Part shown: positions 1 through 64,000 of the stretch, piece after piece | Position numbering within the stretch: position 1 is the stretch's first letter | Layout: the number at the start of each line of letters is the position of its first letter | From: an uncultured Phycisphaerales bacterium | GTDB taxonomy: Bacteria; Planctomycetota; B15-G4 | Assembly (NCBI GenBank): GCA_964537035.1 | Contig: CAZIAK010000004.1 | Coordinates: 81,871 to 145,870 of the forward strand | Direction of reading: 5' to 3' | DNA: 64,000 nucleotides | Program-made: the position numbers and the translations under genes | The notes under the pieces: generated by a model | What the model was told of the DNA's origin: nothing | What the model saw: only the letters and a program-made list of their open reading frames with translations | The model's database searches: none

Positions 1-3000
1 CCGGCGGGATGGGCAAGGGGAAGGCGCCGCCCTGCTCGTTGAAGGTCCCGAGGAAGGCCTCGAAGAACGGAGGCGGCCGCCCCGAGCCGTCCCTTGCACG
101 GAGGGACATGCCCTGGAAGTCGATCCACTGCGAGGTGCCGATGCTCACGCTGCCGATGGATGGGGGCGTGAGCGACGGGTGCACAAGGGGCAGGCGGTCG
201 ATCACGTGGGCCGGGTCAAAGACCTGGCTACCCTCGACGGTGATCATGAAGGGCGTGCCGTCCGGCTCGGCCAGGGTCACCGCCAGGGGGATCTCGTCGG
301 CGGCGTCCCACAACGTGCCGGGCGGCGGGCCCTGCTGATGGAACGGCTCCAAGAAGGTGACCGGATCCCAGCCCAGGTACGTCTTCATGATCAACTCGGG
401 CTGGGGCTCGAGCACCACCGGCCGGTTGTCCGAGTAGGCGCTCACGGTCATGGGGGTGTCGGCCCAGAACTGTCCCGAACCGCTGGGCCACTCGTAGTTG
501 AGGCCGCTGCCGTTGTTGCCATCGACGCTGGGAATGATCGGCGGGTAGGAGCCGTTCAAGGTGTAGCTGTTGAATCGCGAGCCACCGGAGCCATCGGCAT
601 CAAACGAGCGCCAGTGCAGCATGTCGATGTAGCGCAGGTCGTCCGGGAAGGCACTGCTCGCCCCTGGAGGGAAGGCGTCGTTGTCCAGCTGCTTCACCGC
701 GGTGCCGGTCCAGGCGCCCTCTTTCAGCATGGTGCGCTTGCGGGCGAAGGCGTAGGCCCCTTCGGCGATCTGAGCCATGCCCGTGCCGTCGCCCACCTGC
801 AACTGGATCAGACCGAAGCCACCCTGTCCGCCGTCGCTGCGGTTGGCCACGTAGCCGAAGCCGGTGAAGCTGCCAGCAGCGGTGGACGACGCCCGGGAGT
901 CCCGGCCCTGGCCACCGGAGACGTCGATGGCCGCGCCCTGATCGCCGTCCTGATCGGTGAAGCCTGCGGCCCTGTGCCCCGGGTCAGCTTCCATGATGAC
1001 GCTCCCCCCCGCTTCGAGCAGCACCGCTCCGCCGCTGCCGCCGCCGCCACCTCCCACAAACGTGCTGTTGGACAGCAGCTCGCCGCCACCACCGTCTCCA
1101 CCCGTGGCGTCGATGTAGCCCAGACGGCCGATGGTGATGTCGCCAAAGCAACGGATATGAATCGAGCCGCCGCCCCCTCCGCCACCGCCACCCTTGGCGT
1201 CGAAGACAGCGGGTGAAACGTAGATGCCGTTGAGCAACTTGGGGTAGAACGGCGGCGCCGGTGGGCTGGGCAGAGGGCTGCCCTTGTTGTCGAGCGACCA
1301 GATCTTGTGGCGCATGGAGTCGACCCGGCTGCCGCCTCCCCCGCCGCCCTGGCCGCCGATCAGCTGGGAGACCTCACCCCCGGGGCCGATGAAGTCGTTG
1401 CTCGGGTCTCCGTCGCCGAAGACAGCGTCGCCTCCCGGCGCGCCAGGCTTGAGCCGCACAGGGTTGATCGGGGTGCCGTCCATGTAGACGCACTGCAGGG
1501 CCGTGATGGGCGATCCCCCCGAGTTCAGGTTCTCTTCGTTGCCGTAGATCGCGTCGCGGATCTTGTCGTTCGTCGGGCAGAGGCTGAACGGGAACCACGA
1601 GCTGCTGCTCTGCACCTTGTAGACGCCGGCGCCCTCGTGGGACTCATCACCGCGGAAGAAGAAGCTGCCCCCACCGCCCCCCGGCGGTCGGTGATGTTCA
1701 TCGTTCGCCGAATCGCTCAGCTTGGGCAGGCCTGACCCGGCGGCGTCGTAGCCCATGGTCGACAGCCCTCCGCGGCCGCCCACCGCCTGGAACACGACCT
1801 TGCCCGCCCCCGTGATCACCGGGCCGCGCCCCTGCTCGCCGGTCTCGGGCGTCACGTACTGATTGATCGTGCCGGGGCCGGTGGGATCGAACAGGGTGGG
1901 TTGGCCATCGCCGCCCCGGCCTCCCCCTGGCCCGCCGGGGCCGCCTGCGTTGGGCAAGAAGCCCGAGTTGAACGAGTCGTCACTGGAGCCGTGGGACGCG
2001 CTGACGTCGAGGATGCCGTCGATCTGCACCCGCCCCGTGGCCACGACGCGCAGGGGCAGCGAGCCCTTGACCACCACATGAACCCCTGCGGGGATGATGA
2101 AATCCCGAAAGGTGAACTGGCCTCCGAACACGGTCACGGCCTGGGTCACTCCCGGCGTGGAACCATCAGCCAGGGGGAACGCCTGGGAGTCGGTGTCCAG
2201 CAACACGGTGGTGAACTGCAGGGGGATGGTGTTCAGGTCCTGGTCGCCCAACGCCGAGCCCGTGGGCTGATAGCGCACCAGGGTCGGGTCGAACCCCGGA
2301 GGTGGTTGGGGAATGAAATCTCCCAGGACACCTACGGGCCCCACACCCACGGACGCCCGCAAGCCTCCGCTGTTGCCGCTGGCACCCACGAGCTGGGCCC
2401 ACTCCGCCAAGGGGCTCAATCCGGTGGCCGAGGTGTCCTCGAAACTGGCGTCGCTGAAGGGCTCGAAGAAGACGTCGTCGATGGGCTGGGCTGCGCCGGC
2501 CAGGGGCGTGGCCGTGGTCACCGTGCTCAGGGCGCTGGCCCCCGCGGGAACAGCTGGCGCGGCGGGGTCGGCGTTCACCGCGCTGGTACCGAACAGCGAG
2601 GTGAAGATGTTCCGCTGCATCAAGGTCACCTCTGCCCCCACGGGCAGCAGGCCTGCGGGCTTCACGGTCAACACCGCCCCTTCGGGGCCGTTGGAAACCA
2701 GGGACACCTGTGCATCCAGGTCGAGGCAGCCGTAGGCGAGGGCGCTGGCAGGGCTCTGCTGCCCGGGGAGCTGGTCGAGGGGGAAGCCAAACGCAGCCAC
2801 GTCCGGGACTGCCACCGCCGCCACTCCCGAGTTCAGGTTGACGACGTCGATCTGATCCCGGCTGCGATCAAGGGCCAGCAGCTCGCCTTCGCTACGAAAG
2901 ACCACATCGACGTAGTCACCGGGGAGGGTGATCGACGGGGCCACAGCGTCGGGCAGGCCGTCCGCGGGGTCGAACACCCCGTTGCTGTCGAGGTCGACAG

Positions 3001-4534
3001 GGGACAGCGGCTGCAGCCGGGTGACCGTGGCGCCAGTGTCTCGCACCAGGGCATAGAGGCTGCCACCGGGCGCCTGGGCGATATCGAGCACCGTTGGCCC
3101 CCCCGCCGGAAACGGCTGGCTGGCGAAGCCGGTCTGACCATCGCCGGTGGTCAGGGCCACCAGCTGGGGCGGGCCAGGGTCCGGGTTGCCCAGGGAGGGT
3201 CGGTCTCGCAGCACCGTGGGCAGCAACTCGACCAGGCGGCCCGTGGCCCGGTCGAAGACGACCAGGCGACCGTCTACCAGGGTCTGCAGCCCCGTGGCGT
3301 CCGCCAGGCCGGTGTCCAGACCGCCCGGTGCGTCGACGGAAAGCGACGCAAAGGACGGGTCGCCCCGCAGGTGGTCGAAGACCGTCAGCCGATCGTTCCC
3401 CCCAGCCACGGGCAACAGGGCAAACAGGATCGCCGGGTCGACGCCGGTGGCCAGGCTCGATGGCGTGGTGGCGAAGGCCGGGTTGGCCCCGGGGAGGGCG
3501 CCGCCCTGCACCACCAGGGCTGAGCCGTCCCCAGGGGGAGGGCTGCCCTCCGTCAGCGCAGACAGGGCCGCGAACGGCGGGTGAACGCCCAGAGCGTCGG
3601 TGGGCACGGTGTGCGCCACCAACAGCTGGGTCCCCCGGGTACGGAGGAAGAACGTCGGCTCAACCTTGCCATCTCCGGTGAGGTCCGAACCCAGCAGGTT
3701 GGCCACCGTGGGCACCACCTGACGGTCAAAGGTCACCAGGATGTCTGACGGGCCCGGGCCAAAGGTCATGGCCGTGGAGTCCAAGGCCTGGTTCGAGAAC
3801 ACACCGGGGAAGAAGTCGGTGGCACCGTCGGGTGGTGAGAGGCTGACCACCGCTGGGGGCGCCCCATCTGCGCCGCTCGCTGGGTAGTAGGCGATGGGAT
3901 TGGCGGTGGTCCCGAACTGGATGCTGCCCCCGGGGCCCACCAGATTCGTGATCTTGGAGGTCAGGCTCGTGGAGACCTGGGCCGTGTAGATCGATCCCGG
4001 GAGCAGCCCCGGGATGCCCGCCTCTCCGCCTGCTCCCGAGGGGTCGACGGGCGCCGTGGGCAGGAAGGGCAGGAACTCCACGGCGAAGAGGCTCTGGGCG
4101 GGGTCTGTCACCAGCACGTAGGTGCCCTTGGCCAAGATCAGGGACTGGCCCCCAGGGGGGCTGAGGCCCGGGGCCAGGTCAGCGGGGGTGGTGAAGACCG
4201 GCAGGGCCGTCGGGGTGAACGGCCCGGCGGGCACGCCATCGAAGAGAAAACGGACCACCGTGTTGAGGGGGGCGCCCAGGGTGGGCGGCACCGCCATGGT
4301 GTCCTCGAAGGCTGGGGCCGTGGTGACCTCGCCCGCGGCCGAGCGGAAGGCGAAGCCCAAGAACTGCACGGTGTCATCGGGGTCTGGGGCTGGCCCACCC
4401 ACGGTGATCACCCCCCCTGAGCCACCGCCGCCTCCCCCGCAGCCCATGGCCAGCAGGGCCAGGAACAGCGCCCATCCTCCTCTGGCCAGGTGGACAGCGG
4501 GCCGCCCAGGTCGATGGTCTTTGGCGGGATTCAT
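1..4534 (-). CDS. large secreted (lipo)protein, at least 1511 aa, 3' end beyond the window edge; Ig-like N-terminal region, Gly-rich beta-helix-like C-terminal region
   Basis: Absent from the ORF track because it runs off the window. Reading the minus strand from ATG at 4534 gives MNPAKDHRPGRPAVHLARGGWALFLALLAMGCGGGGGGSGGVITVGG..., a signal peptide plus lipobox-like LLAMGC. I read it without a stop down to position 2. Later segments include ..VVSLSPPDGATDFFPG.. (Ig-like), ..AKGGGGGGGGGSIHIRCFGDITIGRLGYIDATGGDGGGG.. and ..FVGGGGGGSGGAVLLEAGGSVIM... The + strand track ORFs here (179..1216, 1901..3523) are antisense artefacts. Confidence 0.8.
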   Translation of the reverse strand, partial: MNPAKDHRPGRPAVHLARGGWALFLALLAMGCGGGGGGSGGVITVGGPAPDPDDTVQFLGFAFRSAAGEVTTAPAFEDTMAVPPTLGAPLNTVVRFLFDGVPAGPFTPTALPVFTTPADLAPGLSPPGGQSLILAKGTYVLVTDPAQSLFAVEFLPFLPTAPVDPSGAGGEAGIPGLLPGSIYTAQVSTSLTSKITNLVGPGGSIQFGTTANPIAYYPASGADGAPPAVVSLSPPDGATDFFPGVFSNQALDSTAMTFGPGPSDILVTFDRQVVPTVANLLGSDLTGDGKVEPTFFLRTRGTQLLVAHTVPTDALGVHPPFAALSALTEGSPPPGDGSALVVQGGALPGANPAFATTPSSLATGVDPAILFALLPVAGGNDRLTVFDHLRGDPSFASLSVDAPGGLDTGLADATGLQTLVDGRLVVFDRATGRLVELLPTVLRDRPSLGNPDPGPPQLVALTTGDGQTGFASQPFPAGGPTVLDIAQAPGGSLYALVRDTGATVTRLQPLSPVDLDSNGVFDPADGLPDAVAPSITLPGDYVDVVFRSEGELLALDRSRDQIDVVNLNSGVAAVAVPDVAAFGFPLDQLPGQQSPASALAYGCLDLDAQVSLVSNGPEGAVLTVKPAGLLPVGAEVTLMQRNIFTSLFGTSAVNADPAAPAVPAGASALSTVTTATPLAGAAQPIDDVFFEPFSDASFEDTSATGLSPLAEWAQLVGASGNSGGLRASVGVGPVGVLGDFIPQPPPGFDPTLVRYQPTGSALGDQDLNTIPLQFTTVLLDTDSQAFPLADGSTPGVTQAVTVFGGQFTFRDFIIPAGVHVVVKGSLPLRVVATGRVQIDGILDVSASHGSSDDSFNSGFLPNAGGPGGPGGGRGGDGQPTLFDPTGPGTINQYVTPETGEQGRGPVITGAGKVVFQAVGGRGGLSTMGYDAAGSGLPKLSDSANDEHHRPPGGGGGSFFFRGDESHEGAGVYKVQSSSSWFPFSLCPTNDKIRDAIYGNEENLNSGGSPITALQCVYMDGTPINPVRLKPGAPGGDAVFGDGDPSNDFIGPGGEVSQLIGGQGGGGGGSRVDSMRHKIWSLDNKGSPLPSPPAPPFYPKLLNGIYVSPAVFDAKGGGGGGGGGSIHIRCFGDITIGRLGYIDATGGDGGGGELLSNSTFVGGGGGGSGGAVLLEAGGSVIMEADPGHRAAGFTDQDGDQGAAIDVSGGQGRDSRASSTAAGSFTGFGYVANRSDGGQGGFGLIQLQVGDGTGMAQIAEGAYAFARKRTMLKEGAWTGTAVKQLDNDAFPPGASSAFPDDLRYIDMLHWRSFDADGSGGSRFNSYTLNGSYPPIIPSVDGNNGSGLNYEWPSGSGQFWADTPMTVSAYSDNRPVVLEPQPELIMKTYLGWDPVTFLEPFHQQGPPPGTLWDAADEIPLAVTLAEPDGTPFMITVEGSQVFDPAHVIDRLPLVHPSLTPPSIGSVSIGTSQWIDFQGMSLRARDGSGRPPPFFEAFLGTFNEQGGAFPLPIPP

Positions 4535-4759
4535 CAAAGGGGCGCACCTGGCAGCCTGCCCGGTTGGACACAGATCTGGAGCCGGGTCTCTCGTGAATCT
4601 TGGGGACATCGGGGTGCGGTCAGAACGGGGCGAAAGCCCAAGAGTCCCGCTGAGCATAGCAGGAACGGGGCCAGAGCCACTTCTGACGCCAGCCGTCACC
4701 GATTCACAACAAGTCTCCTCGAGAACTGGAGATTGACAGAACGGCAGCGGCCGCATTCG

Positions 4760-6484
4760 ATGAGGGCCCTCCCCCGAGTCGAAAGTCCCGCCATGTACCG
4801 CCCCCTCTTGAGCTTTGCGCTCCTAGCTGCCTTCGTGACCCCGCTCGTGGCCCAGAGCAACATGAACGTCACCAGGCTCGGCAGACTCGATGAACACCCC
4901 GAGGGATACAACGACGTGTGGGGCTATGTGGCGCCGGACGGGCGTGAATACGCGCTCCTGGGTACACAGGACGGGCTCTCCGTCATCAACGCCAGCAACC
5001 CCCTCGCTCCCTACGAGGTGGCCTTCTTTCCCACCAACAACTGCCTCTGGCACGACATCAAGTCCTGGGGGCGGTACGTCTACGAGGCCACGGACTGCAG
5101 CTCAGGCGTCAGGGTCTTCGACATGCTCGACCCGGAGAACCCGGTCCTGGCCGGTGAGTTCGCCCAGTCGACCATCGACAACGCCCACAACATCCAGATC
5201 GACCTGGGCACCGGCCTGCTCTACACCGTGGGTGACGGCAACGGCTTCACGGTCTGGAACCTGGCCATCGATCCCGTCAACCCGCCGCTGGTCAAGGTCT
5301 GGAGTGGTGGCGGCAACAACTACATTCATGATCTCTACGTGTTCAACGGCAAGGCCCATACGGCGCGGATCTACGCTGGCAGCTACGACATCGTCAACGT
5401 GGCCAACCTGCCTGCGGTGAGCACCATCGGCTCGGCCCCCTCTGGCGCGAACTTCACCCACTCCACCTGGGTCAACAACGCCGAGACCACGGCGGTTGTG
5501 GTAGACGAGACCACGGGCAACCGGCACTTGTCGTTCTTCGACATCAGCGACCCCAGCAACCCCTCGCTGACGTCGTCGTACTCGGAGGACATCACCACAA
5601 GCCCCCACAACCCGTTCATCACGGATGATGAGATCTGCCACGTGTCCTGGTACTCAGAGGGCTACATCGCCCTGGACATGTCCGACCCTGCCAACCCGGT
5701 GAAGGTCGGTCGCTTTGACACGACCCCGGGGGCGGGCGCCCCGATCAGCTTGTTCACCGGCGCCTGGGGTTGCTACCCCTTCCAGCCCTCTGGCTTCATC
5801 TACATCAGCGACATCCAGAAGGGGCTGTACATTCTTCAGCTCAACTCTGCCTGCCCCACCGACCCGGGAGGTGCGCCGGTCTTGTGCAAGGTCTGGCCTG
5901 AGAACGTGAGCGTTCTCGAGAGCCCGCGCCACCCGGTGATCCTCACCGGCAATGACATGTCCGACGCGACCTCGATCACCGTGGGCGACGTGGTGCTCAC
6001 GCCGCCGCAGTTCACGGTCAAGAACCAGATGCTCTACTTCAACATGCCTCTGGTGAGTCAGCTCGGTCCCAACGCCATCTCGGTGACAACACCCTCCGGC
6101 ACCACCTCGGGAATGAGCATCAATGTCACCGCGCCCGTGGGCACGCCCCTGCTCGACAGCGGGCCCGCCCAGGCCGCAGACGGCAGCTTTCTTGAGGTCG
6201 CCGTGGGCAGCAACCCAGGGGATCTGCACTACATCGCCCTGGCTTTCTCCATCGGCCAGTCTGCCGTGCCTGGCAAGGTGACCTTCGACATCGGCAGCAA
6301 CTTCAGCGACCTGTTCCTGCAGCCCCTGCTCGTGGCCAACGGAGCCGGAGTGAGCGGCCTCGGGGTGGTGGTCCCGGCCATCGCCGTGGGCGCCACGGTC
6401 TACTGGCAGGCCGCCGTATTCGACCCCAACGCAGGCTGGCCCAGCCCCGCCACGAACTTCACCTCCACCACTTTCGTCCCCTGA
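4760..6484 (+). CDS. secreted LVIVD-repeat / choice-of-anchor-B-like beta-propeller protein with C-terminal IPT/TIG-like domain
   Basis: Track ORF 4490..6484. In-frame ATGs occur at 4760 and 4793; the signal peptide MYRPLLSFALLAAFVTPLVAQ begins at 4793. Repeated propeller-like motifs: GYNDVWGYVAPDGREYALLG, WHDIKSWGRYVYEA, AHNIQIDLGTGLLYTV, YIHDLYVFNGKAHTA, PHNPFITDDEICHVSWY. The C-terminal PVILTGNDMSDATSITV...ISVTTPSGTTSG resembles IPT/TIG. Confidence 0.7.
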   Translation: MRALPRVESPAMYRPLLSFALLAAFVTPLVAQSNMNVTRLGRLDEHPEGYNDVWGYVAPDGREYALLGTQDGLSVINASNPLAPYEVAFFPTNNCLWHDIKSWGRYVYEATDCSSGVRVFDMLDPENPVLAGEFAQSTIDNAHNIQIDLGTGLLYTVGDGNGFTVWNLAIDPVNPPLVKVWSGGGNNYIHDLYVFNGKAHTARIYAGSYDIVNVANLPAVSTIGSAPSGANFTHSTWVNNAETTAVVVDETTGNRHLSFFDISDPSNPSLTSSYSEDITTSPHNPFITDDEICHVSWYSEGYIALDMSDPANPVKVGRFDTTPGAGAPISLFTGAWGCYPFQPSGFIYISDIQKGLYILQLNSACPTDPGGAPVLCKVWPENVSVLESPRHPVILTGNDMSDATSITVGDVVLTPPQFTVKNQMLYFNMPLVSQLGPNAISVTTPSGTTSGMSINVTAPVGTPLLDSGPAQAADGSFLEVAVGSNPGDLHYIALAFSIGQSAVPGKVTFDIGSNFSDLFLQPLLVANGAGVSGLGVVVPAIAVGATVYWQAAVFDPNAGWPSPATNFTSTTFVP

Positions 6485-6560
6485 CCACCCGCCGTCACCC
6501 TGCGCCAAGAGCTGACCGAGAGCTCACGCGTCCAGCAGCCTCAGGCGCAGCCCCGTCGTA

Positions 6561-7595
6561 TCAGCGGAAGCCAGCCAGCAGACCGTCGAACTGCTCGCGG
6601 GACGGTCGCAGCTCGGCTTCGCCCAGCTGGCAAAGGGGCACGTCAGGCAAGCGCATGGTGTCGTCGAGGGCCTGGCTCGCCGGGTCGACGTAGATCAGGC
6701 CTGTGTAGACGTGTGCCTGGTCGACCCGATCTTTCTCCAGCTGCTTTCTGGCTGCCGCGATGTCGGTGGGGTCGTAGACGGTCGGGTCATCGGACAGGGC
6801 CGAGAGCCTGATCAGGCTGCCATCCGGCATGTCGACGGTGACGGACCCACCGGGGAGCTGCTCGACCTTCTCGGCGTCGTACTCAGGCACGAAGCCCAGC
6901 TCGTGCAGCTTGACGTTGTGCTCGCGCAGCCAGTCGAAGCCCTTGGTCGAGTCGGGCAGGTTGTTGAACGTCACGCACGGGCTGATGCAGTCGATGAACG
7001 CCAGGCCCTTGTGGTTGATGGCAGCGCGAATCAGCGAGGTCATCTGCTTCTGGTCGCCGCTGAAACTGCGCGCCACGAACCCACATCCCAGCTCGACCGC
7101 CAGCTTGCACAGGTCGATGTCGGAGTAGTCGTTGGTGTCGCCGCCCTTCTTGCGACTGCCCTTCTCTGACGTGGCCGAGAACTGGCCCTTGGTCAGGCCG
7201 TACACGCCGTTGTTCTCGACGATGTACACCATGTTGGTGTTGCGCCGCACCGCGTGCATGAACTGGCCGATGCCGATGGACGCCGTGTCGCCGTCGCCGG
7301 AGACGCCGATGGTGACCAGGTTCTTGTTGGCCATGTTCGCCCCGGTGGCGATGGACGGCATGCGCCCGTGCACCGAATTGATGCCATAGCCGTTGCCCAC
7401 GAAGTACGCCGGCGTCTTGCTGCTGCAACCGATACCCGAGGTCTTGACCACGTTGTACGGGTCGACCCCGGCGAGGAACACCGCCTGGATGATCTCGCGG
7501 GTGATCTGGTCGTGGCCACAGCCGAGGCACAGTGTGCTCTTGCTGTCGCCGGCGTAGTCCGCCTTGGTCAGGCCGATGGTGTTGGTGTCAGACAT
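6561..7595 (-). CDS. korB: 2-oxoacid:ferredoxin oxidoreductase, beta (TPP-binding) subunit
   Basis: 344 aa. Motifs CLGCGHDQI and GVSGDGDTASIGIGQFMHAVRRNTNMVYIVENNGVYGLTKGQ (TPP-binding GDG..N motif). The start overlaps the upstream alpha-subunit stop by 8 nt. Confidence 0.85.
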   Translation of the reverse strand: MSDTNTIGLTKADYAGDSKSTLCLGCGHDQITREIIQAVFLAGVDPYNVVKTSGIGCSSKTPAYFVGNGYGINSVHGRMPSIATGANMANKNLVTIGVSGDGDTASIGIGQFMHAVRRNTNMVYIVENNGVYGLTKGQFSATSEKGSRKKGGDTNDYSDIDLCKLAVELGCGFVARSFSGDQKQMTSLIRAAINHKGLAFIDCISPCVTFNNLPDSTKGFDWLREHNVKLHELGFVPEYDAEKVEQLPGGSVTVDMPDGSLIRLSALSDDPTVYDPTDIAAARKQLEKDRVDQAHVYTGLIYVDPASQALDDTMRLPDVPLCQLGEAELRPSREQFDGLLAGFR

Positions 7596-9411
7596 GTGCA
7601 GGCTCCGGCGCGCCGGCGCGCACGGCTTCGATGATGGGTTGGGCCGCCATGGGCAGGCCCGCGTAGTAGTTCAACTTGCGAATCTTGGTGGCCAGGTGTG
7701 GCAGCTTGATGCGAATGATGTCGGCCATCTGCCCGTCTCGGTTCTGCTCGGCCACGTAGACCACGTCGCACTCTTCGATGAACTGTGTCACCGCGTCGTG
7801 CAAGGGCAACGAACAGATGCGTAGCTCGCGCGTGGCCACCCCTTCGCCAGCCAAGACGTCCCGGGCCTCGGACACCGCGTAGGCCGTGCTGCCGTAGTGG
7901 ATGATGCCGATGGAGGCCTCGCCGTCGCCCGCAAGGATCGGAGCCGGCGTGTGAGACACCGAGCCATCGATCTTGCGCTTGATGCGCTCGATGACGGTCT
8001 TGTACTCGTCGGGATCTTCGGTGTAGCTCGCCGTCTCGGTGTGCCCTGATCCACGGGTGAAGTAGGGCGCGAGCGGATGGCGGGTTCCTGGCAGGGTGCG
8101 GTAGGGCACGCCGTCGCCGTCGACCTCCTTGTAGCGAGCAAACTCGCCGATCTCTTCGAGAGCTTTCTTGTCGAGCACCTTGCCCCGATCGAAATCGCGC
8201 TCGGTGTAGGGCAGCTCCTCGGAGATCCAGTAGTTCATGCCCATGTCCAGGTCGCTGAGCAGGAACACCGGCGTCTGGAAGCGCTCGGCCAGGTCGAAGG
8301 ACTGCTGGGCGTGCTCGTAGAGTTCGACGGGCCCGGCCGGCAGCAAGACGATGTGCTCGGTGTCGCCATGGGAGAGGAAGCGACAGAGGCTCACGTCACC
8401 CTGCTGGGTGCGGGTAGGCATGCCGGTGGACGGTCCCACACGCTGGACGTCGATCACCACCGCCGGAATCTCAGCGTAGTAGCCGAAGCCTGCGAACTCG
8501 GCCATGAGCGAGATGCCCGGGCCAGCGGTCGCCGTCATGGAGCGAGCGCCAGCCCACCCCGCACCGAGCGCCAAGCCGAGGGAGGCCAGCTCGTCTTCGG
8601 CCTGCACCGCCGCGAAGTTGACCTTGCCCTCTGTATCGGTGCGCGTCTTGCCGGCGATGCGAATCGTCTCTTCGCACACACTCGAGCTGGGCGTGATGGG
8701 ATACCAGCCCACGAACGAGCAACCACCCATGACGCAACCCAGACCCGTGGCCGTGTTGCCCTCGATGAACAGCTTGCCGTCGTTCATCTGGCGGGGCTCG
8801 ACCCTCAACGGGCAGGTCGCCGCGTCGAAGTTCTCATTCGCGTAGGCCAGGCCAGCCTTGACCACGTCCTGGTTGAGCGTGATCAGTTTGGGCTTCTTGG
8901 CGAACTGTTCGGCCACGATGGACATGACCACGTCGACGTCCATCTTGAGCAGGTGTGCCACCACGCCCACGTAGACCATGTTGGCCAGCAGCTTGCGCAA
9001 CCGGGGGTCTGGCGCGAACTCCTTCGCCAGCTTGGCGAAGGGCACGACGAACACGGTGATGTCGTCACGCCCGACGCTCTGCGACTGGGGCATCTTCTCG
9101 TCGATCAGCAGCACTCCGCCCTTGTCGACGGCGGCGATGTCTTTCGCCACGGTCTTCGGGTTGAGCGCGATGACGAACTCGGTGCGGCCGCTGCGCGCGC
9201 TGTAGCCCTTCTCCGAGACACGAATCAGGAACCACGTGGGCAGGCCTGAGATGTTGCTCGGAAAGAGGTTCTTGGGCGTGACGTGCACGCCCATGCGGAA
9301 GATCGACTTGGCCAGGATCAGGTTCGAGGAGGCAGAGCCCGAACCGTTCACTGTGGCCACGTTGATGGTGAAGTCGTTGATCGTGTCGTTGCCGCTCAAA
9401 GGCGAGGACAT
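7588..9411 (-). CDS. korA: 2-oxoacid:ferredoxin oxidoreductase, fused gamma/alpha subunit
   Basis: Track ORF 7588..9504 trimmed to ATG 9411 (MSSPLSGNDTINDFTINVATVNGSGSASSN..). Has an N-terminal POR-gamma-like segment followed by an alpha domain (GWYPITPSS, GPSTGMPTRTQQGD). Confidence 0.85.
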   Translation of the reverse strand: MSSPLSGNDTINDFTINVATVNGSGSASSNLILAKSIFRMGVHVTPKNLFPSNISGLPTWFLIRVSEKGYSARSGRTEFVIALNPKTVAKDIAAVDKGGVLLIDEKMPQSQSVGRDDITVFVVPFAKLAKEFAPDPRLRKLLANMVYVGVVAHLLKMDVDVVMSIVAEQFAKKPKLITLNQDVVKAGLAYANENFDAATCPLRVEPRQMNDGKLFIEGNTATGLGCVMGGCSFVGWYPITPSSSVCEETIRIAGKTRTDTEGKVNFAAVQAEDELASLGLALGAGWAGARSMTATAGPGISLMAEFAGFGYYAEIPAVVIDVQRVGPSTGMPTRTQQGDVSLCRFLSHGDTEHIVLLPAGPVELYEHAQQSFDLAERFQTPVFLLSDLDMGMNYWISEELPYTERDFDRGKVLDKKALEEIGEFARYKEVDGDGVPYRTLPGTRHPLAPYFTRGSGHTETASYTEDPDEYKTVIERIKRKIDGSVSHTPAPILAGDGEASIGIIHYGSTAYAVSEARDVLAGEGVATRELRICSLPLHDAVTQFIEECDVVYVAEQNRDGQMADIIRIKLPHLATKIRKLNYYAGLPMAAQPIIEAVRAGAPEPAHV

Positions 9412-9588
9412 GGTAGGCACCGAAATGGGCTGGCAGGTCGGTCCGGAGTGCACTGACGAGTGGCGTTTCCGGCCGAGAAATAGCGGCACAGGGTAGCAGG
9501 ACATGGCCCGTCCGGAAATGGACGTGAGACCATGAAATCTTGCCAGATCCCCCGTCTCTTCAGGGCCCGGACGACGCCCCCGAACTGT

Positions 9589-9909
9589 TCATTCAGAGGG
9601 CAGCTGATCGAGCAGATCGCGGATCTCGTCGAAGGGCTCGTCGTGGTTCTGCTCCTCGGCCAGGCGCTGACCCAGGGTGATCGCCTGCCGAGCCTCGTCC
9701 CAACGCTCCAGGGACACCAGGCAGGCCCCTTGCCGGATGGCAGCCATCATCCAGGACGGGTCGAGTTCGAGGCAGCGGCCGTAGGCAGCAGCTCCCTGCT
9801 CATACTCGCCGGCGGCCAGGAGCATCTGGGCCAGAGCGTAGTTGTGCAGGGGGTTGTCGGGTTCAGCAGCGACCAGGGCGCGAAATCGATCGATCTTGGT
9901 GGTGCTCAC
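9589..9909 (-). CDS. small TPR-repeat protein
   Basis: Track ORF 9589..9969 trimmed to GTG 9909. That GTG is preceded by GGAGG with a 5-nt spacer (ccGGAGGtccctGTG). TPR-like helices: PDNPLHNYALAQMLLAAGEYEQGAAAYGRCLELDP. Confidence 0.6.
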   Translation of the reverse strand: MSTTKIDRFRALVAAEPDNPLHNYALAQMLLAAGEYEQGAAAYGRCLELDPSWMMAAIRQGACLVSLERWDEARQAITLGQRLAEEQNHDEPFDEIRDLLDQLPSE

Positions 9910-10025
9910 AGGGACCTCCGGGGACCAGGGGCAGGCGACCCTCCCCCGGCCCGGTCGAAACCGGCCCACGAGAGGTCCTCAGGTTCGCCCTTGAGACCGG
10001 GCCAACCGCCGCCCATGGTGTCGCC

Positions 10026-10718
10026 ATGCCCGAGACATTCCAAGACGTGATCACCGACCTGCTGCGACAACACCTCCCGCAGGTGCCCGGTCTGGCCGAG
10101 ATCCATGGTGGCCCGGGCATCGAGCAGCTGGCCCGCTCCCTCAGCAGCTTCTGCGTGGCCCTCGCCGCCGCGAACGAGAAGATCAATCTGACCGGCATCG
10201 TCGACCCCGAGGGCATGGCCGTACGCCACGTCCTCGATGCCCTGACGGCCCTGCCCGCCCTCGAGGGCGACGGCGTGCTGGTCGACCTGGGTTCGGGCTG
10301 CGGCGTCCCCGGCATCCCCCTGGCCCTGGCCCTGCCCCGGCGGCAGGTCGTGCTGGTCGAGTCCCGAGAGCGCAAGGCCGCCGCCCTCGCTGCCCTGGTG
10401 GACGAACTGGGCCTCTCTCCCCGGGTGTCTGCGGTGCGGGCCCGAGGCGAGCTCTGGCTGGCCGAGCACCCAGCGGACGAGGTGGTCACTCGAGCCGTGG
10501 GCTCCATCGCTGATCAGCTGAAGCTCCTGCGCAAGGCCCGCCACGCCTTCAACCGCCTGGTCATGCTCAAAGGCCCCGGGGCTGACGACGAGTTCAGCCA
10601 GGTCGCAGACCGGCTCACCGAGCTGGGCTTCGAGGCGCCGGAGCGACTCTCCGCCGACCTCCCCCACGGAGCGGGCAGCCGGGTGCTGCTGGCCTTCGAG
10701 CCGACGCGCAAGAGCTAG
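10026..10718 (+). CDS. rsmG: 16S rRNA (guanine527-N7)-methyltransferase
   Basis: ATG at 10026. Has the GidB-like motif NLTGIVDPEGMAVRHVLDAL and the SAM-binding motif VDLGSGCGVPGIPLAL. Confidence 0.85.
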   Translation: MPETFQDVITDLLRQHLPQVPGLAEIHGGPGIEQLARSLSSFCVALAAANEKINLTGIVDPEGMAVRHVLDALTALPALEGDGVLVDLGSGCGVPGIPLALALPRRQVVLVESRERKAAALAALVDELGLSPRVSAVRARGELWLAEHPADEVVTRAVGSIADQLKLLRKARHAFNRLVMLKGPGADDEFSQVADRLTELGFEAPERLSADLPHGAGSRVLLAFEPTRKS

Positions 10719-10743
10719 CAGGCCCTGCGCGGCGTGTCGCCCG

Positions 10744-11670
10744 CTACGAGAGAGTCACCGGGCAGACAAAGTCATCGGGCTTGATGGCCAGCACAGACGA
10801 GCAGGCCTGGGCGATGGTCCGCTCTGCAGTCGAGCCGATGACCACCCCGGCCAGGCCACCCCGGCCGATGGTGCCCAGGACGATCAGGGTCGCGTCGAGC
10901 TTGGCCTCGGCCTTGACGATCTGCTCTGAGGGTCGCCCCTCGGCCATCCACAGCTTGACCTCGACGCCCGCGTCTGCAGCCAGGCCGTCGGTCAGCGTGT
11001 GCAGCTCGGCCCATGCCTGCTCGCGACAGTCAGCCTCGTAAGACTGCACCTCTGCCGCATCGACGTTGCGCAGGCGCATGCCCCCCTCAAGCGGGTACTC
11101 GGGGACGTGCAGCACGTTCCATTTGCGCTCGCTGAGCGCGGCGATCGATGCGGACAGGCTCAGCACCCGGGACGCGGGCCCGTGATCCAGAGCCACCGCC
11201 GAGAGGATCGAGCCCTGTCCCTTGGGGGTCGGGTCCCGCGGAGCCACCCAGACCGGGCAGGGGCATTTTCGAATCAGCTGGGTGGCCATGTTGCTGACGA
11301 TCTCGCCCCCTGGCTCGCCAGAGCGCCTGGCGGAGACCACCGCCAGATCGTATCCACCCCGCAACACCTCGCGGATGACTTCGAGGAACGGGACACCGGC
11401 CTTGACCAGCACCTGGACGTCTCCAGCATCCAGGAGCGACACGAAGCGATCGGTGAGGCTCTTGCGCGCCGCTTCTGCCACGGCCTCGGCGTGGAGTTGC
11501 CCGTCAGGGACCACCGTGATCACGGTGACCTGGGCTGGCCGCTGCTGCTGCTTGTAAAGGCCGCTGACCACCTGGGCCAGGGCCTCGACCTGCTGGCCAG
11601 GACCGTCGGGCGCCCCAAACGACGGCTTGGTCACGTCGACCGTGACCAGGATCTTCGAGAACTCTTGCAT
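10744..11670 (-). CDS. tandem universal stress protein (UspA-family) domains
   Basis: Track ORF trimmed to ATG 11670 (MQEFSKILVTVDVT..). The second domain ends with the typical VLGTIGRGGLAGVVIGSTAERTIAQACSSVLAIKP. Confidence 0.8.
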   Translation of the reverse strand: MQEFSKILVTVDVTKPSFGAPDGPGQQVEALAQVVSGLYKQQQRPAQVTVITVVPDGQLHAEAVAEAARKSLTDRFVSLLDAGDVQVLVKAGVPFLEVIREVLRGGYDLAVVSARRSGEPGGEIVSNMATQLIRKCPCPVWVAPRDPTPKGQGSILSAVALDHGPASRVLSLSASIAALSERKWNVLHVPEYPLEGGMRLRNVDAAEVQSYEADCREQAWAELHTLTDGLAADAGVEVKLWMAEGRPSEQIVKAEAKLDATLIVLGTIGRGGLAGVVIGSTAERTIAQACSSVLAIKPDDFVCPVTLS

Positions 11671-11721
11671 GCAGGCGCCCTCCAGACGATCAGCGGCCGA
11701 CAAGCGGCGCCAAGCCAAGAA

Positions 11722-11796
11722 TGGAGCCGGGGATCGGATTCGAACCGACGACCTCAGCTTTACGAAAGCCGTGCTCTACCACTGAGCTACCCCGGC
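11722..11796 (-). tRNA. tRNA-Thr (anticodon CGU), CCA encoded
   Basis: Minus-strand sequence GCCGGGGUAGCUCAGUGGUAGAGCACGGCUUUCGUAAAGCUGAGGUCGUCGGUUCGAAUCCGAUCCCCGGCUCCA. It folds as a cloverleaf: acceptor GCCGGGG/CCCCGGC, D stem GCUC/GAGC, anticodon loop UUCGUAA, T loop UUCGAAU. Confidence 0.95.
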
Positions 11797-11898
11797 ACAC
11801 GTTTCTCTTGCGCCGCGAAGGCGGGAACCCTACCAAACAGCCCATTGATCGGCTACACGCCCGGGCCAGCTCACCGCACACAAGGCTATCATCACCCC

Positions 11899-12285
11899 GT
11901 GCACTATCTCATCGATGGCTACAACCTGGCCTTCTGGCTCGCGGGGGATGACGACCTCGACCCCCACCAGCTTCGGGAGCTGTTGCTGGGCAAGCTCGCG
12001 ACCAGCCGCCCCCCCGACGCCGAATCGCTGCACATCTACTGGGACGTCCGCAGACCCAACCCGGCGATCCCGGCCAACACCTACCTCGACTGGTGCACGA
12101 TGCACAACGTCCCCGACGCGGACGCAGCCATCATCGACGCCGTCTACGACGCCGAGGCGCCCCGCCGCTGCATGGTGGTCAGCCGAGACCGAGAGGTCAC
12201 CGGCCGCTCCCGCCAGCTAGGAGCCAAGGTCATGTCCCCCAAGGATCTGCTAGGCAAGACCCGAACCCGGCGTCGCCGCCGCTAG
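11899..12285 (+). CDS. NYN/YacP-like predicted RNA-binding nuclease domain protein with Arg-rich tail
   Basis: In frame with track ORF 10999..12285; probable start GTG 11899 (VHYLIDGYNLAFWL..). Contains DADAAIIDAV and MVVSRDREV, typical of YacP/NYN. C-terminal KTRTRRRRR. Confidence 0.6.
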   Translation: MHYLIDGYNLAFWLAGDDDLDPHQLRELLLGKLATSRPPDAESLHIYWDVRRPNPAIPANTYLDWCTMHNVPDADAAIIDAVYDAEAPRRCMVVSRDREVTGRSRQLGAKVMSPKDLLGKTRTRRRRR

Positions 12286-12374
12286 CCGCCAAACCACCCC
12301 AGCGCGTGAGCAAGCGTCACCGCCGAAGAACGACCCCCCGAAAGGCCACAGTCGCCGGCCTCTCCAGCTGACGA

Positions 12375-12477
12375 GGTCGTCGCTGGTTCTCGCCAGGGGG
12401 GGTCTGGAGCGAGTTCACGAGGCGCAGCCGAGTTGTCTGAGCGCCACGGCCCCCCCTGGCGAGAACCAGCGACGACC
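12375..12477. repeat. long-stem hairpin element, copy A (28-bp perfect inverted repeat, 47-nt loop)
   Basis: Arm 12375..12402 (ggtcgtcgctggttctcgccaggggggg) is the exact reverse complement of 12450..12477. The loop starts tctggagcgagt and contains gtctgagcg, the same motifs as copies at 56482 and 57341. It lies between convergent genes ending at 12285 (+) and 12537 (-). Confidence 0.9.
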
Positions 12478-12536
12478 GGAGCACCCCAAAGAAGGCCGCG
12501 ACCTGTAGCGCAGCCCGCAGCCCGCAGCCAGCCCCC

Positions 12537-14594
12537 TTAGCCGTTGGCCATGGCCATGTCGTTGGACGACCCGCGCCCCAGGTTGCCCAGGGCCCGCGCC
12601 GCAGCCAGACCCAGGGGACCGGTGCCGCCCTCCTCGAGAGCAGCATTCACGGCGTCGCTCAGGGCATCGACCGCGCCAGAGGCACCACCGTGAGCAGCCC
12701 AGAGCTGACCCACCGCGTTCAGAGCCGCGATGCGCAGCTCGTCGGAACCACCACCCAGGACGATCTGCTCGACCTGCGAGAGACCGGCTCCCACGTGTCC
12801 TGCCAGGCCCAGGAGAGCGATCTTGACGTCGTCGCCACCCGCCCGCTCGAGCCCCTGCTCAATGCTGTTGGCCGAGCCAGCCGTGGCCGCGCTGGGCAGG
12901 TGCTGCAGCACCTGTGCGGCTGCGATGGCCCGTGAGGCTGCGTCACGAGCGAGCATGTCCGGCTCGCCAGCGACTGCCTGCAGGTCGGCCAAGGCCACCT
13001 CGGAGACCACTGCGGCCACCTGGTCGCCGTAGCGTGCGCTCACCAGATCGGACTCGTCCGTGACGATCACCACAGGCACGTCGGCGCTGCGGGGGTCGTT
13101 CAGCAGGCCGAAGATGACCGTGTCGAGCGTGACGCCGTTGAGGCCGTCGCGTACCACGATCACGTCCTTCGGCGGGAACTGCTTGGCCTTCATCAGGCCT
13201 CCGGCGGCCGTGGAGCTGCCCAGGTGCTGCCAGCCAGCGGCGTTGCCACTGAGCCCCGTGTCACCAATCGAGAACACCAGGCGATCGGGGATCGACTTGA
13301 GCGCCTCACCCAGCACCGAGACCACTCGGGCGTCAGCAAGACCCTGGGAGCCCAGAGAAAGTGCAGCAGCCACAGAAACGGCCTGGAAGTCGCTGTCGAG
13401 GGCGCCTCGCAAGGCTGCGACCTCGCCCTTGCCCGTGCCCATGCTGTCGATCAGAGCCGCAGCAGCAGCCGCCTGATCGTGCGACAACAAGGTGCCCAGA
13501 GCGGCGCCTCGGGCATCGCCAGCCATGGCCAGCTTGATCTCAAGGGACGGCAGCTCATCGGCGGCCGTGGACAGCAGATCGCTGTCCTGCAGGCCCGGGA
13601 CGTCGGCCCCAGCCATGATCTCGGCCTTCATGGACGCGTGCACCGCAGCCAGACCAGCACTGATCTCCTTGCCACCGCCCAGGGCCATGGCCTGGTCGAG
13701 GGTGCCCTCGGCCAGGTGCAGCTGGTACAGGCCGCCCAGAATGGCCTCGCCCATGAGGCCGCCGTCCTGCCAGCTCCAGGCCACCTGGCCATCGGCGTAG
13801 GGCTTGACGATGTCGGCGTCGCCCTGAACCCACTTGGACGCCAGGCGCAGAGCCAGGGTCGAGGGATCGCGGGTGCGCAGGCCCATGGCGTCGAGGTCGT
13901 CGCCCAGGCGGCTCAAGGACTCGGCGGCGATCTGCCGTACCACTGCTTCGTCGTCGCCCGCGGCCAACCAGGCCAGGGAGGCTGCGGCACGGACGTCGCC
14001 GATGGTGCCTAGCACCGAGGCCGCGTTGGCCCGGGTGGTCATGTCCTCAGAGTTCAGCGCTTGCATGAGCGGCGGCACCGCCCGATCACCGAGGCGAATG
14101 AGCGCCTTGATGGCCAGAACACGACGATTCGTGTCGGAGCGGTCAGCCAGGGGACCCAGCAGCGCGGGCACAGCCCACTCGCCGTAGGTCGCATTCAGCT
14201 CGCTCAGGGCCTGCTCAGACTCAAGGGAGCCAGCAGACAGATAGGTGTCGACCAGGTCGCGCGCCCCGCCGGGATCGCTGAGCACGGCGCTGCGGCCCAC
14301 CTTCGCGATGCCCAGGAAGCGCTTGGCCAGGGCACCGACCTCGCCGCCGTCCATGAGCATGGCCAGGATCTGGTCCTGCTCGAGCTTCTGCCAGAAGCGG
14401 AAAGCGTCTTCGTTGCCCGGGTTCTGGGCCAGGGCGTCCTTGAAGGCGTCGATGGCCCCCTGGGTGTCGCCTGACTCATAGGCAGCCACGCCGGTCTCGA
14501 ACAGGCTTTCGGCGTCCTGGGCGGCTGCGGAAGGCAGCGCCAGGAACAGGGCTGCAGACGGAACCACGAAGCGACAAAGCACGGAACGGAGCAT
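12537..14594 (-). CDS. secreted TPR + HEAT-repeat (PBS-lyase-type) protein
   Basis: Track ORF 12537..14804 trimmed to ATG 14594. Signal peptide MLRSVLCRFVVPSAALFLALPSAAAQ. N-terminal TPR-like helices are followed by HEAT_2-like repeats (LGDRAVPPLMQALNSEDMTTRANAASVLGTIGDVRAAASL..). Confidence 0.7.
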   Translation of the reverse strand: MLRSVLCRFVVPSAALFLALPSAAAQDAESLFETGVAAYESGDTQGAIDAFKDALAQNPGNEDAFRFWQKLEQDQILAMLMDGGEVGALAKRFLGIAKVGRSAVLSDPGGARDLVDTYLSAGSLESEQALSELNATYGEWAVPALLGPLADRSDTNRRVLAIKALIRLGDRAVPPLMQALNSEDMTTRANAASVLGTIGDVRAAASLAWLAAGDDEAVVRQIAAESLSRLGDDLDAMGLRTRDPSTLALRLASKWVQGDADIVKPYADGQVAWSWQDGGLMGEAILGGLYQLHLAEGTLDQAMALGGGKEISAGLAAVHASMKAEIMAGADVPGLQDSDLLSTAADELPSLEIKLAMAGDARGAALGTLLSHDQAAAAAALIDSMGTGKGEVAALRGALDSDFQAVSVAAALSLGSQGLADARVVSVLGEALKSIPDRLVFSIGDTGLSGNAAGWQHLGSSTAAGGLMKAKQFPPKDVIVVRDGLNGVTLDTVIFGLLNDPRSADVPVVIVTDESDLVSARYGDQVAAVVSEVALADLQAVAGEPDMLARDAASRAIAAAQVLQHLPSAATAGSANSIEQGLERAGGDDVKIALLGLAGHVGAGLSQVEQIVLGGGSDELRIAALNAVGQLWAAHGGASGAVDALSDAVNAALEEGGTGPLGLAAARALGNLGRGSSNDMAMANG

Positions 14595-14694
14595 GATCGA
14601 GCTCGCTGAAGAGTTGGGTTCGGGGCCCCACGTAACGGCCGGAGTCGTCGGTCCGCAGAGCGAGGCACAAATCTTAGGCAGGGACCCTGATTTA

Positions 14695-16707
14695 TCAAGG
14701 CCGACCGGCGACGTCACGCGATGACCGCCCCGGAAGAGCGAGGAACAGGGCCAGGCCACTGCCCCCCAGGGCGACCCAGGCGGCCGCCGGCGCAGCCCCC
14801 TCAAAGATCAGTTCACCGGGCAGAAGCACGCATCCCAGGACGAAAACGGTGGCTGCGAGCCAGGCGATCACCAGCCGGGGCACGGCCCATGGCGAGGGGC
14901 GATCGGCTCCCCGAAGAGGGCCCCAGAAACCCACAGGCTGCACCAGATCGTAGAAGCGGCGCAGCTGGCCAGGGTCCACCGGGGGCGTCGCCAGGGTCAC
15001 CGGCACGACCACCAGGGTCGAGAAGACGACCACAACCAGCAGGGTCCCGGCAAAGACAGGCTGCCCTCCTGCGACCAGCTGATCCGGGAGCAGACCCGCT
15101 CCCCACTCGGGCCAGCGCTGCAGGGCCCAGGTGACCGCGCCCGAGGTGATCAGGGCCGCGATCTCGGACCAGGCGTTGATCCGCCACCAGAGCCAGCGGG
15201 CCAGATAGACCACGCCCACCCCTGAGAAGAGGGCGGTGAAGACGTCGAACATGCCCCTCACGCTGTCCGAGGCGGCGGCAAAGAAGACGGCCAGCGCCAG
15301 CACCAGGGGACCGGTCACCCGGCCAGCCCGCACGTAGTGCTTTTCGGGCTCGTTGGGGCGTAGAAAGCGCCTGTAGAGGTCGTTCACCAGGTAGGAGGAG
15401 GCCAGGTTCACGTGGGTGTCGATGGTCGACATGAAGGCGGCCAGGAACGACGCGGCGAGCAGCCCTAGCAGGCCGGAGGGCAGAAAGCGGAGCATCATCT
15501 CGGGGTAGGCCGCCTCGTCGTCCGTGCTGGCCAGGACCTGGCCGGCGCGGACCTCATCGCCCGTGGAGACCAGGGGCACGGCGTCCCAACCTTCGACGGC
15601 GGTGGCTGGCAGGGCCACCTCGTGGACCGCTCCCAAGCCGTCGGTGAGCACCATGGTCACCTCGTTGACCGAGGTCACCAGGCCGTCCACCGGGCTGGCC
15701 ACCTGGGCCGGAGGCAGCACCAGCAGGGACGCCAGGGCCACGAGAATCCAGGGCCAGGGGCGCACGGCGTTGTGAGCCACTGCGTACCAGAGCGTGGCCA
15801 GCCAGGCGTGGCGCTCGTTCTTGCTGGCCAGGATGCGCTGGACCATGACGCCGCTGCCGTCCGCGTTCTTGTTGGCGAACCAGATCACCCCCACGAACAC
15901 GGCGAACTGCCAGAAGCTGGCTGTCCAGGTCACCGGGTCGAACAGCTCCACGCCCTCGGTGTTGGGCGCCATGGACAGCTTGTCCGCCGAGAGGGGGTTC
16001 GCTCGCAAGGCCTCGACAAGGCCGGCGGTACCGCCGAAGGCGTTGACCACCATGACCATGAGTGTGATCGAACCCGCCAGGGCCACTCCGAACTGGACGA
16101 AGTCGGTGAGCACCACACCCCAGAGGCCGGCGACCTCGGAGTAGATCAGGGCCAGCAAGGCGCAGCCCAGCATGACCGCCCAGACCGGCGTGATGGCCAC
16201 GGGCCCCAGGCTGAAGAGAGGCTCGCTGCTCAGATCGAAGAGCACGGTGAGCACCTTGGTCATGCCCAGGATCACCCAGCCCATGACGAAGCAGTGCATG
16301 AACACCACCTGGTAGATGCTCTTGAAGCCGCGCAAGAACCGAGCGGGACGGCCGGAGTAACGCAGCTCCATGAACTCGATGTCGGTGAGCACGGCCGAGC
16401 GGCGCCAGAGGCGGGCGAAGAGCACCACCACCAGCAGGGTGCTCATGATGTAGGCCCACCAGCGCCAGTTGCCCGCCACGCCGCCGGTGCGGGTCCAGCT
16501 GGAGATGACCAGGGGCGTATCCGAGGCGAAAGACGTGGCCACCATGGAGGTGCCCGCCAGCCACCAGGGCAGCTGCCGCCCGGAGAGAAAGAAGTTCTCC
16601 ACGGTGCCACGGCTCTTGCGGCCGACCCACACACCGATGCCCAGGGCGAACAACAGGTAGGCGCCGATGACGGCCCAGTCGAGGCCGGTGAACCCTGCGC
16701 GACTCAC
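14695..16707 (-). CDS. sodium:solute symporter (SSS) family transporter with an inserted ~65-aa soluble domain
   Basis: 670 aa. The GTG start at 16707 overlaps the secretin TGA (GTGA). SSS motifs: FFLSGRQLPWWLAGTSMVATSFASDTP, VQRILASKNERHA, AASFLAAFMSTIDTHVNL. Residues ~332-396 (nt 15520..15714) have no counterpart in canonical SSS loops. Confidence 0.85.
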   Translation of the reverse strand: MSRAGFTGLDWAVIGAYLLFALGIGVWVGRKSRGTVENFFLSGRQLPWWLAGTSMVATSFASDTPLVISSWTRTGGVAGNWRWWAYIMSTLLVVVLFARLWRRSAVLTDIEFMELRYSGRPARFLRGFKSIYQVVFMHCFVMGWVILGMTKVLTVLFDLSSEPLFSLGPVAITPVWAVMLGCALLALIYSEVAGLWGVVLTDFVQFGVALAGSITLMVMVVNAFGGTAGLVEALRANPLSADKLSMAPNTEGVELFDPVTWTASFWQFAVFVGVIWFANKNADGSGVMVQRILASKNERHAWLATLWYAVAHNAVRPWPWILVALASLLVLPPAQVASPVDGLVTSVNEVTMVLTDGLGAVHEVALPATAVEGWDAVPLVSTGDEVRAGQVLASTDDEAAYPEMMLRFLPSGLLGLLAASFLAAFMSTIDTHVNLASSYLVNDLYRRFLRPNEPEKHYVRAGRVTGPLVLALAVFFAAASDSVRGMFDVFTALFSGVGVVYLARWLWWRINAWSEIAALITSGAVTWALQRWPEWGAGLLPDQLVAGGQPVFAGTLLVVVVFSTLVVVPVTLATPPVDPGQLRRFYDLVQPVGFWGPLRGADRPSPWAVPRLVIAWLAATVFVLGCVLLPGELIFEGAAPAAAWVALGGSGLALFLALPGRSSRDVAGRP

Positions 16708-18155
16708 CGACGCAGCGGGTCGATCAGTGCCCGGCTGGGCACCTTGATGGTCGGCTCGACAAGGAACAGGATCTCGGTGGTCTGCTCGTCACTCAGCCGG
16801 CTCTTGAAGAACCAGCCCAGCAGGGGGATGTCGCCGAGAAAGGGCACCTTGGTCAGGGTCTCGATGTGCTGCTTCTGGCGCAGACCACCGATGGTGAAGC
16901 TCTGCCCGCTGTACACGTGCAGGGTCGTGTCGGTGGTGCGCTGACTGATGATCGGCGAGGACACGTCCACGCCGTTGATCACGAAGGGTGTTGCACCGGT
17001 CTGGGACGAGACATCGATGGAGAGATCGACCCGGATCAGGTCATCGGCCACGATGAAGGGGATCAGCTCGACGGTCACGCCGGTCTGTTCGAACTCGGTG
17101 GTCACGGTGGGGTTCGTCACCGAGCCCTTGGCCGTGAACACGGGCAGCTTGTCGCCGGTGGTCAGCCTGGCGTGATGGCCGTTGAGCACGGTCACCTTCG
17201 GCGTGCTGAGCAGCTCGGCGGCGCCGATGGTCTGCAGCACGCTGATGATGCCCTTGACCGAGAAGCTGTCGTGCACGCCCTGCAGGCTCAGCAAGAAGCC
17301 GGGCAGGCTGATCGGGCCGTCAGGGAAGCTCGAGAACCCAGCTCCCGAACCGTCCGAAGCTCCATCATCCAAGAAGGGGATGCCCGAGCCGAAACCTCCA
17401 GCGGGTGGGTTCGTGTTCGGGTCATAGGGCAGGTTGCGGTTCTCGAGCTCGGCCACCTTGAGCTTGGCGTCCCAATCGATCTTGTCGCTCAGGTTCACCT
17501 CGACGATGGTGATCTCGATCTCGATCTGGGGCTGATCGCCGAGCACCTTCTGCAACAGCTCGTCGATGAACAGCAAGGTGGGCGGCGGCGCGGTGACGTG
17601 GATCACGTCGGCGATGTCCGGCTTCATCAATCCGTTGCGTGAGCCGAACTTGTCCGAGACCTCATCCTTGTAGAAGTTCGGCTGCAGCGACCAGCGGATG
17701 ATCTCGGTGGCCGGGCGCTCCGGAAAGTTCGGTGTGTTCTGCTCTGCGGGGAAGTCGGCCACGTAGGCCCGCATCAGCGAGACGATGTCGTTGCCCCGGC
17801 CGGCGCGCACCGAGTACATCTTGGTCCACGAGCCATCGAGACCATGAATGACCTGACGGCCCAGGCGGTGGAAGTCCGTGGGCGCCTGGTCGGCCAGGAA
17901 GTCGGGCTCGAGATCGTCGGGCGTGGCCGCGTCGAAGAACGAGAGCTGGTCGCCGCCTTCGTCGTCAGCCTGGGTCTCGGCCACCAGATCGAGGGGGTCG
18001 ATCGTGGGCCGGTCTTGAGACGTGGGGCTCACCGCGATCACGGGCGAATCAGAGGACAGGCTCCAGGACGCGTTGGGGGCCTTGACCTCCTCGGTCACGC
18101 AGCCCGCAGCGGACAGACAGAACGCGGCGGCGAGAAGGCGTCTCATCGTAGTCAT
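16704..18155 (-). CDS. lipoprotein secretin (GspD/PilQ-family C-terminal domain), orphan
   Basis: MTTMRRLLAAAFCLSAAGC lipobox, then an acidic linker. Secretin domain from QIEIEITIVEVNLSD to LTKVPFLGDIPLLGWFFKSRLSDEQTTEILFLVEPTI. Confidence 0.8.
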   Translation of the reverse strand: MTTMRRLLAAAFCLSAAGCVTEEVKAPNASWSLSSDSPVIAVSPTSQDRPTIDPLDLVAETQADDEGGDQLSFFDAATPDDLEPDFLADQAPTDFHRLGRQVIHGLDGSWTKMYSVRAGRGNDIVSLMRAYVADFPAEQNTPNFPERPATEIIRWSLQPNFYKDEVSDKFGSRNGLMKPDIADVIHVTAPPPTLLFIDELLQKVLGDQPQIEIEITIVEVNLSDKIDWDAKLKVAELENRNLPYDPNTNPPAGGFGSGIPFLDDGASDGSGAGFSSFPDGPISLPGFLLSLQGVHDSFSVKGIISVLQTIGAAELLSTPKVTVLNGHHARLTTGDKLPVFTAKGSVTNPTVTTEFEQTGVTVELIPFIVADDLIRVDLSIDVSSQTGATPFVINGVDVSSPIISQRTTDTTLHVYSGQSFTIGGLRQKQHIETLTKVPFLGDIPLLGWFFKSRLSDEQTTEILFLVEPTIKVPSRALIDPLRR

Positions 18156-18221
18156 GACTCGGTCGGCGCCCTGCCCAGAGAAAGAAATGCCCCAGGAAAG
18201 CCCCGGGGACTCGTCAGCCCA

Positions 18222-18932
18222 TCAGGAGGGAAGAGCCGCAATGACCCTATCGGTGACATCGGGGGCCGGCTCCAGGCGAGAAGTCACCCCACCGGTCTGG
18301 ACCACGGCCTGCAAGGCTTCATCGCGCACCACGGCCTTCAGGGCATGCTGATAGACCTTCTCCCACTCTGCTTTCAGAAAGTGGTACTGGGTGTCGTCGG
18401 GATCGAGATTGAGCCAGTCGCGATAGGCCGGAATGGCCTGCAGGACGGCTTCTTTATCCATCTCGGCGACGCCATCACGGGCCTTGGCCTTGCCCGCCCA
18501 GAGCGAGCCGTCGATGTGATAGACGGGCAGCAACTCGATCACCGCCCAGGTCTGATCTTCGATGGCGATCTCACCACCGGAGACTCCGCCCAGGTGGGTG
18601 ATGACGTGGAGGTCTTCGCTGTCGGCCACAGCAGCCAGGGCGCTCTTGACGCCCTTCTTGGCCTGGGAGAACAGCTGCTTGCCCCGACCTTCCGCACGGT
18701 CGAGACCCAGCTCTTGCATGCGCATGAAAGCCGGGTGGTTGCCGTAGACCTCGTTGATGTCGACCTCGGCGCCCCGGGTGGGATTGCTCAAGGGGCCGAA
18801 CACCACCGTGGTCTTGTCGATGGTCAGCTCGCTCTGGCTGACTTCAGTGGCCAGGACAGGGAGCGCCAGAATCACCATCAATGAGAGCGTTGTTGCCCCG
18901 GCCCGCAGGGTTCGACTTGTGGTGATTCGCAT
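18222..18932 (-). CDS. secreted protein with internally duplicated Skp/OmpH-like domain (putative periplasmic chaperone)
   Basis: Track ORF trimmed to ATG 18932 (MRITTSRTLRAGATTLSLMVILALPVLA signal peptide). The two halves align with each other: VDINEVYGNHPAFMRM...VKSALAAVA...IEDQTWAVIELL versus MDKEAVLQAIPAYRDW...YQHALKAVV...DVTDRVIAAL. The C-terminal DVTDxVI pattern resembles OmpH. Confidence 0.45.
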   Translation of the reverse strand: MRITTSRTLRAGATTLSLMVILALPVLATEVSQSELTIDKTTVVFGPLSNPTRGAEVDINEVYGNHPAFMRMQELGLDRAEGRGKQLFSQAKKGVKSALAAVADSEDLHVITHLGGVSGGEIAIEDQTWAVIELLPVYHIDGSLWAGKAKARDGVAEMDKEAVLQAIPAYRDWLNLDPDDTQYHFLKAEWEKVYQHALKAVVRDEALQAVVQTGGVTSRLEPAPDVTDRVIAALPS

Positions 18933-19158
18933 GGTGCACTCCCTCGTTCTCGAGACGCCCAGATCGAGAACCTGTCTATTAGCGCTGAGTATATGCCTTG
19001 GCACGACCTTCGTGCCGTTTCTGATCCGAGCCGAATCGGTCAGAGGGGGATCTCTCCTCCAAGCGCAGGCAGAAACCAGGGGGCCAGCTCTAGGGTCGAC
19101 CCTCTGCCTCTGTTCACTTGAGCAGAAGCAGAGGCGGGGCAGAAGAGCTCGGCGGCCA

Positions 19159-19193
19159 GCCACCCTGTAGCGCGTGCAGCGACACAGGGTGGC
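19159..19193 (-). terminator. putative stem-loop downstream of pnp
   Basis: 10-bp stem gccaccctgt / acagggtggc (19159..19168 and 19184..19193) with a 15-nt loop, 21 nt after the pnp stop. No clear U-tract. Confidence 0.3.
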
Positions 19194-19213
19194 CAGCAGC
19201 CACAGCGGTCAGG

Positions 19214-21691
19214 TCAGGAAGAGCTCTCGCCCTCAGACCCGGCGCCGCTACCCACGGCCTCCGCACCCTCTTCGACAGCCTTCATCGACAGGCGAATGCG
19301 CTTGTTCTCGTCGATATCGAGAACGGTCACCTTGACCACGTCGCCCATGGAGTACGCGGTCTCCGGCTCACGGATGTTCTCGGGCAACATCTCCGAGACG
19401 TGGCAGAGACCATCGGTGCCTCGGGAGACCTCGACGAAGATGCCGTAGGACTTCAGCCCGGTGATCTTGCCCTCGTAGACCTCACCCTTCTTGGGCATGA
19501 CCTTGGGCTCGGACGAGCGGCTGTCGCGCCCACCGCCACCGCGGCTCTCACGACGACCACCTCCGCCGCCACCAGAACCGCCGCCGGTCTCGACCTCGGC
19601 ATCAGAGTCTTCGCCCGCCAGCCGCACCCGACCGAAGTCGTCGATGCTGATGACCTTGACGTTGAGCTCCTGGCCCACTTCGAGCACGTCGTGGACGTCC
19701 TTGACGTGCTCCTTCGAGATGGCGCTGATATGCAGCAGGCCTTCCTTGCCCGGGAAGATCTCGACAAATGCGCCGAACTCCCGCAGCGAGACGACCTTGC
19801 CCTTGTACATGGCACCCAGCTCGGCATCGCCAGTGATGGCTTCGACCGCGGCAGTCGCCGAGTCGATGTCACCCTCGGGACCGGAGGCGATGTTGACCAC
19901 GCCTTCGTCGCTGACCTCGATGCGCACCTTGAAGTCAGCCTGCAGCTGACGGATGACCTTGCCACCAGGGCCGATGAGAGCACCGATCTTCTCGACCGGA
20001 ATGGTGCGAGTCACGATCTGCGGTGCCCACTTGCTCACGCTGTCGCGAGCCGAGGAGATGGCCTCGTTCATCTTGCCGAGGATGTGCAGCCGCCCCGCCT
20101 TGGCCTGGGCCAGGGCTCGACGCAGCAGGTCAGCAGACAGACCCTTGATCTTGATGTCCATCTGCAACGCGTTCACGCCTTCGGCCGTACCGGTGACCTT
20201 GAAGTCCATGTCGCCGTGGTGATCTTCGCTGCCGAGGATGTCACTCAGGATGTAGTGGTCGTCGCCATCTTCGATCAGTCCCATGGCGATGCCCGCAACC
20301 GGCGAGCGGATCGGGCAACCGGCGTCGAGCAGGGCCAGCGAGCCGCCGCAGACCGAGGCCATGGAGGAGCTACCGTTGCTCTCCAGGATCTCACTCACCA
20401 CGCGCACGCTGTATGGGAACGTCTCGGGGTCGGGCATGACCATGTTGACCGAGCGTTCGGCCAGGTTGCCGTGCCCCACTTCGCGACGGGACGTGCCCGT
20501 CATGCGGCGCACTTCGCCGACGCAGAAGGGCGGGAAGTTGTAGTGCAGCATGAAGCGCTTGCTGTACTCGTCCATCAGACCGTCGACGATCTGCTCGTCG
20601 CGACCGGTGCCCAGGGTCACGCTGACCAGGGCCTGGGTCTCACCGCGGGTGAACAGCGTCGAACCGTGGGTCCTGGGCAGGACACCCATCTCGATCTCGA
20701 TCTGGCGAATCTCATCGAGAGCGCGACCGTCTGAGCGACGGCCCTTCTTGATGATCGAGCCACGGGTCAGCTCGGCCTCGAGGTCGTGGAAGGCGTTGCC
20801 CACGTGCTTCTTGGCAGCGGCGAACTCATCGCCTTCGAGACCGTCGAGCAGCTTCTCGCGAGCCTCGTTGGAGACCGCCTTCATGGCCGCCTTCTTCTCG
20901 AACTTGCCGTCGACCGCCATGGCGGCCTCGAACGCATCGTGATAGGCGTTGACCTGATCGGTGAACGGGTTGGCGACCTCTTCCTTCACCTCTTGCTTGG
21001 GCTTGCCGACCTTGTCGACCAGCTCCTGGATCATGTCGCAGAGCTGCTGGATGTAGCCGTGGCCAAACATGATCGCGTCGGCCATGACCTCTTCGGGCAG
21101 CTCAAGGGCGCCCGCTTCGACCATGGTCACGGCGGTCTTGGTGCCGCTGACCATGAGGTCGAGGGTGCTCGCGGCCAGCTGCTCAACCGTGGGGTTGATC
21201 ACGAACTCGCCGTCGATGTAGGCCACCCGCACCGTGGCGCCAGGGCCCTGGTAGGGGATGGTCGAGATGCTCAGGGCGGCCATGGAGGCCACACCGGCGA
21301 GCACACCGGGCTCACTCTCGCGGTCGTAGCTCACGACCTGGTTGATGATCTGCACCTCGTTGCGATACGTGGGCGAGAACATGGGGCGCACGGGGCGGTC
21401 GATCGAGCGGGCAATCAAGATTTCAGGATCGCGGGGCCGCATCTCACGCTTGAAGAAACCGCCCGGCACCTTGCCGGCTGCGTAGGTCTTCTCGCGGTAT
21501 TCGATCGTCAGGGGGAAGAAGTCGAGGTCAGGGCGACCCTTCGAACTCTGCACGGTGGACAGCACTGCGGTCTCGCCATAGGTGGCGAAGATGGCGCCGT
21601 CTGCTTGCTTGGCCATGCGGCCGGTTTCGAGGGTCAGGGTGCGGCCGCCGATTTCGCAGCTCACACTGGTGGGGTTGTTCAGTTTCGTCAT
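19214..21691 (-). CDS. pnp: polyribonucleotide nucleotidyltransferase (PNPase) with C-terminal Gly/Arg linker and a second S1 domain
   Basis: Track ORF trimmed to ATG 21691 (MTKLNNPTSVSCEIGGRTLTLETGRMAKQADGA). Two RNase PH domains, a KH domain (IPVEKIGALIGPGGKVIRQL) and an S1 domain (YKGKVVSLREFGAFVEIFPGKEGLLHIS). These are followed by GGGSGGGGGGRRESRGGGGRDSR and a second S1-like domain (VYEGKITGLKSYGIFVEVSRGTDGLCHVS). Confidence 0.9.
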   Translation of the reverse strand: MTKLNNPTSVSCEIGGRTLTLETGRMAKQADGAIFATYGETAVLSTVQSSKGRPDLDFFPLTIEYREKTYAAGKVPGGFFKREMRPRDPEILIARSIDRPVRPMFSPTYRNEVQIINQVVSYDRESEPGVLAGVASMAALSISTIPYQGPGATVRVAYIDGEFVINPTVEQLAASTLDLMVSGTKTAVTMVEAGALELPEEVMADAIMFGHGYIQQLCDMIQELVDKVGKPKQEVKEEVANPFTDQVNAYHDAFEAAMAVDGKFEKKAAMKAVSNEAREKLLDGLEGDEFAAAKKHVGNAFHDLEAELTRGSIIKKGRRSDGRALDEIRQIEIEMGVLPRTHGSTLFTRGETQALVSVTLGTGRDEQIVDGLMDEYSKRFMLHYNFPPFCVGEVRRMTGTSRREVGHGNLAERSVNMVMPDPETFPYSVRVVSEILESNGSSSMASVCGGSLALLDAGCPIRSPVAGIAMGLIEDGDDHYILSDILGSEDHHGDMDFKVTGTAEGVNALQMDIKIKGLSADLLRRALAQAKAGRLHILGKMNEAISSARDSVSKWAPQIVTRTIPVEKIGALIGPGGKVIRQLQADFKVRIEVSDEGVVNIASGPEGDIDSATAAVEAITGDAELGAMYKGKVVSLREFGAFVEIFPGKEGLLHISAISKEHVKDVHDVLEVGQELNVKVISIDDFGRVRLAGEDSDAEVETGGGSGGGGGGRRESRGGGGRDSRSSEPKVMPKKGEVYEGKITGLKSYGIFVEVSRGTDGLCHVSEMLPENIREPETAYSMGDVVKVTVLDIDENKRIRLSMKAVEEGAEAVGSGAGSEGESSS

Positions 21692-21850
21692 TGTCTTTGT
21701 CTTTGTTTCCGGATCGACGCAGAGATGGAGTCCCGATTGGACCCCGAGCGCCGATTGCTTGAACTGGGTGCGCAAATTGCGCACGGACCCCAAGCCTGTG
21801 CTTGAAGCCCGTTGGTGCTCAGCGGGGGGCGAGACGCCCCCGTGCAGGGG
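21692..21850 (-). promoter_or_regulatory. rpsO-pnp intergenic leader with two GC hairpins
   Basis: Hairpin 21825..21841 (7-bp GC stem, 3-nt loop) lies 9 nt after the rpsO stop. A perfect palindrome gtgcgca-aat-tgcgcac sits at 21768..21784. The position matches the rpsO terminator and pnp leader arrangement known from E. coli. Confidence 0.4.
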
Positions 21851-22135
21851 TCAGACGTTTGTCCGGATCCCGCGGATGCCGAGCTTCTCGATCAGCTGCT
21901 TGTAGCCTGCGTCATCGTTCTTGCGCAGGTAGGTGAGCAGCCGGTTGCGCCGGCCAACGAGCGTGACGAGCCCGCGCTGGGTGTGCTTGTCCTTCTTGTG
22001 CTGCTTGAGGTGCTCGGTCAGACCGCGAATACGCTTGGTCAACACCGCGACTTGAACCTCGGTGGAGCCACAGTCCCGCTCGTGGACCTGGAACTCCTGA
22101 ATGATTGCGGCCTTATCGGCCATCTTGATGCTCAT
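21851..22135 (-). CDS. rpsO: 30S ribosomal protein S15
   Basis: GSTEVQVAVLTKRIRGLTEHLKQHKKDKHTQRGLVTLVGRRNRLLTYL. ATG at 22135 gives the same spacing to GSTEVQ as E. coli S15. Confidence 0.95.
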   Translation of the reverse strand: MSIKMADKAAIIQEFQVHERDCGSTEVQVAVLTKRIRGLTEHLKQHKKDKHTQRGLVTLVGRRNRLLTYLRKNDDAGYKQLIEKLGIRGIRTNV

Positions 22136-22320
22136 GTATCAACTCTTGTCTTGATCGGGTGGCGGGTTCTCATGCTCGCCAGCGAAGGCCGGCTGCCGCC
22201 ACGGATGTCTTCTTCGGATCACACAGATAATTTGGGTGAGATCCTAGCAGACCCCTGAGAGGCCCCGCAAGGCGGCTGAACCCCGAACGACGGGGCCCGG
22301 CGCTGATCGCCCTGGCCCGC

Positions 22321-22980
22321 TCAGCCGTCCGCTGAAGCCGCGAAGGCCTCTTCGGCACGAGCCCGCCTGCGACACGACTCGCATTGCTCACAGGGCCGCT
22401 CACCACCGTCGTAGCATGACCAGGTCACGTCCAGAGGGGCGCCTACGGCCATTCCAGCCGCATAGAGTTCGACCTTGGACATCTCCAGGGTTGGCGACTC
22501 CACCCGCACCGAGCCCCGTGTCGAATAGGCGAGGGAATCATTCAAAGCGCTCAGATAGTCACTACTATTATCCGGGAAAGTCTCTGCTTCTTCCTTGTTG
22601 AAGCCCACCACCACGACATCCAGGGAGCGAGCCTCGGCCACGGCTGCGGCCAGGTTCAGCAAGACGCCGTTGCGATTGGGGATCCACACCGCATCGGCGG
22701 TGGCCATGGCCTTCGGGCCATCGAGGTCGCCCAGGTCTGGATGGGGAAGGTCCTGCTTCCCGTCCACGAGCGCATTGCCTGCCAGGGCTCCCAGAAGCGG
22801 CACGGCGGTACAGAGCACCTCCACCCCAAGGGCCTTGCCCACGGCCAGGGCAGCCCGCTCCTCTTGCTGGACCGCTCGTTGCCCGTAATCAATGAACAGG
22901 CCCCAGCTGAGCTGGCCACCAGCGGCCTGGTAGAGGCTGGCGGCGACCGTGGAGTCCAGGCCGCCAGAGATCAGAATCAA
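22321..22980 (-). CDS. queC: 7-cyano-7-deazaguanine synthase-like PP-loop ATPase
   Basis: TTG start at 22980. PP-loop ILISGGLDSTV, WIPNRNGVLL, and a C-terminal Zn-Cys cluster WSCYDGGERPCEQCESCRRR. Confidence 0.8.
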   Translation of the reverse strand: MILISGGLDSTVAASLYQAAGGQLSWGLFIDYGQRAVQQEERAALAVGKALGVEVLCTAVPLLGALAGNALVDGKQDLPHPDLGDLDGPKAMATADAVWIPNRNGVLLNLAAAVAEARSLDVVVVGFNKEEAETFPDNSSDYLSALNDSLAYSTRGSVRVESPTLEMSKVELYAAGMAVGAPLDVTWSCYDGGERPCEQCESCRRRARAEEAFAASADG

Positions 22981-23289
22981 CGCTGAGATGGACTCTCCTC
23001 CTTGGCATGTTCAAGGGCACAGCCTGGCGGGTGCGAAGCCAGGCGCCTGTGGTGGCAGGCGCCACAGGGCGGGTCGGGGCCCCCTGGCGAAGCTCGTTTG
23101 AAATCGCAAAAGACCCAGGTTAGCCGTCCGGCTGGGGTCAGCTCAACGTTGTGGCAATGCCCCCGAGCGACCTGGCAATTGAGTACCCCGTTGTTGCTCA
23201 AATCGCGGGCCGCCGCTAAAACGGGCGCCCGCTCCCGGTCCGATCAGCACCGCTGTTGCAGCGTCCCGCCCCACCCCTGGAGGCCCGCC

Positions 23290-24876
23290 GTGCGAGCCAT
23301 TGTCCTGTCGATCTGCTGCCTGGCTGTCTATGCGGCCCCGGTTTCATCCCAAGCCTTGGAAGGCATGCAGCCCCAGGCTGAGACCCATTGGCAGGCCCTG
23401 TCCAAGGGGCTGAGCCGCCTGGATCAGAGCCTGATTCAGCAGCTCGACGGCGCTCTCTGGGCCGATGTGCGCGACTCGGTGGCCCTGGGTCTCGAGAGTA
23501 TTGATCAGGCCCACAAGCTGGGTGCGCCCCTCGATGTCTGCCAGGCGGCCCGGGTCACCTTGCGCGCCGTCGGCGCCCGCCAGGACCTGCTCGAGCGGGA
23601 GGCCTTTGCCGAGGACACGTCCTACGGGCAGGCCCCCGATGACGAAGAGTCGCGCCTGGCCTGGCTCGACGACGAGTACAACGCTGTCTACGACGGCTAC
23701 GGCGCCCTGGCAGACGATCTGCTCTACCAGGAGGGTCGCCTGCCCCAGACCACCATGCTCCTGGTCGAGCTGCTCTTCGCCGTCGAACGAGACAACGAGG
23801 CGGCGGATGCCTTGAGCCAGGGCCTGGCCCTGTGGCCACGCGAGGCCACCCTGCACGAGCAGGCCAAGGCCTGGGCCGACATCCTGCCCGCGCCGGAGAA
23901 CCTGGCCGCTCAGCTGCAAGAGCGGGTCGACCTGCTCGACATCGCCGACGCCGACTTCTCAGGCCTGGCCCTCGAGACCATCGCCCTGCTGCAGACCGCC
24001 ATGGGCCGCAAGGCCTACGATCTGCGTGACTTCAGCCTCTCTGGCCTGGCCTTTCACCGGGCAGCCATCTCCCTGCAGCGCAGCCACTCCATGCCCCGCC
24101 AGTGGGGCGCCGACGAGATCGCCTTCCGCCGCGCCGACAACCTGGTCAGCGCCGCCTACAGCTTCTTGGGAGTCGCCCTCAACCTGTGGAGCGAAGACCG
24201 CAACGCCCCCAACGCCCAGCTCGCCGTCGAAGCCTGCGAGGAGCAGATCACCAAGGCACTGGTGGCCGTGCCAGGCCACCCTGCGGCGACCCAGGCTGTG
24301 CTCTGGCTGGGAGATCACCTGATGAACAAGGGCGACCCGTCGATGTCGTCCCTGGCCGATCAGGCCCAGGCCCGAGACCTCTACGGCCGCATGGCCGAGC
24401 GCTTCGACAACTCAGACTGGTGGAACAACTACGCCTTCTGGTGCCGGGAGACGGGCACGGCCAACGAAGCCCTGGGCAACACCGAAGAAGCTCACTCGCT
24501 CTACGAGAGAAGCTACGCCGCCTACGTCAAGACCATCGAGCTGGCGCCGGAGAACTCCCGCTACGTCAACGACACGGGGCTCATGCTCTTCTACCACCTG
24601 GGCCGCGACCTCGATGAGGCCGAGTCGCTCTTTCAGCGCAGCTGGAAACTGGGCGCCGAGGTCTGCGACAACCCCTTCGTGGATGAAGCGGTCTTCGAGC
24701 AGAACTTCAGCGCCTACACGGACGCGATCCTGAACCTGGCCCGGCTGTACCTGCAACGGGGCGACCTCGACCAGGCTCAGACCACCATGAACACGCTGAT
24801 CGAGCTGGCCCCTGAGCGCATGGACGCCCAGATGACCCGGCGCGAGATCGACATGGCTCGGAGCGCGCGAGGGTGA
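23290..24876 (+). CDS. secreted TPR-repeat protein (paralog of the next gene)
   Basis: Track ORF 23002..24876 trimmed to GTG 23290, preceded by GGAGG with a 6-nt spacer. Signal peptide VRAIVLSICCLAVYAAPVSSQA. The C-terminal block WWNNYAFWCRETG...YVNDTGLMLFYHLGRDLDEAESLF is shared with 24902..26233. Confidence 0.65.
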   Translation: MRAIVLSICCLAVYAAPVSSQALEGMQPQAETHWQALSKGLSRLDQSLIQQLDGALWADVRDSVALGLESIDQAHKLGAPLDVCQAARVTLRAVGARQDLLEREAFAEDTSYGQAPDDEESRLAWLDDEYNAVYDGYGALADDLLYQEGRLPQTTMLLVELLFAVERDNEAADALSQGLALWPREATLHEQAKAWADILPAPENLAAQLQERVDLLDIADADFSGLALETIALLQTAMGRKAYDLRDFSLSGLAFHRAAISLQRSHSMPRQWGADEIAFRRADNLVSAAYSFLGVALNLWSEDRNAPNAQLAVEACEEQITKALVAVPGHPAATQAVLWLGDHLMNKGDPSMSSLADQAQARDLYGRMAERFDNSDWWNNYAFWCRETGTANEALGNTEEAHSLYERSYAAYVKTIELAPENSRYVNDTGLMLFYHLGRDLDEAESLFQRSWKLGAEVCDNPFVDEAVFEQNFSAYTDAILNLARLYLQRGDLDQAQTTMNTLIELAPERMDAQMTRREIDMARSARG

Positions 24877-24901
24877 CCCAGATCGGGGCTGGGGACGTCC
24901 G

Positions 24902-26233
24902 ATGATCCCAGCCCAGCTGCTGGCCTCGCTGCTGGCCCTGGCCTTGCCTTCGTCGCTGGCCCTGCCCACGTTGTACCCGGCGGACGACGGGCCCGTGGTG
25001 GGTCTCGCCGCTGGCCCGATCGACGAAGCCGCTCAGCTCGCTGCTGAGCTGCTGACCACGCCGGCAAAGAGACAGCGCCCCGTGCGCCTGGCCCTGGCCC
25101 AGGTGCTGCTCGACACGGGGTCTGCCCAGGAAGCTCTCGACACCCTGGCGCCCTTGCCGCTCGCTGAAGATGGCGAGGCCACCAAGCTCACCGGCCTGAT
25201 CTTCGCGGCCCTCGGCGACGAGATCGAGTTCGGCGGCGGTGCTGTCGAAGACGCCGACTACTTCTACGGCGAGGCCCTGCAGTACCTGGAGAACGCAGCT
25301 GCCCTGGCTCAGGGCAAGGACACGGACGCCGCCGTCGAAGCGGCCTACCTCGCTCTCTACATCTTCGCCGACTGGTCCAAGGCCGAGGTCCTGGCAGACG
25401 ACGCCTTGGCCCGGGCCCCCGACGACGGCGAGGCCCTGCTCGCTCGGGGCTGCGCCAGGGTGCGGGGCTTCGCCGACATGGAGCGGCACATGACCCCGTC
25501 CCTGCGCAGAGACAACTGGGACGTGGCCGTGGCCGATCTGAAACGAGCAGTGACCCTGCTGGGCGCCGACCGCAGCGAGCCCTGGTGGCAGCTGATCTGG
25601 ATGTACGAGCAAGAGAACCTGCCCGACGAGGCCCTGGCCGCGGCCCTGGCCCATCACGACGCCACGGGCCGGGCCGACAGCTCGACGCTCTTGCGCCTGG
25701 CGCTCTCTTTTGCTCGTGCGCAACAGCTAGACCCAGCCCTCGCCGCCCTGCAAGCCCTCGTCGAGCGGGACCCGGACGGCCTGCTGGCCAACCTGCGCGC
25801 CAGCGAAGACCCCACCGCCGACGTGGTGGCGTTGAGCTGGGCCATGGGCCCACTGCTCGCCAAACGCCGCCAATCAGAAGCCCGAGACCTGCTGCACGTC
25901 CTGGGGCAGGCCGAGCCCGCCGACGCCGACTTCTGGAACAACCTGGCCTTTCTGTGCCGCGAGACCAGGCAATACGAAGACTCGTATGCCGCCTACGAGA
26001 GGGCCGTGGCCATCGACGACAGCTCGCCGCGGCTGCTGAACGACACGGCGCTCATCCTGCAATACCACCTGCATCGCCATCTCGATCGTGCCCGCGCGTT
26101 GTACGCACAGGCCATCGCCCAGGCAGACGCAGGCCTCGATGAAAAGCCCGATGCAGCCGCCGCCCGAGAGCTGCGCTCGGCCCGCACCGACGCCCGCAAC
26201 AACCTCTCACGCCTGGGCTCGAAGGGTCGCTAG
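24902..26233 (+). CDS. secreted TPR-repeat protein (paralog of the previous gene)
   Basis: ATG 24902. Signal peptide MIPAQLLASLLALALPSSLA. Contains the block FWNNLAFLCRETR...LLNDTALILQYHLHRHLDRARALY. Confidence 0.65.
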   Translation: MIPAQLLASLLALALPSSLALPTLYPADDGPVVGLAAGPIDEAAQLAAELLTTPAKRQRPVRLALAQVLLDTGSAQEALDTLAPLPLAEDGEATKLTGLIFAALGDEIEFGGGAVEDADYFYGEALQYLENAAALAQGKDTDAAVEAAYLALYIFADWSKAEVLADDALARAPDDGEALLARGCARVRGFADMERHMTPSLRRDNWDVAVADLKRAVTLLGADRSEPWWQLIWMYEQENLPDEALAAALAHHDATGRADSSTLLRLALSFARAQQLDPALAALQALVERDPDGLLANLRASEDPTADVVALSWAMGPLLAKRRQSEARDLLHVLGQAEPADADFWNNLAFLCRETRQYEDSYAAYERAVAIDDSSPRLLNDTALILQYHLHRHLDRARALYAQAIAQADAGLDEKPDAAAARELRSARTDARNNLSRLGSKGR

Positions 26234-26291
26234 CAGCTGGTGAAGAGAAGGCCGCGCGCCGAGCACCGAGTGCCAGGCTTCGCCACCGGGC

Positions 26292-27530
26292 TCACTTCTT
26301 CTTGGGGTTGTATTCGACCCGCACCCACTCGGCCCAGGCGCTCTCGAACGAGAGCATCGACGTAGACCAGCACTTCTTCAGGATCTCGCGGGTGGGCGTC
26401 TCCATCTTGGCCAGCTTGATGGCCAGGCTCATCTTCTTCGCGTCGCGGGTCATCAGGTAGTCGACCCACGACCAGACGAACTGGTGCTCTTGCGGCGACA
26501 GGGCCTGGGTGGGCGTGCTGATCACCCGGGGGAATGACGGCACGTCCTCGGCCATGACGGCCTTCCAGACGTTCTTGCGCCAATCGCCGCCCTTCCACCG
26601 CGCTGTGGTGTCCTGCTCCTGGCTGCAGTGGGTGGACGCCTGGCCGTCGAGATCGATCTCGAACCAGTGGGCCAGGCCCGCGTCGAGCCAGCCGTACTTG
26701 TCCGCGAGCCACGGCGGGGTCAGGCCCTTCTGCCCTACCTCGAACCAGTTGGGGTTGTAGTACACCGACGTGAGCTGGTGGGTCACGCTGTGGATCCAAT
26801 GGCGGTAGAGGTCCTCGTCAGAGGTGTGCACGTTCTTGTTGTAGTACATGACCAACGTCGAGTTGTGCTCTACGCCACCTGAGCGACGGGCCGTGGTGTT
26901 GCTCGACATGTTCGCGTAGGCCGGGCCCACGTTCATGGCGTCGCGCAGCTTCTCGAAGATGTAGATGTGGTGCTTGTTGCGCATGTTGTCCTTGTCGACC
27001 ACACCAAGAAGGTCCTGGTAGTGACGATAGAACGTCTCCATGCGCCGAGCGTAGAGGTGGGCCGCGTCGTGGGTGCGGTAAGTCTTCTTCTTCGACGTCT
27101 TGATCTTTGACAGATCGAAAGCCAACACGAAGTGGGTCGTCTCCAGGTGCACGATGTCGTTGGCCGTGGCCAGCTTGTCCATGCGCCGCCGCTCTTTCAG
27201 CCAGGCGTGCTTCTCGGCGTACACCTCGTCCCAGCGAGCCTGGGCCTGGTCCCGCAGTGACGGCGCCTTGCAGCGCGGGCAGGGCATCCAGTCGAGGGCC
27301 ATGTCCTGCTCGGCGATGGCCTCCGAGCAGTAGAGGACCTCCCAACCGTCACCCCGCTCGTACTCGTTGAGCCACTTCGAACCGATCTCGAGGTCGACCA
27401 CGCCGGTGGTCTTGCAGGTGCCGCAGAGCTGGTCGCCAGCTTCTTGTGCCCCCAAGGACGCCCCCAAGGAGCCGACCATGAACGCGACGACGGCAGCGAC
27501 GCCAAGCACTGAACGAAAGGACAAGGACAT
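26292..27530 (-). CDS. secreted hypothetical protein with CxxC...CxxC motif; no family recognised with confidence
   Basis: 412 aa. Signal peptide MSLSFRSVLGVAAVVAFMVGSLGASLGAQ. LCGTCKTTG...MPCPRCKAP (zinc-ribbon-like). HWIHSVTHQL resembles a degenerate HExxH. Rich in K, N, Y and W, with visibly more A/T-containing codons than neighbouring genes. Confidence 0.6.
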   Translation of the reverse strand: MSLSFRSVLGVAAVVAFMVGSLGASLGAQEAGDQLCGTCKTTGVVDLEIGSKWLNEYERGDGWEVLYCSEAIAEQDMALDWMPCPRCKAPSLRDQAQARWDEVYAEKHAWLKERRRMDKLATANDIVHLETTHFVLAFDLSKIKTSKKKTYRTHDAAHLYARRMETFYRHYQDLLGVVDKDNMRNKHHIYIFEKLRDAMNVGPAYANMSSNTTARRSGGVEHNSTLVMYYNKNVHTSDEDLYRHWIHSVTHQLTSVYYNPNWFEVGQKGLTPPWLADKYGWLDAGLAHWFEIDLDGQASTHCSQEQDTTARWKGGDWRKNVWKAVMAEDVPSFPRVISTPTQALSPQEHQFVWSWVDYLMTRDAKKMSLAIKLAKMETPTREILKKCWSTSMLSFESAWAEWVRVEYNPKKK

Positions 27531-27549
27531 GGGCGCGGGCTCAACCGAA

Positions 27550-27558
27550 GGGGGGGGG
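27550..27558. repeat. G9 (C9 on the coding strand) homopolymer 19 nt upstream of the ATG at 27530
   Basis: Sequence ...caaccgaaGGGGGGGGGattgg... read directly. It is the longest homopolymer run I noticed in the window. Confidence 0.9.
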
Positions 27559-27737
27559 ATTGGTCGGGTGCCGGGAGGATCGTTCGACTATAGCAGCCAG
27601 TTCACACGCGCACCGCGCACCCCGCCGGGAGTGGTGTGCCTTGCGAGAACCGTTGCAGACCTGTCGACACCAGACCAACGAGCGGTCTGTAGCGACCGGG
27701 CTACGCATCTAGGCAGACGAGGAAGAACCTGCTCAAG

Positions 27738-29018
27738 CTAGGCGAGGGGGTACTGCGCCCCGCGCTGCCAGACCACTCGTCCGCCCTTGATGACCAGGCT
27801 GACCGGGTTCCAGCCCACCTGATAGCCGAGGAACAAGTGGTTGGGTACATCGAGAACCACCAGATCTGCCAACGCGCCGGGAGACAGCTGCCCGCGAACC
27901 CCTGGCAGCCCCAGGGTCTGGGCCGCGTTGCGCGTCGCGGCGGTGATGCTCTCGGCCACGGTCATGCCCAACAGGCCGCAAGCCAGGCTGATCACCGCCA
28001 CCATGGACGGCACGTAGGACGTCCCCGGGTTGAAGTCACTGGCCAAGGCCACGGACAGACCCGACTCGATCATGGTGCGGGCCGGGGCGACCTCGGGCAG
28101 GCGCAGGGAGAAGCACGTCCCCGGGAGCAGCACGGCGGTGGTGCCCGCGGCGAGCATGGCTTCGAGGCCCTCGTCGCTCACCTTCACCAGATGGTCGGCG
28201 GTCTGGGCCCCCAGCTCTGCGGCGAGTTCAGCGGCCCCCACCGGCGCCAGCTCGTCGGCGTGGACACGGCGGGCCAGCCCGCAGTCCCGGGCAGCGGTCA
28301 AGACCACCCGGGCCTCGTCCACGGTGAACGCGCCCTGGTCGCAGAAGACGTCAGCCGACCGGGCCAGGCCGCGACGGGACACCTCGGGCAGGATGCGCTC
28401 GGCCACCAGCCGCACGTAGGCTGCTCGGTCCTCCTTGAACTCGGGGGGCACCTGATGGGCCGCCAGGCAGGTGGCGTCGATGTCCACGGGATGGTCGTCG
28501 TCGGCAGCGGCCAGCAGCTCCAGGGCCAGCAGCTCGGTCTCCATGGTGAGCCCGTAGCCGCTCTTGGCCTCGATCGACGTGGTGCCGCTGATCAGAAAAC
28601 GGTCGAGGTGTGTGGACAGGCGGCCGGCCAGCTGCTCGGGCGTGGCGTCGCGCAAGTGGCGCACGGACGAGAAGATGCCCCCACCGGCAGCCGTGATGTC
28701 CTGGTAGGTCCCTCCCCGGGCGCGAAGGTCAAACTCGCCCTCTCGTGTGGCCGCGAAGACCGGGTGGGTGTGCACGTCACAGAAGCCGGGCAAGACCGTG
28801 CCGCCCTGGGCTGACAGACGATTGTCAGACTCGAAGCGAGCGTCGATGTCAGCGGCCGGGCCCACGTCGAGCACCAGCCCGTCCTGAATGGCCACGGCCC
28901 CCTGGGGGATCAGGCCTAGCGCCTCCATGGCCGCGCCGGTGACGGGGCCCGGCTCGCCCTCCGCCACGGTGACCACCTCGGCCCCATCACACAGGATCAG
29001 ATCTACCTGGGTCTTCAT
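27738..29018 (-). CDS. imidazolonepropionase-like metal-dependent amidohydrolase
   Basis: Track ORF trimmed to ATG 29018, preceded by GAGGTG. Motifs GFCDVHTHPVF and HADELAP. Overall HutI-like, but no hutH or hutU lies nearby. Confidence 0.7.
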   Translation of the reverse strand: MKTQVDLILCDGAEVVTVAEGEPGPVTGAAMEALGLIPQGAVAIQDGLVLDVGPAADIDARFESDNRLSAQGGTVLPGFCDVHTHPVFAATREGEFDLRARGGTYQDITAAGGGIFSSVRHLRDATPEQLAGRLSTHLDRFLISGTTSIEAKSGYGLTMETELLALELLAAADDDHPVDIDATCLAAHQVPPEFKEDRAAYVRLVAERILPEVSRRGLARSADVFCDQGAFTVDEARVVLTAARDCGLARRVHADELAPVGAAELAAELGAQTADHLVKVSDEGLEAMLAAGTTAVLLPGTCFSLRLPEVAPARTMIESGLSVALASDFNPGTSYVPSMVAVISLACGLLGMTVAESITAATRNAAQTLGLPGVRGQLSPGALADLVVLDVPNHLFLGYQVGWNPVSLVIKGGRVVWQRGAQYPLA

Positions 29019-29219
29019 GCTCACCTCGACGCAGCGCACCACCAGCCCATGGGCCGCCCCCCTCAGCAGGTGGCGATCTCAGGGACCCTCACGCCCGCAG
29101 GCGTCCCCGAGGGTTATACTCCACCCCGCAGCCAGGGACGCTCCCTGACCGCCGCCCCCGGCAGGGCGACGCTCTGCCCCGACAGCCGCATCCTGGAACC
29201 TCCACCTACCACATTCTTG

Positions 29220-30503
29220 ATGGCAGCCGCGCTGGGCGAGAGCTCTGTCGGCTGGTGGACAGCGGCCCTGGCCTGTCTGTCGTTCCTGCTCGCGGCGCTT
29301 GAACACGGCTGGACCAAGCTGCCCCGCACCAGGCTCGCTGACACGTCGAGCGGCCCGGCGAACCGCAGTCGCCTGGAGCGCATGCTGGCCGAAGGCGACC
29401 GTGTCGAAGATGCGCTGATCGTTCTGCGCGTGGGCACGCAGGTCGCCCTGGTGATGACCCTGGTGGTGCTCTTCCAGCGCTGGTTCGCCCCGGAGAACGC
29501 CCTGCCCGGCCCGGTGAGCCCAGAGATCCAACCGCTGCTCGCCGCTGCGCTCACCGCCTTTCTCTGGATCACCTTGTTCTGCAGGGTGATGCCCGGCGAG
29601 CTGAACTCCGGGCTGCTCGAGAGCCTGGTGCGCAAGACCATGACCTTCGTGGTGCTCGTGGCGCGGGTGCTCAGCCCCCCGATCAGTGGCTGGCGCCGGG
29701 TCGCCCGCCTGCTCACGGGGCACACCGAAGAGGCCGAGAAAGAGCTCTACAACGACGAGATCCTGTCGGCCCTTGAAGAGGGCGAGCGCGAGGGGCACCT
29801 GGCCGAAGATCAGGCGGACATGATCGAGCGAGTCCTTGAGCTGAAGGACACCGAGGTGCGCCACCTGATGACGCCGCGCACGGACATGGACATCATCGAC
29901 GTGAACTCCACCGTGAGCGACGTGCGCGTCGAGGTGAAGCGCTCAGGTCGGTCCCGCTACCCCTTGGTCGAGAACACCGTGGATAGCGTCGTCGGCATCC
30001 TGCACGTGAAAGACCTGCTGGAGCACCGCGACGATGAGCTGGTGCGGGAGCTGGGCAGAGAGCCCCACTTCATCCCCGAGACCAAGTACGGCACGGACCT
30101 GCTGACCGAGTTCAGGGACAGCCGGGCCCACCTGGCCATCGTCCTCGACGAGTACGGCGGCACGGCGGGCCTGGTCACCATCGAAGATGTGCTCGAAGAG
30201 ATCGTGGGCGAGATCGACGACGAGTTCGATGAAGAGGTGCAGCCCGAGCTGCAGATCCTTGACGATCAGCAGGTCATCGCGCCGGGAGCCATGCACGTCG
30301 ACGAGATCAACGAGCAGCTGTCGATTCACATTCCTGAGAGCGACGACTGGTCGACCTTGGGTGGCTACATCTTCCACACCCTGGGGCGTCTGCCCCTCGA
30401 AGGCGAAGAGCTGCAGTTCGAGAACCTCACCTTTCAGATCGAACACGTGGCGGACCGGCGCATCCATCGGGTGCGCATTCAGATCCACGACATCGCGGCC
30501 TGA
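29220..30503 (+). CDS. CNNM/DUF21 - CBS pair - CorC_HlyC family membrane protein
   Basis: Track ORF trimmed to ATG 29220 (MAAALGESSVGWWTAALACLSFLL). CBS region VRHLMTPRTDMDIIDVNSTV...GILHVKDLL. HLAIVLDEYGGTAGLVTIEDVLEEIVGEIDDEFD. CorC tail at the C-terminus. Confidence 0.85.
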   Translation: MAAALGESSVGWWTAALACLSFLLAALEHGWTKLPRTRLADTSSGPANRSRLERMLAEGDRVEDALIVLRVGTQVALVMTLVVLFQRWFAPENALPGPVSPEIQPLLAAALTAFLWITLFCRVMPGELNSGLLESLVRKTMTFVVLVARVLSPPISGWRRVARLLTGHTEEAEKELYNDEILSALEEGEREGHLAEDQADMIERVLELKDTEVRHLMTPRTDMDIIDVNSTVSDVRVEVKRSGRSRYPLVENTVDSVVGILHVKDLLEHRDDELVRELGREPHFIPETKYGTDLLTEFRDSRAHLAIVLDEYGGTAGLVTIEDVLEEIVGEIDDEFDEEVQPELQILDDQQVIAPGAMHVDEINEQLSIHIPESDDWSTLGGYIFHTLGRLPLEGEELQFENLTFQIEHVADRRIHRVRIQIHDIAA

Positions 30504-30683
30504 TCTGAGCGCACAGGCCTGTCCTGAGATGTGGGTCGGGAGTCGCTGACCGCAGCGTCTCTGCCCGCGCTTGGCACGACGCCTGCGCCCCGGCTACCCT
30601 GCCCACTCAGGGACACCGTTGCTGGCTCTCGTCGGCCGTGACCCACCACCTTCCCTCCCCACTCTTCTGGCGCTGATCTCGAC

Positions 30684-31265
30684 ATGGCCCACACGCTGCC
30701 CGACTTGCCCTTCTCTTCCGACGCCCTCGCTCCGATCATCTCGGCGGAGACGCTCTCGTTCCACCACGGCAAGCACCACAACGCTTACGTCACCAACCTG
30801 AACAAGCTCATCGACGGCACGCCCAACGCCGACCTCTCTCTCGAAGAGCTGATCAAGACGTCGTCCGGCGGCGTGTTCAACAACGCCGCCCAGCACTTCA
30901 ACCACAGCTTCTACTGGAACTGCCTGGCCCCCAACGCCGGCGGTGAGCCCAGCGGCGCCGTGGCCGACGCCATCAGCGGCAGCTTCGGTTCGTTCGCCGC
31001 CTTCCGCGAGGAGTTCAGCACCAAGGCGGCCACGTTGTTCGGCAGCGGCTGGGCCTTCCTGGTCCAGAACCCCGACGGCAAGCTGGCCATCGAGCAGCAC
31101 GGCAACGCGGGCTGCCCCCTCACCGGCGCCGGCAAGCCCCTGCTCACCTGCGACGTCTGGGAGCACGCCTACTACGTCGACTTCCGCAACGCCCGGCCCA
31201 AGTACGTCGAGGAGTTCTGGAAGCTCGTCAACTGGGAGTTCGTCGCCAGCAACCTCGCCGGCTGA
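30684..31265 (+). CDS. sodB: superoxide dismutase (Fe-type)
   Basis: LPDLPFSSDALAPIISAETLSFHHGKHHNAYVTNLN, AAQHFNHSFYWNCL, DVWEHAYYVDFRNARPKYV. Confidence 0.9.
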   Translation: MAHTLPDLPFSSDALAPIISAETLSFHHGKHHNAYVTNLNKLIDGTPNADLSLEELIKTSSGGVFNNAAQHFNHSFYWNCLAPNAGGEPSGAVADAISGSFGSFAAFREEFSTKAATLFGSGWAFLVQNPDGKLAIEQHGNAGCPLTGAGKPLLTCDVWEHAYYVDFRNARPKYVEEFWKLVNWEFVASNLAG

Positions 31266-31307
31266 CTGTCCCCCAGCACACCGCGGCCTCGGTCGCGAAT
31301 GTGTTCA

Positions 31308-31347
31308 CGAGGCCCGCCCGTCGATGCCTCTCGACGGGTGGGCCTCG
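31308..31347. terminator. strong hairpin between convergent sodB and the guanylyltransferase gene (bidirectional terminator candidate)
   Basis: cgaggcccgcccgtcga-tgcctc-tcgacgggtgggcctcg, a 17-bp stem with one mismatch. It is followed on the + strand by ttcgtttc. Confidence 0.7.
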
Positions 31348-31353
31348 TTCGTT

Positions 31354-32436
31354 TCATAGGTAGACGTCCAGGTCCTTGGCTCTCAGAGCCGCGACGATCT
31401 CTTTCACCCCTTGGTCGTCGTCCCGGCGGCAGACCATGGTCGCGTCTGGCGTGTGCACGATGATCAGGCCGTCAACGCCACGGGCGGCGACCACGCCTCC
31501 GTCGGCTGAGACGATGGTCGAGGTGGTGTTGAGCAGCACCGCTTCGCCGTCCACCACGTTGCCGTCGTCGTCGCTGGGCTTCAGGTTCTCGAGCGCGGTC
31601 CACGAGCCCACGTCGTTCCACTGCACGGGCAGGGGCAGCATGAGCGTGCCATCCAGCTTCTCCATGACGCCCACGTCGATGGAGACCTTCTCCAAGGTGG
31701 GGAAGACGTCCTTCAGGCAGCTCTCGAATCCGTCGCTGCCGAACGCGGCGGCGATGGTGTCGAGGCCAGCAACCATGTCGGGCAGGTACGACACGAAGGC
31801 CGCGCGCAGGGCTGCGGGACGAAAGGCGAACAGGCCCGCGTTCCATGAGTAGCCACCCTCGGCCAGCAACGCCTGGGCTCGGGGCAGGTCGGGCTTCTCG
31901 ATGAACGCGTCCAGGCCGTAGAGCGTCTTTCCCGAGAACTCGCCGACCTTCTCGCCCTGGCGCAGATAGCCGTAGCCGGTCGCCGGGTGGGTGGGCTCGA
32001 TGCCGAAGACCAGCAGCCGCTCCGGGTGGGCATCCAGGGCCTCCCGTGCTGCGTCCAGGTGCTCGCGAAACAACTCTGGGGGAGTGATCACGTGGTCCGA
32101 GGGCATGGCCACCACCATGGCGTCGGGGTCGACCGCCGCCACCAGGCGCCCGGCCAGCCCCAGACAGGGCGCCGTGTCCCGTCCCTCGGGTTCACCCACC
32201 ACATGTTCGGGCGGCAACTCGGGCAGCAACGCTCGCACCGCATCGACGGTCAGCTGGCTGGTGATCACGAACTGGCGCTCCGGCGGAATCAACTCGCCCA
32301 GACGCCGGCTCGTCTCCACCAGCAGCGGCAGATCGCCACCGATGGGCAGCAGCTGCTTGGGACGAGCCTGACGACTCGCCGGCCAGAAGCGCGTGCCAGA
32401 ACCACCAGCCATGAGCACCGCGTACATCGCCGTCAT
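31354..32436 (-). CDS. mannose-1-phosphate guanylyltransferase (nucleotidyltransferase domain only)
   Basis: MYAVLMAGGSGTRFWPASRQARPKQLLPI. ATG 32436 overlaps the alr TGA (ATGA). Confidence 0.8.
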   Translation of the reverse strand: MTAMYAVLMAGGSGTRFWPASRQARPKQLLPIGGDLPLLVETSRRLGELIPPERQFVITSQLTVDAVRALLPELPPEHVVGEPEGRDTAPCLGLAGRLVAAVDPDAMVVAMPSDHVITPPELFREHLDAAREALDAHPERLLVFGIEPTHPATGYGYLRQGEKVGEFSGKTLYGLDAFIEKPDLPRAQALLAEGGYSWNAGLFAFRPAALRAAFVSYLPDMVAGLDTIAAAFGSDGFESCLKDVFPTLEKVSIDVGVMEKLDGTLMLPLPVQWNDVGSWTALENLKPSDDDGNVVDGEAVLLNTTSTIVSADGGVVAARGVDGLIIVHTPDATMVCRRDDDQGVKEIVAALRAKDLDVYL

Positions 32437-33626
32437 GAAGCTTCTCCGCTGGTCTCGGAAGACCGTGGCGTGGCCGGGTCGGCGGACCCGCGCACGTAGA
32501 CCCGGCGCACCCGCTTGCCCACCGCGCAGGCCACCTCGTAGGGGATGGTGCCGATGGTGTTGGCCAGGTCGGGGATGGTGATCTCCCGCTCGCCGTCGCC
32601 GCCGATCAGGGTCACCGTGTCGCCCACGGAGACGCCGCCGATCGCGGTGACATCGAGCATGGTGTAGTCCATGGAGATGGCCCCCACGATGGGCGCCAGC
32701 TGACCGCGCACCAGGGCCCGGCCACAGTTGCTCAGCCGATAGGAGAGCCCGTCGTTGTAGCCGATGGGCAGGGTGGCGATGCGCGCCGGGCTCGCCGTGA
32801 CGTGGGTGCCGTTGTAGCCCACCGGCGTCTGCTCGGGGACGTCCTTCAGGTACACCACCTGGGTGCGCAGGGACATCACCGGCTCGAAGTCGGCACCCTT
32901 CTCGGCCAGCTCATGGGACAGCACGCCGTAGAGCGAGATACCCGGGCGCACGAGAGGCAGCTCCCGCCCTTCGCCGCCCAACAGCGCGGCAGTGTTGGCG
33001 AAGTGCACCAGGGGCGGGGCGATGCCATCGTCGGCCAGCTCGCCGAGCAGACTCGCGAGACGCCCCCGCTGCACGGCGATGAACGGGTGCCCAGGCCGAG
33101 AGGGCGAGGGATGGGTCGTCACGCCTTCGAGGACCAGCCACGCCGAGGCCTCGATCAGCCGGGCAAGCGCCGCGGCCCGGCGGGGCTGGGCTCCGAGGCG
33201 TCCCATGCCCGTGTCGACCATGAGATGCACCTGGGTCTTGCGACCCTGACGCTCCGCCTCGGTCTCAAGCGTGCGAATGCGGTCCTCAGAGTGGATGCAG
33301 ACCCGGATGTCGTGGCTGACCACCTGGGGCACCTCGTCGGCGATGATGGTCCCCAGCACCAGGATCGGCGCCTCGATGCCTGCCGCCCTGAGCTCGAGGG
33401 CCTCGTTGCTGTCCCCCACGCCGAAGCCCCACACCAGTGGCTCGCTCTCCAGGGCACGGGCCACGGGCACCGCGCCGTGCCCGTAGGCGTCGGCTTTCAG
33501 CACCACCAGCACTCGGGCCGGAGACTGGCCGTCATCGGACGACAACCGCTCCCCCACCCGCAGCAGGTTGCGCTGCAGGGCGCCGAGGTCGATCTCAGCC
33601 CAGACCCGGTGGCTGTTGTCCGCCAT
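32433..33626 (-). CDS. alr: alanine racemase
   Basis: PLP-lysine motif VLKADAYGHGAVPVA. C-terminal PIVGAISMDYTMLDVT. Confidence 0.85.
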   Translation of the reverse strand: MADNSHRVWAEIDLGALQRNLLRVGERLSSDDGQSPARVLVVLKADAYGHGAVPVARALESEPLVWGFGVGDSNEALELRAAGIEAPILVLGTIIADEVPQVVSHDIRVCIHSEDRIRTLETEAERQGRKTQVHLMVDTGMGRLGAQPRRAAALARLIEASAWLVLEGVTTHPSPSRPGHPFIAVQRGRLASLLGELADDGIAPPLVHFANTAALLGGEGRELPLVRPGISLYGVLSHELAEKGADFEPVMSLRTQVVYLKDVPEQTPVGYNGTHVTASPARIATLPIGYNDGLSYRLSNCGRALVRGQLAPIVGAISMDYTMLDVTAIGGVSVGDTVTLIGGDGEREITIPDLANTIGTIPYEVACAVGKRVRRVYVRGSADPATPRSSETSGEAS

Positions 33627-33815
33627 GAGAGAGCCCTCCAGGCCAAGAGTCCCGGGGTACGGGACGGGGTACGTGGGCGTTCATGGACGGCACCGCAAAG
33701 CCGCACATTCGCCGGCAAGCATCGTAGCGCGGCGGCGGGGCAGCACACAGCACACCGTCGGCTTGCCCTGCTCAGCGCCGGTCAGCCAGCGCTGCTCTGT
33801 TCCGGTCAGCGCCGG

Positions 33816-34475
33816 TCAGCCCCCTCGCTCGTCCAACGCGATCTCGGCGTGGGAGCGCTTCAGGTACAGGGGCAACACGGTCGCAGGGTCGTCGCCGCCG
33901 CTCGCCAGACGGGCCGATGCCAGGCGCGCCAAGAACATCGCCGCGGGCTCGGGCTCGGTGATCACCGCCAGGTCGTCAGCCGCTGTCAGCTGCTCGATCT
34001 CTGACGCAGGCACCAGGCACGGCGCCCGGGTCTCGACCATGCCCCGCTCACCGGCTCGGTCGTAGTCGGCCCGGTAGCACTCTCCCCGGCGAGCGTCGAC
34101 CACGGTGATCACGGTCTGCACCTCGGGGCGCGACGCCAGCAGGGACGCCGCCGCGCTGGACACCGAGGGCAGGCCTACCAGGGGCAGACCACTCGGCCAG
34201 CAAAGGGCGCGGGCGAAGGCGATGGCTGAGCGCAGGCCCGTGTACGAGCCGGGGCCCACTCCCACCGCCACTCCGGCGAGGTCAGCCACCTCCAGCTGCC
34301 GGGCGGCGAGCAACCCAGCCACCGCCGGGGCCAGCTGAGCCGTGCCCCGCTCACCGGCGGGCTGCTGCCAGGTGCCCCAGTCGCTGCCATCCGGGCCCAG
34401 CACCGCCGCCGCGGCCCGCAGGGTGGACGCATCGAAAGCCAGCACGGGAGCCGACAAGCTCGCAGGGCCACTCAC
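33816..34475 (-). CDS. tsaB: tRNA threonylcarbamoyladenosine biosynthesis protein TsaB
   Basis: Track ORF trimmed to GTG 34475, which overlaps the glmM TGA (GTGA). VLAFDASTLRAAAAVLG and GVAVGVGPGSYTGLRSAIAFARAL. Confidence 0.75.
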   Translation of the reverse strand: MSGPASLSAPVLAFDASTLRAAAAVLGPDGSDWGTWQQPAGERGTAQLAPAVAGLLAARQLEVADLAGVAVGVGPGSYTGLRSAIAFARALCWPSGLPLVGLPSVSSAAASLLASRPEVQTVITVVDARRGECYRADYDRAGERGMVETRAPCLVPASEIEQLTAADDLAVITEPEPAAMFLARLASARLASGGDDPATVLPLYLKRSHAEIALDERGG

Positions 34476-35893
34476 GCCGTGGCCGCGCCGTCGGGGCCGT
34501 GGATGGCGATCTCTTCTGTCCACACCTGGGACAGCTCGGCGGCCAGATCGTCGACGGTGTCGCCATCGATCCCCTCGACCATGACCCGGGCCAGGCGTTC
34601 GGTGCCGGAGTAGCGCAGCACGATGCGGATGTCGTTGCCGAAGCGCCCCTCGGCCATGGCCACCCGCTCTTGCAGGGCGGGCAGGCGGTCGACGGGCGGG
34701 CGAGATTCAACGGGCACGTTGAGCAGCACCTGCGGCACCACGGGCATGGCGTCGATGACCTGGGCCAGGGTCTGGTCCGTGTCGATCAGCGCCTGCAGCA
34801 CGCGCAGGGCGGTGTACAGGCCGTCGCCGGTGTATTCGTGCTCGGCGCCGAAGAGCAGGTGCCCCGAGTCTTCGCCCCCCAGCCCGTAGTCGCCCGTGCG
34901 CATGGCCGCCTTCACGTAGCGATCGCCCACGGCGGTGCGTAGCAAGGTGATGCCATGGCTGTCGAGCATGCGCTGCAGGCCCAGGTTGCTCATCACCGTG
35001 GCCACCACGGTGCTGCCCGGCAGCCGTCCTGCGCCGTCGAGCCAGGTGCCCAACAGGCCCAGCATGTGATCGCCGGTGCAGGCTCGGCCCAGGGCGTCGA
35101 CCATGAGCACCCGATCGGCGTCCCCGTCGAAGGCCAGGCCCAGGTCGAACTGGCCATCCCTGTTGGCGGTGGCGATGCGATCGAGATGGGTGGAGCCGCA
35201 GTCGTCGTTGATGTTGCGGCCGTTGGGTTCGGCGCACTCGAGGGTGACCGTGGCGCCCAGGGCCCTGAGCACAGCAGGCGCCGTGCGGCTGGCGGCACCG
35301 TGAGCGCAGTCGACCACCATGGTGAAACGGGACAGGTCGAGGCCCTTGAAGTGCGCCAGCACCGCGTCGACGTACTCGGCCACGCCGTCGTCTTCGTGCA
35401 CGGCCGAAGCGCCTCCGGCCAGGGAGACCTCGGCGGGCAGCCTGCCGTCTGATTCGCCGCCCAGGTCTTCGACCCGAGCCTCCAGGGCGTGTTCCTGTGT
35501 ATCGGTGAGCTTGTGTCCCCCGGCGCCGAAGACCTTGACGCCGTTGTCTTCCCAGGGGTTGTGGGAGGCCGAGATGACCACGCCCCTCAGGGCGCCCCGA
35601 GCCCGCATGGCCATGGCCAGACCGGGGGTGGGCAGGACGCCCAGGTCGATCACCTTGGCACCCGCCGCGTTCAGTCCGTCGGCCAGGGCGGTGGTGATGG
35701 CGGGGCCAGACTCCCGGGTGTCCCGAGCCAGCAAGACCAGGGCCTGCGCGCCCGGCTCTGCGCCACGTTCGCCCAGGTCGGCCTGTGCCTGCTCACCGAG
35801 GGCCAGCCCCAGACGCACCAGAAAGGGCGTGGCCAACGGGCCCACCCCGGCCTTGCCGCGAATGCCGTCGGTGCCGAACCAGGTGCGGCTCAA
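34472..35893 (-). CDS. glmM: phosphoglucosamine mutase
   Basis: TTG start at 35893 overlapping the upstream TGA. FGTDGIRGKAG, phosphoserine loop GVVISASHNPWEDNGVK, GEDSGH. Confidence 0.9.
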   Translation of the reverse strand: MSRTWFGTDGIRGKAGVGPLATPFLVRLGLALGEQAQADLGERGAEPGAQALVLLARDTRESGPAITTALADGLNAAGAKVIDLGVLPTPGLAMAMRARGALRGVVISASHNPWEDNGVKVFGAGGHKLTDTQEHALEARVEDLGGESDGRLPAEVSLAGGASAVHEDDGVAEYVDAVLAHFKGLDLSRFTMVVDCAHGAASRTAPAVLRALGATVTLECAEPNGRNINDDCGSTHLDRIATANRDGQFDLGLAFDGDADRVLMVDALGRACTGDHMLGLLGTWLDGAGRLPGSTVVATVMSNLGLQRMLDSHGITLLRTAVGDRYVKAAMRTGDYGLGGEDSGHLLFGAEHEYTGDGLYTALRVLQALIDTDQTLAQVIDAMPVVPQVLLNVPVESRPPVDRLPALQERVAMAEGRFGNDIRIVLRYSGTERLARVMVEGIDGDTVDDLAAELSQVWTEEIAIHGPDGAATA

Positions 35894-37011
35894 GGCGAGT
35901 CTCCAGTGACGTTGGTCGGTGGGATGGTGGCGATCTCTTCGAGCGTGTACTTGATCTGAGGGGTGCCGCCCTTGTTGGCAGCCTCGATGCGGATCGAATC
36001 CGGGAGCAGGTTGGGCGTTGCCACGTCGATGTTCGCCACGGGCAATCGAGCGTCAGCCCAATCGAACACCGGGTGGATTTTCTTGAGCAGCTGCTCGTCG
36101 CTGTACAGATTCGTGTCGAGCAGCTCCTTGGGACCGATGACCTGGATGTCCACCGTCTCGGTGCGGTCGACCCAACGCATGCCCCGCAGACCCAGCGCCT
36201 CTTCGTTCTCGTAGCGCACGGGCACGGAGTAGAGCAGCCGCACCAGGTCCTCTTCGTAAATGGGTACCTGGACCGTGACCGAGTCGATCAGCGCCAAGCG
36301 CACGGTACGGTCCACCTGATCACGGTCGAGGCTCACGGTGCGGCTCACGGTGTAGGCCTCGCCCTCCAGGTCGATCACCTGAAAGACCAGCAGCGCGGGG
36401 TTGTCGCGGATGGCCTTGATGTTGAGCCTGGGGCCGATCAGCTCGACCTGGCTCGGAGTGACCAAGGCCCGGCTCTCGTCGACCTTGTGGCCGGGCTTGG
36501 GCACGCCGGTGAGCTGCACGTTGTCCGGGCCCAGGTCGAGGGTCATGCGGTCTTCCCTGGCGAGCTGCAGCTCGATCTCAGGGGGCGAGACGATCAGGTC
36601 CAGGTCATCGAGGGCCGCGCCGAGGGCCCGAAACTGGGTGGCGTCGCTGAGGGCCAGTCGAAAGCTGCCTTCGTCCGCCGTGCCCAGGGCGTCCGGCGGA
36701 ATCTCGAAGACCGCCGACAACTGCAACGCATCGAGGTCGGCCTTGAGCCCTCTCACCACGATCTTGGCCTCCACCGCGTCGCCCTGCAGCAGGATGAACT
36801 CGTTGGGCTTGACCACGTAGAGCGCGGGCACCCCCACCTGGGAGTCTTCAGCCTCGCGCCGGGTCTCCACCATGCGCAGCTCCAGCACGATGACCCGCTC
36901 GCCCGCCAGGTTGCTGGACAACCAGAACCAGACGCCCACGGCGAGACCGAGGGCCGTGAGCTTGCGCCCGATGTCCTTGCGAAAGAGCGTCCAGAACACG
37001 GAATGACCCAT
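35890..37011 (-). CDS. cdaR: YbbR-domain protein (CdaR-like regulator of diadenylate cyclase)
   Basis: N-terminal TM (LTALGLAVGVWFWL) followed by repetitive beta-rich domains. Sits between cdaA and glmM, as in the conserved cdaA-cdaR-glmM module. Confidence 0.6.
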   Translation of the reverse strand: MGHSVFWTLFRKDIGRKLTALGLAVGVWFWLSSNLAGERVIVLELRMVETRREAEDSQVGVPALYVVKPNEFILLQGDAVEAKIVVRGLKADLDALQLSAVFEIPPDALGTADEGSFRLALSDATQFRALGAALDDLDLIVSPPEIELQLAREDRMTLDLGPDNVQLTGVPKPGHKVDESRALVTPSQVELIGPRLNIKAIRDNPALLVFQVIDLEGEAYTVSRTVSLDRDQVDRTVRLALIDSVTVQVPIYEEDLVRLLYSVPVRYENEEALGLRGMRWVDRTETVDIQVIGPKELLDTNLYSDEQLLKKIHPVFDWADARLPVANIDVATPNLLPDSIRIEAANKGGTPQIKYTLEEIATIPPTNVTGDSP

Positions 37012-37871
37012 CAGCCCTCGGCCTCCTGCGCCGTTCGCTGATCGGTCAGGCCCTCGCCCGCGAGGAAGTCTGCCAAGGTCACCAGCAGGTTGTCACGGCC
37101 TTCTGTGGTGTGCAGCAGACCGCGCCGAGCCACGGAGACGCGCCCCGTCTCTTCGGAGACCACCACCGCCACCGCGTCAGACTCTTCGGTGACGCCCATG
37201 GCCGCCCGATGCCGGGTGCCCAGGTCGCGAGAGACGGACGTCGAATCGGTCAGGGGCAACATGCATCCAGCCGCCGAGATGCGACCGTCGCGCACGATGA
37301 CCGCGCCGTCGTGCAGCGGGCTGTTGGGATAGAAGATCGACTCGATCATCGCCCCCGAGAGCGCGGCGTCGAGAGGCACGCCCGAGTTCTGCAGCCCCGC
37401 CAGCCCGACCTGGCACTCGAACACCACCAGCACGCCGGTGCGCTTGGTGGCCAGGTTCACGATGGACTCGGCGAAGTCGAAGAGCCGGTTGGGCTCGACG
37501 CTCGACGAGCGCCCGCTCCGTTCGCTGACCCGGGTCAGGCCCGTGCGCAGCTCGGGTTGAAAGAGGATCACCAGCATCACCAACAGCAACGGCAAGATCA
37601 CCGCGCCCGCTGCGTCGAGGCGGGGAAACGACAGGGCGAAGGTGAACTCGAGCACGTTCAACAAGGCCACCACGATCAAGATGATCACGCCCACGCCCTT
37701 GAGCACCGCCAGGCCCCGGGTGCCGTGGAGAAAGTTCAGCACGGCGTAGAACAGGCAGAACAGCAGGGCGATCTCGATGCCCGCAGCCAGCAGGTCCTTG
37801 CTCCAATCAAACTCCATGGAGAGCGGCTGAAGAGCCAACCAACGGCCGAGCCCTGAGCCGGCCATCATCAC
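37011..37871 (-). CDS. cdaA: diadenylate cyclase (c-di-AMP synthase), membrane-anchored CdaA type
   Basis: Three N-terminal TM segments followed by a DAC domain: SPLHDGAVIVRDGRISAAGCMLPLT and GTRHRAAMGVTEESDAVAVVVSEETGRVSVA. Candidate starts are GTG 37871, ATG 37868 and ATG 37865. Confidence 0.85.
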   Translation of the reverse strand: MMMAGSGLGRWLALQPLSMEFDWSKDLLAAGIEIALLFCLFYAVLNFLHGTRGLAVLKGVGVIILIVVALLNVLEFTFALSFPRLDAAGAVILPLLLVMLVILFQPELRTGLTRVSERSGRSSSVEPNRLFDFAESIVNLATKRTGVLVVFECQVGLAGLQNSGVPLDAALSGAMIESIFYPNSPLHDGAVIVRDGRISAAGCMLPLTDSTSVSRDLGTRHRAAMGVTEESDAVAVVVSEETGRVSVARRGLLHTTEGRDNLLVTLADFLAGEGLTDQRTAQEAEG

Positions 37872-39046
37872 GGTGAGCTGGCCGGCTGAACGGTCTCGCC
37901 CGCCGCTGCGAGGACGGCGCCCACGGTCTCTCCCAACAGGGTGTCGGGAGTGGATGCGCCGGCGGTGAAGCCCACGTGGACCCCTCCCTCGGGCAGCCAG
38001 TCGGGGGTGGAGATCATGGTGCCGCTGGCGGGGTCACGATGGCGAATGACGCCAGCCTCGATGGCCTCCGGGCCAATGACGTGATAGCTGGGAAAGCGTC
38101 CGTCGCCCACACGAGTGAGGTTGCGCGTGTTGCTGGAGTCGTAACCGCCGACGACGATGACCAGGTCGAGCACGCCGCGCTCCGCCATCTCGGACACCGC
38201 GTCCTGGTTCTCCTGGGTGGCCTTGCAGATGGTGTTCAGCTCGCGGAACTGATCGACGCCCCCGTCACGCTCGCGGATCGCCGCCCTGATCAAGCTCTCG
38301 ATCTCGCGGGTCTCGCTGGCCAGCATGGTGGTCTGGTTGATGGTGCCGATCTTGGCCAGGTGCTGCTCGGGGTCGAAACCCTCTGAACACACGCCATGAG
38401 CGAAGCCCTTCAACAGCTCGGCGCTGCTCAGTCGACCCAGCACGAACTCGCACAGGCGTTCAGCCTCGCGACGATCTGCCACCACGACGAACTGCCCGCC
38501 CTTCGAGGCGATCAGACTGCACGAGGCCGCGGTCTCTTCGTGACGAACCAACCCGTGGATCACCGTGGTGTAACCGTCTTCGACGTAGCGCAGGGTGCGG
38601 CGGTGAGGGCGCACGACCCATGGGCATGTGGTGTCGATGATCGTGCAGCCCAGCAGCTCGAGATGGCGCATGTCTTCGACCCGGGCCGAGAAGGCGGGGA
38701 TGATGATCACGTCATCAGGGCCAGGACGACCCGGATCATCCTCGGCGAAGGGGCCGCGCAGGAAGCGCACGCCGGCTCGCTTGAAGTCGGCGTTCACCCG
38801 GGGGTTGTGGATGATCTGGTCGAGCAGCCAGATGCTCCCGTCGGGGTGGGCCTCAATGGCGTCTCGCACCATGGCCACCGCCCGGTCGACACCCCAGCAG
38901 AAGCCGAACGACCGGGCCGTGTGCACGGTCACCCGCCCGCGGGTCATGGTCCCATCGCCCGAGCGGAGCGACTCGATCAGCTCGCTGCGGTAGCTGTAGC
39001 GTTGGTGCGCGTCGGCGTAGGGGTCGGCTGTGTGCTTTTTGGTCAT
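37868..39046 (-). CDS. ispH: 4-hydroxy-3-methylbut-2-enyl diphosphate reductase
   Basis: FGFCWGVDRAV, TCPWV, NTICKATQENQ and VVGGYDSSNT, which include the three Fe-S cysteine motifs. Confidence 0.9.
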   Translation of the reverse strand: MTKKHTADPYADAHQRYSYRSELIESLRSGDGTMTRGRVTVHTARSFGFCWGVDRAVAMVRDAIEAHPDGSIWLLDQIIHNPRVNADFKRAGVRFLRGPFAEDDPGRPGPDDVIIIPAFSARVEDMRHLELLGCTIIDTTCPWVVRPHRRTLRYVEDGYTTVIHGLVRHEETAASCSLIASKGGQFVVVADRREAERLCEFVLGRLSSAELLKGFAHGVCSEGFDPEQHLAKIGTINQTTMLASETREIESLIRAAIRERDGGVDQFRELNTICKATQENQDAVSEMAERGVLDLVIVVGGYDSSNTRNLTRVGDGRFPSYHVIGPEAIEAGVIRHRDPASGTMISTPDWLPEGGVHVGFTAGASTPDTLLGETVGAVLAAAGETVQPASSP

Positions 39047-39082
39047 GGTCTCGGTGCAGGCGGCGAGCGAGAAGCCAGTCTA

Positions 39083-39979
39083 TCAACCGCCTTGCACGGG
39101 GGCATCTGCGGTGCTCGTCGAGCCTGCCGAGCCGTCTTGGCCACGGCGGCCCCGGGGGCATCGGTCGGTCACCGCGGCCAGCACCGCCAGGGCCTGACAG
39201 GCCGCCCGGGCGTCATGCACGCGCACGAAATCCACCCCCGCCTGGGCCGCCAGAACCGTGGTCACCGTGGTGCCGTGCTCCCGGTCATGGACATCAGCTC
39301 CGCTCACCGCCCCCAGGAAGGCCTTGCGAGAGCAGCCCAGGACCAGGCGCTGGCCGAGGGCGCAGAGCTGGGGCAGCGCTCCCAGCAGATCGAGGTTGTC
39401 CGCGAGGCGCTTGCCGAAGCCGATACCCGGGTCGAGCAGGAGCTGGCTGCGATCGATGCCCGCCGCCACGGCGCGCTCCACGGCGGCTTGCAGCTCGTGG
39501 ACCACCTCGCTGACCACGTCGTCGTAGCGGGGGTCGTCCTGCATGTGGGCGGGGGTGCCCTGGCGATGCATGAGCACCACGGGCAGGCCCGCCTCTGCCG
39601 CCACCATTGCCAGCTGGGGGTCGTCCGCCAGGGCAGAGGTGTCGTTGAGCACGTCGACCCCCACCTCGCAGGCCCGGGCCAAGACCTCGCCGCACGTGGT
39701 ATCGAGCGACAAGGGGACCGGGACCGCAGCCCGCAGCGGTGCCAGCACCGGCTCCAAGCGCCGCCACTCCTCTGCAGCAGAGACGGTCGCAGCCCCCGGC
39801 CTTGTGGACACCGCTCCCAGATCGATGAGCGCAGCGCCAGCCTCTACCGCAGCGACCGCTGCCTCGATCGCCGAGCGGGGATCGAGAGACACACCGCCGT
39901 CGCTGAAACTGTCCGGCGTCACGTTGATCACCGCCATGACCCGGGTCTCACCGGGAGGCGGCAGGCCACGCAGGGTCAC
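39083..39979 (-). CDS. folP: dihydropteroate synthase
   Basis: VMAVINVTPDSFSDGG and IDLGAVSTRPGA. GTG 39979 overlaps the ftsH TGA (GTGA). An alternative ATG lies at 39937. Confidence 0.85.
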   Translation of the reverse strand: MTLRGLPPPGETRVMAVINVTPDSFSDGGVSLDPRSAIEAAVAAVEAGAALIDLGAVSTRPGAATVSAAEEWRRLEPVLAPLRAAVPVPLSLDTTCGEVLARACEVGVDVLNDTSALADDPQLAMVAAEAGLPVVLMHRQGTPAHMQDDPRYDDVVSEVVHELQAAVERAVAAGIDRSQLLLDPGIGFGKRLADNLDLLGALPQLCALGQRLVLGCSRKAFLGAVSGADVHDREHGTTVTTVLAAQAGVDFVRVHDARAACQALAVLAAVTDRCPRGRRGQDGSAGSTSTADAPVQGG

Positions 39980-42228
39980 GCGGGTTCAGGCAAGGGCACG
40001 TTGGTTCCGTCGAAGCCCTCGTCGTCTTCGGGCTCAGCGGAGACCGTCGGTGGCGTGGACTCTACGGGGGGAGCGCTGGTGCCCTGCTCGTCATCTTCAG
40101 AGCGCAGCTCAGACATGGTGGCCCCGGCCAGCAGGGCCCGCACCTCGGCGCCACTCAGCGTCTCGTAGTGGATCAGCGCTTCGGTCAAGCGTTCCATCTC
40201 GTCGCGATGCTCTTCGATGATCTGCGAAGCCTGGCTGTGGGCCGCCTCGAGGATGTCGTGCACCTCTTGATCGATGGCCTCGGAGGTCTTCTCTGAGTAG
40301 TTCTTGTTGCGCAGCAGCTCGTCACCCAGGAACACCTCGCCCCGGCTCTCGCCGTAGGACACCGGCCCCATGACATCGGACATGCCCCAGTTGCAGACCA
40401 TCATGCGGGCGATCTCCGTGGCCCGCTCGATGTCGTTGCTCGCTCCGCCAGAGATGTCCTCGCAGAACTTCTCTTCGGCCACCCGGCCGCCGTAGAGCAT
40501 GGCCAGCATGGCCTTCAGCTCGTTGCGTCGGTGGTGATACTTGTCCCGCTCGGGAAGCTGCATGGTGGCGCCCAGAGCCATGCCCCGGGGGATGATCGTG
40601 ACCTTGTGCACGGGCTCGACCAGGTCGGGCAGGGCCTCGGCCACCATGACGTGTCCCGCTTCGTGGTAGGCGGTGAGCCGCTTGTCTTCTTCGATGAGCA
40701 CCCGGGTCTTCTTCTGGCGGCCGAAGCGCACCTTGTCCCGGGCCTCTTCGAGGTCTGACTGATCGATCGCCTCTTTGTTCTCGATCGTGGCGATCAGGGC
40801 GGCCTCGTTCATCAACGCTTCGAGTTCGGCTCCGGAGAACATGGGGGTTCCCCGGGCGACTTCAGACAGATCGACATCGTCGGACAGCACCACCTTCTGG
40901 GAGTGCACCACCAGGATCGCCTCCCGACCGCGGATGTCCGGCAGATCGAGGGTGATCTGGCGATCGAAGCGACCGGGCCTCAGCAGGGCGGCATCGAGCA
41001 CGTCGGGACGGTTGGTGGCCGCGATCATGATCACCGCGGAGTCGGTGTCGAAGCCGTCCATTTCGACCAGGATGGCGTTGAGCGTCTGCTCCCGCTCATC
41101 GTGGCCGCCGCCCAGACCGGCGCCGCGCTTGCGCCCCACCGCGTCAATCTCATCGAGGAAGATCACGCAGGGTGCGTTCTCGCGAGCCTGCTTGAAGAGG
41201 TCGCGGACACGGGAGGCGCCCACGCCCACGAACATCTCCACGAAGTCACTGCCGCTGATGGCGAAGAAGGGCACGCTGGCCTCACCCGCGATGGCCTTGG
41301 CCAACAACGTCTTGCCCGTACCCGGGGGCCCCACCAGCAGCACGCCCCGGGGCAATCGCCCACCCAGCCGGCTGAACTTCTTGGGGTCTTTCAAGAAGGC
41401 GATGATCTCGGTCACCTCTTCTTTGGCTTCTTCGACTCCCGCCACATGGTCGAAGGTCACCTGCGAATCATCCGGCTGGATCATCTTCACCTTGCTGCGG
41501 CCGAAGGACATGATCCCCCCGGAGCCACCGCCGCCGCGCATCTGGCGGCTGAAGAGAAACAGGAAGAAGGCGATGAACAGGAACCAGGGCACCAGGGTCA
41601 GCAGCAGGCCGCCCCAGATGTCGCTGTCAGGCTCGCTGCTCACCTTGCTCTCGTAGCCCACGTCTGCCGGGCCGATCTGCACACCGAGCGCATCGGCCGC
41701 GGCGATCAGCTCGGCGACCTTGCCACTGCCCGCGGAGCCCTTGAGGTGGGCCCAGTGCACCTGGCCGTTGGTCATGTACTGAACGAACACGCCCGAGTAG
41801 CCCTCCCGGGCGTCCTCACGAGCGCTGTTCATGGTGTAGCCGCTGACCAGCTGCCAGCCCTCGCCCACCTGCCGCAAGGCATCTTCGAGGGTGATGTTCA
41901 TGGCGATGTCACGATCGACCAGGCGCTCGAGATCAACCAGCTGCTCCACCGCGTAGGGCGGCACGGGGATCGACTCCCACTCTTCGTCGGTCCGGTTGCG
42001 GGTCACCGTGGCATCGAGGTAGCGCTCGCCGCGAATGGAGAGCTGGACCACGCTGCCCTGGTAGGCCAGCCGGCGCAGGCTCTGGTACGTGCGCCCGGCG
42101 GCTTCGGGGTTGACGGTGGAGAAGCTCTTCATCAGCAGCGCGGCCATGGCCAGGATCAGCACCAGGGTCAGGGCGCTGCCCATGCGGCTCGGCTCGCGCT
42201 TGGGAGGCTGTTTCTGAGAATCAGACAT
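39976..42228 (-). CDS. ftsH: ATP-dependent zinc metalloprotease FtsH
   Basis: Walker [22 protein letters not shown] region, zinc site HEAGHVM. Confidence 0.95.
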
Positions 42229-42231
42229 GGG

Positions 42232-42729
42232 TCAGAACTCCGCTTCGAGTGCGCGCACCACATCTCGGGCCAAGAGCCTGAAGACGTCAAGTCGGGCACT
42301 GTCTACGTTTTCGGAAAGATTGGGCACAAAGTCGCCGGCCTGGGTGAGGTTCACGGTCTTGTAGACCTCTCCGCTGAAGGCGTCTCGGAGCTGGATTTCG
42401 ATGGCTATGGACGTGCTGCGAAAGGTCGGCGTGCGGTCGGGGTCCTCGGATAGCACGGCCTGCCTCACATGGACGATGCGTCCTTCGATCAGGACCTCGG
42501 CCTCTTCTTTGCTCGTCAGGTGGAGCCCAGGCCTGGACAAGATCTCGGCGACCACCCGCTCGGTCAGCTTGAACTCGACGTCCCGGTAGAAGGTGTCGTT
42601 AGCAAAGAAACCAACGAACACCGAGTCTCGATCCAGGGGATAGAGCCCTCCCCGAGACAGGCTCACGCAGCCCTGGGGGGCCAGGGCCGAGAGCAGCACC
42701 GCGGTGAGCAGAAGCCACTGAGCTCTCAT
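42232..42729 (-). CDS. LptE-like LPS-assembly lipoprotein
   Basis: Track ORF 42232..43200 trimmed to ATG 42729, which overlaps the upstream TGA (ATGA). MRAQWLLLTAVLLSALAPQGC lipobox. FVGFFANDTFYRDVEFKLTERVVAEIL...EVLIEGRI matches the LptE pattern. Confidence 0.5.
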   Translation of the reverse strand: MRAQWLLLTAVLLSALAPQGCVSLSRGGLYPLDRDSVFVGFFANDTFYRDVEFKLTERVVAEILSRPGLHLTSKEEAEVLIEGRIVHVRQAVLSEDPDRTPTFRSTSIAIEIQLRDAFSGEVYKTVNLTQAGDFVPNLSENVDSARLDVFRLLARDVVRALEAEF

Positions 42730-43700
42730 CGGTCTTCGCTCCAGGGGCTCTTCTCCGGGAACTCCCGGTCGATGGAGGTCAGCCCCGGGTCGGCCGCCAT
42801 GAGGTCGGGGTCGAGCCCGGCTGCCCGCAACAGCTCGAGGGCCGCCTGTCCGGAGTCGGTCTCGGGATAGAGCACCGCGGCGTTGGCCAGGCGCAGCTGC
42901 CGGCCCACCTGCCGATCGCGGCTGGCGTAGAAGTCGGCCGCCATCAGGTGCGTGGCGGCCAGCAGCTCCCGGCAGGTCGCCAGGTCGGCCTCCGCGTCTT
43001 TGCGAGCCACTCCCCGGCGATGCACTCGCAGCGAGGTTCGCAGCAGCTCCTGGGTCTTCAGCAGACCGTTGTGGTCGTAACCCGGCCCGTAGACCAGCTT
43101 GAGCCTGCAGTTCGCGGCCAGCCAGAGCGACCGTTCGGCCCATTCGCTCTCTGGGTACTCGTCGAAGAGCTGCTCGTAGGTCAGCGAGGCTTCGAGCCAT
43201 TCTTCATTCTCTTCGCTGGCGAAGAACTCGGCGATGTGGTGCAGGGCGTCATCCGCCAGATCACTGTGCCGAAAGTGAACCTGCAGCAGGGTCATGACCT
43301 CGACGCCACGCCCCCGAGAGTCGAAGAAGCCCCCGTAACGTTCATCGTACAAGAGGCGCTCGCCGATCTCGAAGAGGCGCCGTTCGATGGTCACCACATG
43401 GGGCGACCAGGGCGCGGTCTCCAGCAGGGTGCGGTAGTTCTTGAAGGCCTTGACGTCGAGCCCCAGGGTCATCTCGGCCTCTGCCGCCAGCCACGCAGCC
43501 TCTGCCAGGGCCTCCGCAGACCAGGTCTCCTCGAGCTCACCGCTCAACACGGCCTCGGAGAGCGCAGCAGCCTCTTCGAACGAACCCTCATCGAAGTAGA
43601 TGCGGGCACTCTGAACTGCATCTGCGTCAGGAATGAGGGCCGGGGTGCCACAGCCGGTGCAGGCTGCCCAGAGGACCGAGGCAAGCAGAAGCGTGCGCAT
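42726..43700 (-). CDS. TPR-like outer-membrane lipoprotein (BamD/YfiO-like?)
   Basis: Trimmed to ATG 43700 (MRTLLLASVLWAACTGC). Helical repeat content. Positioned next to the lptE-like gene. Confidence 0.4.
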   Translation of the reverse strand: MRTLLLASVLWAACTGCGTPALIPDADAVQSARIYFDEGSFEEAAALSEAVLSGELEETWSAEALAEAAWLAAEAEMTLGLDVKAFKNYRTLLETAPWSPHVVTIERRLFEIGERLLYDERYGGFFDSRGRGVEVMTLLQVHFRHSDLADDALHHIAEFFASEENEEWLEASLTYEQLFDEYPESEWAERSLWLAANCRLKLVYGPGYDHNGLLKTQELLRTSLRVHRRGVARKDAEADLATCRELLAATHLMAADFYASRDRQVGRQLRLANAAVLYPETDSGQAALELLRAAGLDPDLMAADPGLTSIDREFPEKSPWSEDR

Positions 43701-43704
43701 GGGC

Positions 43705-44466
43705 TCAGGCCACCCGATGCAGGACATGGCAGCGTGGCGGTCGTTCGAGCACGTGGGTCATCACCCGATCGTAGTAACGCCGCATCTGATGGTCGATGTC
43801 TGAAGGAAGGCTGATCGAAGACAGGCCCCGTGGGTCGGATCCGGCCAGCTGCCGGATCACCTGGGCCGCCCCGGCCGAAAGTGAAAACGAATGATCTCGC
43901 CCATCGCGGCAGCTCCCACAGACGATACCGCCCTGCTCAGGATCGCAACGCAGGATGTGTTTCAAGGTGGGCCGACGGCTACAGGAGACGCAACGATCAA
44001 GGGTGAGCTCGAATCCGGTGAGTCTAAGGATCCCGCCCTGCAGCGCAAACACCACCGGGGCCAGGTCCTCTCGGGCCGGAGCAGCCTCGAGAGCAGCCAG
44101 ATAGGCGAGGGCGAGATCGAAGATCTGAGGCACCCGCTGACCCTCGGGAACCAGCCCCTGCAGCAGCTCCACCAGGTACTCACCGGCCAGGAGCAGATCA
44201 GTGCGCCTGCGGATCTGGGGGTGATGGCCCAGCAGCCGCCGTTCGTAGACCTGGGGCATGGCCCGGCTGCCCCGTCGGGAGCTGAAGCTCACCTGGCAAT
44301 GGTCGAGCAGGTCGACGCCGCCCCCCTTGCGGGACCGGGGCCTGTGCACGCCCTTGAGGATCAGGGGCAAGAGCCCGTGGGAGCGGGTAAGAAAAACGGC
44401 GATCTGGCTGGTCTCCCCGAAGGGGGTCCGGCGCAGGGCCAGGGCCTCTGTGGTGACGCGTGGCAT
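43705..44466 (-). CDS. recO: DNA repair protein RecO
   Basis: N-terminal OB fold (EALALRRTPFGETSQIAVFLT) and a Zn-finger (CVSCSR...GGIVCGSC). Confidence 0.8.
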   Translation of the reverse strand: MPRVTTEALALRRTPFGETSQIAVFLTRSHGLLPLILKGVHRPRSRKGGGVDLLDHCQVSFSSRRGSRAMPQVYERRLLGHHPQIRRRTDLLLAGEYLVELLQGLVPEGQRVPQIFDLALAYLAALEAAPAREDLAPVVFALQGGILRLTGFELTLDRCVSCSRRPTLKHILRCDPEQGGIVCGSCRDGRDHSFSLSAGAAQVIRQLAGSDPRGLSSISLPSDIDHQMRRYYDRVMTHVLERPPRCHVLHRVA

Positions 44467-46598
44467 GCCTTGCTAGCCTATCACCCGCAGTGCCAGCCTT
44501 ACGCGCCGAGAACGCGGTCATCGAGCCCAACAGCCCCACCCAACCCGACCGCACCGGCTCCGGCGCGACCGATCCCCGCCCTCCCCGGCCCGCGAGCGTG
44601 GTCCTGGAGGATCTCGACGAGTTCGAGAAGCAGCGCAAAGATCGAGTCAAGCGCGGCGAGCCACTGCCCACCGAGCTCAGCGGCAGCATCCACGACCCGA
44701 AGGTCTGGCGACGACTGGGTCGCTACATCCCGCCGCACAAGTGGGCCCTGGTGTCGTCGTTCGTCCTGTCGCTGTTCTCCGCCGCCGCCAAGATCGGCAC
44801 GCTGTTCACCCTGGAGAAGCTGCTCAAGCCCTTCTTCGACGCCAGCGGCGGGGTCATCACCAAGAGCTTCGAGCAGCTCTTCGCCGAGCTGTCCACCGCC
44901 TTCAGCCATGGGGCCAGCACACCCCTGACGCTCTTCTCGTGGACCCTGCCCTTCGACCCCTGGCCCTACACGTTCGGGCTGACCAGTTTGTCGATCTCGC
45001 TGGAGCAGGCCTGGAACAGCATCCCCCCCAGGGAGCAGCTGCAGATCGCCGGCAGCGCCATGATCGCCCTGGTGATCATCGAACAGATCAACAAGTACTC
45101 CCAGCGCCTGATCATGCGCAGCGTCTCGCTCGACGTGGTGCGGGTCATGCGCGCCGACGTGTTCCGCAAGCTCATGCGGCTGTCCATGCGCTTCTTTCAC
45201 GCCAACCACTCGGCCAAGCTGCTCTCGCGGATCACTTCCGATCTGACCAACCTGGGCAAGCTGCTGGTCGATGTGATGGTGCACATCCTGACCGACGCGT
45301 TCACCGTGGTCCTGGCCATGACCTATGTGTGGATGCGCAGCGGCGGTGCGGTGATCCTGGCCCTGGTCCTGGTCACGGTCACCTTCCTGCCCATCCAGAT
45401 CGTCGCTCGCAAGCTGCGCAAGCGCGAGATCAAGAACCAGCACAAGCTCTCCCTGGTCTTCCAGTACATCCAGGAGTCTCTCGGCGCCCAGAAGATCGTC
45501 AAGGCGTTCGGCGCCGAGAAGCACGAGATCGAGCGCTTCAACGGCATCAACGACCGGGTCACAGCGGGTCGCATGAAGGCCGCCGAGCTCAGGGCTCGGG
45601 CCGATCCCATCGTCGAGATCATGGGCGCCGCTGCCGTGGCCGGTTTCATGATCTGGGGCGGCTACAAGGTGGTGGACGGCGACTGGCACGGCGAGGAGTT
45701 CTTCGTCATCGTCATGGCCCTGATCACCGTGGTGGCCTCGCTCCGCCGGCTGGGTGACACCAACATCAAGATCCAGTGGGGCCTGAGCTCTGCGGATCGT
45801 GTGGCGACCCTGCTGTACAACGAGCCGGAGATGACCGACAGCCCGAACGCCGTCGAGCTGGAGCAGTTCACCTCGCAGATCGAGTTCCGTGACGTGAGCT
45901 TCGCCCACAAGGCCGACATGCCCGTGCTGCAGGACGTCAACTTCACCGTCCGCCGAGGCGAGACCCTGGCCCTGGTGGGGCACACCGGCTCGGGCAAGTC
46001 GACCATCGGCGACCTGGTCGTGCGCTTCTACGACGTCGACTCCGGCGCCGTGCTCATCGACGAGCACGATGTGCGCGACATCGCCCTCACGTCCCTGCGC
46101 CAGCACATGGCCGTGGTCACCCAGGAGACCATGCTGTTTCAGGGGACAGTGCACAGCAACATCGCCTACGCCCGCCCGGACGCCAGCCGCGACGAGGTCA
46201 CGGCGGCCGCGCGATCAGCCTTCGCCCACGACTTCATCGCCAAGCTGCCAGGGGGTTACGACACCGAAGTGGGCGAGCGGGGCATGACCCTTTCGGGCGG
46301 CGAGCGGCAGCGCATCGCCATCGCCAGGGCCCTGCTCTCCCAGGCTCCGATTCTGCTCCTCGACGAGGCCACGTCGGCCCTTGACTCGAAGTCCGAGCGC
46401 ATCGTTCAGGATGCCATCGACAGCGCCCGCAGCAACCACACCACGATCATCATCGCCCACCGCCTGTCGACGATTCGAGACGCCGATCAGATCTTGGTGC
46501 TGGAGAACGGCGCCGTGGTCGAGCGAGGCAACCACGCCGAGCTCATGGCCGCGAGAGGCCTCTACGCCAGCATGGTGCGGCTGCAGAACGACAGCTGA
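44460..46598 (+). CDS. ABC transporter, fused permease/ATPase exporter (MsbA-like)
   Basis: Six-TM exporter domain. Walker A GHTGSGKST, signature LSGGERQRIAIARAL, Walker B ILLLDEATSALD. Start uncertain: the ORF is open from GTG 44460, which would overlap the recO start; GTG 44598 is an alternative. Confidence 0.85.
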   Translation: MACLASLSPAVPALRAENAVIEPNSPTQPDRTGSGATDPRPPRPASVVLEDLDEFEKQRKDRVKRGEPLPTELSGSIHDPKVWRRLGRYIPPHKWALVSSFVLSLFSAAAKIGTLFTLEKLLKPFFDASGGVITKSFEQLFAELSTAFSHGASTPLTLFSWTLPFDPWPYTFGLTSLSISLEQAWNSIPPREQLQIAGSAMIALVIIEQINKYSQRLIMRSVSLDVVRVMRADVFRKLMRLSMRFFHANHSAKLLSRITSDLTNLGKLLVDVMVHILTDAFTVVLAMTYVWMRSGGAVILALVLVTVTFLPIQIVARKLRKREIKNQHKLSLVFQYIQESLGAQKIVKAFGAEKHEIERFNGINDRVTAGRMKAAELRARADPIVEIMGAAAVAGFMIWGGYKVVDGDWHGEEFFVIVMALITVVASLRRLGDTNIKIQWGLSSADRVATLLYNEPEMTDSPNAVELEQFTSQIEFRDVSFAHKADMPVLQDVNFTVRRGETLALVGHTGSGKSTIGDLVVRFYDVDSGAVLIDEHDVRDIALTSLRQHMAVVTQETMLFQGTVHSNIAYARPDASRDEVTAAARSAFAHDFIAKLPGGYDTEVGERGMTLSGGERQRIAIARALLSQAPILLLDEATSALDSKSERIVQDAIDSARSNHTTIIIAHRLSTIRDADQILVLENGAVVERGNHAELMAARGLYASMVRLQNDS

Positions 46599-46601
46599 GA
46601 C

Positions 46602-48005
46602 TCAGGCGCCGGTCAAGCGGTCGAGCAGCTGCCTCACCGCCGCGATGTCCGGGATCTCATCGGGCCGATCTGCCGGGGACAGACCCGCCGCCGCGGCCAG
46701 GGCGTGAATGACGAACCGGGCCTGGCGTCCCTCTTGCCGGGTGGCTCGCGGTTGCAGCCAGGTCTCGAGCAGGGCGATGTCTCTGCGCATGGCCACCCCA
46801 GCAGAGCGATCTCCCAGGCGCAGCAGCATGGCCGCAGCGCGAAGCCGGGTCGGCCCGTCGTCGCTGAGCAGCTCGGCCCGGTGCTTCTGCTCCAGACCGT
46901 CGAGGACGTCGAAGTCGTCAAAGGTGAGATTGCTGCCCGCGTCCACGGCCCAGGTCGGGTCGCCGTAGAGCAGGTGGTCAGCCCAGAGCAGGCGCCCCGC
47001 TCCGAAACGTCCCAGGACACCCTCGCTGCCAGACTGCATGGCCCCACCGATGGGCGCGCCCCCGCCGAGTGCGCGATAGAACGGCACGGCGAAGAGTCGG
47101 GCCACCTCGTCCCGGACCTCCCACAGGGTGGCCACCACATGACGCACCCCAGCCATCAGGAAGGCGCTGGCCAGGCCACCGCTGCGGCCCATGGGATCTT
47201 GCCGGGTGACCAGCTGGCGAGCGTCCTCCGCCGAGCCGCAGGCGTTCAGGAAGACCAGCCCGGGCATGTCCACCCGGCCCGCCAGCTGCGAGAGCAGGCG
47301 CACGGAGAAGAGGCCGTCCGAGAAGCGCAGGGCCGACTCGCCAGTGGCCCCATCGAAGTCGGCGTGGCCGGCGTAGTGCAGCACATCGTGTCGGCTCAGC
47401 TCATCGCGAAACGTGCGCACACTCACATCGCCAGAGAGAATCGTCACCGGCCCCGCCGTGGGCCAGCCCTCGACGATCTCCTCGACCTCTGCGGCCTCGC
47501 GATGGGCGCTGGCCAGATCTCCGCAGGTGTCCGCCACGATCAGCACGGACAAGGGCGACGACATGGCCCGCTGCAGTCCCCGGGAGCGCTCATCGTCCAC
47601 GGTCACCAGGCGTCCCATGCGAAAGCGGCGTCCCAAGAAATCGTCGCCGTCGTGGAGCAGCTCCCAGGGGATGCCCAGGAGCTGGCGGTCGAGGTGCAGC
47701 ACCAGGTTGCGCCCCTGAGCCTCGGCGAACTTCTCCTTGAGGAAGTCGGGCAGCAGGTCGACCCAGATGGCCCGTCCCGCTTCGGTCAGCTCGTCGAGCA
47801 AATCGTCCTCGCCGGCGTTCGCACGGGCCAGCAGGGCCAGCACATCACGAGCCCGCTCGGCGACCATCCCCGAATGAAAATGGCACGTGCGCGAGGTCTT
47901 GATGGTGCTCTCAACCACCGAGCCCTCCTTGAAGGGCGTCACCCGGATGCTGTCCTCTGACTGCCAGAGCACTTGCAAGGTGACTTTCTGCTCAGTGGGA
48001 CGCAT
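46602..48005 (-). CDS. CHAT-domain (caspase-like) protease with small N-terminal domain and helical C-terminal tail
   Basis: 467 aa. The caspase-type dyad context is intact: DVLHYAGHADF (His214) and LVFLNACGSA (Cys256). WELLHDG typical of CHAT. No signal peptide. Confidence 0.75.
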   Translation of the reverse strand: MRPTEQKVTLQVLWQSEDSIRVTPFKEGSVVESTIKTSRTCHFHSGMVAERARDVLALLARANAGEDDLLDELTEAGRAIWVDLLPDFLKEKFAEAQGRNLVLHLDRQLLGIPWELLHDGDDFLGRRFRMGRLVTVDDERSRGLQRAMSSPLSVLIVADTCGDLASAHREAAEVEEIVEGWPTAGPVTILSGDVSVRTFRDELSRHDVLHYAGHADFDGATGESALRFSDGLFSVRLLSQLAGRVDMPGLVFLNACGSAEDARQLVTRQDPMGRSGGLASAFLMAGVRHVVATLWEVRDEVARLFAVPFYRALGGGAPIGGAMQSGSEGVLGRFGAGRLLWADHLLYGDPTWAVDAGSNLTFDDFDVLDGLEQKHRAELLSDDGPTRLRAAAMLLRLGDRSAGVAMRRDIALLETWLQPRATRQEGRQARFVIHALAAAAGLSPADRPDEIPDIAAVRQLLDRLTGA

Positions 48006-48013
48006 GGTCGGCG

Positions 48014-49507
48014 TCAGGGCAGCAGGTGAAAGGTCTCGCCCGGCAGGGCCTCGACACCCGGCAAGACCTCGACCGTGCCGCTGGGCAGCAGCACCCGGCG
48101 GGTCAGACCGTCGCTGGCCCCGATGACCACCGCCAGATCGAGGCCCGCGGCCACCAGGCGATCGGCGTCCGCCAGGGATGCCGTGGTGGGTTGCGGGCGC
48201 AGGCCCGTGGCAGGGTCCCAGGCCAACAGCACTCGGGCGCCCGCCAGGTCGGTGGCCAGCACCAGCGCACCGCCCGCCACGGGAGCGGCGTCGAGAATCT
48301 GGAACAGGGGCAACGCAGGCTGGTCCAGCGCGCCAGGCACACCCAGCTCGACCCGGGTCAGCGAGATGTTCTGGGCCAAGACGGCGCCGGCTTCTGCGGC
48401 GGCGACCGGGGCTGGTACCACCAGGGCCAGCTCATCGTCGACCAGCACGAGGCGCAAGGGGTCCACGGCCAGCGGATAGGGACGGACCCAGCCGGTAGAC
48501 AGGTCGTACACCGTGAGCGCACCAGGCAACCCTCCCGCACGACGGGTCAGCACCAGCAACCGCGACCCTTGCAGGACCATGTCAGCCACGGACTGATCGC
48601 CGTTGAACCCGGCGGTGAAGGGCATGGCCGCAGAGCCGCTGATCAGGTCGATCTCCCGCACCAGCAGATCGTCTTCGGCCACGAAGGCCGTGCGCCCGTC
48701 GTGGCTCACCGCCCAGCGCCGCCCGGACACGGGCTGGCCCAGGGGCTCGATCATGAGGTCGTTGTAGCGATCGTCAAGAAACTGCAGCCGTCCCGCAGAG
48801 GGCAGCCCCTCGAGTCCCAGGGCGTCTGGCCTGACGATGACGAACGCCGGGCCCGCGGCTGTGCTGTGGGCCAAGGCGTCGCCGTCGGCGTCGAGCCTGT
48901 AGATCACGTTGGGCCGTCGGTCCCAGGCTCCGGCGGAGCGCACTTCGAGAGCGCCCCCCTCGCGCAGCACGTAGCCCACCGTGCCGTCGGCAGAAAGAGC
49001 CAGACCGCGCACAGGCGTGGTGCCTGGCAAGGCTGGCTGGAGCACCGTCCCGGTGCGCAGGTCGACGCGCTGCCACCCGACGGTGGTAGGCAAGACCACT
49101 GCCGGGGGCTGCACCAGCAAGGTGCATTCCGCACGAGCGGCCGAGCCGAGAACCGAGAAGGACAGCGCGATCAGCCGCCCCGCATCGTCGGGGTCGTCGA
49201 GCAGCACGCGCAGTTCGAGCAGGCCTGACTCGTCGGCCACGCCCAGCACCTGCAGCACATCCCCTCGGGGACTGGCCTCGCCCCACACGCCGCTGGCCAG
49301 AGACTCCCGCACGGACGGCGGCGCCTGGGCTGCCATCTCGAGTTCGATCAGGATCGCCACGCCCGGGCTGCCCCCTTCGAGCACCAGGGCCAGCTCATCC
49401 CCCGCCAAGGGGAACGAGTGGTGCACCAGCAACTCGTCGCTGCTTTGAGCTGCAACCCGTCCGGAGACGGTGAGCAGCAAGGCGAGGAGCAGGGGAGCGA
49501 TGCGCAT
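48014..49507 (-). CDS. secreted beta-propeller-like hypothetical protein
   Basis: ATG 49507. Signal peptide MRIAPLLLALLLTVSGRVAAQ. Repeated segments of the type VRGLALSADGTVGYVL.. and RRWAVSHDGRTAFVAEDD.. resemble YVTN/TolB-type blades. The stop lies 8 nt before the CHAT start. Confidence 0.5.
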   Translation of the reverse strand: MRIAPLLLALLLTVSGRVAAQSSDELLVHHSFPLAGDELALVLEGGSPGVAILIELEMAAQAPPSVRESLASGVWGEASPRGDVLQVLGVADESGLLELRVLLDDPDDAGRLIALSFSVLGSAARAECTLLVQPPAVVLPTTVGWQRVDLRTGTVLQPALPGTTPVRGLALSADGTVGYVLREGGALEVRSAGAWDRRPNVIYRLDADGDALAHSTAAGPAFVIVRPDALGLEGLPSAGRLQFLDDRYNDLMIEPLGQPVSGRRWAVSHDGRTAFVAEDDLLVREIDLISGSAAMPFTAGFNGDQSVADMVLQGSRLLVLTRRAGGLPGALTVYDLSTGWVRPYPLAVDPLRLVLVDDELALVVPAPVAAAEAGAVLAQNISLTRVELGVPGALDQPALPLFQILDAAPVAGGALVLATDLAGARVLLAWDPATGLRPQPTTASLADADRLVAAGLDLAVVIGASDGLTRRVLLPSGTVEVLPGVEALPGETFHLLP

Positions 49508-49585
49508 GGCGTCAGAGTAACGAGTCAGGGCCAGGACTGTGGGACGTGAGCGCTGAAGAAGATCTGGCCGAAGGGGCTGAACCGA

Positions 49586-51178
49586 TCAGTCCACCAGGCG
49601 CTGGGGACGATCGTCAGCCTCAGCGACCGACGCCACAAGGGTCTCGACCAGCTGCGAGACCTTGGCCACCTTGTCGAAGTCGATCTTGTCGAGGGTGTCC
49701 CCCGGCTGGTGGTAGTCCTCATGTTCGCCAGCGAAGAAGAACACCACGGGAATACCCTTTTCAGCGAAGTTTGCGTGGTCTGAGCGGCTGTAGTAGCTGT
49801 CCACACGGCGGCGATACTTACCTTCGCCAGCTGACCAGCTCACACTCAAGCCCACCCCGGGTCCCGCGGCGACGGCCTGGGCCACCAGGGTGTTGTAGTC
49901 GGCGTGCTCGGGGGAGGGAGTGATGCCCACAGAGTCGGGATCGTTGCGACCGACCATGTCCACGTTGATGTCGGCGATCACAGAATCGATGGGTAACGTG
50001 GGGTTTTTGACCCACCATTCGGACCCCAAGAGACCTTTTTCTTCTCCTGAGACAGCAAGGAAGAGCACGGACCGGCGCAAGGGCTCAGCCCGACTCGCCA
50101 GGGTCTCGGCCACGGACAGCAGGGTCGCGGTCCCTGAAGCGTTGTCATCGGCGCCGTTGTGAACGGCTCCCTCGGAGTTGACGCCCACGTGGTCCATGTG
50201 GGCAGACACCACGATCACCTCTTCGCCCAGCTCAGGATCGTCGCCTGGCAGCAAGCCAGCCACGTTCTGGGCCCAGAGCTCATCGACGGCGACCTCGCCA
50301 CGCAGGGTCAGCTCGACCCCATCGAGAACAAGCCCCGGGGTCATGGGCTCCTCGGCCCGTTCGGTGAGTTCGGTCTGGAAATCGAGTCCTGCTGCGGCGA
50401 GCAGGGCCTCGGAGAGCCGTGGCTCGGGGTAGACCCGCACCAACGAGGTCGGGCTCGCGGTCGCTCCGCCCAGCACCAGTCGGGCGTGGGTCGCCGAGCG
50501 CCTCAACCAACTGCGCGTGCGCGCCGCCTGCTTGTCGTCTTCACCGCTCAGCAAGATCAGCCCCAGGCCACCCCGCTCTTCCACAGCATCGCGCTTGGTC
50601 CCTGAATGGACCCGTTCGTCGAGCCCTTCGAAGCCAGGAGGCACGCCGGTGAAGACAGCGACGAAGCGGCCCTCGATGGGCAGGCCGGCCAGCTGGTCGA
50701 GGCCGGACTCGCTGTCCACGACTCCATGACCCGCGAAGACCACTTCTCCTAGAAGGTCAAGCGGCTCGGCACCCAAACCCCGCAAGGTGTAGTCGTCGAT
50801 GGGAGCCCACGGCTCGGCACCACCGAAGCTCAGCTCAAGGGAGTCGAGGTCGAGCTGGCTGCGGTGCAGGGGGTAGTCCTGGGTGTACAGGCCCCCTCCC
50901 CCTGCGGGAGCCAGGCCCAACCCCCTCATCACAGAGGCCAGGTAGGCCGCCGTGATCTCTCCTTCGATGGTGCCGGTCTCCCGGCCTCCCATGGCATCGG
51001 AGGCCAGGAAGCCCATGTGGGCTTCGATGCGCTGCCGAATCGTGGTGCGCAGGGGCGCTGGGGTGGTGACCCCGCCAGCGCTGGCAAACGACGCGAGGGG
51101 TGCTGCGGTCTGGGCCTGGGTGCCGGAGCAGCCCACGAGCAACACAGAGAGAAGGGTTCGGGTAAGCAACGGGGTCAC
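49586..51178 (-). CDS. M28-family aminopeptidase lipoprotein with PA domain
   Basis: Track ORF trimmed to GTG 51178, preceded by AAGGAG with a 9-nt spacer. LLSVLLVGC lipobox. VIVVSAHMDHVG, NGADDNASGTATLLSVAE and FLAVSGEEKGLLGS. Confidence 0.8.
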   Translation of the reverse strand: MTPLLTRTLLSVLLVGCSGTQAQTAAPLASFASAGGVTTPAPLRTTIRQRIEAHMGFLASDAMGGRETGTIEGEITAAYLASVMRGLGLAPAGGGGLYTQDYPLHRSQLDLDSLELSFGGAEPWAPIDDYTLRGLGAEPLDLLGEVVFAGHGVVDSESGLDQLAGLPIEGRFVAVFTGVPPGFEGLDERVHSGTKRDAVEERGGLGLILLSGEDDKQAARTRSWLRRSATHARLVLGGATASPTSLVRVYPEPRLSEALLAAAGLDFQTELTERAEEPMTPGLVLDGVELTLRGEVAVDELWAQNVAGLLPGDDPELGEEVIVVSAHMDHVGVNSEGAVHNGADDNASGTATLLSVAETLASRAEPLRRSVLFLAVSGEEKGLLGSEWWVKNPTLPIDSVIADINVDMVGRNDPDSVGITPSPEHADYNTLVAQAVAAGPGVGLSVSWSAGEGKYRRRVDSYYSRSDHANFAEKGIPVVFFFAGEHEDYHQPGDTLDKIDFDKVAKVSQLVETLVASVAEADDRPQRLVD

Positions 51179-51228
51179 GAAGACAATCTCCTTTGTGGTC
51201 GTAGGGCGCCGTGGCGCGCCGTGCAAGG

Positions 51229-52386
51229 TCAGTCGTTTCGAGGGTCGATCTGCAACACACGACCCTGGGCAACAAACACCATCATGGGGCCGTCGCCCAC
51301 GAACAGCGGCCCCTGGAGCAATCCTCCGCCCAGGCGCTCGAAGTCGTAGACAGCTCGACCCACCTCGAAGTCAAAAAGGTATAGCGCCTCATCGATGGGT
51401 TTCGCTTCGTCCTCGCTGAAGGTCGCCTGACAGTACGCCAGATAACGGCCATCATGGGAACTGGTGACATGAAAGTGGTGGATGGCTCCGGTAGAGATGC
51501 CGTAGCGCCCGCCGCCACGCAGATGGGTCTGCATGAGCTGCAGATAGCCCTCGTTGTCCCGAACCGGCGCCACCATGAGCAGCGGGTCCCCCCGAAAGCC
51601 CGCCGAGAAGGGCACCCGCTCCGAGTAGCCCAGGTTGCCCGAGGCCATGAACGAGAAGCGCCCGGAGTCGAGTTCCAGGCGGAAGATGCCCTTGGTGGGG
51701 CCATCGAGAATCAGGGCGTCGCCCTCGGGGGAGAAGACGCCGAAGCCCCCCGAGCAGTCCGCGGCGGTGACCCGGCGTGCCGAGCCATCGTCAAACACCC
51801 AGGCTTCCCAGCACTCGTGGCCCAGATAGGCAAGGGCCCGCCGAGCCCGGCTCAGCAAGACCTCGGCCCCCTGGGGCAGTGAAGCCAGGCCCTCGGCGTC
51901 GGACAGCTCCAGCCAGCCCTCGCCGTCGTCGGCGATCACGACCAACCGTCGGCCGCCCTCGCCCTGGGCAGACAGCACCGGGAGATCGCTGCCGTCCAGG
52001 CCCACCAGCTCCCAGTCCATGCCCCCATCACCTGCCGGAAGGTCGGGGCCACTCTGCACCACGCCGTCCTGACCCACGCGCACCAACCCGGTGGGCAGCA
52101 GGGCCATGGCCGAACCGTCGGAGGCCAGGGCGGGCAGACCGATCAGCCCCGCTGGCAGGGCCCACTCCCCGACGGGCGACGTCTCGTCGGCGCTGAGAGA
52201 GCGCCATCCCTGGCCATCGCCCACCAGAAAGCGGCCCACACCGGGGCGGCCGATGAGCTTGTCCCCGGAGCCCAGATCCACGGGTTCGAGTCCCGAGGAG
52301 GACAGCCAAAGCAGCACTGCGGCGAGGATTCCAGCAGAAACGACAAGCCGGGCAACACGGCCCAGGCTGAGAGGAGTGCGGGTCAT
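51229..52386 (-). CDS. membrane-anchored TolB/WD40-like beta-propeller hypothetical protein
   Basis: Trimmed to ATG 52386 (MTRTPLSLGRVARLVVSAGILAAVLLWL, an N-terminal TM). Blade-like segments VFSPEGDALILDG and VTSSHDGRYLAYCQ. The stop is 2 nt before the TTG (51226) that opens the downstream M28 track ORF. Confidence 0.4.
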   Translation of the reverse strand: MTRTPLSLGRVARLVVSAGILAAVLLWLSSSGLEPVDLGSGDKLIGRPGVGRFLVGDGQGWRSLSADETSPVGEWALPAGLIGLPALASDGSAMALLPTGLVRVGQDGVVQSGPDLPAGDGGMDWELVGLDGSDLPVLSAQGEGGRRLVVIADDGEGWLELSDAEGLASLPQGAEVLLSRARRALAYLGHECWEAWVFDDGSARRVTAADCSGGFGVFSPEGDALILDGPTKGIFRLELDSGRFSFMASGNLGYSERVPFSAGFRGDPLLMVAPVRDNEGYLQLMQTHLRGGGRYGISTGAIHHFHVTSSHDGRYLAYCQATFSEDEAKPIDEALYLFDFEVGRAVYDFERLGGGLLQGPLFVGDGPMMVFVAQGRVLQIDPRND

Positions 52387-52445
52387 CGGTGGTCGGTCCA
52401 AGGCAGAAGCCCACCAAGCTAAGGGTTTGCTAGCCTTCCGGCGAT

Positions 52446-54005
52446 ATGTCCGGACGGGTCTTTCTGCTCTTCATCGTCCTCAACGTAGCCGCGGGTGTGG
52501 TGTTCCTCTCCGATTCCGGACCGGGATTCCCGCTCGACGACACGTGGGTGCACATGGTGTATGCCCGGGCCTTGGGCCTGGGTCAGGGTTTCGCCTACAA
52601 CCCGGGCCAGCTCGAGACCGGCATCTCGGCGCCCCTGTGGACCACTCTGCTGGCGGTCCCCGTGGCCCTGGCCGACTTCCTGAATCAGCGCCCGGACCTC
52701 GCGGTCAGGATCTTCTCCGGCCTGGTAGGGCTGGCCATGGCGGTGGTGGCCTGGCGCCTGGCCTCGCCCTCTGGCCGCTGGCCCGCCACCTGCGCCGCCC
52801 TGGCCATGACCTTCGACCCGCTCATGCTCTTCGAGCGCTACTCGGGCATGGAGCAGCCTCTCTTCGGCCTGCTCACCCTGCTGCTCCTCGACGCCATGCT
52901 GTCCGAGCGACCGGCGCGAGCGGGGCTGCTCAGCGGCCTGCTCGTCCTGACCCGCCCCGAGGGCCTGCTCTTCGCGGCCATCGCGGGCCTGTGGATGGTG
53001 CGACATCGCCTGCCGATCCTGCCGTTTCTCGGCCGGGTCGTGCTCTGCGTGGCGCCCTGGGTGCTCTACTGCCAGGTGGTGGCCGATTCGCCCCTGCCCT
53101 CGACCGTGGTGAACAAGGCGGTCTTCGTCCCCCACTGGCAGCCCATCTGGCGCGCGCTCTCGGCCCTCTTCGCCGAGACCGGCTGGGGCTGGGCCCTGCC
53201 ACTGACCGCCGCCGTGGGCCTCTATGTCCTGGAGGGCGGCCGGCGCAACCTGGGGCGGCTGGCCCTGGCCATGGGCTTCGTGCTCCTGCCCGCGGTCTTG
53301 CTCACCCGGGTCATCGAGACCCACGGAGAGCCGCCCCAGGTGCCCTACTACTGGGCCCGCTACGCCTTGCTGGCCTGGCCGCTGATTCTCTTCGTGGCCA
53401 GTGTGGGCGTGGCCTCCATGGTGCGCACCGCCTATGCCGGCACCCGCTGCCAGCCGCTCTTCGCCGCCCTGCTCATCGGTCCCGGCCTGGTCATGGCCTT
53501 CTTGGGCCGGCAGCTGCCCGCGCAGGCCGAGCACCTGGCAGGACAGTTCGCCGCCCAGTGCAGCGACGTCGAGACCCTGAACGTGAGCTCGGCGCTCTGG
53601 GTCGCCGAGAACCTGCCCGCGGACGCGGTCCTGCTCACCCATGACGCAGGAGCCTTGCGCTTCTTCGGCAAGCACCGGGTCATCGACATCTGGGGCAACC
53701 ACAACACGACCCTGCGGCACATTCTCGACAGGCAGGGCGGCGCTGGCGTGGCGGCCTGGTTGAAGAGCCAGGACCCGGACGCCCTGGTGGTCTTCCCCAT
53801 GTTGTTCGCCCGCAACCACGCCCCCGAATGGAAGCAGCTGTACACCACCCTGCCCGCCCAGGAGTACAACGCTCTCTACGCCCAGGCTGACGACTACGCC
53901 TCACTGCTGGGTCTGACCCGTCGGGCGCAACAGTTTCACGTCGAAGATCCCGCCGTGGTGCCCAGCCCGCTCCACGGGGACATGGTCGTCTTCGTCAGGC
54001 CATGA
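52446..54005 (+). CDS. polytopic membrane protein, GT-C-fold glycosyltransferase-like
   Basis: About 12 predicted TM segments. An acidic motif lies in the first extracytoplasmic loop (GFPLDDTWVHMVYARAL). A soluble C-terminal domain follows. Confidence 0.5.
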   Translation: MSGRVFLLFIVLNVAAGVVFLSDSGPGFPLDDTWVHMVYARALGLGQGFAYNPGQLETGISAPLWTTLLAVPVALADFLNQRPDLAVRIFSGLVGLAMAVVAWRLASPSGRWPATCAALAMTFDPLMLFERYSGMEQPLFGLLTLLLLDAMLSERPARAGLLSGLLVLTRPEGLLFAAIAGLWMVRHRLPILPFLGRVVLCVAPWVLYCQVVADSPLPSTVVNKAVFVPHWQPIWRALSALFAETGWGWALPLTAAVGLYVLEGGRRNLGRLALAMGFVLLPAVLLTRVIETHGEPPQVPYYWARYALLAWPLILFVASVGVASMVRTAYAGTRCQPLFAALLIGPGLVMAFLGRQLPAQAEHLAGQFAAQCSDVETLNVSSALWVAENLPADAVLLTHDAGALRFFGKHRVIDIWGNHNTTLRHILDRQGGAGVAAWLKSQDPDALVVFPMLFARNHAPEWKQLYTTLPAQEYNALYAQADDYASLLGLTRRAQQFHVEDPAVVPSPLHGDMVVFVRP

Positions 54006-56314
54006 GCCCCAGCGCCCAGCCAACCCGACCCGGGGCCGCTGATCCCCACGCACCCGGTCCACCGTCAGGGCAGCTCATGACCCGCCGCTCGCTGTGGCTC
54101 ATCGCCCTGGTGGCCCTGGCCGTGCGCCTCAGCTTCTCTCTCGCCCTGTCTGCAGACGAGGGGCCCGTGGGCACCCTCTCCGCCCACTTGCTCGGGGACG
54201 AGCGGGCCTACGATGCCTTCGCCCGAGACGTGGCGGCGGGCGACAACCAGCGCACCCGAGCCTTCTACCAGGCCCCTGCCTATCCGTGGTTGCTCGGCCA
54301 GCTCTACCGGGCCTGGCCCCCTCCCGCCGACAACCCCGACGACTCCGTGGTGGCCCACGCCCCTGTGCATCGAGGCGTGTTCGCGGCGCAACACCTGGCG
54401 GGCATCCTCACCGCGCTGCTCACGGCCGTACTGGCCTGCCGGGTGCTTTCACCGCGGGCGGGCCTGCTGGCCGGGCTCATGGCAGCCCTGTCAGGCCCCC
54501 TGGTCTTTCACGAGACCATGCTGCTCAAGTCGAGCCTGTCCATGCTGGTCTTCGTGGCCAGCCTGCACCTGTGGCTCGACCTGTTGGAGCGCGGCAGGTC
54601 CGGCCGCGGCGCGACCCGGCGCGCCGCCCTGCTCGGGCTCTCGTTGGGTCTGGGCGTTCTCCTCAGAGGCAACATGCTGCTGCTCGTGGCACTGGTCCTC
54701 GCCTCTCTCGTCTGGCCCCTCGGCGGTGGACGACGGCTCTGGCGCCAGGCCCTCGTGGTCGGCGTCTGCGCCCTCGCAGCCCTCTCCCCGGTGACCATTC
54801 ACAACCTGGCCCGGGGCGACCTGGTGCTGAGCACCTATCAGGCCGGCACGAACGCGGCCATCGGACAACCCCTCAACGGCAGCTGGGCTGATGGGCTGAT
54901 CTACCAGCCCCTGCGGGCCGGGCGGGGCGACGCTCGCTACGAAGAAGCGGACGCCATCGCCTTCGCCGAGGAAGCCACCGGACGCACCATGACCGGCCGG
55001 GAGATCTCCGCCTGGTGGTGGCGCTGGGTCGCCGACTCGGTGGCCAGCCAGCCGCTCATTGCCGCTCAGCGGGTGTCGCTCAAGCTCGTGCACCTGTTTC
55101 ACGGCTACGAAGTCCCGGACGTGAAGTCGTGGGCGGTCATGGCGAGCGCCGCTCCCTGGCTCTCGACCTGGGCCTCCGACCTGTGGCTCATCGGTCCCCT
55201 GGCCTTGCTCGGCCTGCTCGTGCTGCCCTGGCGACGGCGCCCCGGGCTGGTGGTTGTACGCGGTGGGCTCTTGGTGGTGGCCGTCTCTCTCGGCCTCTTC
55301 TACGTCATGGGACGCTACCGCCTGAGCGCCCTGCCCTGCCTGTGGATCCTGGCCGCCGGTGCCTTGGTGAGCTGGGCCGACGGGGTCGCTCGACGGGCTC
55401 GGCAGGCAGCCCACGGCCACGGGGGAGCCACGACCGAGGAGTCCACGGACCACGATCGCCCGACCCAGCCAGCACGCTTTGTCTGGGCAGCACTCGGCGG
55501 ACGTCCCGCCCTGGGGCTCGCGGCCCTGGCAGGGCTGCTCGGCCTCGAATACGGCCTGACCCTGCCCTCGGACGTCCAGGGCGAACACACGAGCTACGCC
55601 AACGCGGCCAGCATCGCCTGCGCACTGGCCGAGAACGCAGACGCCCCCGCCCTCGCCGTGCAGCATCGAGATCAGGCGGTGGACTGGGCTCGCCGGGCCA
55701 TCGCCATCGCCCCCGGGTTTCCCGCCCCGCGCAACACCCTGGTGCGAGCCCTGTCCCTGCGCACCGAGCAGCTCCCCCCGCGGCAGGACGAAGCGGACGA
55801 GGCCGCCTGGCGCCTGCTGCTGCTCATGGACGGCCTGCGCACGGGGAGCGATGTCCAGGACGTCCTCGATGGTCCCCTCGCAGCGCTGCAACAACGGGCG
55901 CTGCAGCTCAGCAACCAACCATCCATGGCGGGAGGCGATGCGTTCACCGCCCCACTGCTGGCCTTCGCCTGTCGCGCGGTGGCCCGGCAGCTGTCCCAAT
56001 CGACCGACACTGCCGAGCAGGCTCTGCAACTCATCGACCGCAGCCTCGCCCTGCAACCTGACGAGTCGTTCGCCTGGATGCAGCGAGGCTCGCTACTGCG
56101 CCGCCTCGGTCGCCCAGCCGAGGCGGCTCAGGCCTACCTGACCGCACTGTCAGCCGGCGAAGACTCCCCCGAGCTACGCAACAACCTGGGCAACGTCCTG
56201 CGCTCCCTCGGACGATTCGACGAAGCCATCCAGCAACTGCAACAAGCCCTGACCATGCGCCCAGGCGACCCCCTCATCCTGCGAAACCTCGAACAAGCCA
56301 GGGCAAACCGCTAG
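54002..56314 (+). CDS. GT-C (ArnT/PMT-like, family 39-like) glycosyltransferase fused to C-terminal TPR repeats
   Basis: ATG 54002 overlaps the upstream TGA (ATGA); an alternative ATG lies at 54077. Polytopic N-terminal half with LLGDERAYDAFA in loop 1. C-terminal TPR repeats: AWMQRGSLLRRLGRPAEAAQAYLTAL and NLGNVLRSLGRFDEAIQQLQQAL. Confidence 0.6.
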   Translation: MSPSAQPTRPGAADPHAPGPPSGQLMTRRSLWLIALVALAVRLSFSLALSADEGPVGTLSAHLLGDERAYDAFARDVAAGDNQRTRAFYQAPAYPWLLGQLYRAWPPPADNPDDSVVAHAPVHRGVFAAQHLAGILTALLTAVLACRVLSPRAGLLAGLMAALSGPLVFHETMLLKSSLSMLVFVASLHLWLDLLERGRSGRGATRRAALLGLSLGLGVLLRGNMLLLVALVLASLVWPLGGGRRLWRQALVVGVCALAALSPVTIHNLARGDLVLSTYQAGTNAAIGQPLNGSWADGLIYQPLRAGRGDARYEEADAIAFAEEATGRTMTGREISAWWWRWVADSVASQPLIAAQRVSLKLVHLFHGYEVPDVKSWAVMASAAPWLSTWASDLWLIGPLALLGLLVLPWRRRPGLVVVRGGLLVVAVSLGLFYVMGRYRLSALPCLWILAAGALVSWADGVARRARQAAHGHGGATTEESTDHDRPTQPARFVWAALGGRPALGLAALAGLLGLEYGLTLPSDVQGEHTSYANAASIACALAENADAPALAVQHRDQAVDWARRAIAIAPGFPAPRNTLVRALSLRTEQLPPRQDEADEAAWRLLLLMDGLRTGSDVQDVLDGPLAALQQRALQLSNQPSMAGGDAFTAPLLAFACRAVARQLSQSTDTAEQALQLIDRSLALQPDESFAWMQRGSLLRRLGRPAEAAQAYLTALSAGEDSPELRNNLGNVLRSLGRFDEAIQQLQQALTMRPGDPLILRNLEQARANR

Positions 56315-56481
56315 GACTCGTGTCGGCCGGAAGACACTTGCGAGAAAGCGCAGAACGCCAGAACCTCCACCTCATGAACACCCTGATGAGATGGAGAGGA
56401 AACTCGCAAGCCCCCGAGCGATCTCAGGGCAACGAGCAACAACTCCCGAAGGGCCACAGTTGCCAGATCTTCCACCGAGGA

Positions 56482-56581
56482 GGGCGTGCCTGTTTCTCAG
56501 CAGGGGGGTCTGAAGCGAGTGTGGAGGCCCTGCCGACCCTGTCTGAGCGAAAGGCCCCCCTGCTGAGAAACAGGCACGCCC
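56482..56581. repeat. long-stem hairpin element, copy B (26-27 bp perfect inverted repeat, 46-nt loop)
   Basis: Arm 56483..56508 (ggcgtgcctgtttctcagcagggggg) is the exact reverse complement of 56555..56580. The loop is tctgaagcgagtgtggaggccctgccgaccctgtctgagcgaaagg. Confidence 0.9.
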
Positions 56582-56663
56582 GGCACATCGCAGACAAGGC
56601 GAGCTGCGGCCCAGGCCAGACCTCACCCTTGATCAGCGCCGCCCCTCGTGGGACACAAGACAG

Positions 56664-57131
56664 ATGACCTCTCTCATCACTGAAGCCACACCTGCCTTTG
56701 CCGACACCAAGTGTGGCGGCTGCACCGCGCTCTGCTGCAACTACTTCGCCCTCGAGATCGACGGGCCAGACGAGCCCGAAGACTTCGAGAACATGCGCTG
56801 GTACATCCTGCATCAGGGCGTGCAGATCTTCGTCGACGACGACGTGTGGTATCTGAACATCGAGCGCCGCTGCACCTGGCTGGTGGGCAACCAGTGCGGC
56901 AACTACGAGAAGCGCCCGACCATCTGCCGCGAATACACCGACGTGGGCTGCGAGAAGGACGAGCCCGAGAGCGACCTGCTGTTCAGGAACATCGAAGAGC
57001 TGGAGGCCTACCGGGACACGTGGGTCGCCGACTACGAGGCCAAGCGAGCCAAGAAGGCCGCCAAGAAGGAGGCCAAGCGGGCTGCGAAGAAGGCGGCCAA
57101 GATCGCCAAGCTGAACAAGAAGAACCGCTAG
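56664..57131 (+). CDS. YkgJ-family (CxxCxxCC) cysteine-cluster protein with Lys/Ala-rich basic tail
   Basis: KCGGCTALCCNYF and CGNYEKRPTICREY. C-terminal AKRAKKAAKKEAKRAAKKAAKIAKLNKKNR. Confidence 0.7.
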   Translation: MTSLITEATPAFADTKCGGCTALCCNYFALEIDGPDEPEDFENMRWYILHQGVQIFVDDDVWYLNIERRCTWLVGNQCGNYEKRPTICREYTDVGCEKDEPESDLLFRNIEELEAYRDTWVADYEAKRAKKAAKKEAKRAAKKAAKIAKLNKKNR

Positions 57132-57340
57132 GAGTCCTTGCGTCCTCGGCTCTCGGCTCCTGTGCGCCGTTGAAGGCCCCGCGGTCCGCGACTCCAGCTG
57201 CTCTGCCGTCTCTGGGACGAAGGAGCCCAGGTGCCCGTCCGAGAGCCAGACCCTCGACGGCCCTCAGCACGAGAGCCCGTCGTGACCACCGGCGAACAAA
57301 CCCTGGTCAGGCCACGGTCGCCGGTCTCTCCACCCGCGAG

Positions 57341-57439
57341 GGCGTCCCTGTTTCTCAGCAGGGGGGTCTGCAGCGAGTGTGGAGGCAAAGCCGACCCTGT
57401 CCGAGCGAAACGGCCCCCCTGGTGAGAAACAGGGACGCC
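57341..57439. repeat. long-stem hairpin element, copy C (26-bp inverted repeat with 1 mismatch, 47-nt loop)
   Basis: Arm 57341..57366 (ggcgtccctgtttctcagcagggggg) pairs with 57414..57439 (cccccctggtgagaaacagggacgcc). The loop is tctgcagcgagtgtggaggcaaagccgaccctgtccgagcgaaacgg. Flanks are shared with copy B (gagggcgt... and ...acgcccggcacatcg). Confidence 0.9.
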
Positions 57440-57486
57440 CGGCACATCGTGAAGACCGCGGTCTGTGGCGCCGACTCCCGGCTCGC

Positions 57487-59256
57487 TCAGTCGTCGAGCA
57501 CGTTCAGCGCCCACTGTTCCAGGTCGCGGAGCTCGACCAGGGCCTCGTCGATGTGCGCTTCCAGGGCGGTGCGCTCGGGAGAGCGACGGTGGGTGGGCTC
57601 GAAGTCCTCGATGGACAGCACCGCCTCCCGATACCAGTAGCTCCAGGCCACCAGGATCGAGCGCTCGCGGTCAGAGACCAGCGCCCGTCGGGTGGGGTCG
57701 TCTGCCACCGTGTCCAGGTAGGCCACCGCATTGCGGGCTTCTGCCTCCAGCCGCACCCGGGCCGCGCTCATCACGATGGCCAGCACCTCTTCGGCCCGCT
57801 CGTAGCCTGCCTGGGCGAAGTGGTGCACCAACGCCAGGGTGGCCAGGCTCACATTGGCCAGCTCGTCCGCGCTCACCTCTGCCAGACGATCGAGGTTGGT
57901 GTGGTAGTAGGGGTCGGTGAAGTGCCACATGAGCACGGCCGGGATGCCCCGCTCAAGGAACGACACGTGATCGCTGCCCCCCTCGAAGGGGTTGCTGCGC
58001 ACGGGCCAGCCCGTCTCGGCCTTGCGCGCGTCCATGGCCGCCATGACGTAGTCGTTGGCGAAGGAGCCCTTGAGGTCGCTCTGGCGTACGTCTCCCCGGC
58101 CCCACTCAGAGTGGACGTCGAGGGGCGGGCGGTCCCAGATGGCACCCGGGTCGGGCATGCGTTCGACCAATGGCACCGCACCATTGGTTCGGGGGTCTTG
58201 TCCCACCATGTCGATGATCACGGCCAGATCGACCGCATCAGAGGTCGCCCGCAACCACTCTCGGGAGCACTCGAACTCCATGCCCACCAAGAACGTGATC
58301 GAGCGGCGAGGGCGAGGCAGACGGTCTTCGCGAATCGCCCTCAGGTAGCCCGCAGCCATGGCCACGGTGCTGGCGGCACCGGAGGCGTTGTCGTTCGCTC
58401 CAGGCTCATCGATGTGGGACACCAGGGCGATGGTGCCGGCCTGGGGGTCCGAGCCAGCGATGCGGGCTACCAAGGTGCGTGAGCGGGACTCGCTGAAACG
58501 TGAGTTGATCAAGACCTTCACGTAGACCATGCCCCCGCCCAGAAGCCGCTCGAGCACGTCTCGCTTGGCAGCGGACACGTTCATGCCGAAGCCCTTGCGC
58601 TCGGCGTCGTACGGCACCGACGAATAGCGGATCGAATCCCGGTAGGTCTCCGCCTCGTTGTAGGCGGGCAGGAACGACGAGATCACACCCAGCGCGCCGC
58701 CCTGCTGGACCGCCCGCACGAAGAGGGTCTCGGCGGGCAGGGAGCCGTAGACCACCGTCCCGGCATAGCTCTCTACCGGCTTGCTGTGCTCGAACTCGAC
58801 CAGGGGGGCCAACACACCCTCGGGCCGGGTGGGGAACGAGTTGCCGCACAAGAACGTGCGCTCGAGCCCTGCCTCGGAGTCGAACGAGTGCAGCACCCCC
58901 ACATCGGGAGAATAGACCGAGAGGGAGGCGTTGAAGGGCGTCCAGGAGGGTTCGACCGGCCCGAAGTCGTGCAGCTCGACCGTGTCGCCGCCGTCGCCCG
59001 AGGCGGTGTCAAAGCCTGACTCCTGGAGCTTCGAGTAGAGGGCATCGAGACTGCGGATGTAGCCCTGGTTGCCACGCATGCGGTAGTGGGGGTCGAGGGC
59101 GGCGACCAAGGCCAGCGCTTCATCCTGGTCGAAACACTGCTGAACCTGCGTCAGCGCGTCTGCGAGGGTCGAGCCATCCCCTGGGCTTGCGGCGACCCGG
59201 GTCACCAGACCGAGGGACACGACGAACGCCAGGCTCACTTTGCCGAAGAACTTCAC
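57487..59256 (-). CDS. secreted M28-family peptidase-like protein
   Basis: Track ORF trimmed to GTG 59256, preceded by GGGAGG with an 8-nt spacer. Signal peptide VKFFGKVSLAFVVSLGLVTRVAA. ALVSHIDEPGANDNASGAASTVAMAAG and FLVGMEFECSREWL. Confidence 0.7.
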   Translation of the reverse strand: MKFFGKVSLAFVVSLGLVTRVAASPGDGSTLADALTQVQQCFDQDEALALVAALDPHYRMRGNQGYIRSLDALYSKLQESGFDTASGDGGDTVELHDFGPVEPSWTPFNASLSVYSPDVGVLHSFDSEAGLERTFLCGNSFPTRPEGVLAPLVEFEHSKPVESYAGTVVYGSLPAETLFVRAVQQGGALGVISSFLPAYNEAETYRDSIRYSSVPYDAERKGFGMNVSAAKRDVLERLLGGGMVYVKVLINSRFSESRSRTLVARIAGSDPQAGTIALVSHIDEPGANDNASGAASTVAMAAGYLRAIREDRLPRPRRSITFLVGMEFECSREWLRATSDAVDLAVIIDMVGQDPRTNGAVPLVERMPDPGAIWDRPPLDVHSEWGRGDVRQSDLKGSFANDYVMAAMDARKAETGWPVRSNPFEGGSDHVSFLERGIPAVLMWHFTDPYYHTNLDRLAEVSADELANVSLATLALVHHFAQAGYERAEEVLAIVMSAARVRLEAEARNAVAYLDTVADDPTRRALVSDRERSILVAWSYWYREAVLSIEDFEPTHRRSPERTALEAHIDEALVELRDLEQWALNVLDD

Positions 59257-59461
59257 GTCTGAAACCTCCCATACCATCGCTGTCAGGCTGGCCACAGCGT
59301 AACGCCCGAGATGGACCGTGGCGGCAGCGAGTCGAGAAACCGACGATACCCCTCCCGACCCTGTGACCGGAATATGATCCTGGCAAGGTCATCAGGGAGC
59401 CTCCTCTGAAACGAGGGCCCCCGGGGCCTCCCCCATCACCGAGACACCCTGCGAGAGACCT

Positions 59462-59878
59462 GTGCACGAGCGCATCCTGGCCATTGACTACGGTCGAGTG
59501 AGACACGGGCTGGCTGTCTCGGACGGGCTGGGCATGGCCAGCCATCCCCTGGCGGCCCTGCAGCGCAAGAACCCGGCCCAGGATCTACGGCACCTCTCGC
59601 GGGTCATCGACGACCGGGACATCCGCCGCATCGTGCTGGGCCTGCCTCTCAACATGGACGGCAGCGAAGGCCCCATGTCGAAAGAGGTGCGCAAGTTTGG
59701 CGACCTCCTGGGCGCTGAGCTGTCCCTGCCCGTGGACTACGAGGACGAGCGGCTCAGCACCGACGAAGCAGAATCGCTGCTCATGGACCGTGGCCTGCGC
59801 CCCAGCGAACGGCGCCGTCTGCGGGATTCCCTGGCCGCCGCGGTCATCCTCCAGACGCTGCTGGACCGGGAAGGGTGA
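59462..59878 (+). CDS. ruvX: Holliday-junction resolvase-like YqgF/RuvX
   Basis: GTG start. ILAIDYGRVRHGLAVSD, VLGLPLNMDGSEGP and DERLSTDEAE. Confidence 0.85.
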   Translation: MHERILAIDYGRVRHGLAVSDGLGMASHPLAALQRKNPAQDLRHLSRVIDDRDIRRIVLGLPLNMDGSEGPMSKEVRKFGDLLGAELSLPVDYEDERLSTDEAESLLMDRGLRPSERRRLRDSLAAAVILQTLLDREG

Positions 59879-59926
59879 GGGCAGCAGAGCGGCCGGGCAG
59901 GAAAAGCGAGCCCGGTGTGCTGCCCC

Positions 59927-60154
59927 TCAGCCGTTGACGCTCTTGAGGTAGCGTCGCCCCACGGCCCAACTGACCATGGCCAGGCCCAGGACGGCCATCA
60001 AGAAATGGGGAGGCGCCGACAACATCGGCGCAGCCTCGCTCGATCCCGCTCCGAAGAGGTCCAGGCTGCTCGTGGCAGCGAAGACAGGGACGCCGAAGGT
60101 GCCTATCAGGACGAGGCGTAGGAGGCCAAGCCTGGACCGCTGGGTGGTGGTCAC
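59927..60154 (-). CDS. possible small secreted/membrane protein (75 aa)
   Basis: In frame with track ORF 59927..60370. From GTG 60154 it reads VTTTQRSRLGLLRLVLIGTFGVPVFAATSSLDLFGAGSSEAAPMLSAPPHFLMAVLGLAMVSWAVGRRYLKSVNG. That is an N-terminal signal-like helix plus a C-terminal hydrophobic helix followed by basic residues. No convincing RBS. Confidence 0.25.
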   Translation of the reverse strand: MTTTQRSRLGLLRLVLIGTFGVPVFAATSSLDLFGAGSSEAAPMLSAPPHFLMAVLGLAMVSWAVGRRYLKSVNG

Positions 60155-60456
60155 GGTGCAGAGTCTCGTGTGGTGCCCGGTTGTGCGTCTAGGTGTGGGT
60201 ACTGAGGCCTTGCGAGAACCACACCGGGGGTCGCGGTGTCCTCCAGGGCCCTGACGGACGTTATCCCGGTTCTCCACAATCGTCAACCCGCTGGACTGGT
60301 CAGATGCTGCAGACATCGCTCGGTGATCCCATGGCCTTGTGGAACTGACCATCGGCTGCGAGCGGCCCATCGCTGAAGGCCTGTCCGAGGCGAGTTGAGT
60401 TCTCCCTCAAACGGGGGCTAGCCAGCCTCTTGCGCCCGCTCAACGTCTGAAGAAGA

Positions 60457-60862
60457 GGGATCCCGAGTCGCCCGTAAGCCGGGTTCTGTGACCAGCCCCC
60501 GAAGGGGCCGGCGATGACCATGTCTCTGGGGCCGCCGTTGCCGACGGCCTCGAACGCTCTACCCGGAGGTTCTAGCGACGCGGGCAGCGTCATCCCTCCC
60601 TATATGAACTTTCTCCCGGTGAGGTTTACCTAGCCGAGGTGATCAACCACCCCGCTGGTGCGCTCTTACCGCACCCTTTCAGCCTTACCCCGGCGCCGCT
60701 TGCGCGACCCCGTGGCGGTCTACTCTCTGTTGCACTTGCTCTGGCCTTGCGGCCGGTGGGCGTTACCCACCACCGTGCCCTGTGGAGCCCGGACTTTCCT
60801 CCACCCGGCCCTGCCCCGAGGGGCAGGGATGAGCAGCGGCCACCCTGGCGGCTCGAGATCCC
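60457..60862 (-). ncRNA. rnpB: RNase P RNA, bacterial type A
   Basis: The minus strand contains GGAGGAAAGUCCGGGCUCCACAGGGCA (CR-I), GGUAAGGCUGAAAGGGUGCGGUAAGAGCGCACC, GGUAAACCUCACC and ACAGAACCCGGCUUAC (CR-V). The 5' GGGAUCUCGAGCCGCC pairs with the 3' GGGCGACUCGGGAUCCC to form P1. Ends are approximate to within a few nt. Confidence 0.92.
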
Positions 60863-61042
60863 AAGATGTCAAAGGTCGGTGGGCGCGCAAGCTGGGTTTG
60901 ACCCGGCTGTGAGTGAAGATGCCAGCGGCAGCCCGCGGATATCATAACCTCGGCGCCTCGGGCGCGCCCGTTGCGGGCTGGCTCCCGACCCCAGCACCTC
61001 TCTCGCCGCGCTGCACTCACCCTCACCGACCTCGGGTCCACC

Positions 61043-61657
61043 ATGGAATTCGTCTACGTCACCAAGCGCTACGAGCTGTTCGACCTGTCGTTTCCCCATG
61101 GCTTCGTGGCGGCGGCCCAAGACGATCGCATCGCCACCTGGACCCAGCGCATCAGCGAACGGGGCTTCTTCGTCGAGCGGACCTGGGCCGAGCAGGACAG
61201 CTCGTTCAAGCAGATCATCCCCTACACGGTGATGGTCCACGGGGACGACGTGCTGTTGCTGCAGCGCAAGAAGGCCGGGGGCGAGGCCCGGCTGCACGGC
61301 AAGCTCTCCATCGGCGTGGGCGGGCACATCAACCCGGTCGATGGGGTCGAAGGAGCCTCCGTGGTCGAAGAGGGCTGTCGGCGAGAGCTCAATGAAGAGC
61401 TGTGTATCGACACGGCCTATGGGCTGGAGGCCAAGGGCGCCATCAACGACGAGTCTGGCGACGTGGGCTCGGTGCACTTCGGACTGGTCTACGTGGCCCG
61501 CTGCGAGACCGCCGACGTGGCCATTCGTGAAACCGACGTCCTCTCCGGGTCATTCGTGTCTCGCGACGCGCTGAAGCGCCTGGCGGCCACAGAGGGCGAG
61601 CGCTTCGAGACCTGGTCGTCGCTCATCATCGACTGCCTCGACGACCTGCTGGGCTGA
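61043..61657 (+). CDS. NUDIX hydrolase
   Basis: Track ORF trimmed to ATG 61043 (MEFVYVTKRY..). Nudix box GGHINPVDGVEGASVVEEGCRRELNEELCI. Confidence 0.75.
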   Translation: MEFVYVTKRYELFDLSFPHGFVAAAQDDRIATWTQRISERGFFVERTWAEQDSSFKQIIPYTVMVHGDDVLLLQRKKAGGEARLHGKLSIGVGGHINPVDGVEGASVVEEGCRRELNEELCIDTAYGLEAKGAINDESGDVGSVHFGLVYVARCETADVAIRETDVLSGSFVSRDALKRLAATEGERFETWSSLIIDCLDDLLG

Positions 61658-61669
61658 CACCGGCGCACC

Positions 61670-62947
61670 ATGGAACCCGTCTGGCACCTCACGGTCGATG
61701 GCACGCCCGCCCCGCTCCCTGATCAGCCCGGGGGCGAAGGCTTCATCCACGCCTCGTTCCCCCAGCAGCTGGCGGGCACCCTGGCCAAGCACTTCGCAGG
61801 TGCTGAGCAGGTGGTGTTGCTGCGCCTCGACCCCCAGACCCTGGGCGACGCCCTCGTGCTCGAGCCTTCCCGGGACGATCAGCTGTTTCCCCATGTCTAC
61901 CGAGCCATCGCAGCAAGGGACGTGATCGAGCGGCGGCAGCTGTCCCTGGGTGCTGACGGGCACTTCGACCTGTCAGGCATCGTGGGGGCGGTCGAGGGCA
62001 GCCCGGGACACGTGCCCTTCCTGCCCCTGGGATTGGTCAGCGTAGAGCGGCCCTGGGGCGGCACCCGCATCGCCCGGCGCTTCGGTTGGGACAGCACGAA
62101 GCCCCACGGCGAATGGTGGTTGCTGAGCTGCCATCCCCGCGCGGTGACGCCTGTGCGCGGCGGGCCGTCCCTGGCCGAGTGGGTCGACGGACCCGGGCAG
62201 GCCCTGGGGCTGCCGTCTGCCGCTGACTTCCCCCTGCTGCTCAAGTTTCTCGACGCCGACCAAGACCTGTCGGTGCAGGTTCATCCCAACGATGAAGTGG
62301 CACGACGGCATGGCCTGCACAACGGCAAGACCGAGGCCTGGCACATCCTGGGTGCTGCGGACGACGCCTGGCTGGCCATGGGCACCGCCGACACGGTGAA
62401 CGCCAACGATCTCGTGGAGGCCGTGGCTGGACATGCCGGGGACATGAGCATTCTCAACTGCCTCTCCCGTCACCCGGCCCGGGCAGGTGACACCTGGCTC
62501 GTCGAAGCGGGGACCGTGCACGCCCTCGGCGCCGGCATCGGTTGCTTCGAGGTGCAGCAGAACTCCGACATCACGCACCGCATCTACGACTGGAACCGCG
62601 AACCCACCCGAGAGCTGCACCTCGACCGGGCCCGGGAGGCCGCCATCGACGGGGCCCGGGGACGACTGGTCAGCGACGATACCGTTGGCGAGCTTGCCGG
62701 TAGCGACGGCTGGACCACGTTGCTCGATGAGCCTGCGTTTCGCCTGGCCCGCAGCCGGCCTGCCAACGCCGTGCAGCTGGCGCCGCGTGGTCGCTTCGCC
62801 AGCCTCACCGTGCTGGCCGGCGCAGGCAAGATCACGGCGGGTCCGGTCTCGGCCGACCTCTCGCCGGGGGACACCTTGCTGGTGTTTGAAGACGTGTCCG
62901 TGACAGGCCACGGCCTCGACCTGCTGGTGACCGAGCCCGGCGCCTGA
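61670..62947 (+). CDS. DUF952-like domain fused to class I mannose-6-phosphate isomerase (cupin)
   Basis: N-terminal ~100 aa: GEGFIHASFPQQL...VVLLRLDP...LFPHVYRAI, a DUF952-like pattern. The remainder is PMI type I: ERPWGG, FPLLLKFLDADQDLSVQVHPND, GKTEAWHIL, GTVHALGAG. Confidence 0.7.
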   Translation: MEPVWHLTVDGTPAPLPDQPGGEGFIHASFPQQLAGTLAKHFAGAEQVVLLRLDPQTLGDALVLEPSRDDQLFPHVYRAIAARDVIERRQLSLGADGHFDLSGIVGAVEGSPGHVPFLPLGLVSVERPWGGTRIARRFGWDSTKPHGEWWLLSCHPRAVTPVRGGPSLAEWVDGPGQALGLPSAADFPLLLKFLDADQDLSVQVHPNDEVARRHGLHNGKTEAWHILGAADDAWLAMGTADTVNANDLVEAVAGHAGDMSILNCLSRHPARAGDTWLVEAGTVHALGAGIGCFEVQQNSDITHRIYDWNREPTRELHLDRAREAAIDGARGRLVSDDTVGELAGSDGWTTLLDEPAFRLARSRPANAVQLAPRGRFASLTVLAGAGKITAGPVSADLSPGDTLLVFEDVSVTGHGLDLLVTEPGA

Positions 62948-63038
62948 CAGCTCTCCCCTGGGAAGTTTCGCGTGCGGCGCACGTCGAAGCACAGCCACGG
63001 AGCATTTCGTCGGCAGCCCTGACCGGGAGACCTCTCTC

Positions 63039-64000
63039 ATGCAGACCAGGTGGCACGGCTTCACCCTGATCGAGTTGCTCATCGTCGTCATCGTGATCTC
63101 TGTGATCTCGGCCATCGGCATCCCCCGCCTGCTGTCCCGGCTGAACCCGGCCGAAGAGTTCTCAACTGCGGCTGAGCTTTCGTTCGCGGAGACCAGCAAC
63201 GAAGAAGAAGCGGTCAGACCTCGGGGCGTGTTGCCCGTGATTGACGGCGCGCAAATCGAAGTTCAGCTGCAAGCACAGACACAACGGGTCGGCATGAAGG
63301 TGGTGAATCGCTACCGCGCCGAGGTTGAAGGCACGCTGGCGGTCGACGCGACCGCTCCGAACGGCGCACTCACGCGCATCGAGGTGCCGTTTCCCGAGTC
63401 GCTCAGCGAGGTCGTCGAGTTCTCTGTCATGCTGCACGGGCGGGGACGTGACGGCGCTCCAGAACCGGGCGAACTTGAGCTGCGTCAAGACGGGTTTCAG
63501 TGGGTCGGTGATCTCTCGTCAAGCCCCGGCGAAGAGGGAGGCCACGACGAACCGCTGCGTGTGCAGTTTGGATATGTGGTCCGGGGCGAAGATCGCTTCA
63601 CCCTGGCGCTGCCTCCCGCCCAACAGCTGCGCCAAGTCGACGTCAACGTTCACATCGCGGGCCTCCCGGGAAGCTCTGCCAGTGAGGGTTCGCTCACCCC
63701 TACCGCGCAGTCCGACGAGGACCTGCGCTGGGCGTTCAAGAACCTCGTCAGCAGCCGACCCATCGAGGTGCTCTTCCCCGGAACCGAGAGCCCCTTGGGC
63801 CAGGCCATGCGTCTGTTTCAGCTCGCCGGGTTGGCCCTGCTGCTCTTCGGCGCGGGCTTCTGGTACCTGGGCGAGCTGTACAACCCCGGCCGCCTCGACA
63901 GCTTTCGCTGGGGACACTTCTTGCTCCTCGCCGTGACCTACGTGTTCTTCTTCGTGGTCCTGGCCGTGTTCGGCTACCGGGGCTGGCAGCCTACGGAGTC
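63039..64000 (+). CDS. protein with prepilin-type N-terminal cleavage/methylation signal and C-terminal hydrophobic segments; 3' end beyond the window
   Basis: Absent from the ORF track because it runs off the window. ATG 63039 gives MQTRWHG|FTLIELLIVVIVISVISAIGIP, the canonical G-FTLIE motif with Glu at +5. I read an open frame to position 64000. It ends with AMRLFQLAGLALLLFGAGFWYLG and WGHFLLLAVTYVFFFVVLAVFGY. Confidence 0.7.
   Translation, partial: MQTRWHGFTLIELLIVVIVISVISAIGIPRLLSRLNPAEEFSTAAELSFAETSNEEEAVRPRGVLPVIDGAQIEVQLQAQTQRVGMKVVNRYRAEVEGTLAVDATAPNGALTRIEVPFPESLSEVVEFSVMLHGRGRDGAPEPGELELRQDGFQWVGDLSSSPGEEGGHDEPLRVQFGYVVRGEDRFTLALPPAQQLRQVDVNVHIAGLPGSSASEGSLTPTAQSDEDLRWAFKNLVSSRPIEVLFPGTESPLGQAMRLFQLAGLALLLFGAGFWYLGELYNPGRLDSFRWGHFLLLAVTYVFFFVVLAVFGYRGWQPTE

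Follow-up and report, generated by a model that had tools for sequence, protein, structure and literature searches.

The 64-kb window, by which we mean the whole stretch of DNA analysed, carries a run of four minus-strand genes, all of them present at the coordinates given in an earlier note on this DNA. Open reading frames and Pfam matches confirm the gene content claimed there: a small OmpH-like protein (SkpL), a short lipoprotein secretin, an SSS-family transporter and a secreted solenoid protein. The features are as follows.

18222..18932, minus strand: SkpL, a secreted, tandem mini-OmpH-like protein of 236 aa (open reading frame and start codon)
16704..18155, minus strand: short lipoprotein secretin of 483 aa (PF00263 and lipobox)
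14695..16707, minus strand: SGLT-like SSS transporter of 670 aa with a GTG start (PF00474)
12537..14594, minus strand: secreted TPR/HEAT alpha-solenoid of 685 aa (HEAT_2)
16704..16707, minus strand: GTGA overlap between the TGA of the secretin and the GTG of the transporter (sequence)
18190..18208, minus strand: terminator-like hairpin within the 66 nt that separate SkpL from the secretin (consensus scan; weak evidence)

The domain identities expected by the earlier note were upheld for three of the genes. The secretin domain (PF00263; 130.8 bits against a cut-off of 27.5, residues 307–470), the SSF domain (PF00474; 101.1 bits against 22.8, in two stretches either side of an insertion) and HEAT_2 (PF13646; 57.2 bits against 27.7) all score above their Pfam cut-offs, the TPR part of the last protein amounting to one marginal N-terminal match. 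OmpH (PF03938) reached 17.4 bits on SkpL, below its cut-off of 32.4, and neither Secretin_N (PF03958) nor PF21305 gave a Pfam match in the secretin. The GTGA by which the transporter start overlaps the secretin stop is present in the window sequence.

No T2SS, T4P or T3SS ATPase, platform, pilotin or pilin was found by Pfam among 30 further open reading frames of the 64-kb window, which agrees with the claim that no such genes adjoin the secretin. Nor did a T2SS/T4P ATPase, platform or pilin appear within ±10 kb in the seven related loci with Pfam-annotated gene calls, and in neither setting does the secretin lie beside ATPase, platform or (pseudo)pilin genes. The only prepilin-type motif of the window is indeed that at 63039, and the protein that bears this N-terminus scores above the TIGR02532 cut-off. 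Since the window encodes a prepilin-type protein, the genome very likely has a prepilin peptidase. Beyond the end of the window by this gene, we recovered only two short orthologous metagenome fragments, which hold no T2SS genes. Rfam searches (gathering threshold over the whole window; E ≤ 1 over 12000–22500) revealed no riboswitch or leader that might hint at a substrate.

A short liposecretin and its OmpH-like neighbour

The secretin was described in the earlier note as a lipoprotein ending in a secretin domain, and so it is: the lipobox reads L-S-A-A-G-C, and all 27 family members compared share its cysteine, Cys19. A conserved cysteine after the signal peptide predicts a liposecretin. All NCBIfam scores fall far below cut-off (TIGR02517, 132 against 351; TIGR02519, 110 against 250; TIGR02515, 98 against 284), placing the protein outside the T2SS GspD, MshL and T4P PilQ equivalogs, respectively. 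The AlphaFold monomer, which at an overall pLDDT of 60 served for counting N-domains only, predicts a single beta-alpha-beta-beta-alpha N-domain at residues 110–204 (pLDDT ~75–88, with a dip to ~52–54 over an unstructured loop at 160–180), preceded by a linker of ~80 residues that is of low confidence and largely devoid of regular secondary structure. The modelled layout is lipobox, low-confidence linker, one N-domain and secretin domain, with no N0 and no S-domain; the combination of N0 with several Secretin_N ring domains that characterizes GspD and PilQ is missing. In classical systems N0 and Secretin_N domains contact GspC or PilP.

The nearest solved sequences are those of T2SS GspD (Vibrio EpsD, 6i1y, and V. 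cholerae GspD, 5wq8), which align (E 5e-32) with the closing portion of the N-domain and with the secretin domain. GspD secretins also head the Foldseek matches, and BfpB–BfpG (9u5s) ranks near the top as well; Foldseek returned secretins only, all matches with E < 1e-9 being secretins. Unlike GspD, the window protein lacks N0, N1, N2 (Secretin_N) and the S-domain, is a lipoprotein and has no gsp genes nearby. The family spans ~49 clusters and then ends abruptly, dropping to E 1e-26.

An N-terminal lipobox is common to this secretin and to the HxcQ, BfpB/BfpG and TcpC/TcpQ systems. BfpG and TcpQ are small periplasmic proteins encoded beside a secretin, as SkpL is, a likeness of position and size; we know of no partner of HxcQ-, BfpB- or TcpC-type secretins that is OmpH-like. 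HxcQ, BfpB and TcpC sit within complete T2SS or T4bP clusters, whereas the window secretin does not, and secretin studies almost always concern complete T2SS, T4P or T3SS clusters. The analogy of liposecretins such as HxcQ, for whose self-piloting PMC12475490 cites its ref. 19, suggests that the secretin probably reaches the outer membrane by its own lipid anchor.

In SkpL a short OmpH/Skp-like unit of ~85 aa occurs twice. The two halves proposed for this protein are real, in that each aligns with single-repeat secreted proteins of 115–157 aa; OmpH is matched by 9 of 14 sequences of these relatives (best E 6.6e-8). The OmpH assignment of SkpL itself is transitive and weak, and a profile of SkpL orthologues searched against PDB sequences gave no match to Skp or any other informative match. 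The similarity of the repeat unit and of the single-repeat proteins to OmpH falls in the C-terminal part of that model. At ~85 aa the unit is too short for the long 'tentacle' helices of Skp, and in SkpL it is present as a tandem duplicate. The SkpL family is small: a set of 1.84 billion proteins contains only 21 representatives of it.

Each of the 14 family loci that include an upstream flank has SkpL 5′ of the secretin (the remaining locus, L093, begins within the secretin). Because the pair is deeply conserved and its start and stop codons frequently overlap, SkpL is probably a chaperone or stabiliser of the secretin. We could not find a description of an OmpH-like protein of this type as a secretin partner; if SkpL is a secretin-specific chaperone, it would constitute a new class in the repertoire of pilotins and accessory proteins. 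The hairpin in the spacer between the two genes possibly attenuates read-through. It is not conserved, since in L001, L002 and L091 SkpL and the secretin share a 4-bp overlap, and the terminator consensus scan gave 8 sites against 4.0 expected, with the promoter/terminator scan near shuffle expectation.

The transporter and the HEAT solenoid

The transporter is nearest to Na+/sugar transporters. It shares PF00474 with vSGLT, SGLT1/2 and SiaT, and its nearest solved structure is vSGLT (2xq2, E 5.6e-38); TIGR00813 scores 117.8, under its cut-off of 184. Its substrate would be a sugar. It differs from SGLT-type symporters by an insertion of ~70 aa after TM8, which marks a wide, uncharacterized subfamily of Planctomycetota and Acidobacteriota. 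Weak RnfC_N, biotin-lipoyl and EIIA matches at residues 334–398 give the insertion a weak resemblance to a barrel-sandwich (lipoyl-like) domain, and the count of transmembrane helices together with the positive-inside rule would place it on the periplasmic side. Stand-alone SSS genes from other Planctomycetota and from Acidobacteriota, with no secretin in their vicinity, carry the same insertion, the closest outgroup SSS proteins included. We considered the insertion as a specific secretin-docking adaptation and rejected this, since stand-alone paralogues carry it.

The sequence of the HEAT protein shows a type I signal peptide (AAAQ/DA) and lacks a lipobox. AlphaFold predicts an alpha-solenoid (pLDDT 84.7, pTM 0.75) with an embedded alpha/beta domain at residues ~438–545, where weak receiver-domain matches fall at 446–535. 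Foldseek of this model against the PDB gave no functional lead, returning generic importin, alphaRep and catenin (HEAT/ARM) solenoids at TM ≤ 0.23. A role as a TPR lipoprotein pilotin (PilF/PilW/Tgl/TadD) was rejected, the protein having neither a lipobox nor a TIGR02521 match. The distribution of the HEAT family mirrors that of the secretin family, both coming to a sudden end at one phylogenetic depth. Distant homologues in other Planctomycetota adjoin AnmK, with no secretin nearby. The protein may act as a periplasmic scaffold or accessory protein.

Conservation and loss around the secretin

The cluster recurs at 15 loci of uncultured Planctomycetota, with secretin identities of 47–93%. The conserved neighbourhood predicted by the earlier note exists in most of them but is not invariable: all four genes are found together in 11 of the 15 and the secretin is followed directly by the transporter in 12, while the transporter is missing from three loci and the HEAT gene from one. 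Where the transporter is absent from between the secretin and the HEAT gene (L002/L003, L007 and L008), SkpL, the secretin and the HEAT protein stay. These loci fall in two independent clades: in 200 bootstrap replicates, clade B had 95% and clade D 94% support, and the loci without the transporter were monophyletic together 0 times. In L093 it is the HEAT gene that is absent beside the secretin–transporter pair. The parts are separable, with breakpoints on either side of the transporter, and secretin and transporter do not co-occur obligately at the locus. Nor did a conserved GTGA overlap withstand comparison. Among the 12 transporter-bearing loci, the window, L001 and L089 show a 4-bp overlap, and L005 likely has one, judging from tblastn coordinates alone; it is missing in L090, L091, L092 and L093 and apparently also in L004, L006 and L009, the gap outside the overlapping loci ranging from 7 to ~400 bp.

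The flanks of the cluster are equally syntenic, with queC-rpsO-pnp upstream and YacP/Usp/GidB-TPR-POR downstream, clearly unrelated genes included. Because these housekeeping genes are just as syntenic, the adjacency of secretin and transporter is largely inherited, and where a lineage rearranges its genome slowly, conserved adjacency says little about function. Against this background, the position of the transporter is still compatible with selection for linkage: all 12 family orthologues whose context was examined (at least 56% identical) lie directly after a secretin.

One reading of this pattern is that a functional link exists between SkpL and the secretin alone, the transporter and the HEAT protein being unrelated neighbours retained by slow genome rearrangement. 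The family-wide collinearity from queC to POR is what such retention would produce, and the breakpoints around the transporter and the unrelated contexts of the outgroup SSS and HEAT homologues agree with it. We nevertheless regard it as doubtful, since the four genes lie on one strand, separated by short gaps or repeatedly overlapping, each of them encodes an envelope protein, and the HEAT family stops abruptly at the phylogenetic depth of the secretin family.

The earlier note had instead combined the four proteins into one envelope-spanning import route, in which the secretin would admit the substrate at the outer membrane, SkpL and the HEAT protein would span the periplasm and the transporter would receive the substrate through its insertion. 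The prevailing four-gene order, the placement of every examined transporter of the family and the three called overlaps are in its favour. So is the derived nature of the juxtaposition, which could reflect selection, the outgroup relatives lying at separate places; and DNA uptake is an import process served by secretins. SSS proteins, however, carry small solutes, for which porins are the ordinary path across the outer membrane. The transporter has gone from the locus at least twice with the other three genes kept, the HEAT gene is missing in L093, the overlap is unconserved, the insertion also occurs in SSS proteins without a linked secretin, the flanks are as conserved as the cluster, and a related secretin is followed by a GspK-like gene (below). 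The import route is unsupported by this evidence, and we consider it very unlikely. Literature searches for a secretin with an SSS transporter and for 'orphan secretin' found nothing relevant and so no precedent. Macromolecule uptake by Planctomycetota does lack a mechanistic explanation (PMC5394234, PMC12673574), and a secretin that feeds an importer would bear on the uptake of large substrates in this phylum.

The machine probably served by the secretin

A sister lineage bears on what the secretin does. Loci L010 and L011 encode a single-repeat OmpH-like protein followed by a distant secretin of only 26% identity, so the OmpH-like protein and the secretin are the deepest conserved pair. The gene after this positionally equivalent secretin encodes a GspK-like pseudopilin (NF037980, E 2.5e-10), which points to an ordinary pseudopilus-type origin of the secretin. 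No such GspK-like gene turned up in a search of the family loci.

In the reading we propose, the locus is an operon peculiar to this lineage, centred on a short lipoprotein secretin together with a periplasmic protein dedicated to it. The outer-membrane gate formed by the secretin would most probably serve a pseudopilus-type (T2SS/T4P-like) machine, with the genes for its inner-membrane components at another place in the genome. The transporter would be a Na+-coupled, sugar-type importer, co-transcribed with the secretin yet mechanically independent of it, and any coupling would be at most regulatory, as when enzymes are secreted and their products imported. We put the probability of this reading as a whole, a self-piloted secretin with SkpL, its machine elsewhere and the transporter a separable neighbour, at about 45%. 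It is favoured because SkpL and the secretin are paired in every flanked locus and in L010/L011, because the two genes overlap by 4 bp in several loci, and because of the GspK-like gene, the GspD affinity of the secretin and the prepilin-type protein of the window. The losses of the transporter, its stand-alone outgroup relatives and the HEAT homologues beside AnmK also favour it. It is weakened by the absence of motor genes near the secretin, the missing N0 and Secretin_N domains, the unbroken placement of the transporter after the secretin and the weakness of the transitive OmpH assignment.

The same missing domains and motor genes are what would be expected if the secretin were an autonomous gated outer-membrane pore that works without a pseudopilus motor and has SkpL and the HEAT protein as its only dedicated partners. 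The single N-domain, the lack of N0 and S-domain, the absence of motor genes near the secretin in every locus with annotated gene calls and the mirrored distributions of the HEAT and secretin families all suit such a pore. To our knowledge, however, known secretins, slime nozzles included, are parts of T2SS-, T4P- or T3SS-type machines. The pseudopilin gene of the sister lineage, the prepilin-type protein of the window and the distant HEAT homologues unlinked to any secretin also speak against an autonomous pore, and we judge it unlikely. Polymer export, or the entry of macromolecules into the periplasm, would be examples of what such a pore might do; slime secretion has recently been tied to secretins (PMC12475490).

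A nutrient gate is a further, quite improbable possibility, in which uncultured marine Planctomycetota would use the short liposecretin as the gate, and SkpL and the HEAT protein would help a saccharide or oligosaccharide through the outer membrane and the periplasm to the SGLT-like Na+ symporter. Polysaccharide-utilization loci likewise combine an outer-membrane channel and an inner-membrane importer in one operon. Their outer-membrane part is a TonB-dependent SusC-type barrel, whereas here it is a secretin, and no TonB-dependent gene was found at the cluster. If this were so, it would be the first case of nutrient uptake through a secretin, and it would offer a molecular candidate for the macromolecule uptake mentioned above. 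The main present value of the locus is that it delimits a compact, sharply bounded and testable gene family: a secretin with one N-domain, predicted to be lipidated, that always has a small OmpH-like protein encoded before it and usually has a sugar-type importer and a periplasmic HEAT solenoid encoded after it.

The gene cluster and its surroundings

The four minus-strand open reading frames lie where the earlier note placed them, and its claim that the TGA of the secretin gene is shared with the GTG start of the Na+/solute symporter (SSS) gene is correct. The ATG starts of the tandem mini-OmpH-like protein (SkpL) and of the HEAT protein are in accord with homologues. Its domain calls hold in Pfam for Secretin, SSF and HEAT_2, whereas the OmpH match of the first gene is weak (17.4 bits vs a cut-off of 32.4). 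Pfam and NCBIfam identified 30 further open reading frames in the window as housekeeping and envelope genes, including pnp, rpsO, queC and FtsH, along with a BamD-like protein, peptidases and sugar-nucleotide enzymes. None of these 30 in the 64-kb window encodes a motor, platform or pilin component of a T2SS, T4P or T3SS, and, as previously noticed, a single prepilin-type N-terminus is present.

12537–14594, minus strand, HEAT protein
14695–16707, minus strand, SSS
16704–18155, minus strand, secretin
18222–18932, minus strand, SkpL
11725–11796, minus strand, tRNA gene, one
42726–43727, minus strand, BamD/YfiO-like lipoprotein (TIGR03302, 42.6 bits, under cut-off)
60460–60855, minus strand, bacterial RNase P RNA class A (252 bits)
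63039–64000, plus strand, prepilin-type cleavage/methylation N-terminus (TIGR02532, 26.7 bits vs a cut-off of 16.3)

The BamD/YfiO-like lipoprotein fits an organism that assembles its outer membrane by the classical diderm pathway. The 66-nt SkpL/secretin spacer holds a GC-rich hairpin with a T-rich stretch after it (18190–18208, minus strand), which could conceivably attenuate read-through; this hairpin is not conserved, SkpL and secretin overlapping there by 4 bp in other loci (L001, L002 and L091).

The short secretin and its proposed OmpH-like partner

We class the locus as that of a short liposecretin and a mini-OmpH-like protein, its proposed partner. The 483-aa protein contains a Secretin domain (Pfam, 130.8 bits, residues 307–470) and scores far under the NCBIfam cut-offs for GspD, MshL, PilQ and SctC. 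Lipobox, acidic stretch and N-domain precede the barrel, which comes last. Cys19 of the lipobox is invariant in 27 family members; the ~80-residue acidic stretch after it is poorly conserved and modelled at low confidence, with regular secondary structure largely absent. One N-domain is predicted (beta-alpha-beta-beta-alpha, residues 110–204), its block pLDDT of ~75–88 falling to ~52–54 at an unstructured loop (residues 160–180), and an S-domain is absent. Among solved structures, T2SS GspD proteins come closest in sequence (E 5e-32), and fold comparison matched secretins only, among them the liposecretin BfpB and its partner BfpG. The family comprises ~49 clusters of ~480 aa at 47–93% identity and is sharply bounded, the next matches coming at E 1e-26; named members are nearly all Planctomycetota MAGs, one being labelled Pseudohongiellaceae.

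The 'two halves' earlier attributed to SkpL are indeed two ~85-aa repeats, each alignable to single-repeat secreted proteins of 115–157 aa. Pfam OmpH is matched by 9 of 14 such relatives (best E 6.6e-8); a SkpL profile search of PDB sequences did not find Skp. The family is tiny, with 21 representatives in 1.84 billion proteins.

Another Planctomycetota lineage, farther removed (L010/L011; pnp 51% identical), has three genes in the equivalent position after rpsO–pnp: one for an OmpH-like protein of a single repeat, one for a secretin sharing 26% identity with that of the window and one for a minor pseudopilin that is GspK-like (NF037980, E 2.5e-10, 40 bits, under the curated cut-off of 130).

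L011 11214–12812; L010 6308–6928, secretin and GspK-like minor pseudopilin after rpsO–pnp

No other T2SS genes lie near this pair. Since an OmpH-like protein and a secretin occur together here too, they constitute the deepest conserved unit, the ancestry of which points to a pseudopilus-type machine.

At slightly under even odds (roughly 0.45), we favour a joint reading in which a short, probably self-piloted secretin has SkpL as its dedicated periplasmic partner. Its gate would probably serve a T2SS/T4P-like apparatus encoded elsewhere, with the HEAT protein an accessory in the periplasm and the SGLT-like SSS co-transcribed with the cluster, yet mechanically independent of it. Against this stand the lack of N0 and Secretin_N domains in the secretin and the absence of motor genes from the ±10 kb surrounding each annotated locus. 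An autonomous pore, which would need no such motor, is improbable beside the pseudopilin neighbour in L010/L011.

The prepilin-type protein at 63039 is a large one with TM segments towards its C-terminus, and it continues past the window end. Two fragments related to it were recovered and no T2SS genes were found on them; one such fragment, L094, terminates in a Cys-rich tail resembling a zinc ribbon.

Conservation of the neighbourhood

Among the 15 loci compared, 11 have SkpL–secretin–SSS–HEAT and 3 have SkpL–secretin–HEAT with SSS missing (L002/L003, L007, L008). In the other, L093 (1–3881), whose upstream flank is cut off at the contig end, secretin and SSS are 10 bp apart, the place of the HEAT gene is taken by one for an unrelated secreted protein of 376 aa, and the region downstream is rearranged. 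Of the 12 SSS-bearing loci, 3 (window, L001, L089) have a called overlap of 4 bp between secretin and SSS, tblastn coordinates make a fourth likely in L005, and the remainder have gaps of 7 to ~400 bp.

Flanking genes are equally collinear (upstream queC–rpsO–pnp; downstream YacP, Usp, GidB, a small TPR protein and POR), and hence adjacency in the lineage is largely inherited. That SSS and HEAT sit beside the secretin through pure synteny is a possibility, albeit a doubtful one. Family SSS orthologues (≥56% identical) come directly after the secretin in 12 of 12 contexts examined, a strict linkage that counts against the joint reading. Two large TPR proteins (23002–26233, plus strand) adjoin queC, divergently transcribed in the window, and are members of this collinear block in the majority of related loci.

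In an NJ tree of the secretins (200 bootstrap replicates), SSS-less loci fall into two clades, one with 95% support and a second (94%) nested among SSS-bearing members; they are jointly monophyletic in 0 of 200 replicates. This placement implies at least one well-supported loss of SSS, the other three genes being retained. Of the envelope-spanning import route proposed in the earlier note, the cluster itself is real and conserved, but physical coupling is unsupported and the three SSS-less loci refute obligate co-occurrence; we regard the route as very unlikely. If true, it would matter because the way in which Planctomycetota take up macromolecules still lacks a mechanistic explanation (PMC5394234; PMC12673574). 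The secretin–SSS pairing is not described in the literature searched.

The transporter insertion and the HEAT protein

The 670-aa SSS most resembles Na+/sugar transporters (vSGLT, E 5.6e-38), and an insertion splits its SSF match (Pfam, 101.1 bits). The insertion (residues ~332–405, a length of ~70) follows the eighth predicted TM helix, gives weak barrel-sandwich/lipoyl-like Pfam matches and, from helix count and the positive-inside rule, would face the periplasm. It marks a large subfamily of ~650 aa; P0219, a 585-aa relative, is without it. Outgroup SSS proteins from other Planctomycetota and Acidobacteriota, 44–49% identical to that of the window, are encoded by stand-alone genes with no secretin nearby and carry the same insertion, which is therefore rejected as a secretin-docking adaptation.

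The 685-aa HEAT protein (HEAT_2, 57.2 bits, and one marginal TPR in Pfam) is confidently modelled as an alpha-solenoid (pLDDT 84.7, pTM 0.75) for which Foldseek returned generic solenoids only. Also present in the model are a beta-hairpin and, within the solenoid at residues 438–545, an alpha/beta domain whose only sequence matches are weak ones to response-regulator receiver domains (E 0.08–0.25); a periplasmic solenoid would be an odd location for a receiver fold. As in the secretin family, the boundary of the HEAT family is abrupt (~1e-139 down to 1e-37). Full-length outgroup homologues (27–31% identity) occur without a secretin, directly downstream of the anhydro-MurNAc kinase AnmK.

L087 10001–12082, HEAT homologue downstream of AnmK
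L088 10001–12112, HEAT homologue downstream of AnmK

This context, which includes a LysM protein, is conserved and hints at a tie to peptidoglycan turnover.

Follow-up and report, generated by a model that had tools for sequence, protein, structure and literature searches.

A predicted sandwich-barrel hybrid domain inserted in the outer-gate loop of an SSS-family symporter from an uncultured Phycisphaerales bacterium

What is a segment of approximately 65 amino acids doing inside a periplasmic loop of a predicted sodium/solute symporter? The question is raised by a gene in a 64,000-nucleotide stretch of DNA from an uncultured Phycisphaerales bacterium (contig CAZIAK010000004.1; hereafter, the window). 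A sequence-only reading of the window had described the segment as a lipoyl/HlyD-like barrel-sandwich insertion in the loop preceding the Na+-site helix and had proposed that it might dock a partner such as the secretin or HEAT-repeat protein encoded next to it. The features discussed below are listed in Table 1.

Table 1. Features of the symporter gene and its neighbors (positions are those of the window)
Feature	Position	Strand	Remarks
Secreted TPR + HEAT-repeat protein, downstream of the symporter gene	12537..14594	minus	685 aa from MLRSV start; Pfam HEAT_2 (2.2e-15), TPR_2
SSS-family symporter gene (SLC5-type, LeuT-fold Na+/solute; predicted)	14695..16707	minus	670 aa; GTG start; ~15 TM helices
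Periplasmic loop 529-553 (TM11-TM12)	15049..15123	minus	~10 aa longer in every insert-bearing homologue
S427/T428, Na+ (Na2) site pair, core TM8	15424..15429	minus	Aligned to PutP S340/T341 and vSGLT ...IVSS...
eL4 gate tip EAAY (E398, Y401)	15505..15516	minus	Invariant; two residues past the end of the SBHM domain
Predicted SBHM (sandwich-barrel hybrid, barrel-sandwich) domain, residues 332-396	15520..15714	minus	65 aa; profiles and AlphaFold; in periplasmic loop eL4
C-terminal half-motif, residues 380-393	15529..15570	minus	VSTGDEVRAGQVLA; translation agrees
W374	15586..15588	minus	84% W; sole strongly conserved residue beyond the fold-defining half-motifs
N-terminal half-motif, residues 338-344	15676..15696	minus	SPVDGLV; translation agrees
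Periplasmic loop eL2 with 14-aa beta-hairpin	16189..16236	minus	Secretin-linked sub-clade only
Secretin gene	16704..18155	minus	483 aa; lipoprotein-like signal; Pfam Secretin (4.8e-38); under all NCBIfam type cut-offs
Periplasmic Skp/OmpH-like protein, encoded upstream of the secretin gene	18222..18935	minus	Weak Pfam OmpH match (0.012); start uncertain

On the basis of profile searches and structural models, the gene product is an SSS-family Na+/solute symporter, with Na+-coupled uptake as a prediction only. The protein scored 101.1 bits against Pfam SSF (PF00474; cut-off, 22.8) in two matching stretches on either side of the insert, and its score against the narrower TIGR00813 model (117.8 bits) was below the cut-off of 184. 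The AlphaFold model of the whole protein (pLDDT, 90.4; pTM, 0.91) matched SGLT2, SGLT1, vSGLT, SiaT, NIS, and CHT1 in Foldseek searches (E values, 2.6e-19 to 1e-9), with target-normalized TM-scores of 0.7 to 0.78 against solved SSS structures. The window protein has the LeuT-fold core of the PutP/vSGLT/SGLT-type transporters (TC 2.A.21, SLC5) and retains their Ser/Thr Na+ site, aromatic anchor, and gate-tip Glu. In those transporters, however, loop eL4 contains short helices only, whereas in the window protein a predicted all-beta SBHM domain of 65 aa precedes the gate tip. Loop 529-553 is also lengthened, and a hairpin is added to loop eL2 in the sub-clade of the window.

The minus-strand translation of the insert (PPAQVASPVDGLVTSVNEVTMVLTDGLGAVHEVALPATAVEGWDAVPLVSTGDEVRAGQVLASTD) exactly matched residues 332 to 396. 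Precisely this segment was absent from seven close relatives (42 to 43% identical; 579 to 609 aa) and present in 113 of the 120 best homologues, and its description as an insertion was thus borne out. A Pfam search with the insert alone retrieved barrel-sandwich families only, i.e., RnfC_N (E = 8.8e-6; 26.1 bits, above the cut-off of 25.6), Biotin_lipoyl_2 (E = 9.4e-6), PTS_EIIA_1, NQRA_N, Biotin_lipoyl, ATP-synt_ab_Xtn, and Peptidase_M23. When a profile of 71 inserts was compared with PDB sequences, it matched the RNA polymerase beta SBHM (E = 1.7e-7) and also RNA polymerase beta', NusG domain II, MacA (E = 1.3e-3), NqrA, and RnfC. A model of the insert alone (pLDDT, 85.6) superposed on the RNA polymerase beta SBHM in Foldseek with a TM-score of 0.70 to 0.75 and an rmsd of 2.6 to 3.1 A; within the whole-protein model, the pLDDT of the insert was 93 to 96. 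The profile matches and models indicate that residues 332 to 396 fold as an autonomous SBHM domain in the N-terminal arm of eL4, as anticipated from the sequence, and that among solved structures its nearest relative is the RNA polymerase beta SBHM.

A search of a representative library with the insert profile yielded 287 matches at an E value of ≤1e-3. Pfam scans of a subset of these library matches identified three as RNA polymerase beta or beta-beta' fusions. Many others were approximately 2,000 aa long, with the match positioned as in RNA polymerase beta or beta-beta' fusions. The top multi-stretch matches (P0121, P0125, P0128, and P0129) were repetitive DUF5666/CusF/KOW-like proteins and were judged to be compositional.

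The two half-motifs expected at the ends of the insert were recovered with high conservation, in the N-terminal one at P339 (96%), G342 (100%), and V344 (85%) and in the C-terminal one at V380 (86%), G383 (82%), V386 (92%), G389 (86%), and A393 (96%). The label of a lipoyl/HlyD-like domain held in part: the half-motifs and the barrel-sandwich fold stood, but the likeness to HlyD and AcrA had been overstated. The insert has in common with biotinyl/lipoyl carriers (PF00364) the fold and the C-terminal GD-V--GQ-LA motif, but not the modifiable lysine. It contains no lysine at all, 53 of 114 homologous inserts likewise lack one, and no alignment column contains a conserved lysine; the Biotin_lipoyl score (14.7 bits) was below the cut-off of 22.1, and the domain is predicted to be periplasmic. 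We therefore rejected a carrier function. The lipoyl-like domain of AcrA, MacA, and HlyD also lies in the periplasm, has the barrel-sandwich hybrid fold, and carries both half-motifs, but the insert lacks their alpha-hairpin, beta-barrel, and membrane-proximal domain and lies within a transporter polypeptide. In AcrA, MacA, and HlyD, the alpha-hairpin contacts the outer-membrane partner. In the models of the insert, which totals 65 aa, DSSP assigned only beta-strands between the half-motifs. An identity as a membrane-fusion adaptor was rejected at 14.4 bits against RND_mfp (94.9 required) and 14.4 bits against type_I_hlyD (208.65), with the C-terminal half-motif alone aligning. An M23/LytM peptidase was likewise rejected, given 12.8 bits (cut-off, 28.7; E = 0.14) and no conserved HxxxD or HxH zinc ligands (the only His of the insert, H362, was found in 24 of 114 inserts).

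The mean pairwise identity of the insert (0.35) was similar to that of other periplasmic loops (0.30 to 0.36), and its conserved positions were mostly fold-defining Gly, Pro, and Val residues, a pattern that looks structural rather than ligand-specific. The pLDDT of the loop carrying W374 was 76 when the domain was modeled alone and rose to 93 when the whole protein was modeled. With one R against nine D/E, the insert is strongly acidic (mean net charge over 114 homologues, -6.1).

Alignment placed the insert directly at the predicted outer gate. In the family-profile alignment, the EAAY tip stood opposite N309-A-E311-R-V-F314 of PutP, with E398 corresponding to E311 and Y401 to F314. The insert lies upstream of the Na+-site pair, in which S427 is invariant and T428 is conserved at ≥90%, and it was bracketed by the vSGLT alignment (residues 7 to 315 and 323 to 483). 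The PutP and vSGLT alignments thus confirmed a position in eL4 just before the Na+-site helix. In PutP, E311 and F314 have a gate role, and the cTM7-cTM8 loop acts in outer-gate closure (PMC7918813); EL4 of hSGLT2 is part of the outer gate (PMC12322204). Lys and Arg residues numbered 22 in the 114 residues of the cytoplasmic loops and 6 in the 190 residues of the periplasmic loops. Because this charge distribution agrees with the homology to PutP and vSGLT, the SBHM domain is assigned to the periplasm, within eL4; the acidic insert is in keeping with the periplasmic topology for which a check had been proposed.

Insert-bearing sequences formed one clade of approximately 135 members, mainly from Planctomycetota and Acidobacteriota. 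In a neighbor-joining tree (538 core columns, unbootstrapped), this clade of 135 included one apparent loss (L025), had an insert-less sister group (n = 11), and was divided into two sub-clades of 49 sequences (secretin-linked, including the window) and 86 sequences. This topology suggests a single gain of the insert, in the common ancestor of the clade. The sister group has a linker (…FPDL-ADGE…) in place of the domain, and the wider FFLSGRxLPW/RWxWWR subfamily comprises at least 597 GTDB loci. Unrelated insertions were present at the same eL4 site in other lineages (67 to 68 aa in L039, L045, L058, and L082; 128 aa in L086). Our literature search found no description of solute symporters with a barrel-sandwich or sandwich-barrel hybrid domain; this SSS variant, common to more than 100 relatives, is thus undescribed in the literature found, and the domain marks a large uncharacterized SSS clade in these two phyla.

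Two other periplasmic loops also vary in length among the homologues. Loop 529-553 was 22 to 26 aa long in all insert-bearing sequences and 10 to 16 aa long in six of the seven insert-less relatives (21 aa in the seventh, P0114). The region of this loop was also the top co-varying partner of the insert in an exploratory mutual information (MI) analysis. Of the top 40 pairs linking the insert to other parts of the protein, 24 were in periplasmic loops, which contain approximately 14% of the variable columns, and 10 were in loop 532-551; the signal is suggestive only, being dominated by a few columns (549 and 639) and calculated with shared ancestry ignored. Loop eL2 was 22 aa long in most of P0001 to P0046 (maximum, 28 aa) versus 8 aa in all other homologues, and the modeled strands of its hairpin span residues 165 to 167 and 170 to 172.

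The genes around the symporter gene were conserved in the smaller sub-clade. All five loci examined there (the window, L001, L017, L087, and L088) had the order Skp-like, secretin, SSS, HEAT. The HEAT/TPR gene was downstream of the symporter gene in each of the four loci other than the window, and Skp-like homologues (38 to 42% identity) occupied the equivalent position. The stop of the secretin gene overlapped the start of the symporter gene by 4 nt (GTGA) in the window, L001, and L088. In the sub-clade of 86, secretin or HEAT neighbors were found at 0 of 19 loci; at 13 of these, the available upstream sequence measured 2 kb or more. Among 89 loci searched by tblastn and custom hidden Markov models (HMMs), homologues of the secretin and HEAT genes were found only at the four close-clade loci and at L036. 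The secretin of L036 is unrelated and is encoded on the opposite strand. A Pfam scan of 69 ORFs from 15 insert-bearing loci without the secretin, based on crude calls (greedy longest ORFs in high-GC DNA), detected no recurrent neighbor family beyond DUF1800, which occurred at three closely related loci.

These distributions bear on the proposal that the insert is an adaptor contacting the secretin, the HEAT/TPR protein, or the Skp-like protein and coupling transport across the envelope, at least in the secretin-linked sub-clade. The four-gene block has been kept at the window, L001, L017, L087, and L088 despite divergence to 67 to 74% identity in PNPase, the secretin and symporter genes overlap at three of these loci, each of the four encoded proteins belongs to the membrane or the periplasm, and the symporters of this sub-clade have the extra periplasmic hairpin in eL2; with so tight an operon, the domain may have been co-opted here for partner binding. 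However, the comparison that had been set beforehand, between the presence of the insert and an adjacent secretin gene, gave an association in one sub-clade only. Because the 86-member sister sub-clade has kept the domain with neither neighbor at its 19 loci, the SBHM domain is older than the secretin association, and docking to the secretin or HEAT protein fails to explain the insertion. In addition, the secretin is tracked by the eL2 hairpin and not by the SBHM domain, and the insert lacks the alpha-hairpin with which true membrane-fusion proteins reach their outer-membrane partner. Part of the adjacency reflects shared ancestry, since the whole rpsO-pnp...EamA region is syntenic. We consider such docking improbable. 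A fuller version, in which the operon of the window sub-clade would form a trans-envelope uptake machine, with an import secretin coupled to the Na+ symporter via the SBHM domain, the eL6 extension, and the eL2 hairpin and with peptidoglycan-derived or other bulky sugars as possible cargo, is very unlikely. The translational coupling of one sub-clade to an orphan secretin is nevertheless a testable lead.

The domain might instead capture or select the substrate, as a degenerate LytM/M23-like module to which a bulky periplasmic compound, such as a muropeptide or a peptidoglycan-derived amino sugar, would bind above the vestibule before transport. Loci of the insert-less sister clade (L089, L022, L030, L035, and L052) contain AnmK, MurQ-like, and GH3/NagZ-like operons, one insert-bearing locus has a GH20 neighbor and another a SASA neighbor, and the acidity of the insert and the fold it has in common with M23/LytM domains, including the weak Pfam match, would be consistent with such a role. 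Yet beyond the fold residues, W374 stands alone and no pocket-like set of residues is conserved; the M23 score is below its cut-off, and conservation does not extend to any His/Asp metal motif; the insert is most closely related to the SBHMs of RNA polymerase rather than to LytM domains; and no neighbor family is common to the insert-bearing loci. This role also seems a poor prospect. A near-neutral decoration, i.e., a stable passenger with close N and C termini that is kept without a specific function in an insertion-tolerant eL4, has somewhat more in its favor but is still unlikely. The unrelated insertions at the same site, the apparent loss within the clade, and a conservation no different from that of ordinary periplasmic loops fit this explanation, with which the low surface conservation is equally compatible. 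Against it, the fold has been kept over approximately 135 sequences, down to approximately 42% overall identity, with a single apparent loss; loop 529-553 is extended in parallel; W374 is conserved; and the model is confident and context dependent. Were the domain mere decoration, the finding would only refine annotation.

The most likely role of the SBHM domain, to which we give an even chance, is that of a periplasmic cap intrinsic to the transporter and carried on its outer gate. Integration of the domain with the transporter is suggested by the extension of loop 529-553, the higher pLDDT around W374 in the whole-protein model, and the MI pairs in periplasmic loops. In the mechanism that we infer, the domain would dock on neighboring periplasmic loops, probably via the W374 loop, and, given its direct tether to the gate tip, would move with or bias the closure of the outer gate and shield the vestibule. 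Such an action may be likened to that of SI3 in the trigger loop of Escherichia coli RNA polymerase and of the extracellular lid of eukaryotic SGLTs. The SGLT lid is composed of EL3, EL4, and EL6. In SGLT1 and SGLT2, elaborated loops including EL4 lie over the outer vestibule (PMC12322204), a position like that predicted for the SBHM domain, but that lid consists of extended loops and disulfides of independent origin, in contrast to the discrete domain of the window protein. The mobile trigger loop of RNA polymerase carries SBHM insertions that modulate how it moves (bioRxiv 10.1101/2021.01.27.428476; PMC11077087). SI3, in the beta' subunit, has the same fold, as do lineage-specific SBHMs of beta and beta', and is inserted in a mobile functional loop, whose motion it follows and whose conformational equilibrium it tunes. 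It comprises two tandem SBHMs in a cytoplasmic enzyme, whereas the window insert is a single SBHM in a membrane transporter; the functional analogy is putative. As eL4 is the outer-gate lid in LeuT-fold transporters, a domain two residues from its tip represents a natural experiment in gate tuning.

The operons of the insert-less relatives also bear on what the symporters carry. The papers on MurT of Tannerella do not state its transporter family, and we found no paper linking AnmK and MurQ with a symporter. In the literature searched, the recycling of cell-wall sugars had no link to the SSS family, and the sister clade suggests an SSS-type importer of such sugars. Because the nearest insert-less relatives lie in AnmK/MurQ/NagZ-type operons, the gene context points to peptidoglycan-derived amino sugars as the candidate substrate.

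The sodium/solute symporter (SSS) protein encoded in the window matched Pfam SSF (PF00474; 101 bits) in two stretches on either side of the insert, and its precomputed Pfam architecture listed PF00474 alone. An AlphaFold model of the whole protein (pLDDT, 90.4, with 93 to 96 in the insert; pTM, 0.91) superposed on SGLT2, SGLT1, vSGLT, and SiaT, in agreement with the family assignment of the sequence-only reading. The ~65-aa insertion claimed by that reading is also present, and translation of 15520-15714 reproduces the quoted residues. It was found in 113 of the 120 best homologues, while the other seven (P0066, P0099, P0102, P0106, P0114, P0115, and P0118; 579 to 609 aa) lack exactly this segment and have clean flanks. 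The segment is therefore a true domain insertion and not a product of faulty alignment or gene calling.

Features of the symporter locus and of the homologous loci compared
Feature	Sequence	Coordinates	Strand	Details
SSS gene	window	14695-16707	minus	GTG start; 670 aa
Insert in loop eL4	window	15520-15714	minus	SSS residues 332-396
eL2 beta-hairpin	window	16189-16236		periplasmic; SSS residues 158-173
Secretin stop/SSS start overlap	window	16704-16707	minus	GTGA
Conserved rpsO...EamA block	window	12537-21800	minus	includes Skp/OmpH-like gene
tRNA-Thr (CGT)	window	11722-11796	minus	downstream of HEAT gene
Spurious long ORF	window	10999-12285	plus	crosses tRNA-Thr
ORF of ~540 aa	L015	3245-4867		begins at last base of SSS frame
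ORF of ~540 aa	L018	2443-4065		begins at last base of SSS frame
ORF of ~540 aa	L019	2590-4185		begins at last base of SSS frame
SSS with short eL4 region	L025	5971-7821		Planctomycetales MAG
Sister-clade locus	L089	3985-7758		AnmK–MurQ-like SIS (etherase)–SSS
Sister-clade locus	L022	1758-7752		AnmK–GH3 … SSS
Sister-clade locus	L030	4172-7776		GH3–SSS
Sister-clade locus	L035			MurQ and AnmK upstream of SSS
Sister-clade locus	L052			MurQ–SSS–AnmK

The family profile aligned with vSGLT at residues 7 to 315 before the insert and at residues 323 to 483 after it. When the Escherichia coli PutP sequence was aligned to this profile, the invariant residues E398 and Y401 corresponded to PutP E311 and F314, and S427/T428 corresponded to PutP S340/T341, which bears out the proposed position in loop eL4 preceding the Na+-site helix. 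In SSS proteins, the outer pathway is closed by the loop joining core TM7 and TM8, which in PutP has E311 at its tip and F314 as an anchor (PMC7918813); in hSGLT2, too, EL4 forms part of this gate (PMC12322204). The gate-tip Glu and aromatic anchor of PutP thus have counterparts here, and the insert stops two residues ahead of the gate tip. Lys and Arg account for 22 of 114 residues in the cytoplasmic loops and for 6 of 190 in the periplasmic loops, and the insert contains 1 Arg versus 9 Asp/Glu (mean net charge, -6.1 in 114 homologues). From the homology to PutP/vSGLT and this charge distribution, it follows that the insert should face the periplasm.

Scanned alone against Pfam, the insert matched barrel-sandwich families only, as the sequence-only reading had anticipated (i.e., RnfC_N [E, 8.8e-6; marginally above the gathering score], Biotin_lipoyl_2 [9.4e-6], and, lower, PTS_EIIA_1, NQRA_N, ATP-synt_ab_Xtn, Biotin_lipoyl, and Peptidase_M23). 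A profile built from 71 homologous inserts matched the sandwich-barrel hybrid motif (SBHM) of RNA polymerase beta among PDB sequences (E, 1.7e-7), followed by RNA polymerase beta', NusG domain II, MacA, NqrA, and RnfC. Modelled in isolation, the insert formed six strands (pLDDT, 85.6) and superposed on the beta SBHM with a TM-score of 0.70 to 0.75 (rmsd, ~3 Å). In a library of 1.84 billion representatives, the non-SSS matches of the insert profile that were scanned with Pfam were RNA polymerase beta or beta-beta' fusions. The insert therefore has the sandwich-barrel hybrid (barrel-sandwich) fold, but its nearest relatives are polymerase SBHMs and not the HlyD/AcrA proteins first suggested.

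The closest non-SSS library matches were P0139, P0148, and many proteins of ~2,000 to 3,000 aa, all via the beta SBHM (residues ~545 to 620). The Pfam scan identified P0139 and P0148 as beta-beta' fusion proteins, and many of the other long proteins matched at the same position. The top-ranked multi-stretch matches were repetitive beta-rich proteins and were judged compositional.

A lipoyl/biotinyl carrier was rejected on the basis that Lys is absent from the insert and from 53 of 114 homologous inserts. Unlike in HlyD/AcrA membrane-fusion proteins, only beta-strands separate the two half-motifs (i.e., the conserved N- and C-terminal stretches) in the structure models, and the RND_mfp and HlyD profiles scored 14 bits each (cut-offs, 95 and 209); a membrane-fusion adaptor was rejected on these grounds. 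The conserved His/Asp ligands of an M23 peptidase are absent, and this identity was likewise rejected.

Two subfamily motifs (FFLSGRxLPW and RWxWWR), searched against the GTDB species genomes, occurred together at no fewer than 597 loci across many phyla. Among 86 loci (the best 80 of these at least 597 plus six others), 23 carried the SBHM, mostly in Planctomycetota and Acidobacteriota/Thermoanaerobaculia; the remainder had an eL4 loop of 17 to 33 aa or carried insertions unrelated to the SBHM in its place. The latter (67 to 68 aa in L039, L045, L058, and L082; 128 aa in L086) were judged from sequence alone to be helical, and their hosts were Bacteroidales, Marinimicrobia, and Chitinophagales. 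The eL4 site is thus an insertion hot spot in this subfamily. In a neighbour-joining tree (538 core columns, insert excluded; no support values), every SBHM-bearing sequence fell into one clade of 135, which divides into sub-clades of 49 (including the window) and 86 and has an insert-less sister group of 11 members. One apparent loss, L025, is nested in the SBHM-bearing clade and has an eL4 region of only ~39 aa, possibly through secondary loss or degeneration. A literature search found no paper on an SBHM within an SSS loop.

The order rpsO–pnp–Skp-like–secretin–SSS–HEAT/TPR–EamA is shared by the window and loci L001, L017, L087, and L088, all within the 49-member sub-clade, and the block is kept although PNPase identity among the five is 67 to 74%. 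In the window, L001, and L088, the end of the secretin gene runs 4 nt into the SSS gene. The window secretin has a lipoprotein-like signal and fell short of all NCBIfam cut-offs for secretin types (GspD, 132 versus 351 bits), and no T2SS, T4P, or T3SS partner genes were among the adjacent genes of the examined loci. The sequence-only reading had proposed that the insert could dock a periplasmic or outer-membrane partner, such as the co-encoded secretin or HEAT protein. However, tblastn and custom HMMs detected homologues of neither near the SBHM-bearing SSS at any of 19 loci of the 86-member sub-clade (in 13, the sequence upstream extended for 2 kb or more), and neither was among the Pfam matches of 69 neighbour ORFs taken from 15 of the 19. 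The insertion is therefore older than the secretin association and is retained without secretin, an outcome of the kind that the reading had itself named as refuting its proposal; the fold and eL4 location proposed by that reading stand, and its adaptor/docking proposal is not supported. Secretin is better tracked by a 14-aa beta-hairpin in eL2, which occurs only in the secretin-linked sub-clade (P0001 to P0046) and is missing from all other homologues, both insert-bearing and insert-less.

At three closely related SBHM-bearing loci (L015, L018, and L019), the ORF that follows the SSS gene probably encodes a DUF1800 protein, a family matched by three neighbour ORFs in the Pfam scan.

Several observations point to integration of the domain into the transporter. 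Loop 529-553 (TM11-TM12) spans 22 to 26 aa in all SBHM-bearing sequences versus 10 to 16 aa in those without the insert, with P0114 (21 aa) as the lone exception. W374, between the half-motifs, is the sole well-conserved residue (84%) beyond fold-defining positions, and its loop has a pLDDT of 76 when the domain is modelled alone and 93 when the whole protein is modelled. The insert was also compared with the rest of the protein by MI/APC in an exploratory analysis: 24 of the 40 top pairs lay in periplasmic loops, ten of them in loop 532-551, although a handful of columns dominate this signal and phylogeny was not corrected for. Most likely, the SBHM would act as a rigid periplasmic cap that docks on neighbouring loops, moves with or biases gate closure through its direct tether to the eL4 gate tip, and shields the vestibule. 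Substrate capture by the SBHM and near-neutral decoration are alternatives to such a cap. The mean pairwise identity of the insert (0.35) equals that of the other periplasmic loops (core, 0.5 to 0.8), which suggests a structural role and not a conserved binding site. Partner docking within the secretin sub-clade is a further alternative. The insertion would be of higher interest if the secretin-coupled sub-clade proved to be a trans-envelope system. For the cap, the best functional analogy may be SI3, an SBHM that interrupts the trigger loop, a mobile element of E. coli RNA polymerase; SI3 travels with this loop and tunes its equilibrium (bioRxiv 10.1101/2021.01.27.428476, PMC11077087), and the extracellular lid of eukaryotic SGLTs may offer a second.

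AnmK and MurQ are absent from the window, and no paper linking AnmK and MurQ to an SSS was found. In the insert-less sister clade, the SSS gene occurs together with peptidoglycan-recycling genes (AnmK, MurQ, or GH3) at each of the five loci. By association only, this points to import of amino sugars from the cell wall by the wider clade and to an SSS-type importer of peptidoglycan-recycling sugars in the sister clade. The GH3 genes beside the sister-clade SSS are GH3/NagZ-like.

Follow-up and report, generated by a model that had tools for sequence, protein, structure and literature searches.

Two long hairpins beside a ykgJ-like gene probably belong to a lineage-specific family of quasi-palindromic interspersed repeats

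Why do two near-identical long hairpins in direct orientation flank a small ykgJ-like gene in an uncultured Phycisphaerales bacterium? Could they form a structured RNA tied to that gene, the edges of a cassette that carried it, or two copies of a dispersed repeat? We analysed the window, a stretch of 64,000 nt, together with the metagenome-assembled genome (MAG) from which it comes (G000; 101 contigs, 88% complete, with 100-N scaffold gaps) and the genomes of its relatives. The hairpins most probably (roughly 80%, by our own estimate) belong to a family, specific to this lineage, of quasi-palindromic and non-autonomous interspersed repeats of the REP/REPIN/MITE-like type. The repeat family is new, whereas the kind of bacterial repeat DNA is familiar.

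A repeat finder and direct reading of the sequence both place the arms of the two copies, B and C, where the original prediction had put them, in direct orientation and 858-859 nt apart. The hairpin core also stands as first described, but the unit measures ~180 nt, with an outer helix and conserved flanks, and not 100 nt. Its biologically meaningful orientation is the reverse complement of the one in which it was first read. The relevant features of the window are:

12335..12519, minus strand: third copy, more diverged, with the second loop subtype (G000:C4:94205-94389 (-), 161.2 bits)
56443..56620, minus strand: copy B, full unit, ~178 nt (covariance model match G000:C4:138313-138490 (-), 172 bits)
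56451..56464, minus strand: copy B, outer-helix strand (plus-strand GGGCCACAGTTGCC; partner 56598-56612, plus-strand GGCGAGCTGCGGCCC)
56482..56581, minus strand: copy B, inner helix and apical region (arms 56482-56511 / 56552-56581; repeat finder)
56664..57131, plus strand: CxxCxxCC / YkgJ-family gene between copies B and C (PF03692, E = 1.2e-7)
57301..57479, minus strand: copy C, full unit, ~179 nt, gene-sense orientation (covariance model match G000:C4:139171-139349 (-))
57340..57440, minus strand: copy C, inner helix and conserved ~46-nt apical region (arms 57340-57366 / 57414-57440)
57458..57473, minus strand: copy C, outer-helix 5' strand (minus-strand CGGCGCCACAGACCGC; partner 57311-57323, minus-strand GGCGACCGTGGCC)
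57487..57489, minus strand: stop codon TGA of the M28-peptidase gene, 13 nt ahead of the copy C outer helix
57487..59295, minus strand: M28-peptidase gene (PF04389 Peptidase_M28, E = 7.6e-14)

Copy C, with arms of 27 nt that the repeat finder scores as 96% complementary, matches the covariance model at 176.9 bits over model positions 1-179. The arms of copy B are 30 nt long, 97% complementary and separated by 40 nt. This copy is atypical: its outer helix is degraded, its 5' module aligns with a score of only 14.5, and no gene terminates beside its 5' end. Folded as full units on the gene-sense strand, copies B and C reach -104 kcal/mol (z = -6.0) and -99.3 kcal/mol (z = -3.9), and in neither case was any of 200 shuffles as good. 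The arms of the third copy lie at 12383-12401 and 12451-12469.

What does the complete unit look like? It is a compound interrupted hairpin of 167-185 nt and ~75 bp, made up of a conserved outer helix (CAGCGCTACAGGTCGC pairs with GCGACTGTGGCC), an internal loop that varies, an inner helix of 27 bp and a conserved, non-palindromic apex of ~46 nt. The sequence of the inner helix varies among copies while the complementarity of its arms is kept. By structure prediction, the unit can fold, as single-stranded DNA or RNA, into one long interrupted hairpin. A U-rich tail with the consensus TTCGTTTCTT follows a few bases past the hairpin, behind a CGGGGG spacer. One loop subtype is set apart from another by two altered bases, which turn a small palindrome into a perfect one. 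A pseudoknot in which CCUCCAC of the internal loop would pair with GUGGAGG of the apex was considered and dropped, as it does not covary with the second loop subtype. We also found no support for two elements, in which a separate inner hairpin would sit inside an "empty platform" palindrome; the short forms are deletion derivatives of varied kinds.

The family comprises about 76 loci in the 5.06-Mb assembly (77 by BLAST, 76 by nhmmer), spread over dozens of contigs. Some 62 of the 76 nhmmer loci are full length, and about a dozen loci are truncated at a contig end or a 100-N gap; BLAST returns at least 40 full-length matches and the covariance model ~60 above 110 bits. Elements often break contigs of this assembly. 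Could the similarity be an artefact of assembly or binning, or a chance pair of GC-rich palindromes? The fragmented state of the MAG, with scaffold gaps at some of the elements, speaks for an artefact. However, three metagenome samples yield independent contigs with the same loci at 99.5-100% identity, and the copies are 82-96% identical among one another with unique flanks. Moreover, the 19-nt arm motif occurs six times in the window against a chance expectation of 0.05. We regard an artefact as next to impossible. The copies within one genome look homogenised.

Copies sit at a characteristic place. Among the 55 with both neighbours called, 39 lie between convergent genes, an arrangement that accounts for 16% of all intergenic regions. 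The stop of the upstream gene falls within -11 to +13 nt in 30 of the 41 copies with a recognisable 5' module; read in gene-sense orientation, copies begin 1-13 nt past the stop. The 30 stops are TAG in 19 cases, TGA in nine and TAA in two, compared to 2452 TGA, 580 TAG (18%) and 138 TAA genome-wide. TAG is found no more than 12 nt upstream in 20/41 copies of G000, against 3.4% by chance, and stands 1-9 nt ahead of the outer helix. The base preceding it is G in 11/20, which is not clearly above the expectation for a third codon position. The element is tightly linked to stop codons in all four genera: of 23 distant copies, 12 have a TAG around their 5' end (-18 to +7 nt) that terminates a long upstream ORF. 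Some copies, copy B included, are antisense to both neighbours or lie beside gene starts. A simple rule, that the element inserts after a pre-existing TAG, does not account for 3/8 TAG sites, where TGA or TAA stands in place of the TAG in the orthologue that lacks the element.

Copy C occupies precisely this family-typical position, behind the stop of the M28-peptidase gene, which is convergent with the ykgJ-like gene. In the sister genome of the same genus (G001), the ykgJ-like and M28 genes are still convergent, with a spacer of ~130 nt, and the element is absent. Hence the ykgJ-like gene did not arrive with the repeats. Are B and C nevertheless the edges of a mobile cassette, in the manner of attC sites in an integron or of the two ends that delimit a composite element? 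Their direct orientation, the 858 nt between them and the single small gene inside would suit such an arrangement. It is, however, at odds with the element-free gene pair of the sister genome, with the ordinary placement of copy C behind the peptidase stop, and with the degraded outer helix of copy B. Integron attC sites form arrays in one orientation beside an integron integrase, one site per cassette; the copies of this family are dispersed, nearly all of them solitary or paired in inverted orientation between convergent genes, and form no cassette arrays. We consider a cassette highly improbable. Nor do inverted pairs with their middle segment represent a composite that carries a small gene: the four middles are non-homologous, and one holds an unrelated repeat family. 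The YkgJ-family gene is a bystander outside the element, and its bracketing by B and C is a coincidence. The original prediction had treated the two copies as bracketing this gene, and as a unit that arrangement falls away. Read as members of the repeat family, the two hairpins beside the ykgJ-like gene amount to ordinary repeat DNA; they are no RNA specific to that gene.

How stable is the family between lineages? At 20 orthologous sites examined in the sister genome, that of copy C included, no module of the element is present. At a double site, the convergent genes both end in TAG in both species, but the spacer measures 53 nt in the sister genome and ~690 nt in G000, where it contains two inverted elements. 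Conversely, copies of the sister lineage are found at sites where G000 has a 5' remnant of 45-55 nt or nothing. Two G000 sites that had looked exactly empty proved to be partly deleted, with such a 45-55-nt 5' remnant still in place. Internally deleted short forms and solo modules occur, decayed fragments are common, and decay of copies by internal deletion is evident. Where copies are orthologous, both arms have been altered together in situ (4-6 pairs each) and the loops are lineage-specific. The covariance model finds ~14 loci in G001, 17 hits in G014, four in G011 and one in G010; a further 11 genomes of the taxonomic family, two from the genus of G014 among them, give no hit. Diverged relatives of the element are patchy in three other genera. 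The family has thus spread within the species and among its relatives.

These observations bear out the suggestion of a REP/MITE-like palindrome family, one of two options in the original prediction: ~76 dispersed loci, lineage-specific presence and absence, decayed and deleted copies, and a patchy distribution among genera. Mobility is inferred from turnover between lineages and need not be current; among near-identical population contigs we saw no presence/absence polymorphism, only 100-N scaffold gaps. No target-site duplication was detected: the flanks of 58 aligned copies have no direct repeat in common, and none emerged when filled and empty sites were compared, where the divergence of intergenic DNA between the two species hides the exact 3' boundary. 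CTAG follows the element in ~7/58 copies, not above the estimate from base composition. A high-copy MITE with target-site duplications and no covariation had been set against a structured RNA from the outset. The family is high in copy number, but no duplication is seen and its covariation is strong.

Does this covariation reveal an RNA? The compensatory G-C to C-G swap between B (GGCGTGCC/GGCACGCC) and C (GGCGTCCC/GGGACGCC) is real and belongs to a family-wide pattern, and direct reading of the sequence likewise finds the single uncompensated stem change described for copy C. In G000, 96.4% of stem cells are paired, compared to ~49% when the partner is slid. Double changes affect 25 pairs, against 8.9 in shuffles, and none of 500 shuffles reaches 25. 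Across genera, 92.9% of the inner helix is paired and 26/27 pairs show double changes. Such strong stem covariation does not tell RNA from DNA: REPINs, which are DNA elements, behave likewise (compensatory changes are common in them; PMC3116915). Most of the swaps here are transversions unable to pass via G-U. The compensatory change loses its value as a pointer to RNA. Transversion swaps make up 41 cells of 17 types and transitions 22 cells of seven types; wobble cells number only five. The apex is more conserved (0.92) than the stem (0.79). Swaps dominated by transversions and a loop more conserved than its stem fit a hairpin element that acts at the DNA level, as with REPINs. For RNA discovery there is a caution here: a family of DNA palindromes can satisfy all covariation tests (0/500 shuffles), and what points away from RNA is how the swaps divide into transitions and transversions and how well the loop is conserved relative to the stem.

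Could the element nonetheless be a structured RNA module of 3' UTRs, selected by the host as an exonuclease stabiliser, as a terminator or insulator between convergent genes or as a device acting on terminating ribosomes, and multiplied because it is useful? Its covariation would then reflect selection on the RNA fold. Consistent with this, orientation to the upstream gene is fixed, with a start 1-13 nt past the stop, and the same holds in three other genera. The fold is very stable; the gene-sense strand has more G-U pairs than the opposite strand (271 versus 117) and is the more stable one in 38/50 copies. The U-rich tail behind the hairpin would suit such a module too, and REPs are reported to act as 3'-UTR elements (PMC3733652). 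In contrast, a scan of Rfam 15 at E <= 10 gave no match at gathering score; the best matches, two plant microRNA-precursor models at 24.2 and 20.5 bits (gathering scores 77.5 and 80), are of the generic long-hairpin kind. There is no canonical terminator either. No intrinsic terminator with a U-tract exists on either strand of 56200-57700, in keeping with the U-tract first reported as missing behind both hairpins, and a consensus scan found no sigma-70 promoter on either strand. Transversion swaps account for two thirds of the double changes and wobble intermediates are almost lacking, conservation is higher in the unpaired apex than in the helix, decayed fragments are frequent, and certain copies such as B run antisense to both neighbours or next to gene starts. 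Finally, copies are missing at 20/20 orthologous sites of the sister genome with no visible replacement, so the genes concerned do not need the element. We hold a host-selected RNA module to be unlikely.

If the hairpins are interspersed repeats, how would their form and position be maintained? We propose that the element needs its hairpin as DNA, so that a putative enzyme can copy or recognise it. The complementarity of the arms would be kept largely by DNA processes and not by selection on RNA. Such processes would be quasi-palindrome template switching, a type of mutation established in E. coli (PMC7202029), or the use of one arm as the template for the other. The position behind stops may reflect an insertion preference for TAG, or its creation, combined with the harmlessness of the site. 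Transcribed as the 3' end of the upstream gene, a hairpin of about -100 kcal/mol would probably protect or end the transcript, as REPs do, and a role in RNA is possible as a by-product of this kind.

Among known repeats, REPINs of Pseudomonas fluorescens SBW25 (PMC3116915) are similar in many respects. They too have tens to hundreds of extragenic copies, a long hairpin with inverted halves round a spacer, ends that are conserved while the paired stretch between them varies more, common compensatory changes, singlet remnants, decayed copies and sequence populations proper to each lineage. Like REPs and REPINs in general, the family is extragenic, lies mostly downstream of ORFs and shows compensatory stem changes. 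Unlike REPINs of about 90 nt, the unit here spans ~180 nt and carries a conserved non-palindromic apex of ~46 nt, and unlike in REPIN-RAYT systems, whose cognate RAYT gene typically has the repeats on its flanks, no RAYT (PF01797) is found in five carrier genomes. REP units, which are palindromes of 20-40 nt or doublet hairpins of ~90 nt, are likewise shorter, and the ~75-bp compound hairpin exceeds the 5-13-bp stems and 2-20-nt loops of classical REPs.

GTAG-tagged REPs, a superfamily reported in the PVC superphylum, lie downstream of ORFs and their termini often supply the TAG stop; their sub-families have alternative complementary stem residues and G-T pairs in stems (Di Nocera et al. 2013, PMC3733652). 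The element resembles them, and the "TIR" repeats found beside RAYT-like genes, in its place behind ORFs with unidirectional or convergent neighbours, in the TAG stop, in its alternative complementary stem residues and in its G-T stem pairs. It differs in that TAG occurs at about half of the copies, with G before 11/20, so that a GTAG tag, which in REPs is conserved at one terminus outside the stem, is not established, and in that our searches turned up no tyrosine transposase.

MITEs such as Correia/NEMIS of Neisseria and ERIC/IRU of enterobacteria are of the same 100-200-nt class, with long inverted repeats, dispersed intergenic copies co-transcribed with their neighbours and a patchy occurrence among relatives. 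They possess defined terminal inverted repeats, and Correia elements have a TA target duplication, whereas no target duplication is seen here; a strict orientation behind stop codons does not characterise MITEs as a class. The ends of IS200/IS605 elements and PATEs form single-strand hairpins, have a strand-specific orientation and insert beside a short fixed sequence without target duplication, features that the present element resembles. Those elements, however, have two different sub-terminal hairpins, left and right, where ours is one long hairpin, and they need a Y1 TnpA. With its anatomy, census, context, turnover and distribution, the family adds to the poorly surveyed repeats of uncultured bacteria.

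Which enzyme could move such an element? The neighbouring genes are not transposases, as had been noted at the start. PF01797 (Y1/RAYT), which our search found in 6/14 control genomes, is absent from G000 (88% complete), G001, G010, G011 and the two-contig G014. IS110- and IS91 (Y2)-type genes are present in some of the 16 family genomes without correlation with the element. No full-length parent element of the kind from which a MITE derives, a DDE insertion sequence with the same termini, came to light: no pair of copies flanks a transposase-sized gene, and the family searches covered Y1, IS110 and IS91. Metagenome-assembled genomes tend to lose insertion sequences. The absence of RAYT from five carrier genomes raises a modest question of how such elements spread. 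One answer, speculative and with a slender chance of being right, is a RAYT-independent hairpin replicator that writes its own TAG at a gene end (stop capture, in four genera), regenerates one arm from the other and uses the apical motif GCTCAGACA ... ACTCGCCTCAGA as the recognition site of an undescribed enzyme; the same slender chance covers a domesticated stop-proximal RNA device acting on terminating ribosomes or mRNA decay. Perfect transversion swaps would follow if one arm were regenerated off the other. Since the repeats break the assembly and appear to replace stops with TAG, both gene ends and MAG quality are affected.

The two long-stem hairpins of the original prediction, copies B and C, flank the ykgJ-family gene and are found alike by sequence reading and by a repeat finder. 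The arms of copy B (56482-56511 and 56552-56581) are 30 nt long and 97% complementary, those of copy C (57340-57366 and 57414-57440) 27 nt long and 96% complementary. Their direct orientation, at a spacing of 858-859 nt, was borne out, as were the compensatory change, with one stem position altered in both arms and pairing retained, and one further, uncompensated change in copy C. The view that they are not classical intrinsic terminators also holds: in a consensus scan, neither strand has an intrinsic terminator or a consensus promoter. The 19-nt arm motif occurs 6 times in the window (chance expectation 0.05), and from this search a third, more diverged copy was recognised near 12383-12469. 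A covariance model trained on 29 copies of the element delimits the full units, listed here with the neighbour of copy C:

12335-12519, minus strand, third copy, full unit (covariance model)
56443-56620, minus strand, copy B, full unit (covariance model)
57301-57479, minus strand, copy C, full unit (covariance model)
57487-59295, minus strand, M28-peptidase gene

On the minus strand, copy B folds at -104 kcal/mol (z = -6.0) and copy C at -99 kcal/mol (z = -3.9). The loop of the third copy is of the second subtype (GAGTTCACGAGGC..AGCCGAGTTGTC on the plus strand), and this copy lies between divergent genes, hence not behind a stop codon. An Rfam scan of the hairpins assigned no family; the top scores, 24 and 20 bits for plant microRNA-precursor models with gathering thresholds of ~78-80, are generic long-hairpin matches.

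Alignment of the copies with their flanks shows that conservation runs ~40 nt past each arm. These flanks pair with each other as an outer helix of CAGCGCTACAGGTCGC and GCGACTGTGGCC, with one G bulged and one U paired to G, and the full unit measures 167-185 nt. An extension of the outer helix varies in sequence among copies while complementarity is kept; inward of it follow an internal loop, a 27-bp inner helix holding the arms first described, and a conserved apex of ~46 nt in two subtypes.

How widespread is this unit in the window's own assembly, G000 (5.06 Mb, 101 contigs, 88% complete)? A first search gave at least 40 full-length copies, and the census reached 77 loci by BLAST and 76 by iterated nhmmer, ~62 of them full length. 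The covariance model recovers ~60 full-length copies above 110 bits, all three window copies included. Short forms with internal deletions and solo 5' or 3' modules are also present. About a dozen loci are truncated at contig ends, which indicates that the repeat breaks the assembly. Scaffold gaps of 100 N coincide with elements at C16:82994-83195, on C22 near 48300-48415 and on C43 near 6200-6320, the C16 gap having the same 5' module duplicated on either side; scaffolding near the elements is unreliable.

Which strand is the meaningful one? Gene calls came from a custom codon-usage caller (3200 genes, 84% coding). Where both neighbours were called, 39 of 55 copies lie between convergent genes, compared with 16% of all intergenic regions. 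One specific end of the element adjoins a gene's stop, and that gene runs opposite to the orientation first described; because that end abuts the upstream gene's stop, we take the reverse complement, the gene-sense strand, as the biologically meaningful orientation. Typically a gene's stop codon is followed, after 1-13 nt, by the outer helix and the rest of the unit. A 5' module can be recognised in 41 copies, and in 30 of these the stop of the upstream gene falls between -11 and +13 nt (TAG 19, TGA 9, TAA 2); TAG makes up 18% of stops genome-wide. A TAG lies at most 12 nt upstream of 20 of the 41 copies, as against 3.4% of random positions. Copy C follows this pattern, its outer helix beginning 13 nt past the TGA that ends the M28-peptidase gene. 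Copy B departs from it: the outer helix has degraded, and the unit, antisense to the genes on either side, lies in the 350-nt gap that separates a PMT_2/TPR glycosyltransferase-like gene from the CxxCxxCC (YkgJ-family) gene. The protein encoded by the latter (56664-57131) has a Lys/Ala-rich tail (…AKRAKKAAKKEAKRAAKKAAKIAKLNKKNR), histone-H1-like in look, and such an end also occurs in the orthologue of G001, the only genome of the same genus.

BLAST places the element in G000 only, apart from a single match in G001, and when 185,579 species representatives were scanned for the exact pattern, G001 alone matched. A metagenome scan returned 80 loci: 68, from three samples, belong to G000's own population (99.4-100% identity), and 12, from a fourth, to a sister lineage (81-92% identity). 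The covariance model, more sensitive than BLAST, finds ~14 loci in G001 and, in three other genera of the family, 17 hits in G014 (two contigs), 4 in G011 and 1 in G010. A further 11 genomes of the family, two of G014's genus among them, gave no hit. Distant copies retain the apical signature, in which a small hairpin lies between GCTCAGACA and ACTCGCCTCAGA, and the 5' end, a T followed by AGGAGTCTGCGC; in 12 of 23 copies the TAG of this end terminates a long ORF upstream. In a G001 sub-family of three loci, the G-run atop the inner helix (CCAGGGGGG/CCCCCCTGG) is replaced by GCGCAAGAG/CTCTTGCGC-like sequence, still paired.

For 30 upstream genes the terminal 200 nt were anchored in G001, and 20 orthologous sites were retrieved; none holds an element module. 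At copy C's site, G001 has the M28 and ykgJ-like genes convergent, ~130 nt apart and without the element. The cleanest case is a convergent gene pair with both genes ending in TAG in both species: the spacing is 53 nt in G001 and ~690 nt in G000, where an element directly follows each TAG and the two, inverted, enclose a middle segment. At the sites of two sister-lineage copies G000 keeps the first 45-55 nt only, so these are partial deletions, and at other such sites it has unrelated sequence past the common TAG or CTAG. The contigs of the near-identical population showed no difference in which copies are present or absent, so the copies are fixed. Between filled and empty sites, TAG is shared five times, while three times a TAG at the filled site stands opposite TGA or TAA at the same position of the empty one; the element thus seems both to prefer TAG and at times to create it.

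Does the covariation reflect DNA or RNA? In G000 copies, 96.4% of cells are paired, compared with ~49% when the partner is slid, and 25 pairs show two-sided changes, compared with 8.9 in shuffles (0 of 500 as high). Across genera, in a model-fitted alignment with a few opposite-strand rows, the inner helix is 92.9% paired, with two-sided changes at 26 of 27 pairs. Transversion swaps, for instance C-G to G-C or U-A to A-U, make up two thirds of the two-sided changes (41 cells, 17 types), as against 22 cells of 7 types for the transition kind, and wobble cells number only 5. On general grounds of RNA evolution, transversion swaps cannot be produced by stepwise compensation via G-U. Identity is 0.92 in the unpaired apex as against 0.79 in the variable helix, and the two-base difference between loop subtypes makes a small, imperfect palindrome perfect. 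This last change is the signature of quasi-palindrome template switching, an established mechanism in E. coli (PMC7202029). From the transversion swaps, the apex conserved beyond the helix and the palindrome-perfecting loop change, we argue that RNA-level selection is not the source of the covariation. Selection on a transcript would fit a strand asymmetry that we do observe: G-U pairs number 271 on the gene-sense strand and 117 on the opposite one, and the former is more stable in 38 of 50 copies. Much of this asymmetry comes from wobble positions inherited family-wide. Three copies are orthologous with the sister lineage, with near-identical flank and outer-helix 5' strand and a rare variant in common; 4-6 of their stem pairs are altered on both sides in place. 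Their loops bear their own lineage's family signature, indicating homogenisation within genomes. REPINs are DNA elements in which compensatory changes are described as common (PMC3116915).

In kind, the element is a REP/REPIN/MITE-like interspersed palindrome. Of the two alternatives predicted, the REP/MITE-like DNA palindrome family is supported by dispersal (~76 loci), patchy occurrence, empty orthologous sites and decayed copies. Y1/RAYT (PF01797) was undetected in G000 and the four other carriers, with controls positive. Of 16 family genomes, 7 have genes of IS110 type, but these include only 2 of the 5 carriers; for IS91-type Y2 genes, G000, G001 and two non-carriers are positive, and G014, G011 and G010 negative. 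G000 has partial matches to an IS91-type Y2 transposase (C3:94732-95007, 66.8 bits) and, at a contig end, to an IS110-type transposase (C53:28186-28383, 32.4 bits), and neither adjoins an element. No target duplication is visible at the ends of aligned copies or between filled and empty sites. Unlike the REP-RAYT system, the element is without a RAYT and of the wrong size, and GTAG is not established; GTAG-tagged REPs lie downstream of ORFs, often lend the flanking ORF a TAG stop from their terminus, and have alternative complementary stem residues (PMC3733652). Unlike classical MITEs, it shows no target duplication and no parent element among the Y1, IS110 and IS91 families searched. Since it also fails the defining tests of an IS200/IS605 derivative, an attC site, an intrinsic terminator and any Rfam family, we file it as a new family. 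By analogy with REPs, a transcribed hairpin could plausibly protect or end the upstream mRNA.

As to the host, FtsZ_C is undetectable in G000, with 13 of 14 control genomes positive. This is consistent with a planctomycete, a group from which FtsZ is reported to be absent (PMC4910669). The public title of G001 is 'Pseudohongiellaceae bacterium' (Gammaproteobacteria); given the FtsZ_C result in G000, of the same genus, that label is doubtful and may be wrong.

The G000 genome holds several interspersed repeat families. A second, unrelated one of ~145 nt has at least 3 copies at ~96% identity and ~10 weaker ones, and one copy is nested between two inverted hairpin elements:

C17:52790-52936, ~145-nt repeat
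C53:9656-9801, ~145-nt repeat
C16:21489-21633, ~145-nt repeat
C63:9500-9643, ~145-nt repeat

Just downstream of the hairpin element near 3428-3610 on C23, at least 6 tandem copies of a 9-nt unit (GCGCTTGGA) at ~3620-3700 run into a 100-N gap. In G001 (C227:5605-6205), a 12-nt unit (GGTGCGCTGAAC-like) is repeated ~12 times in tandem downstream of a gene whose G000 orthologue has a hairpin element behind it.
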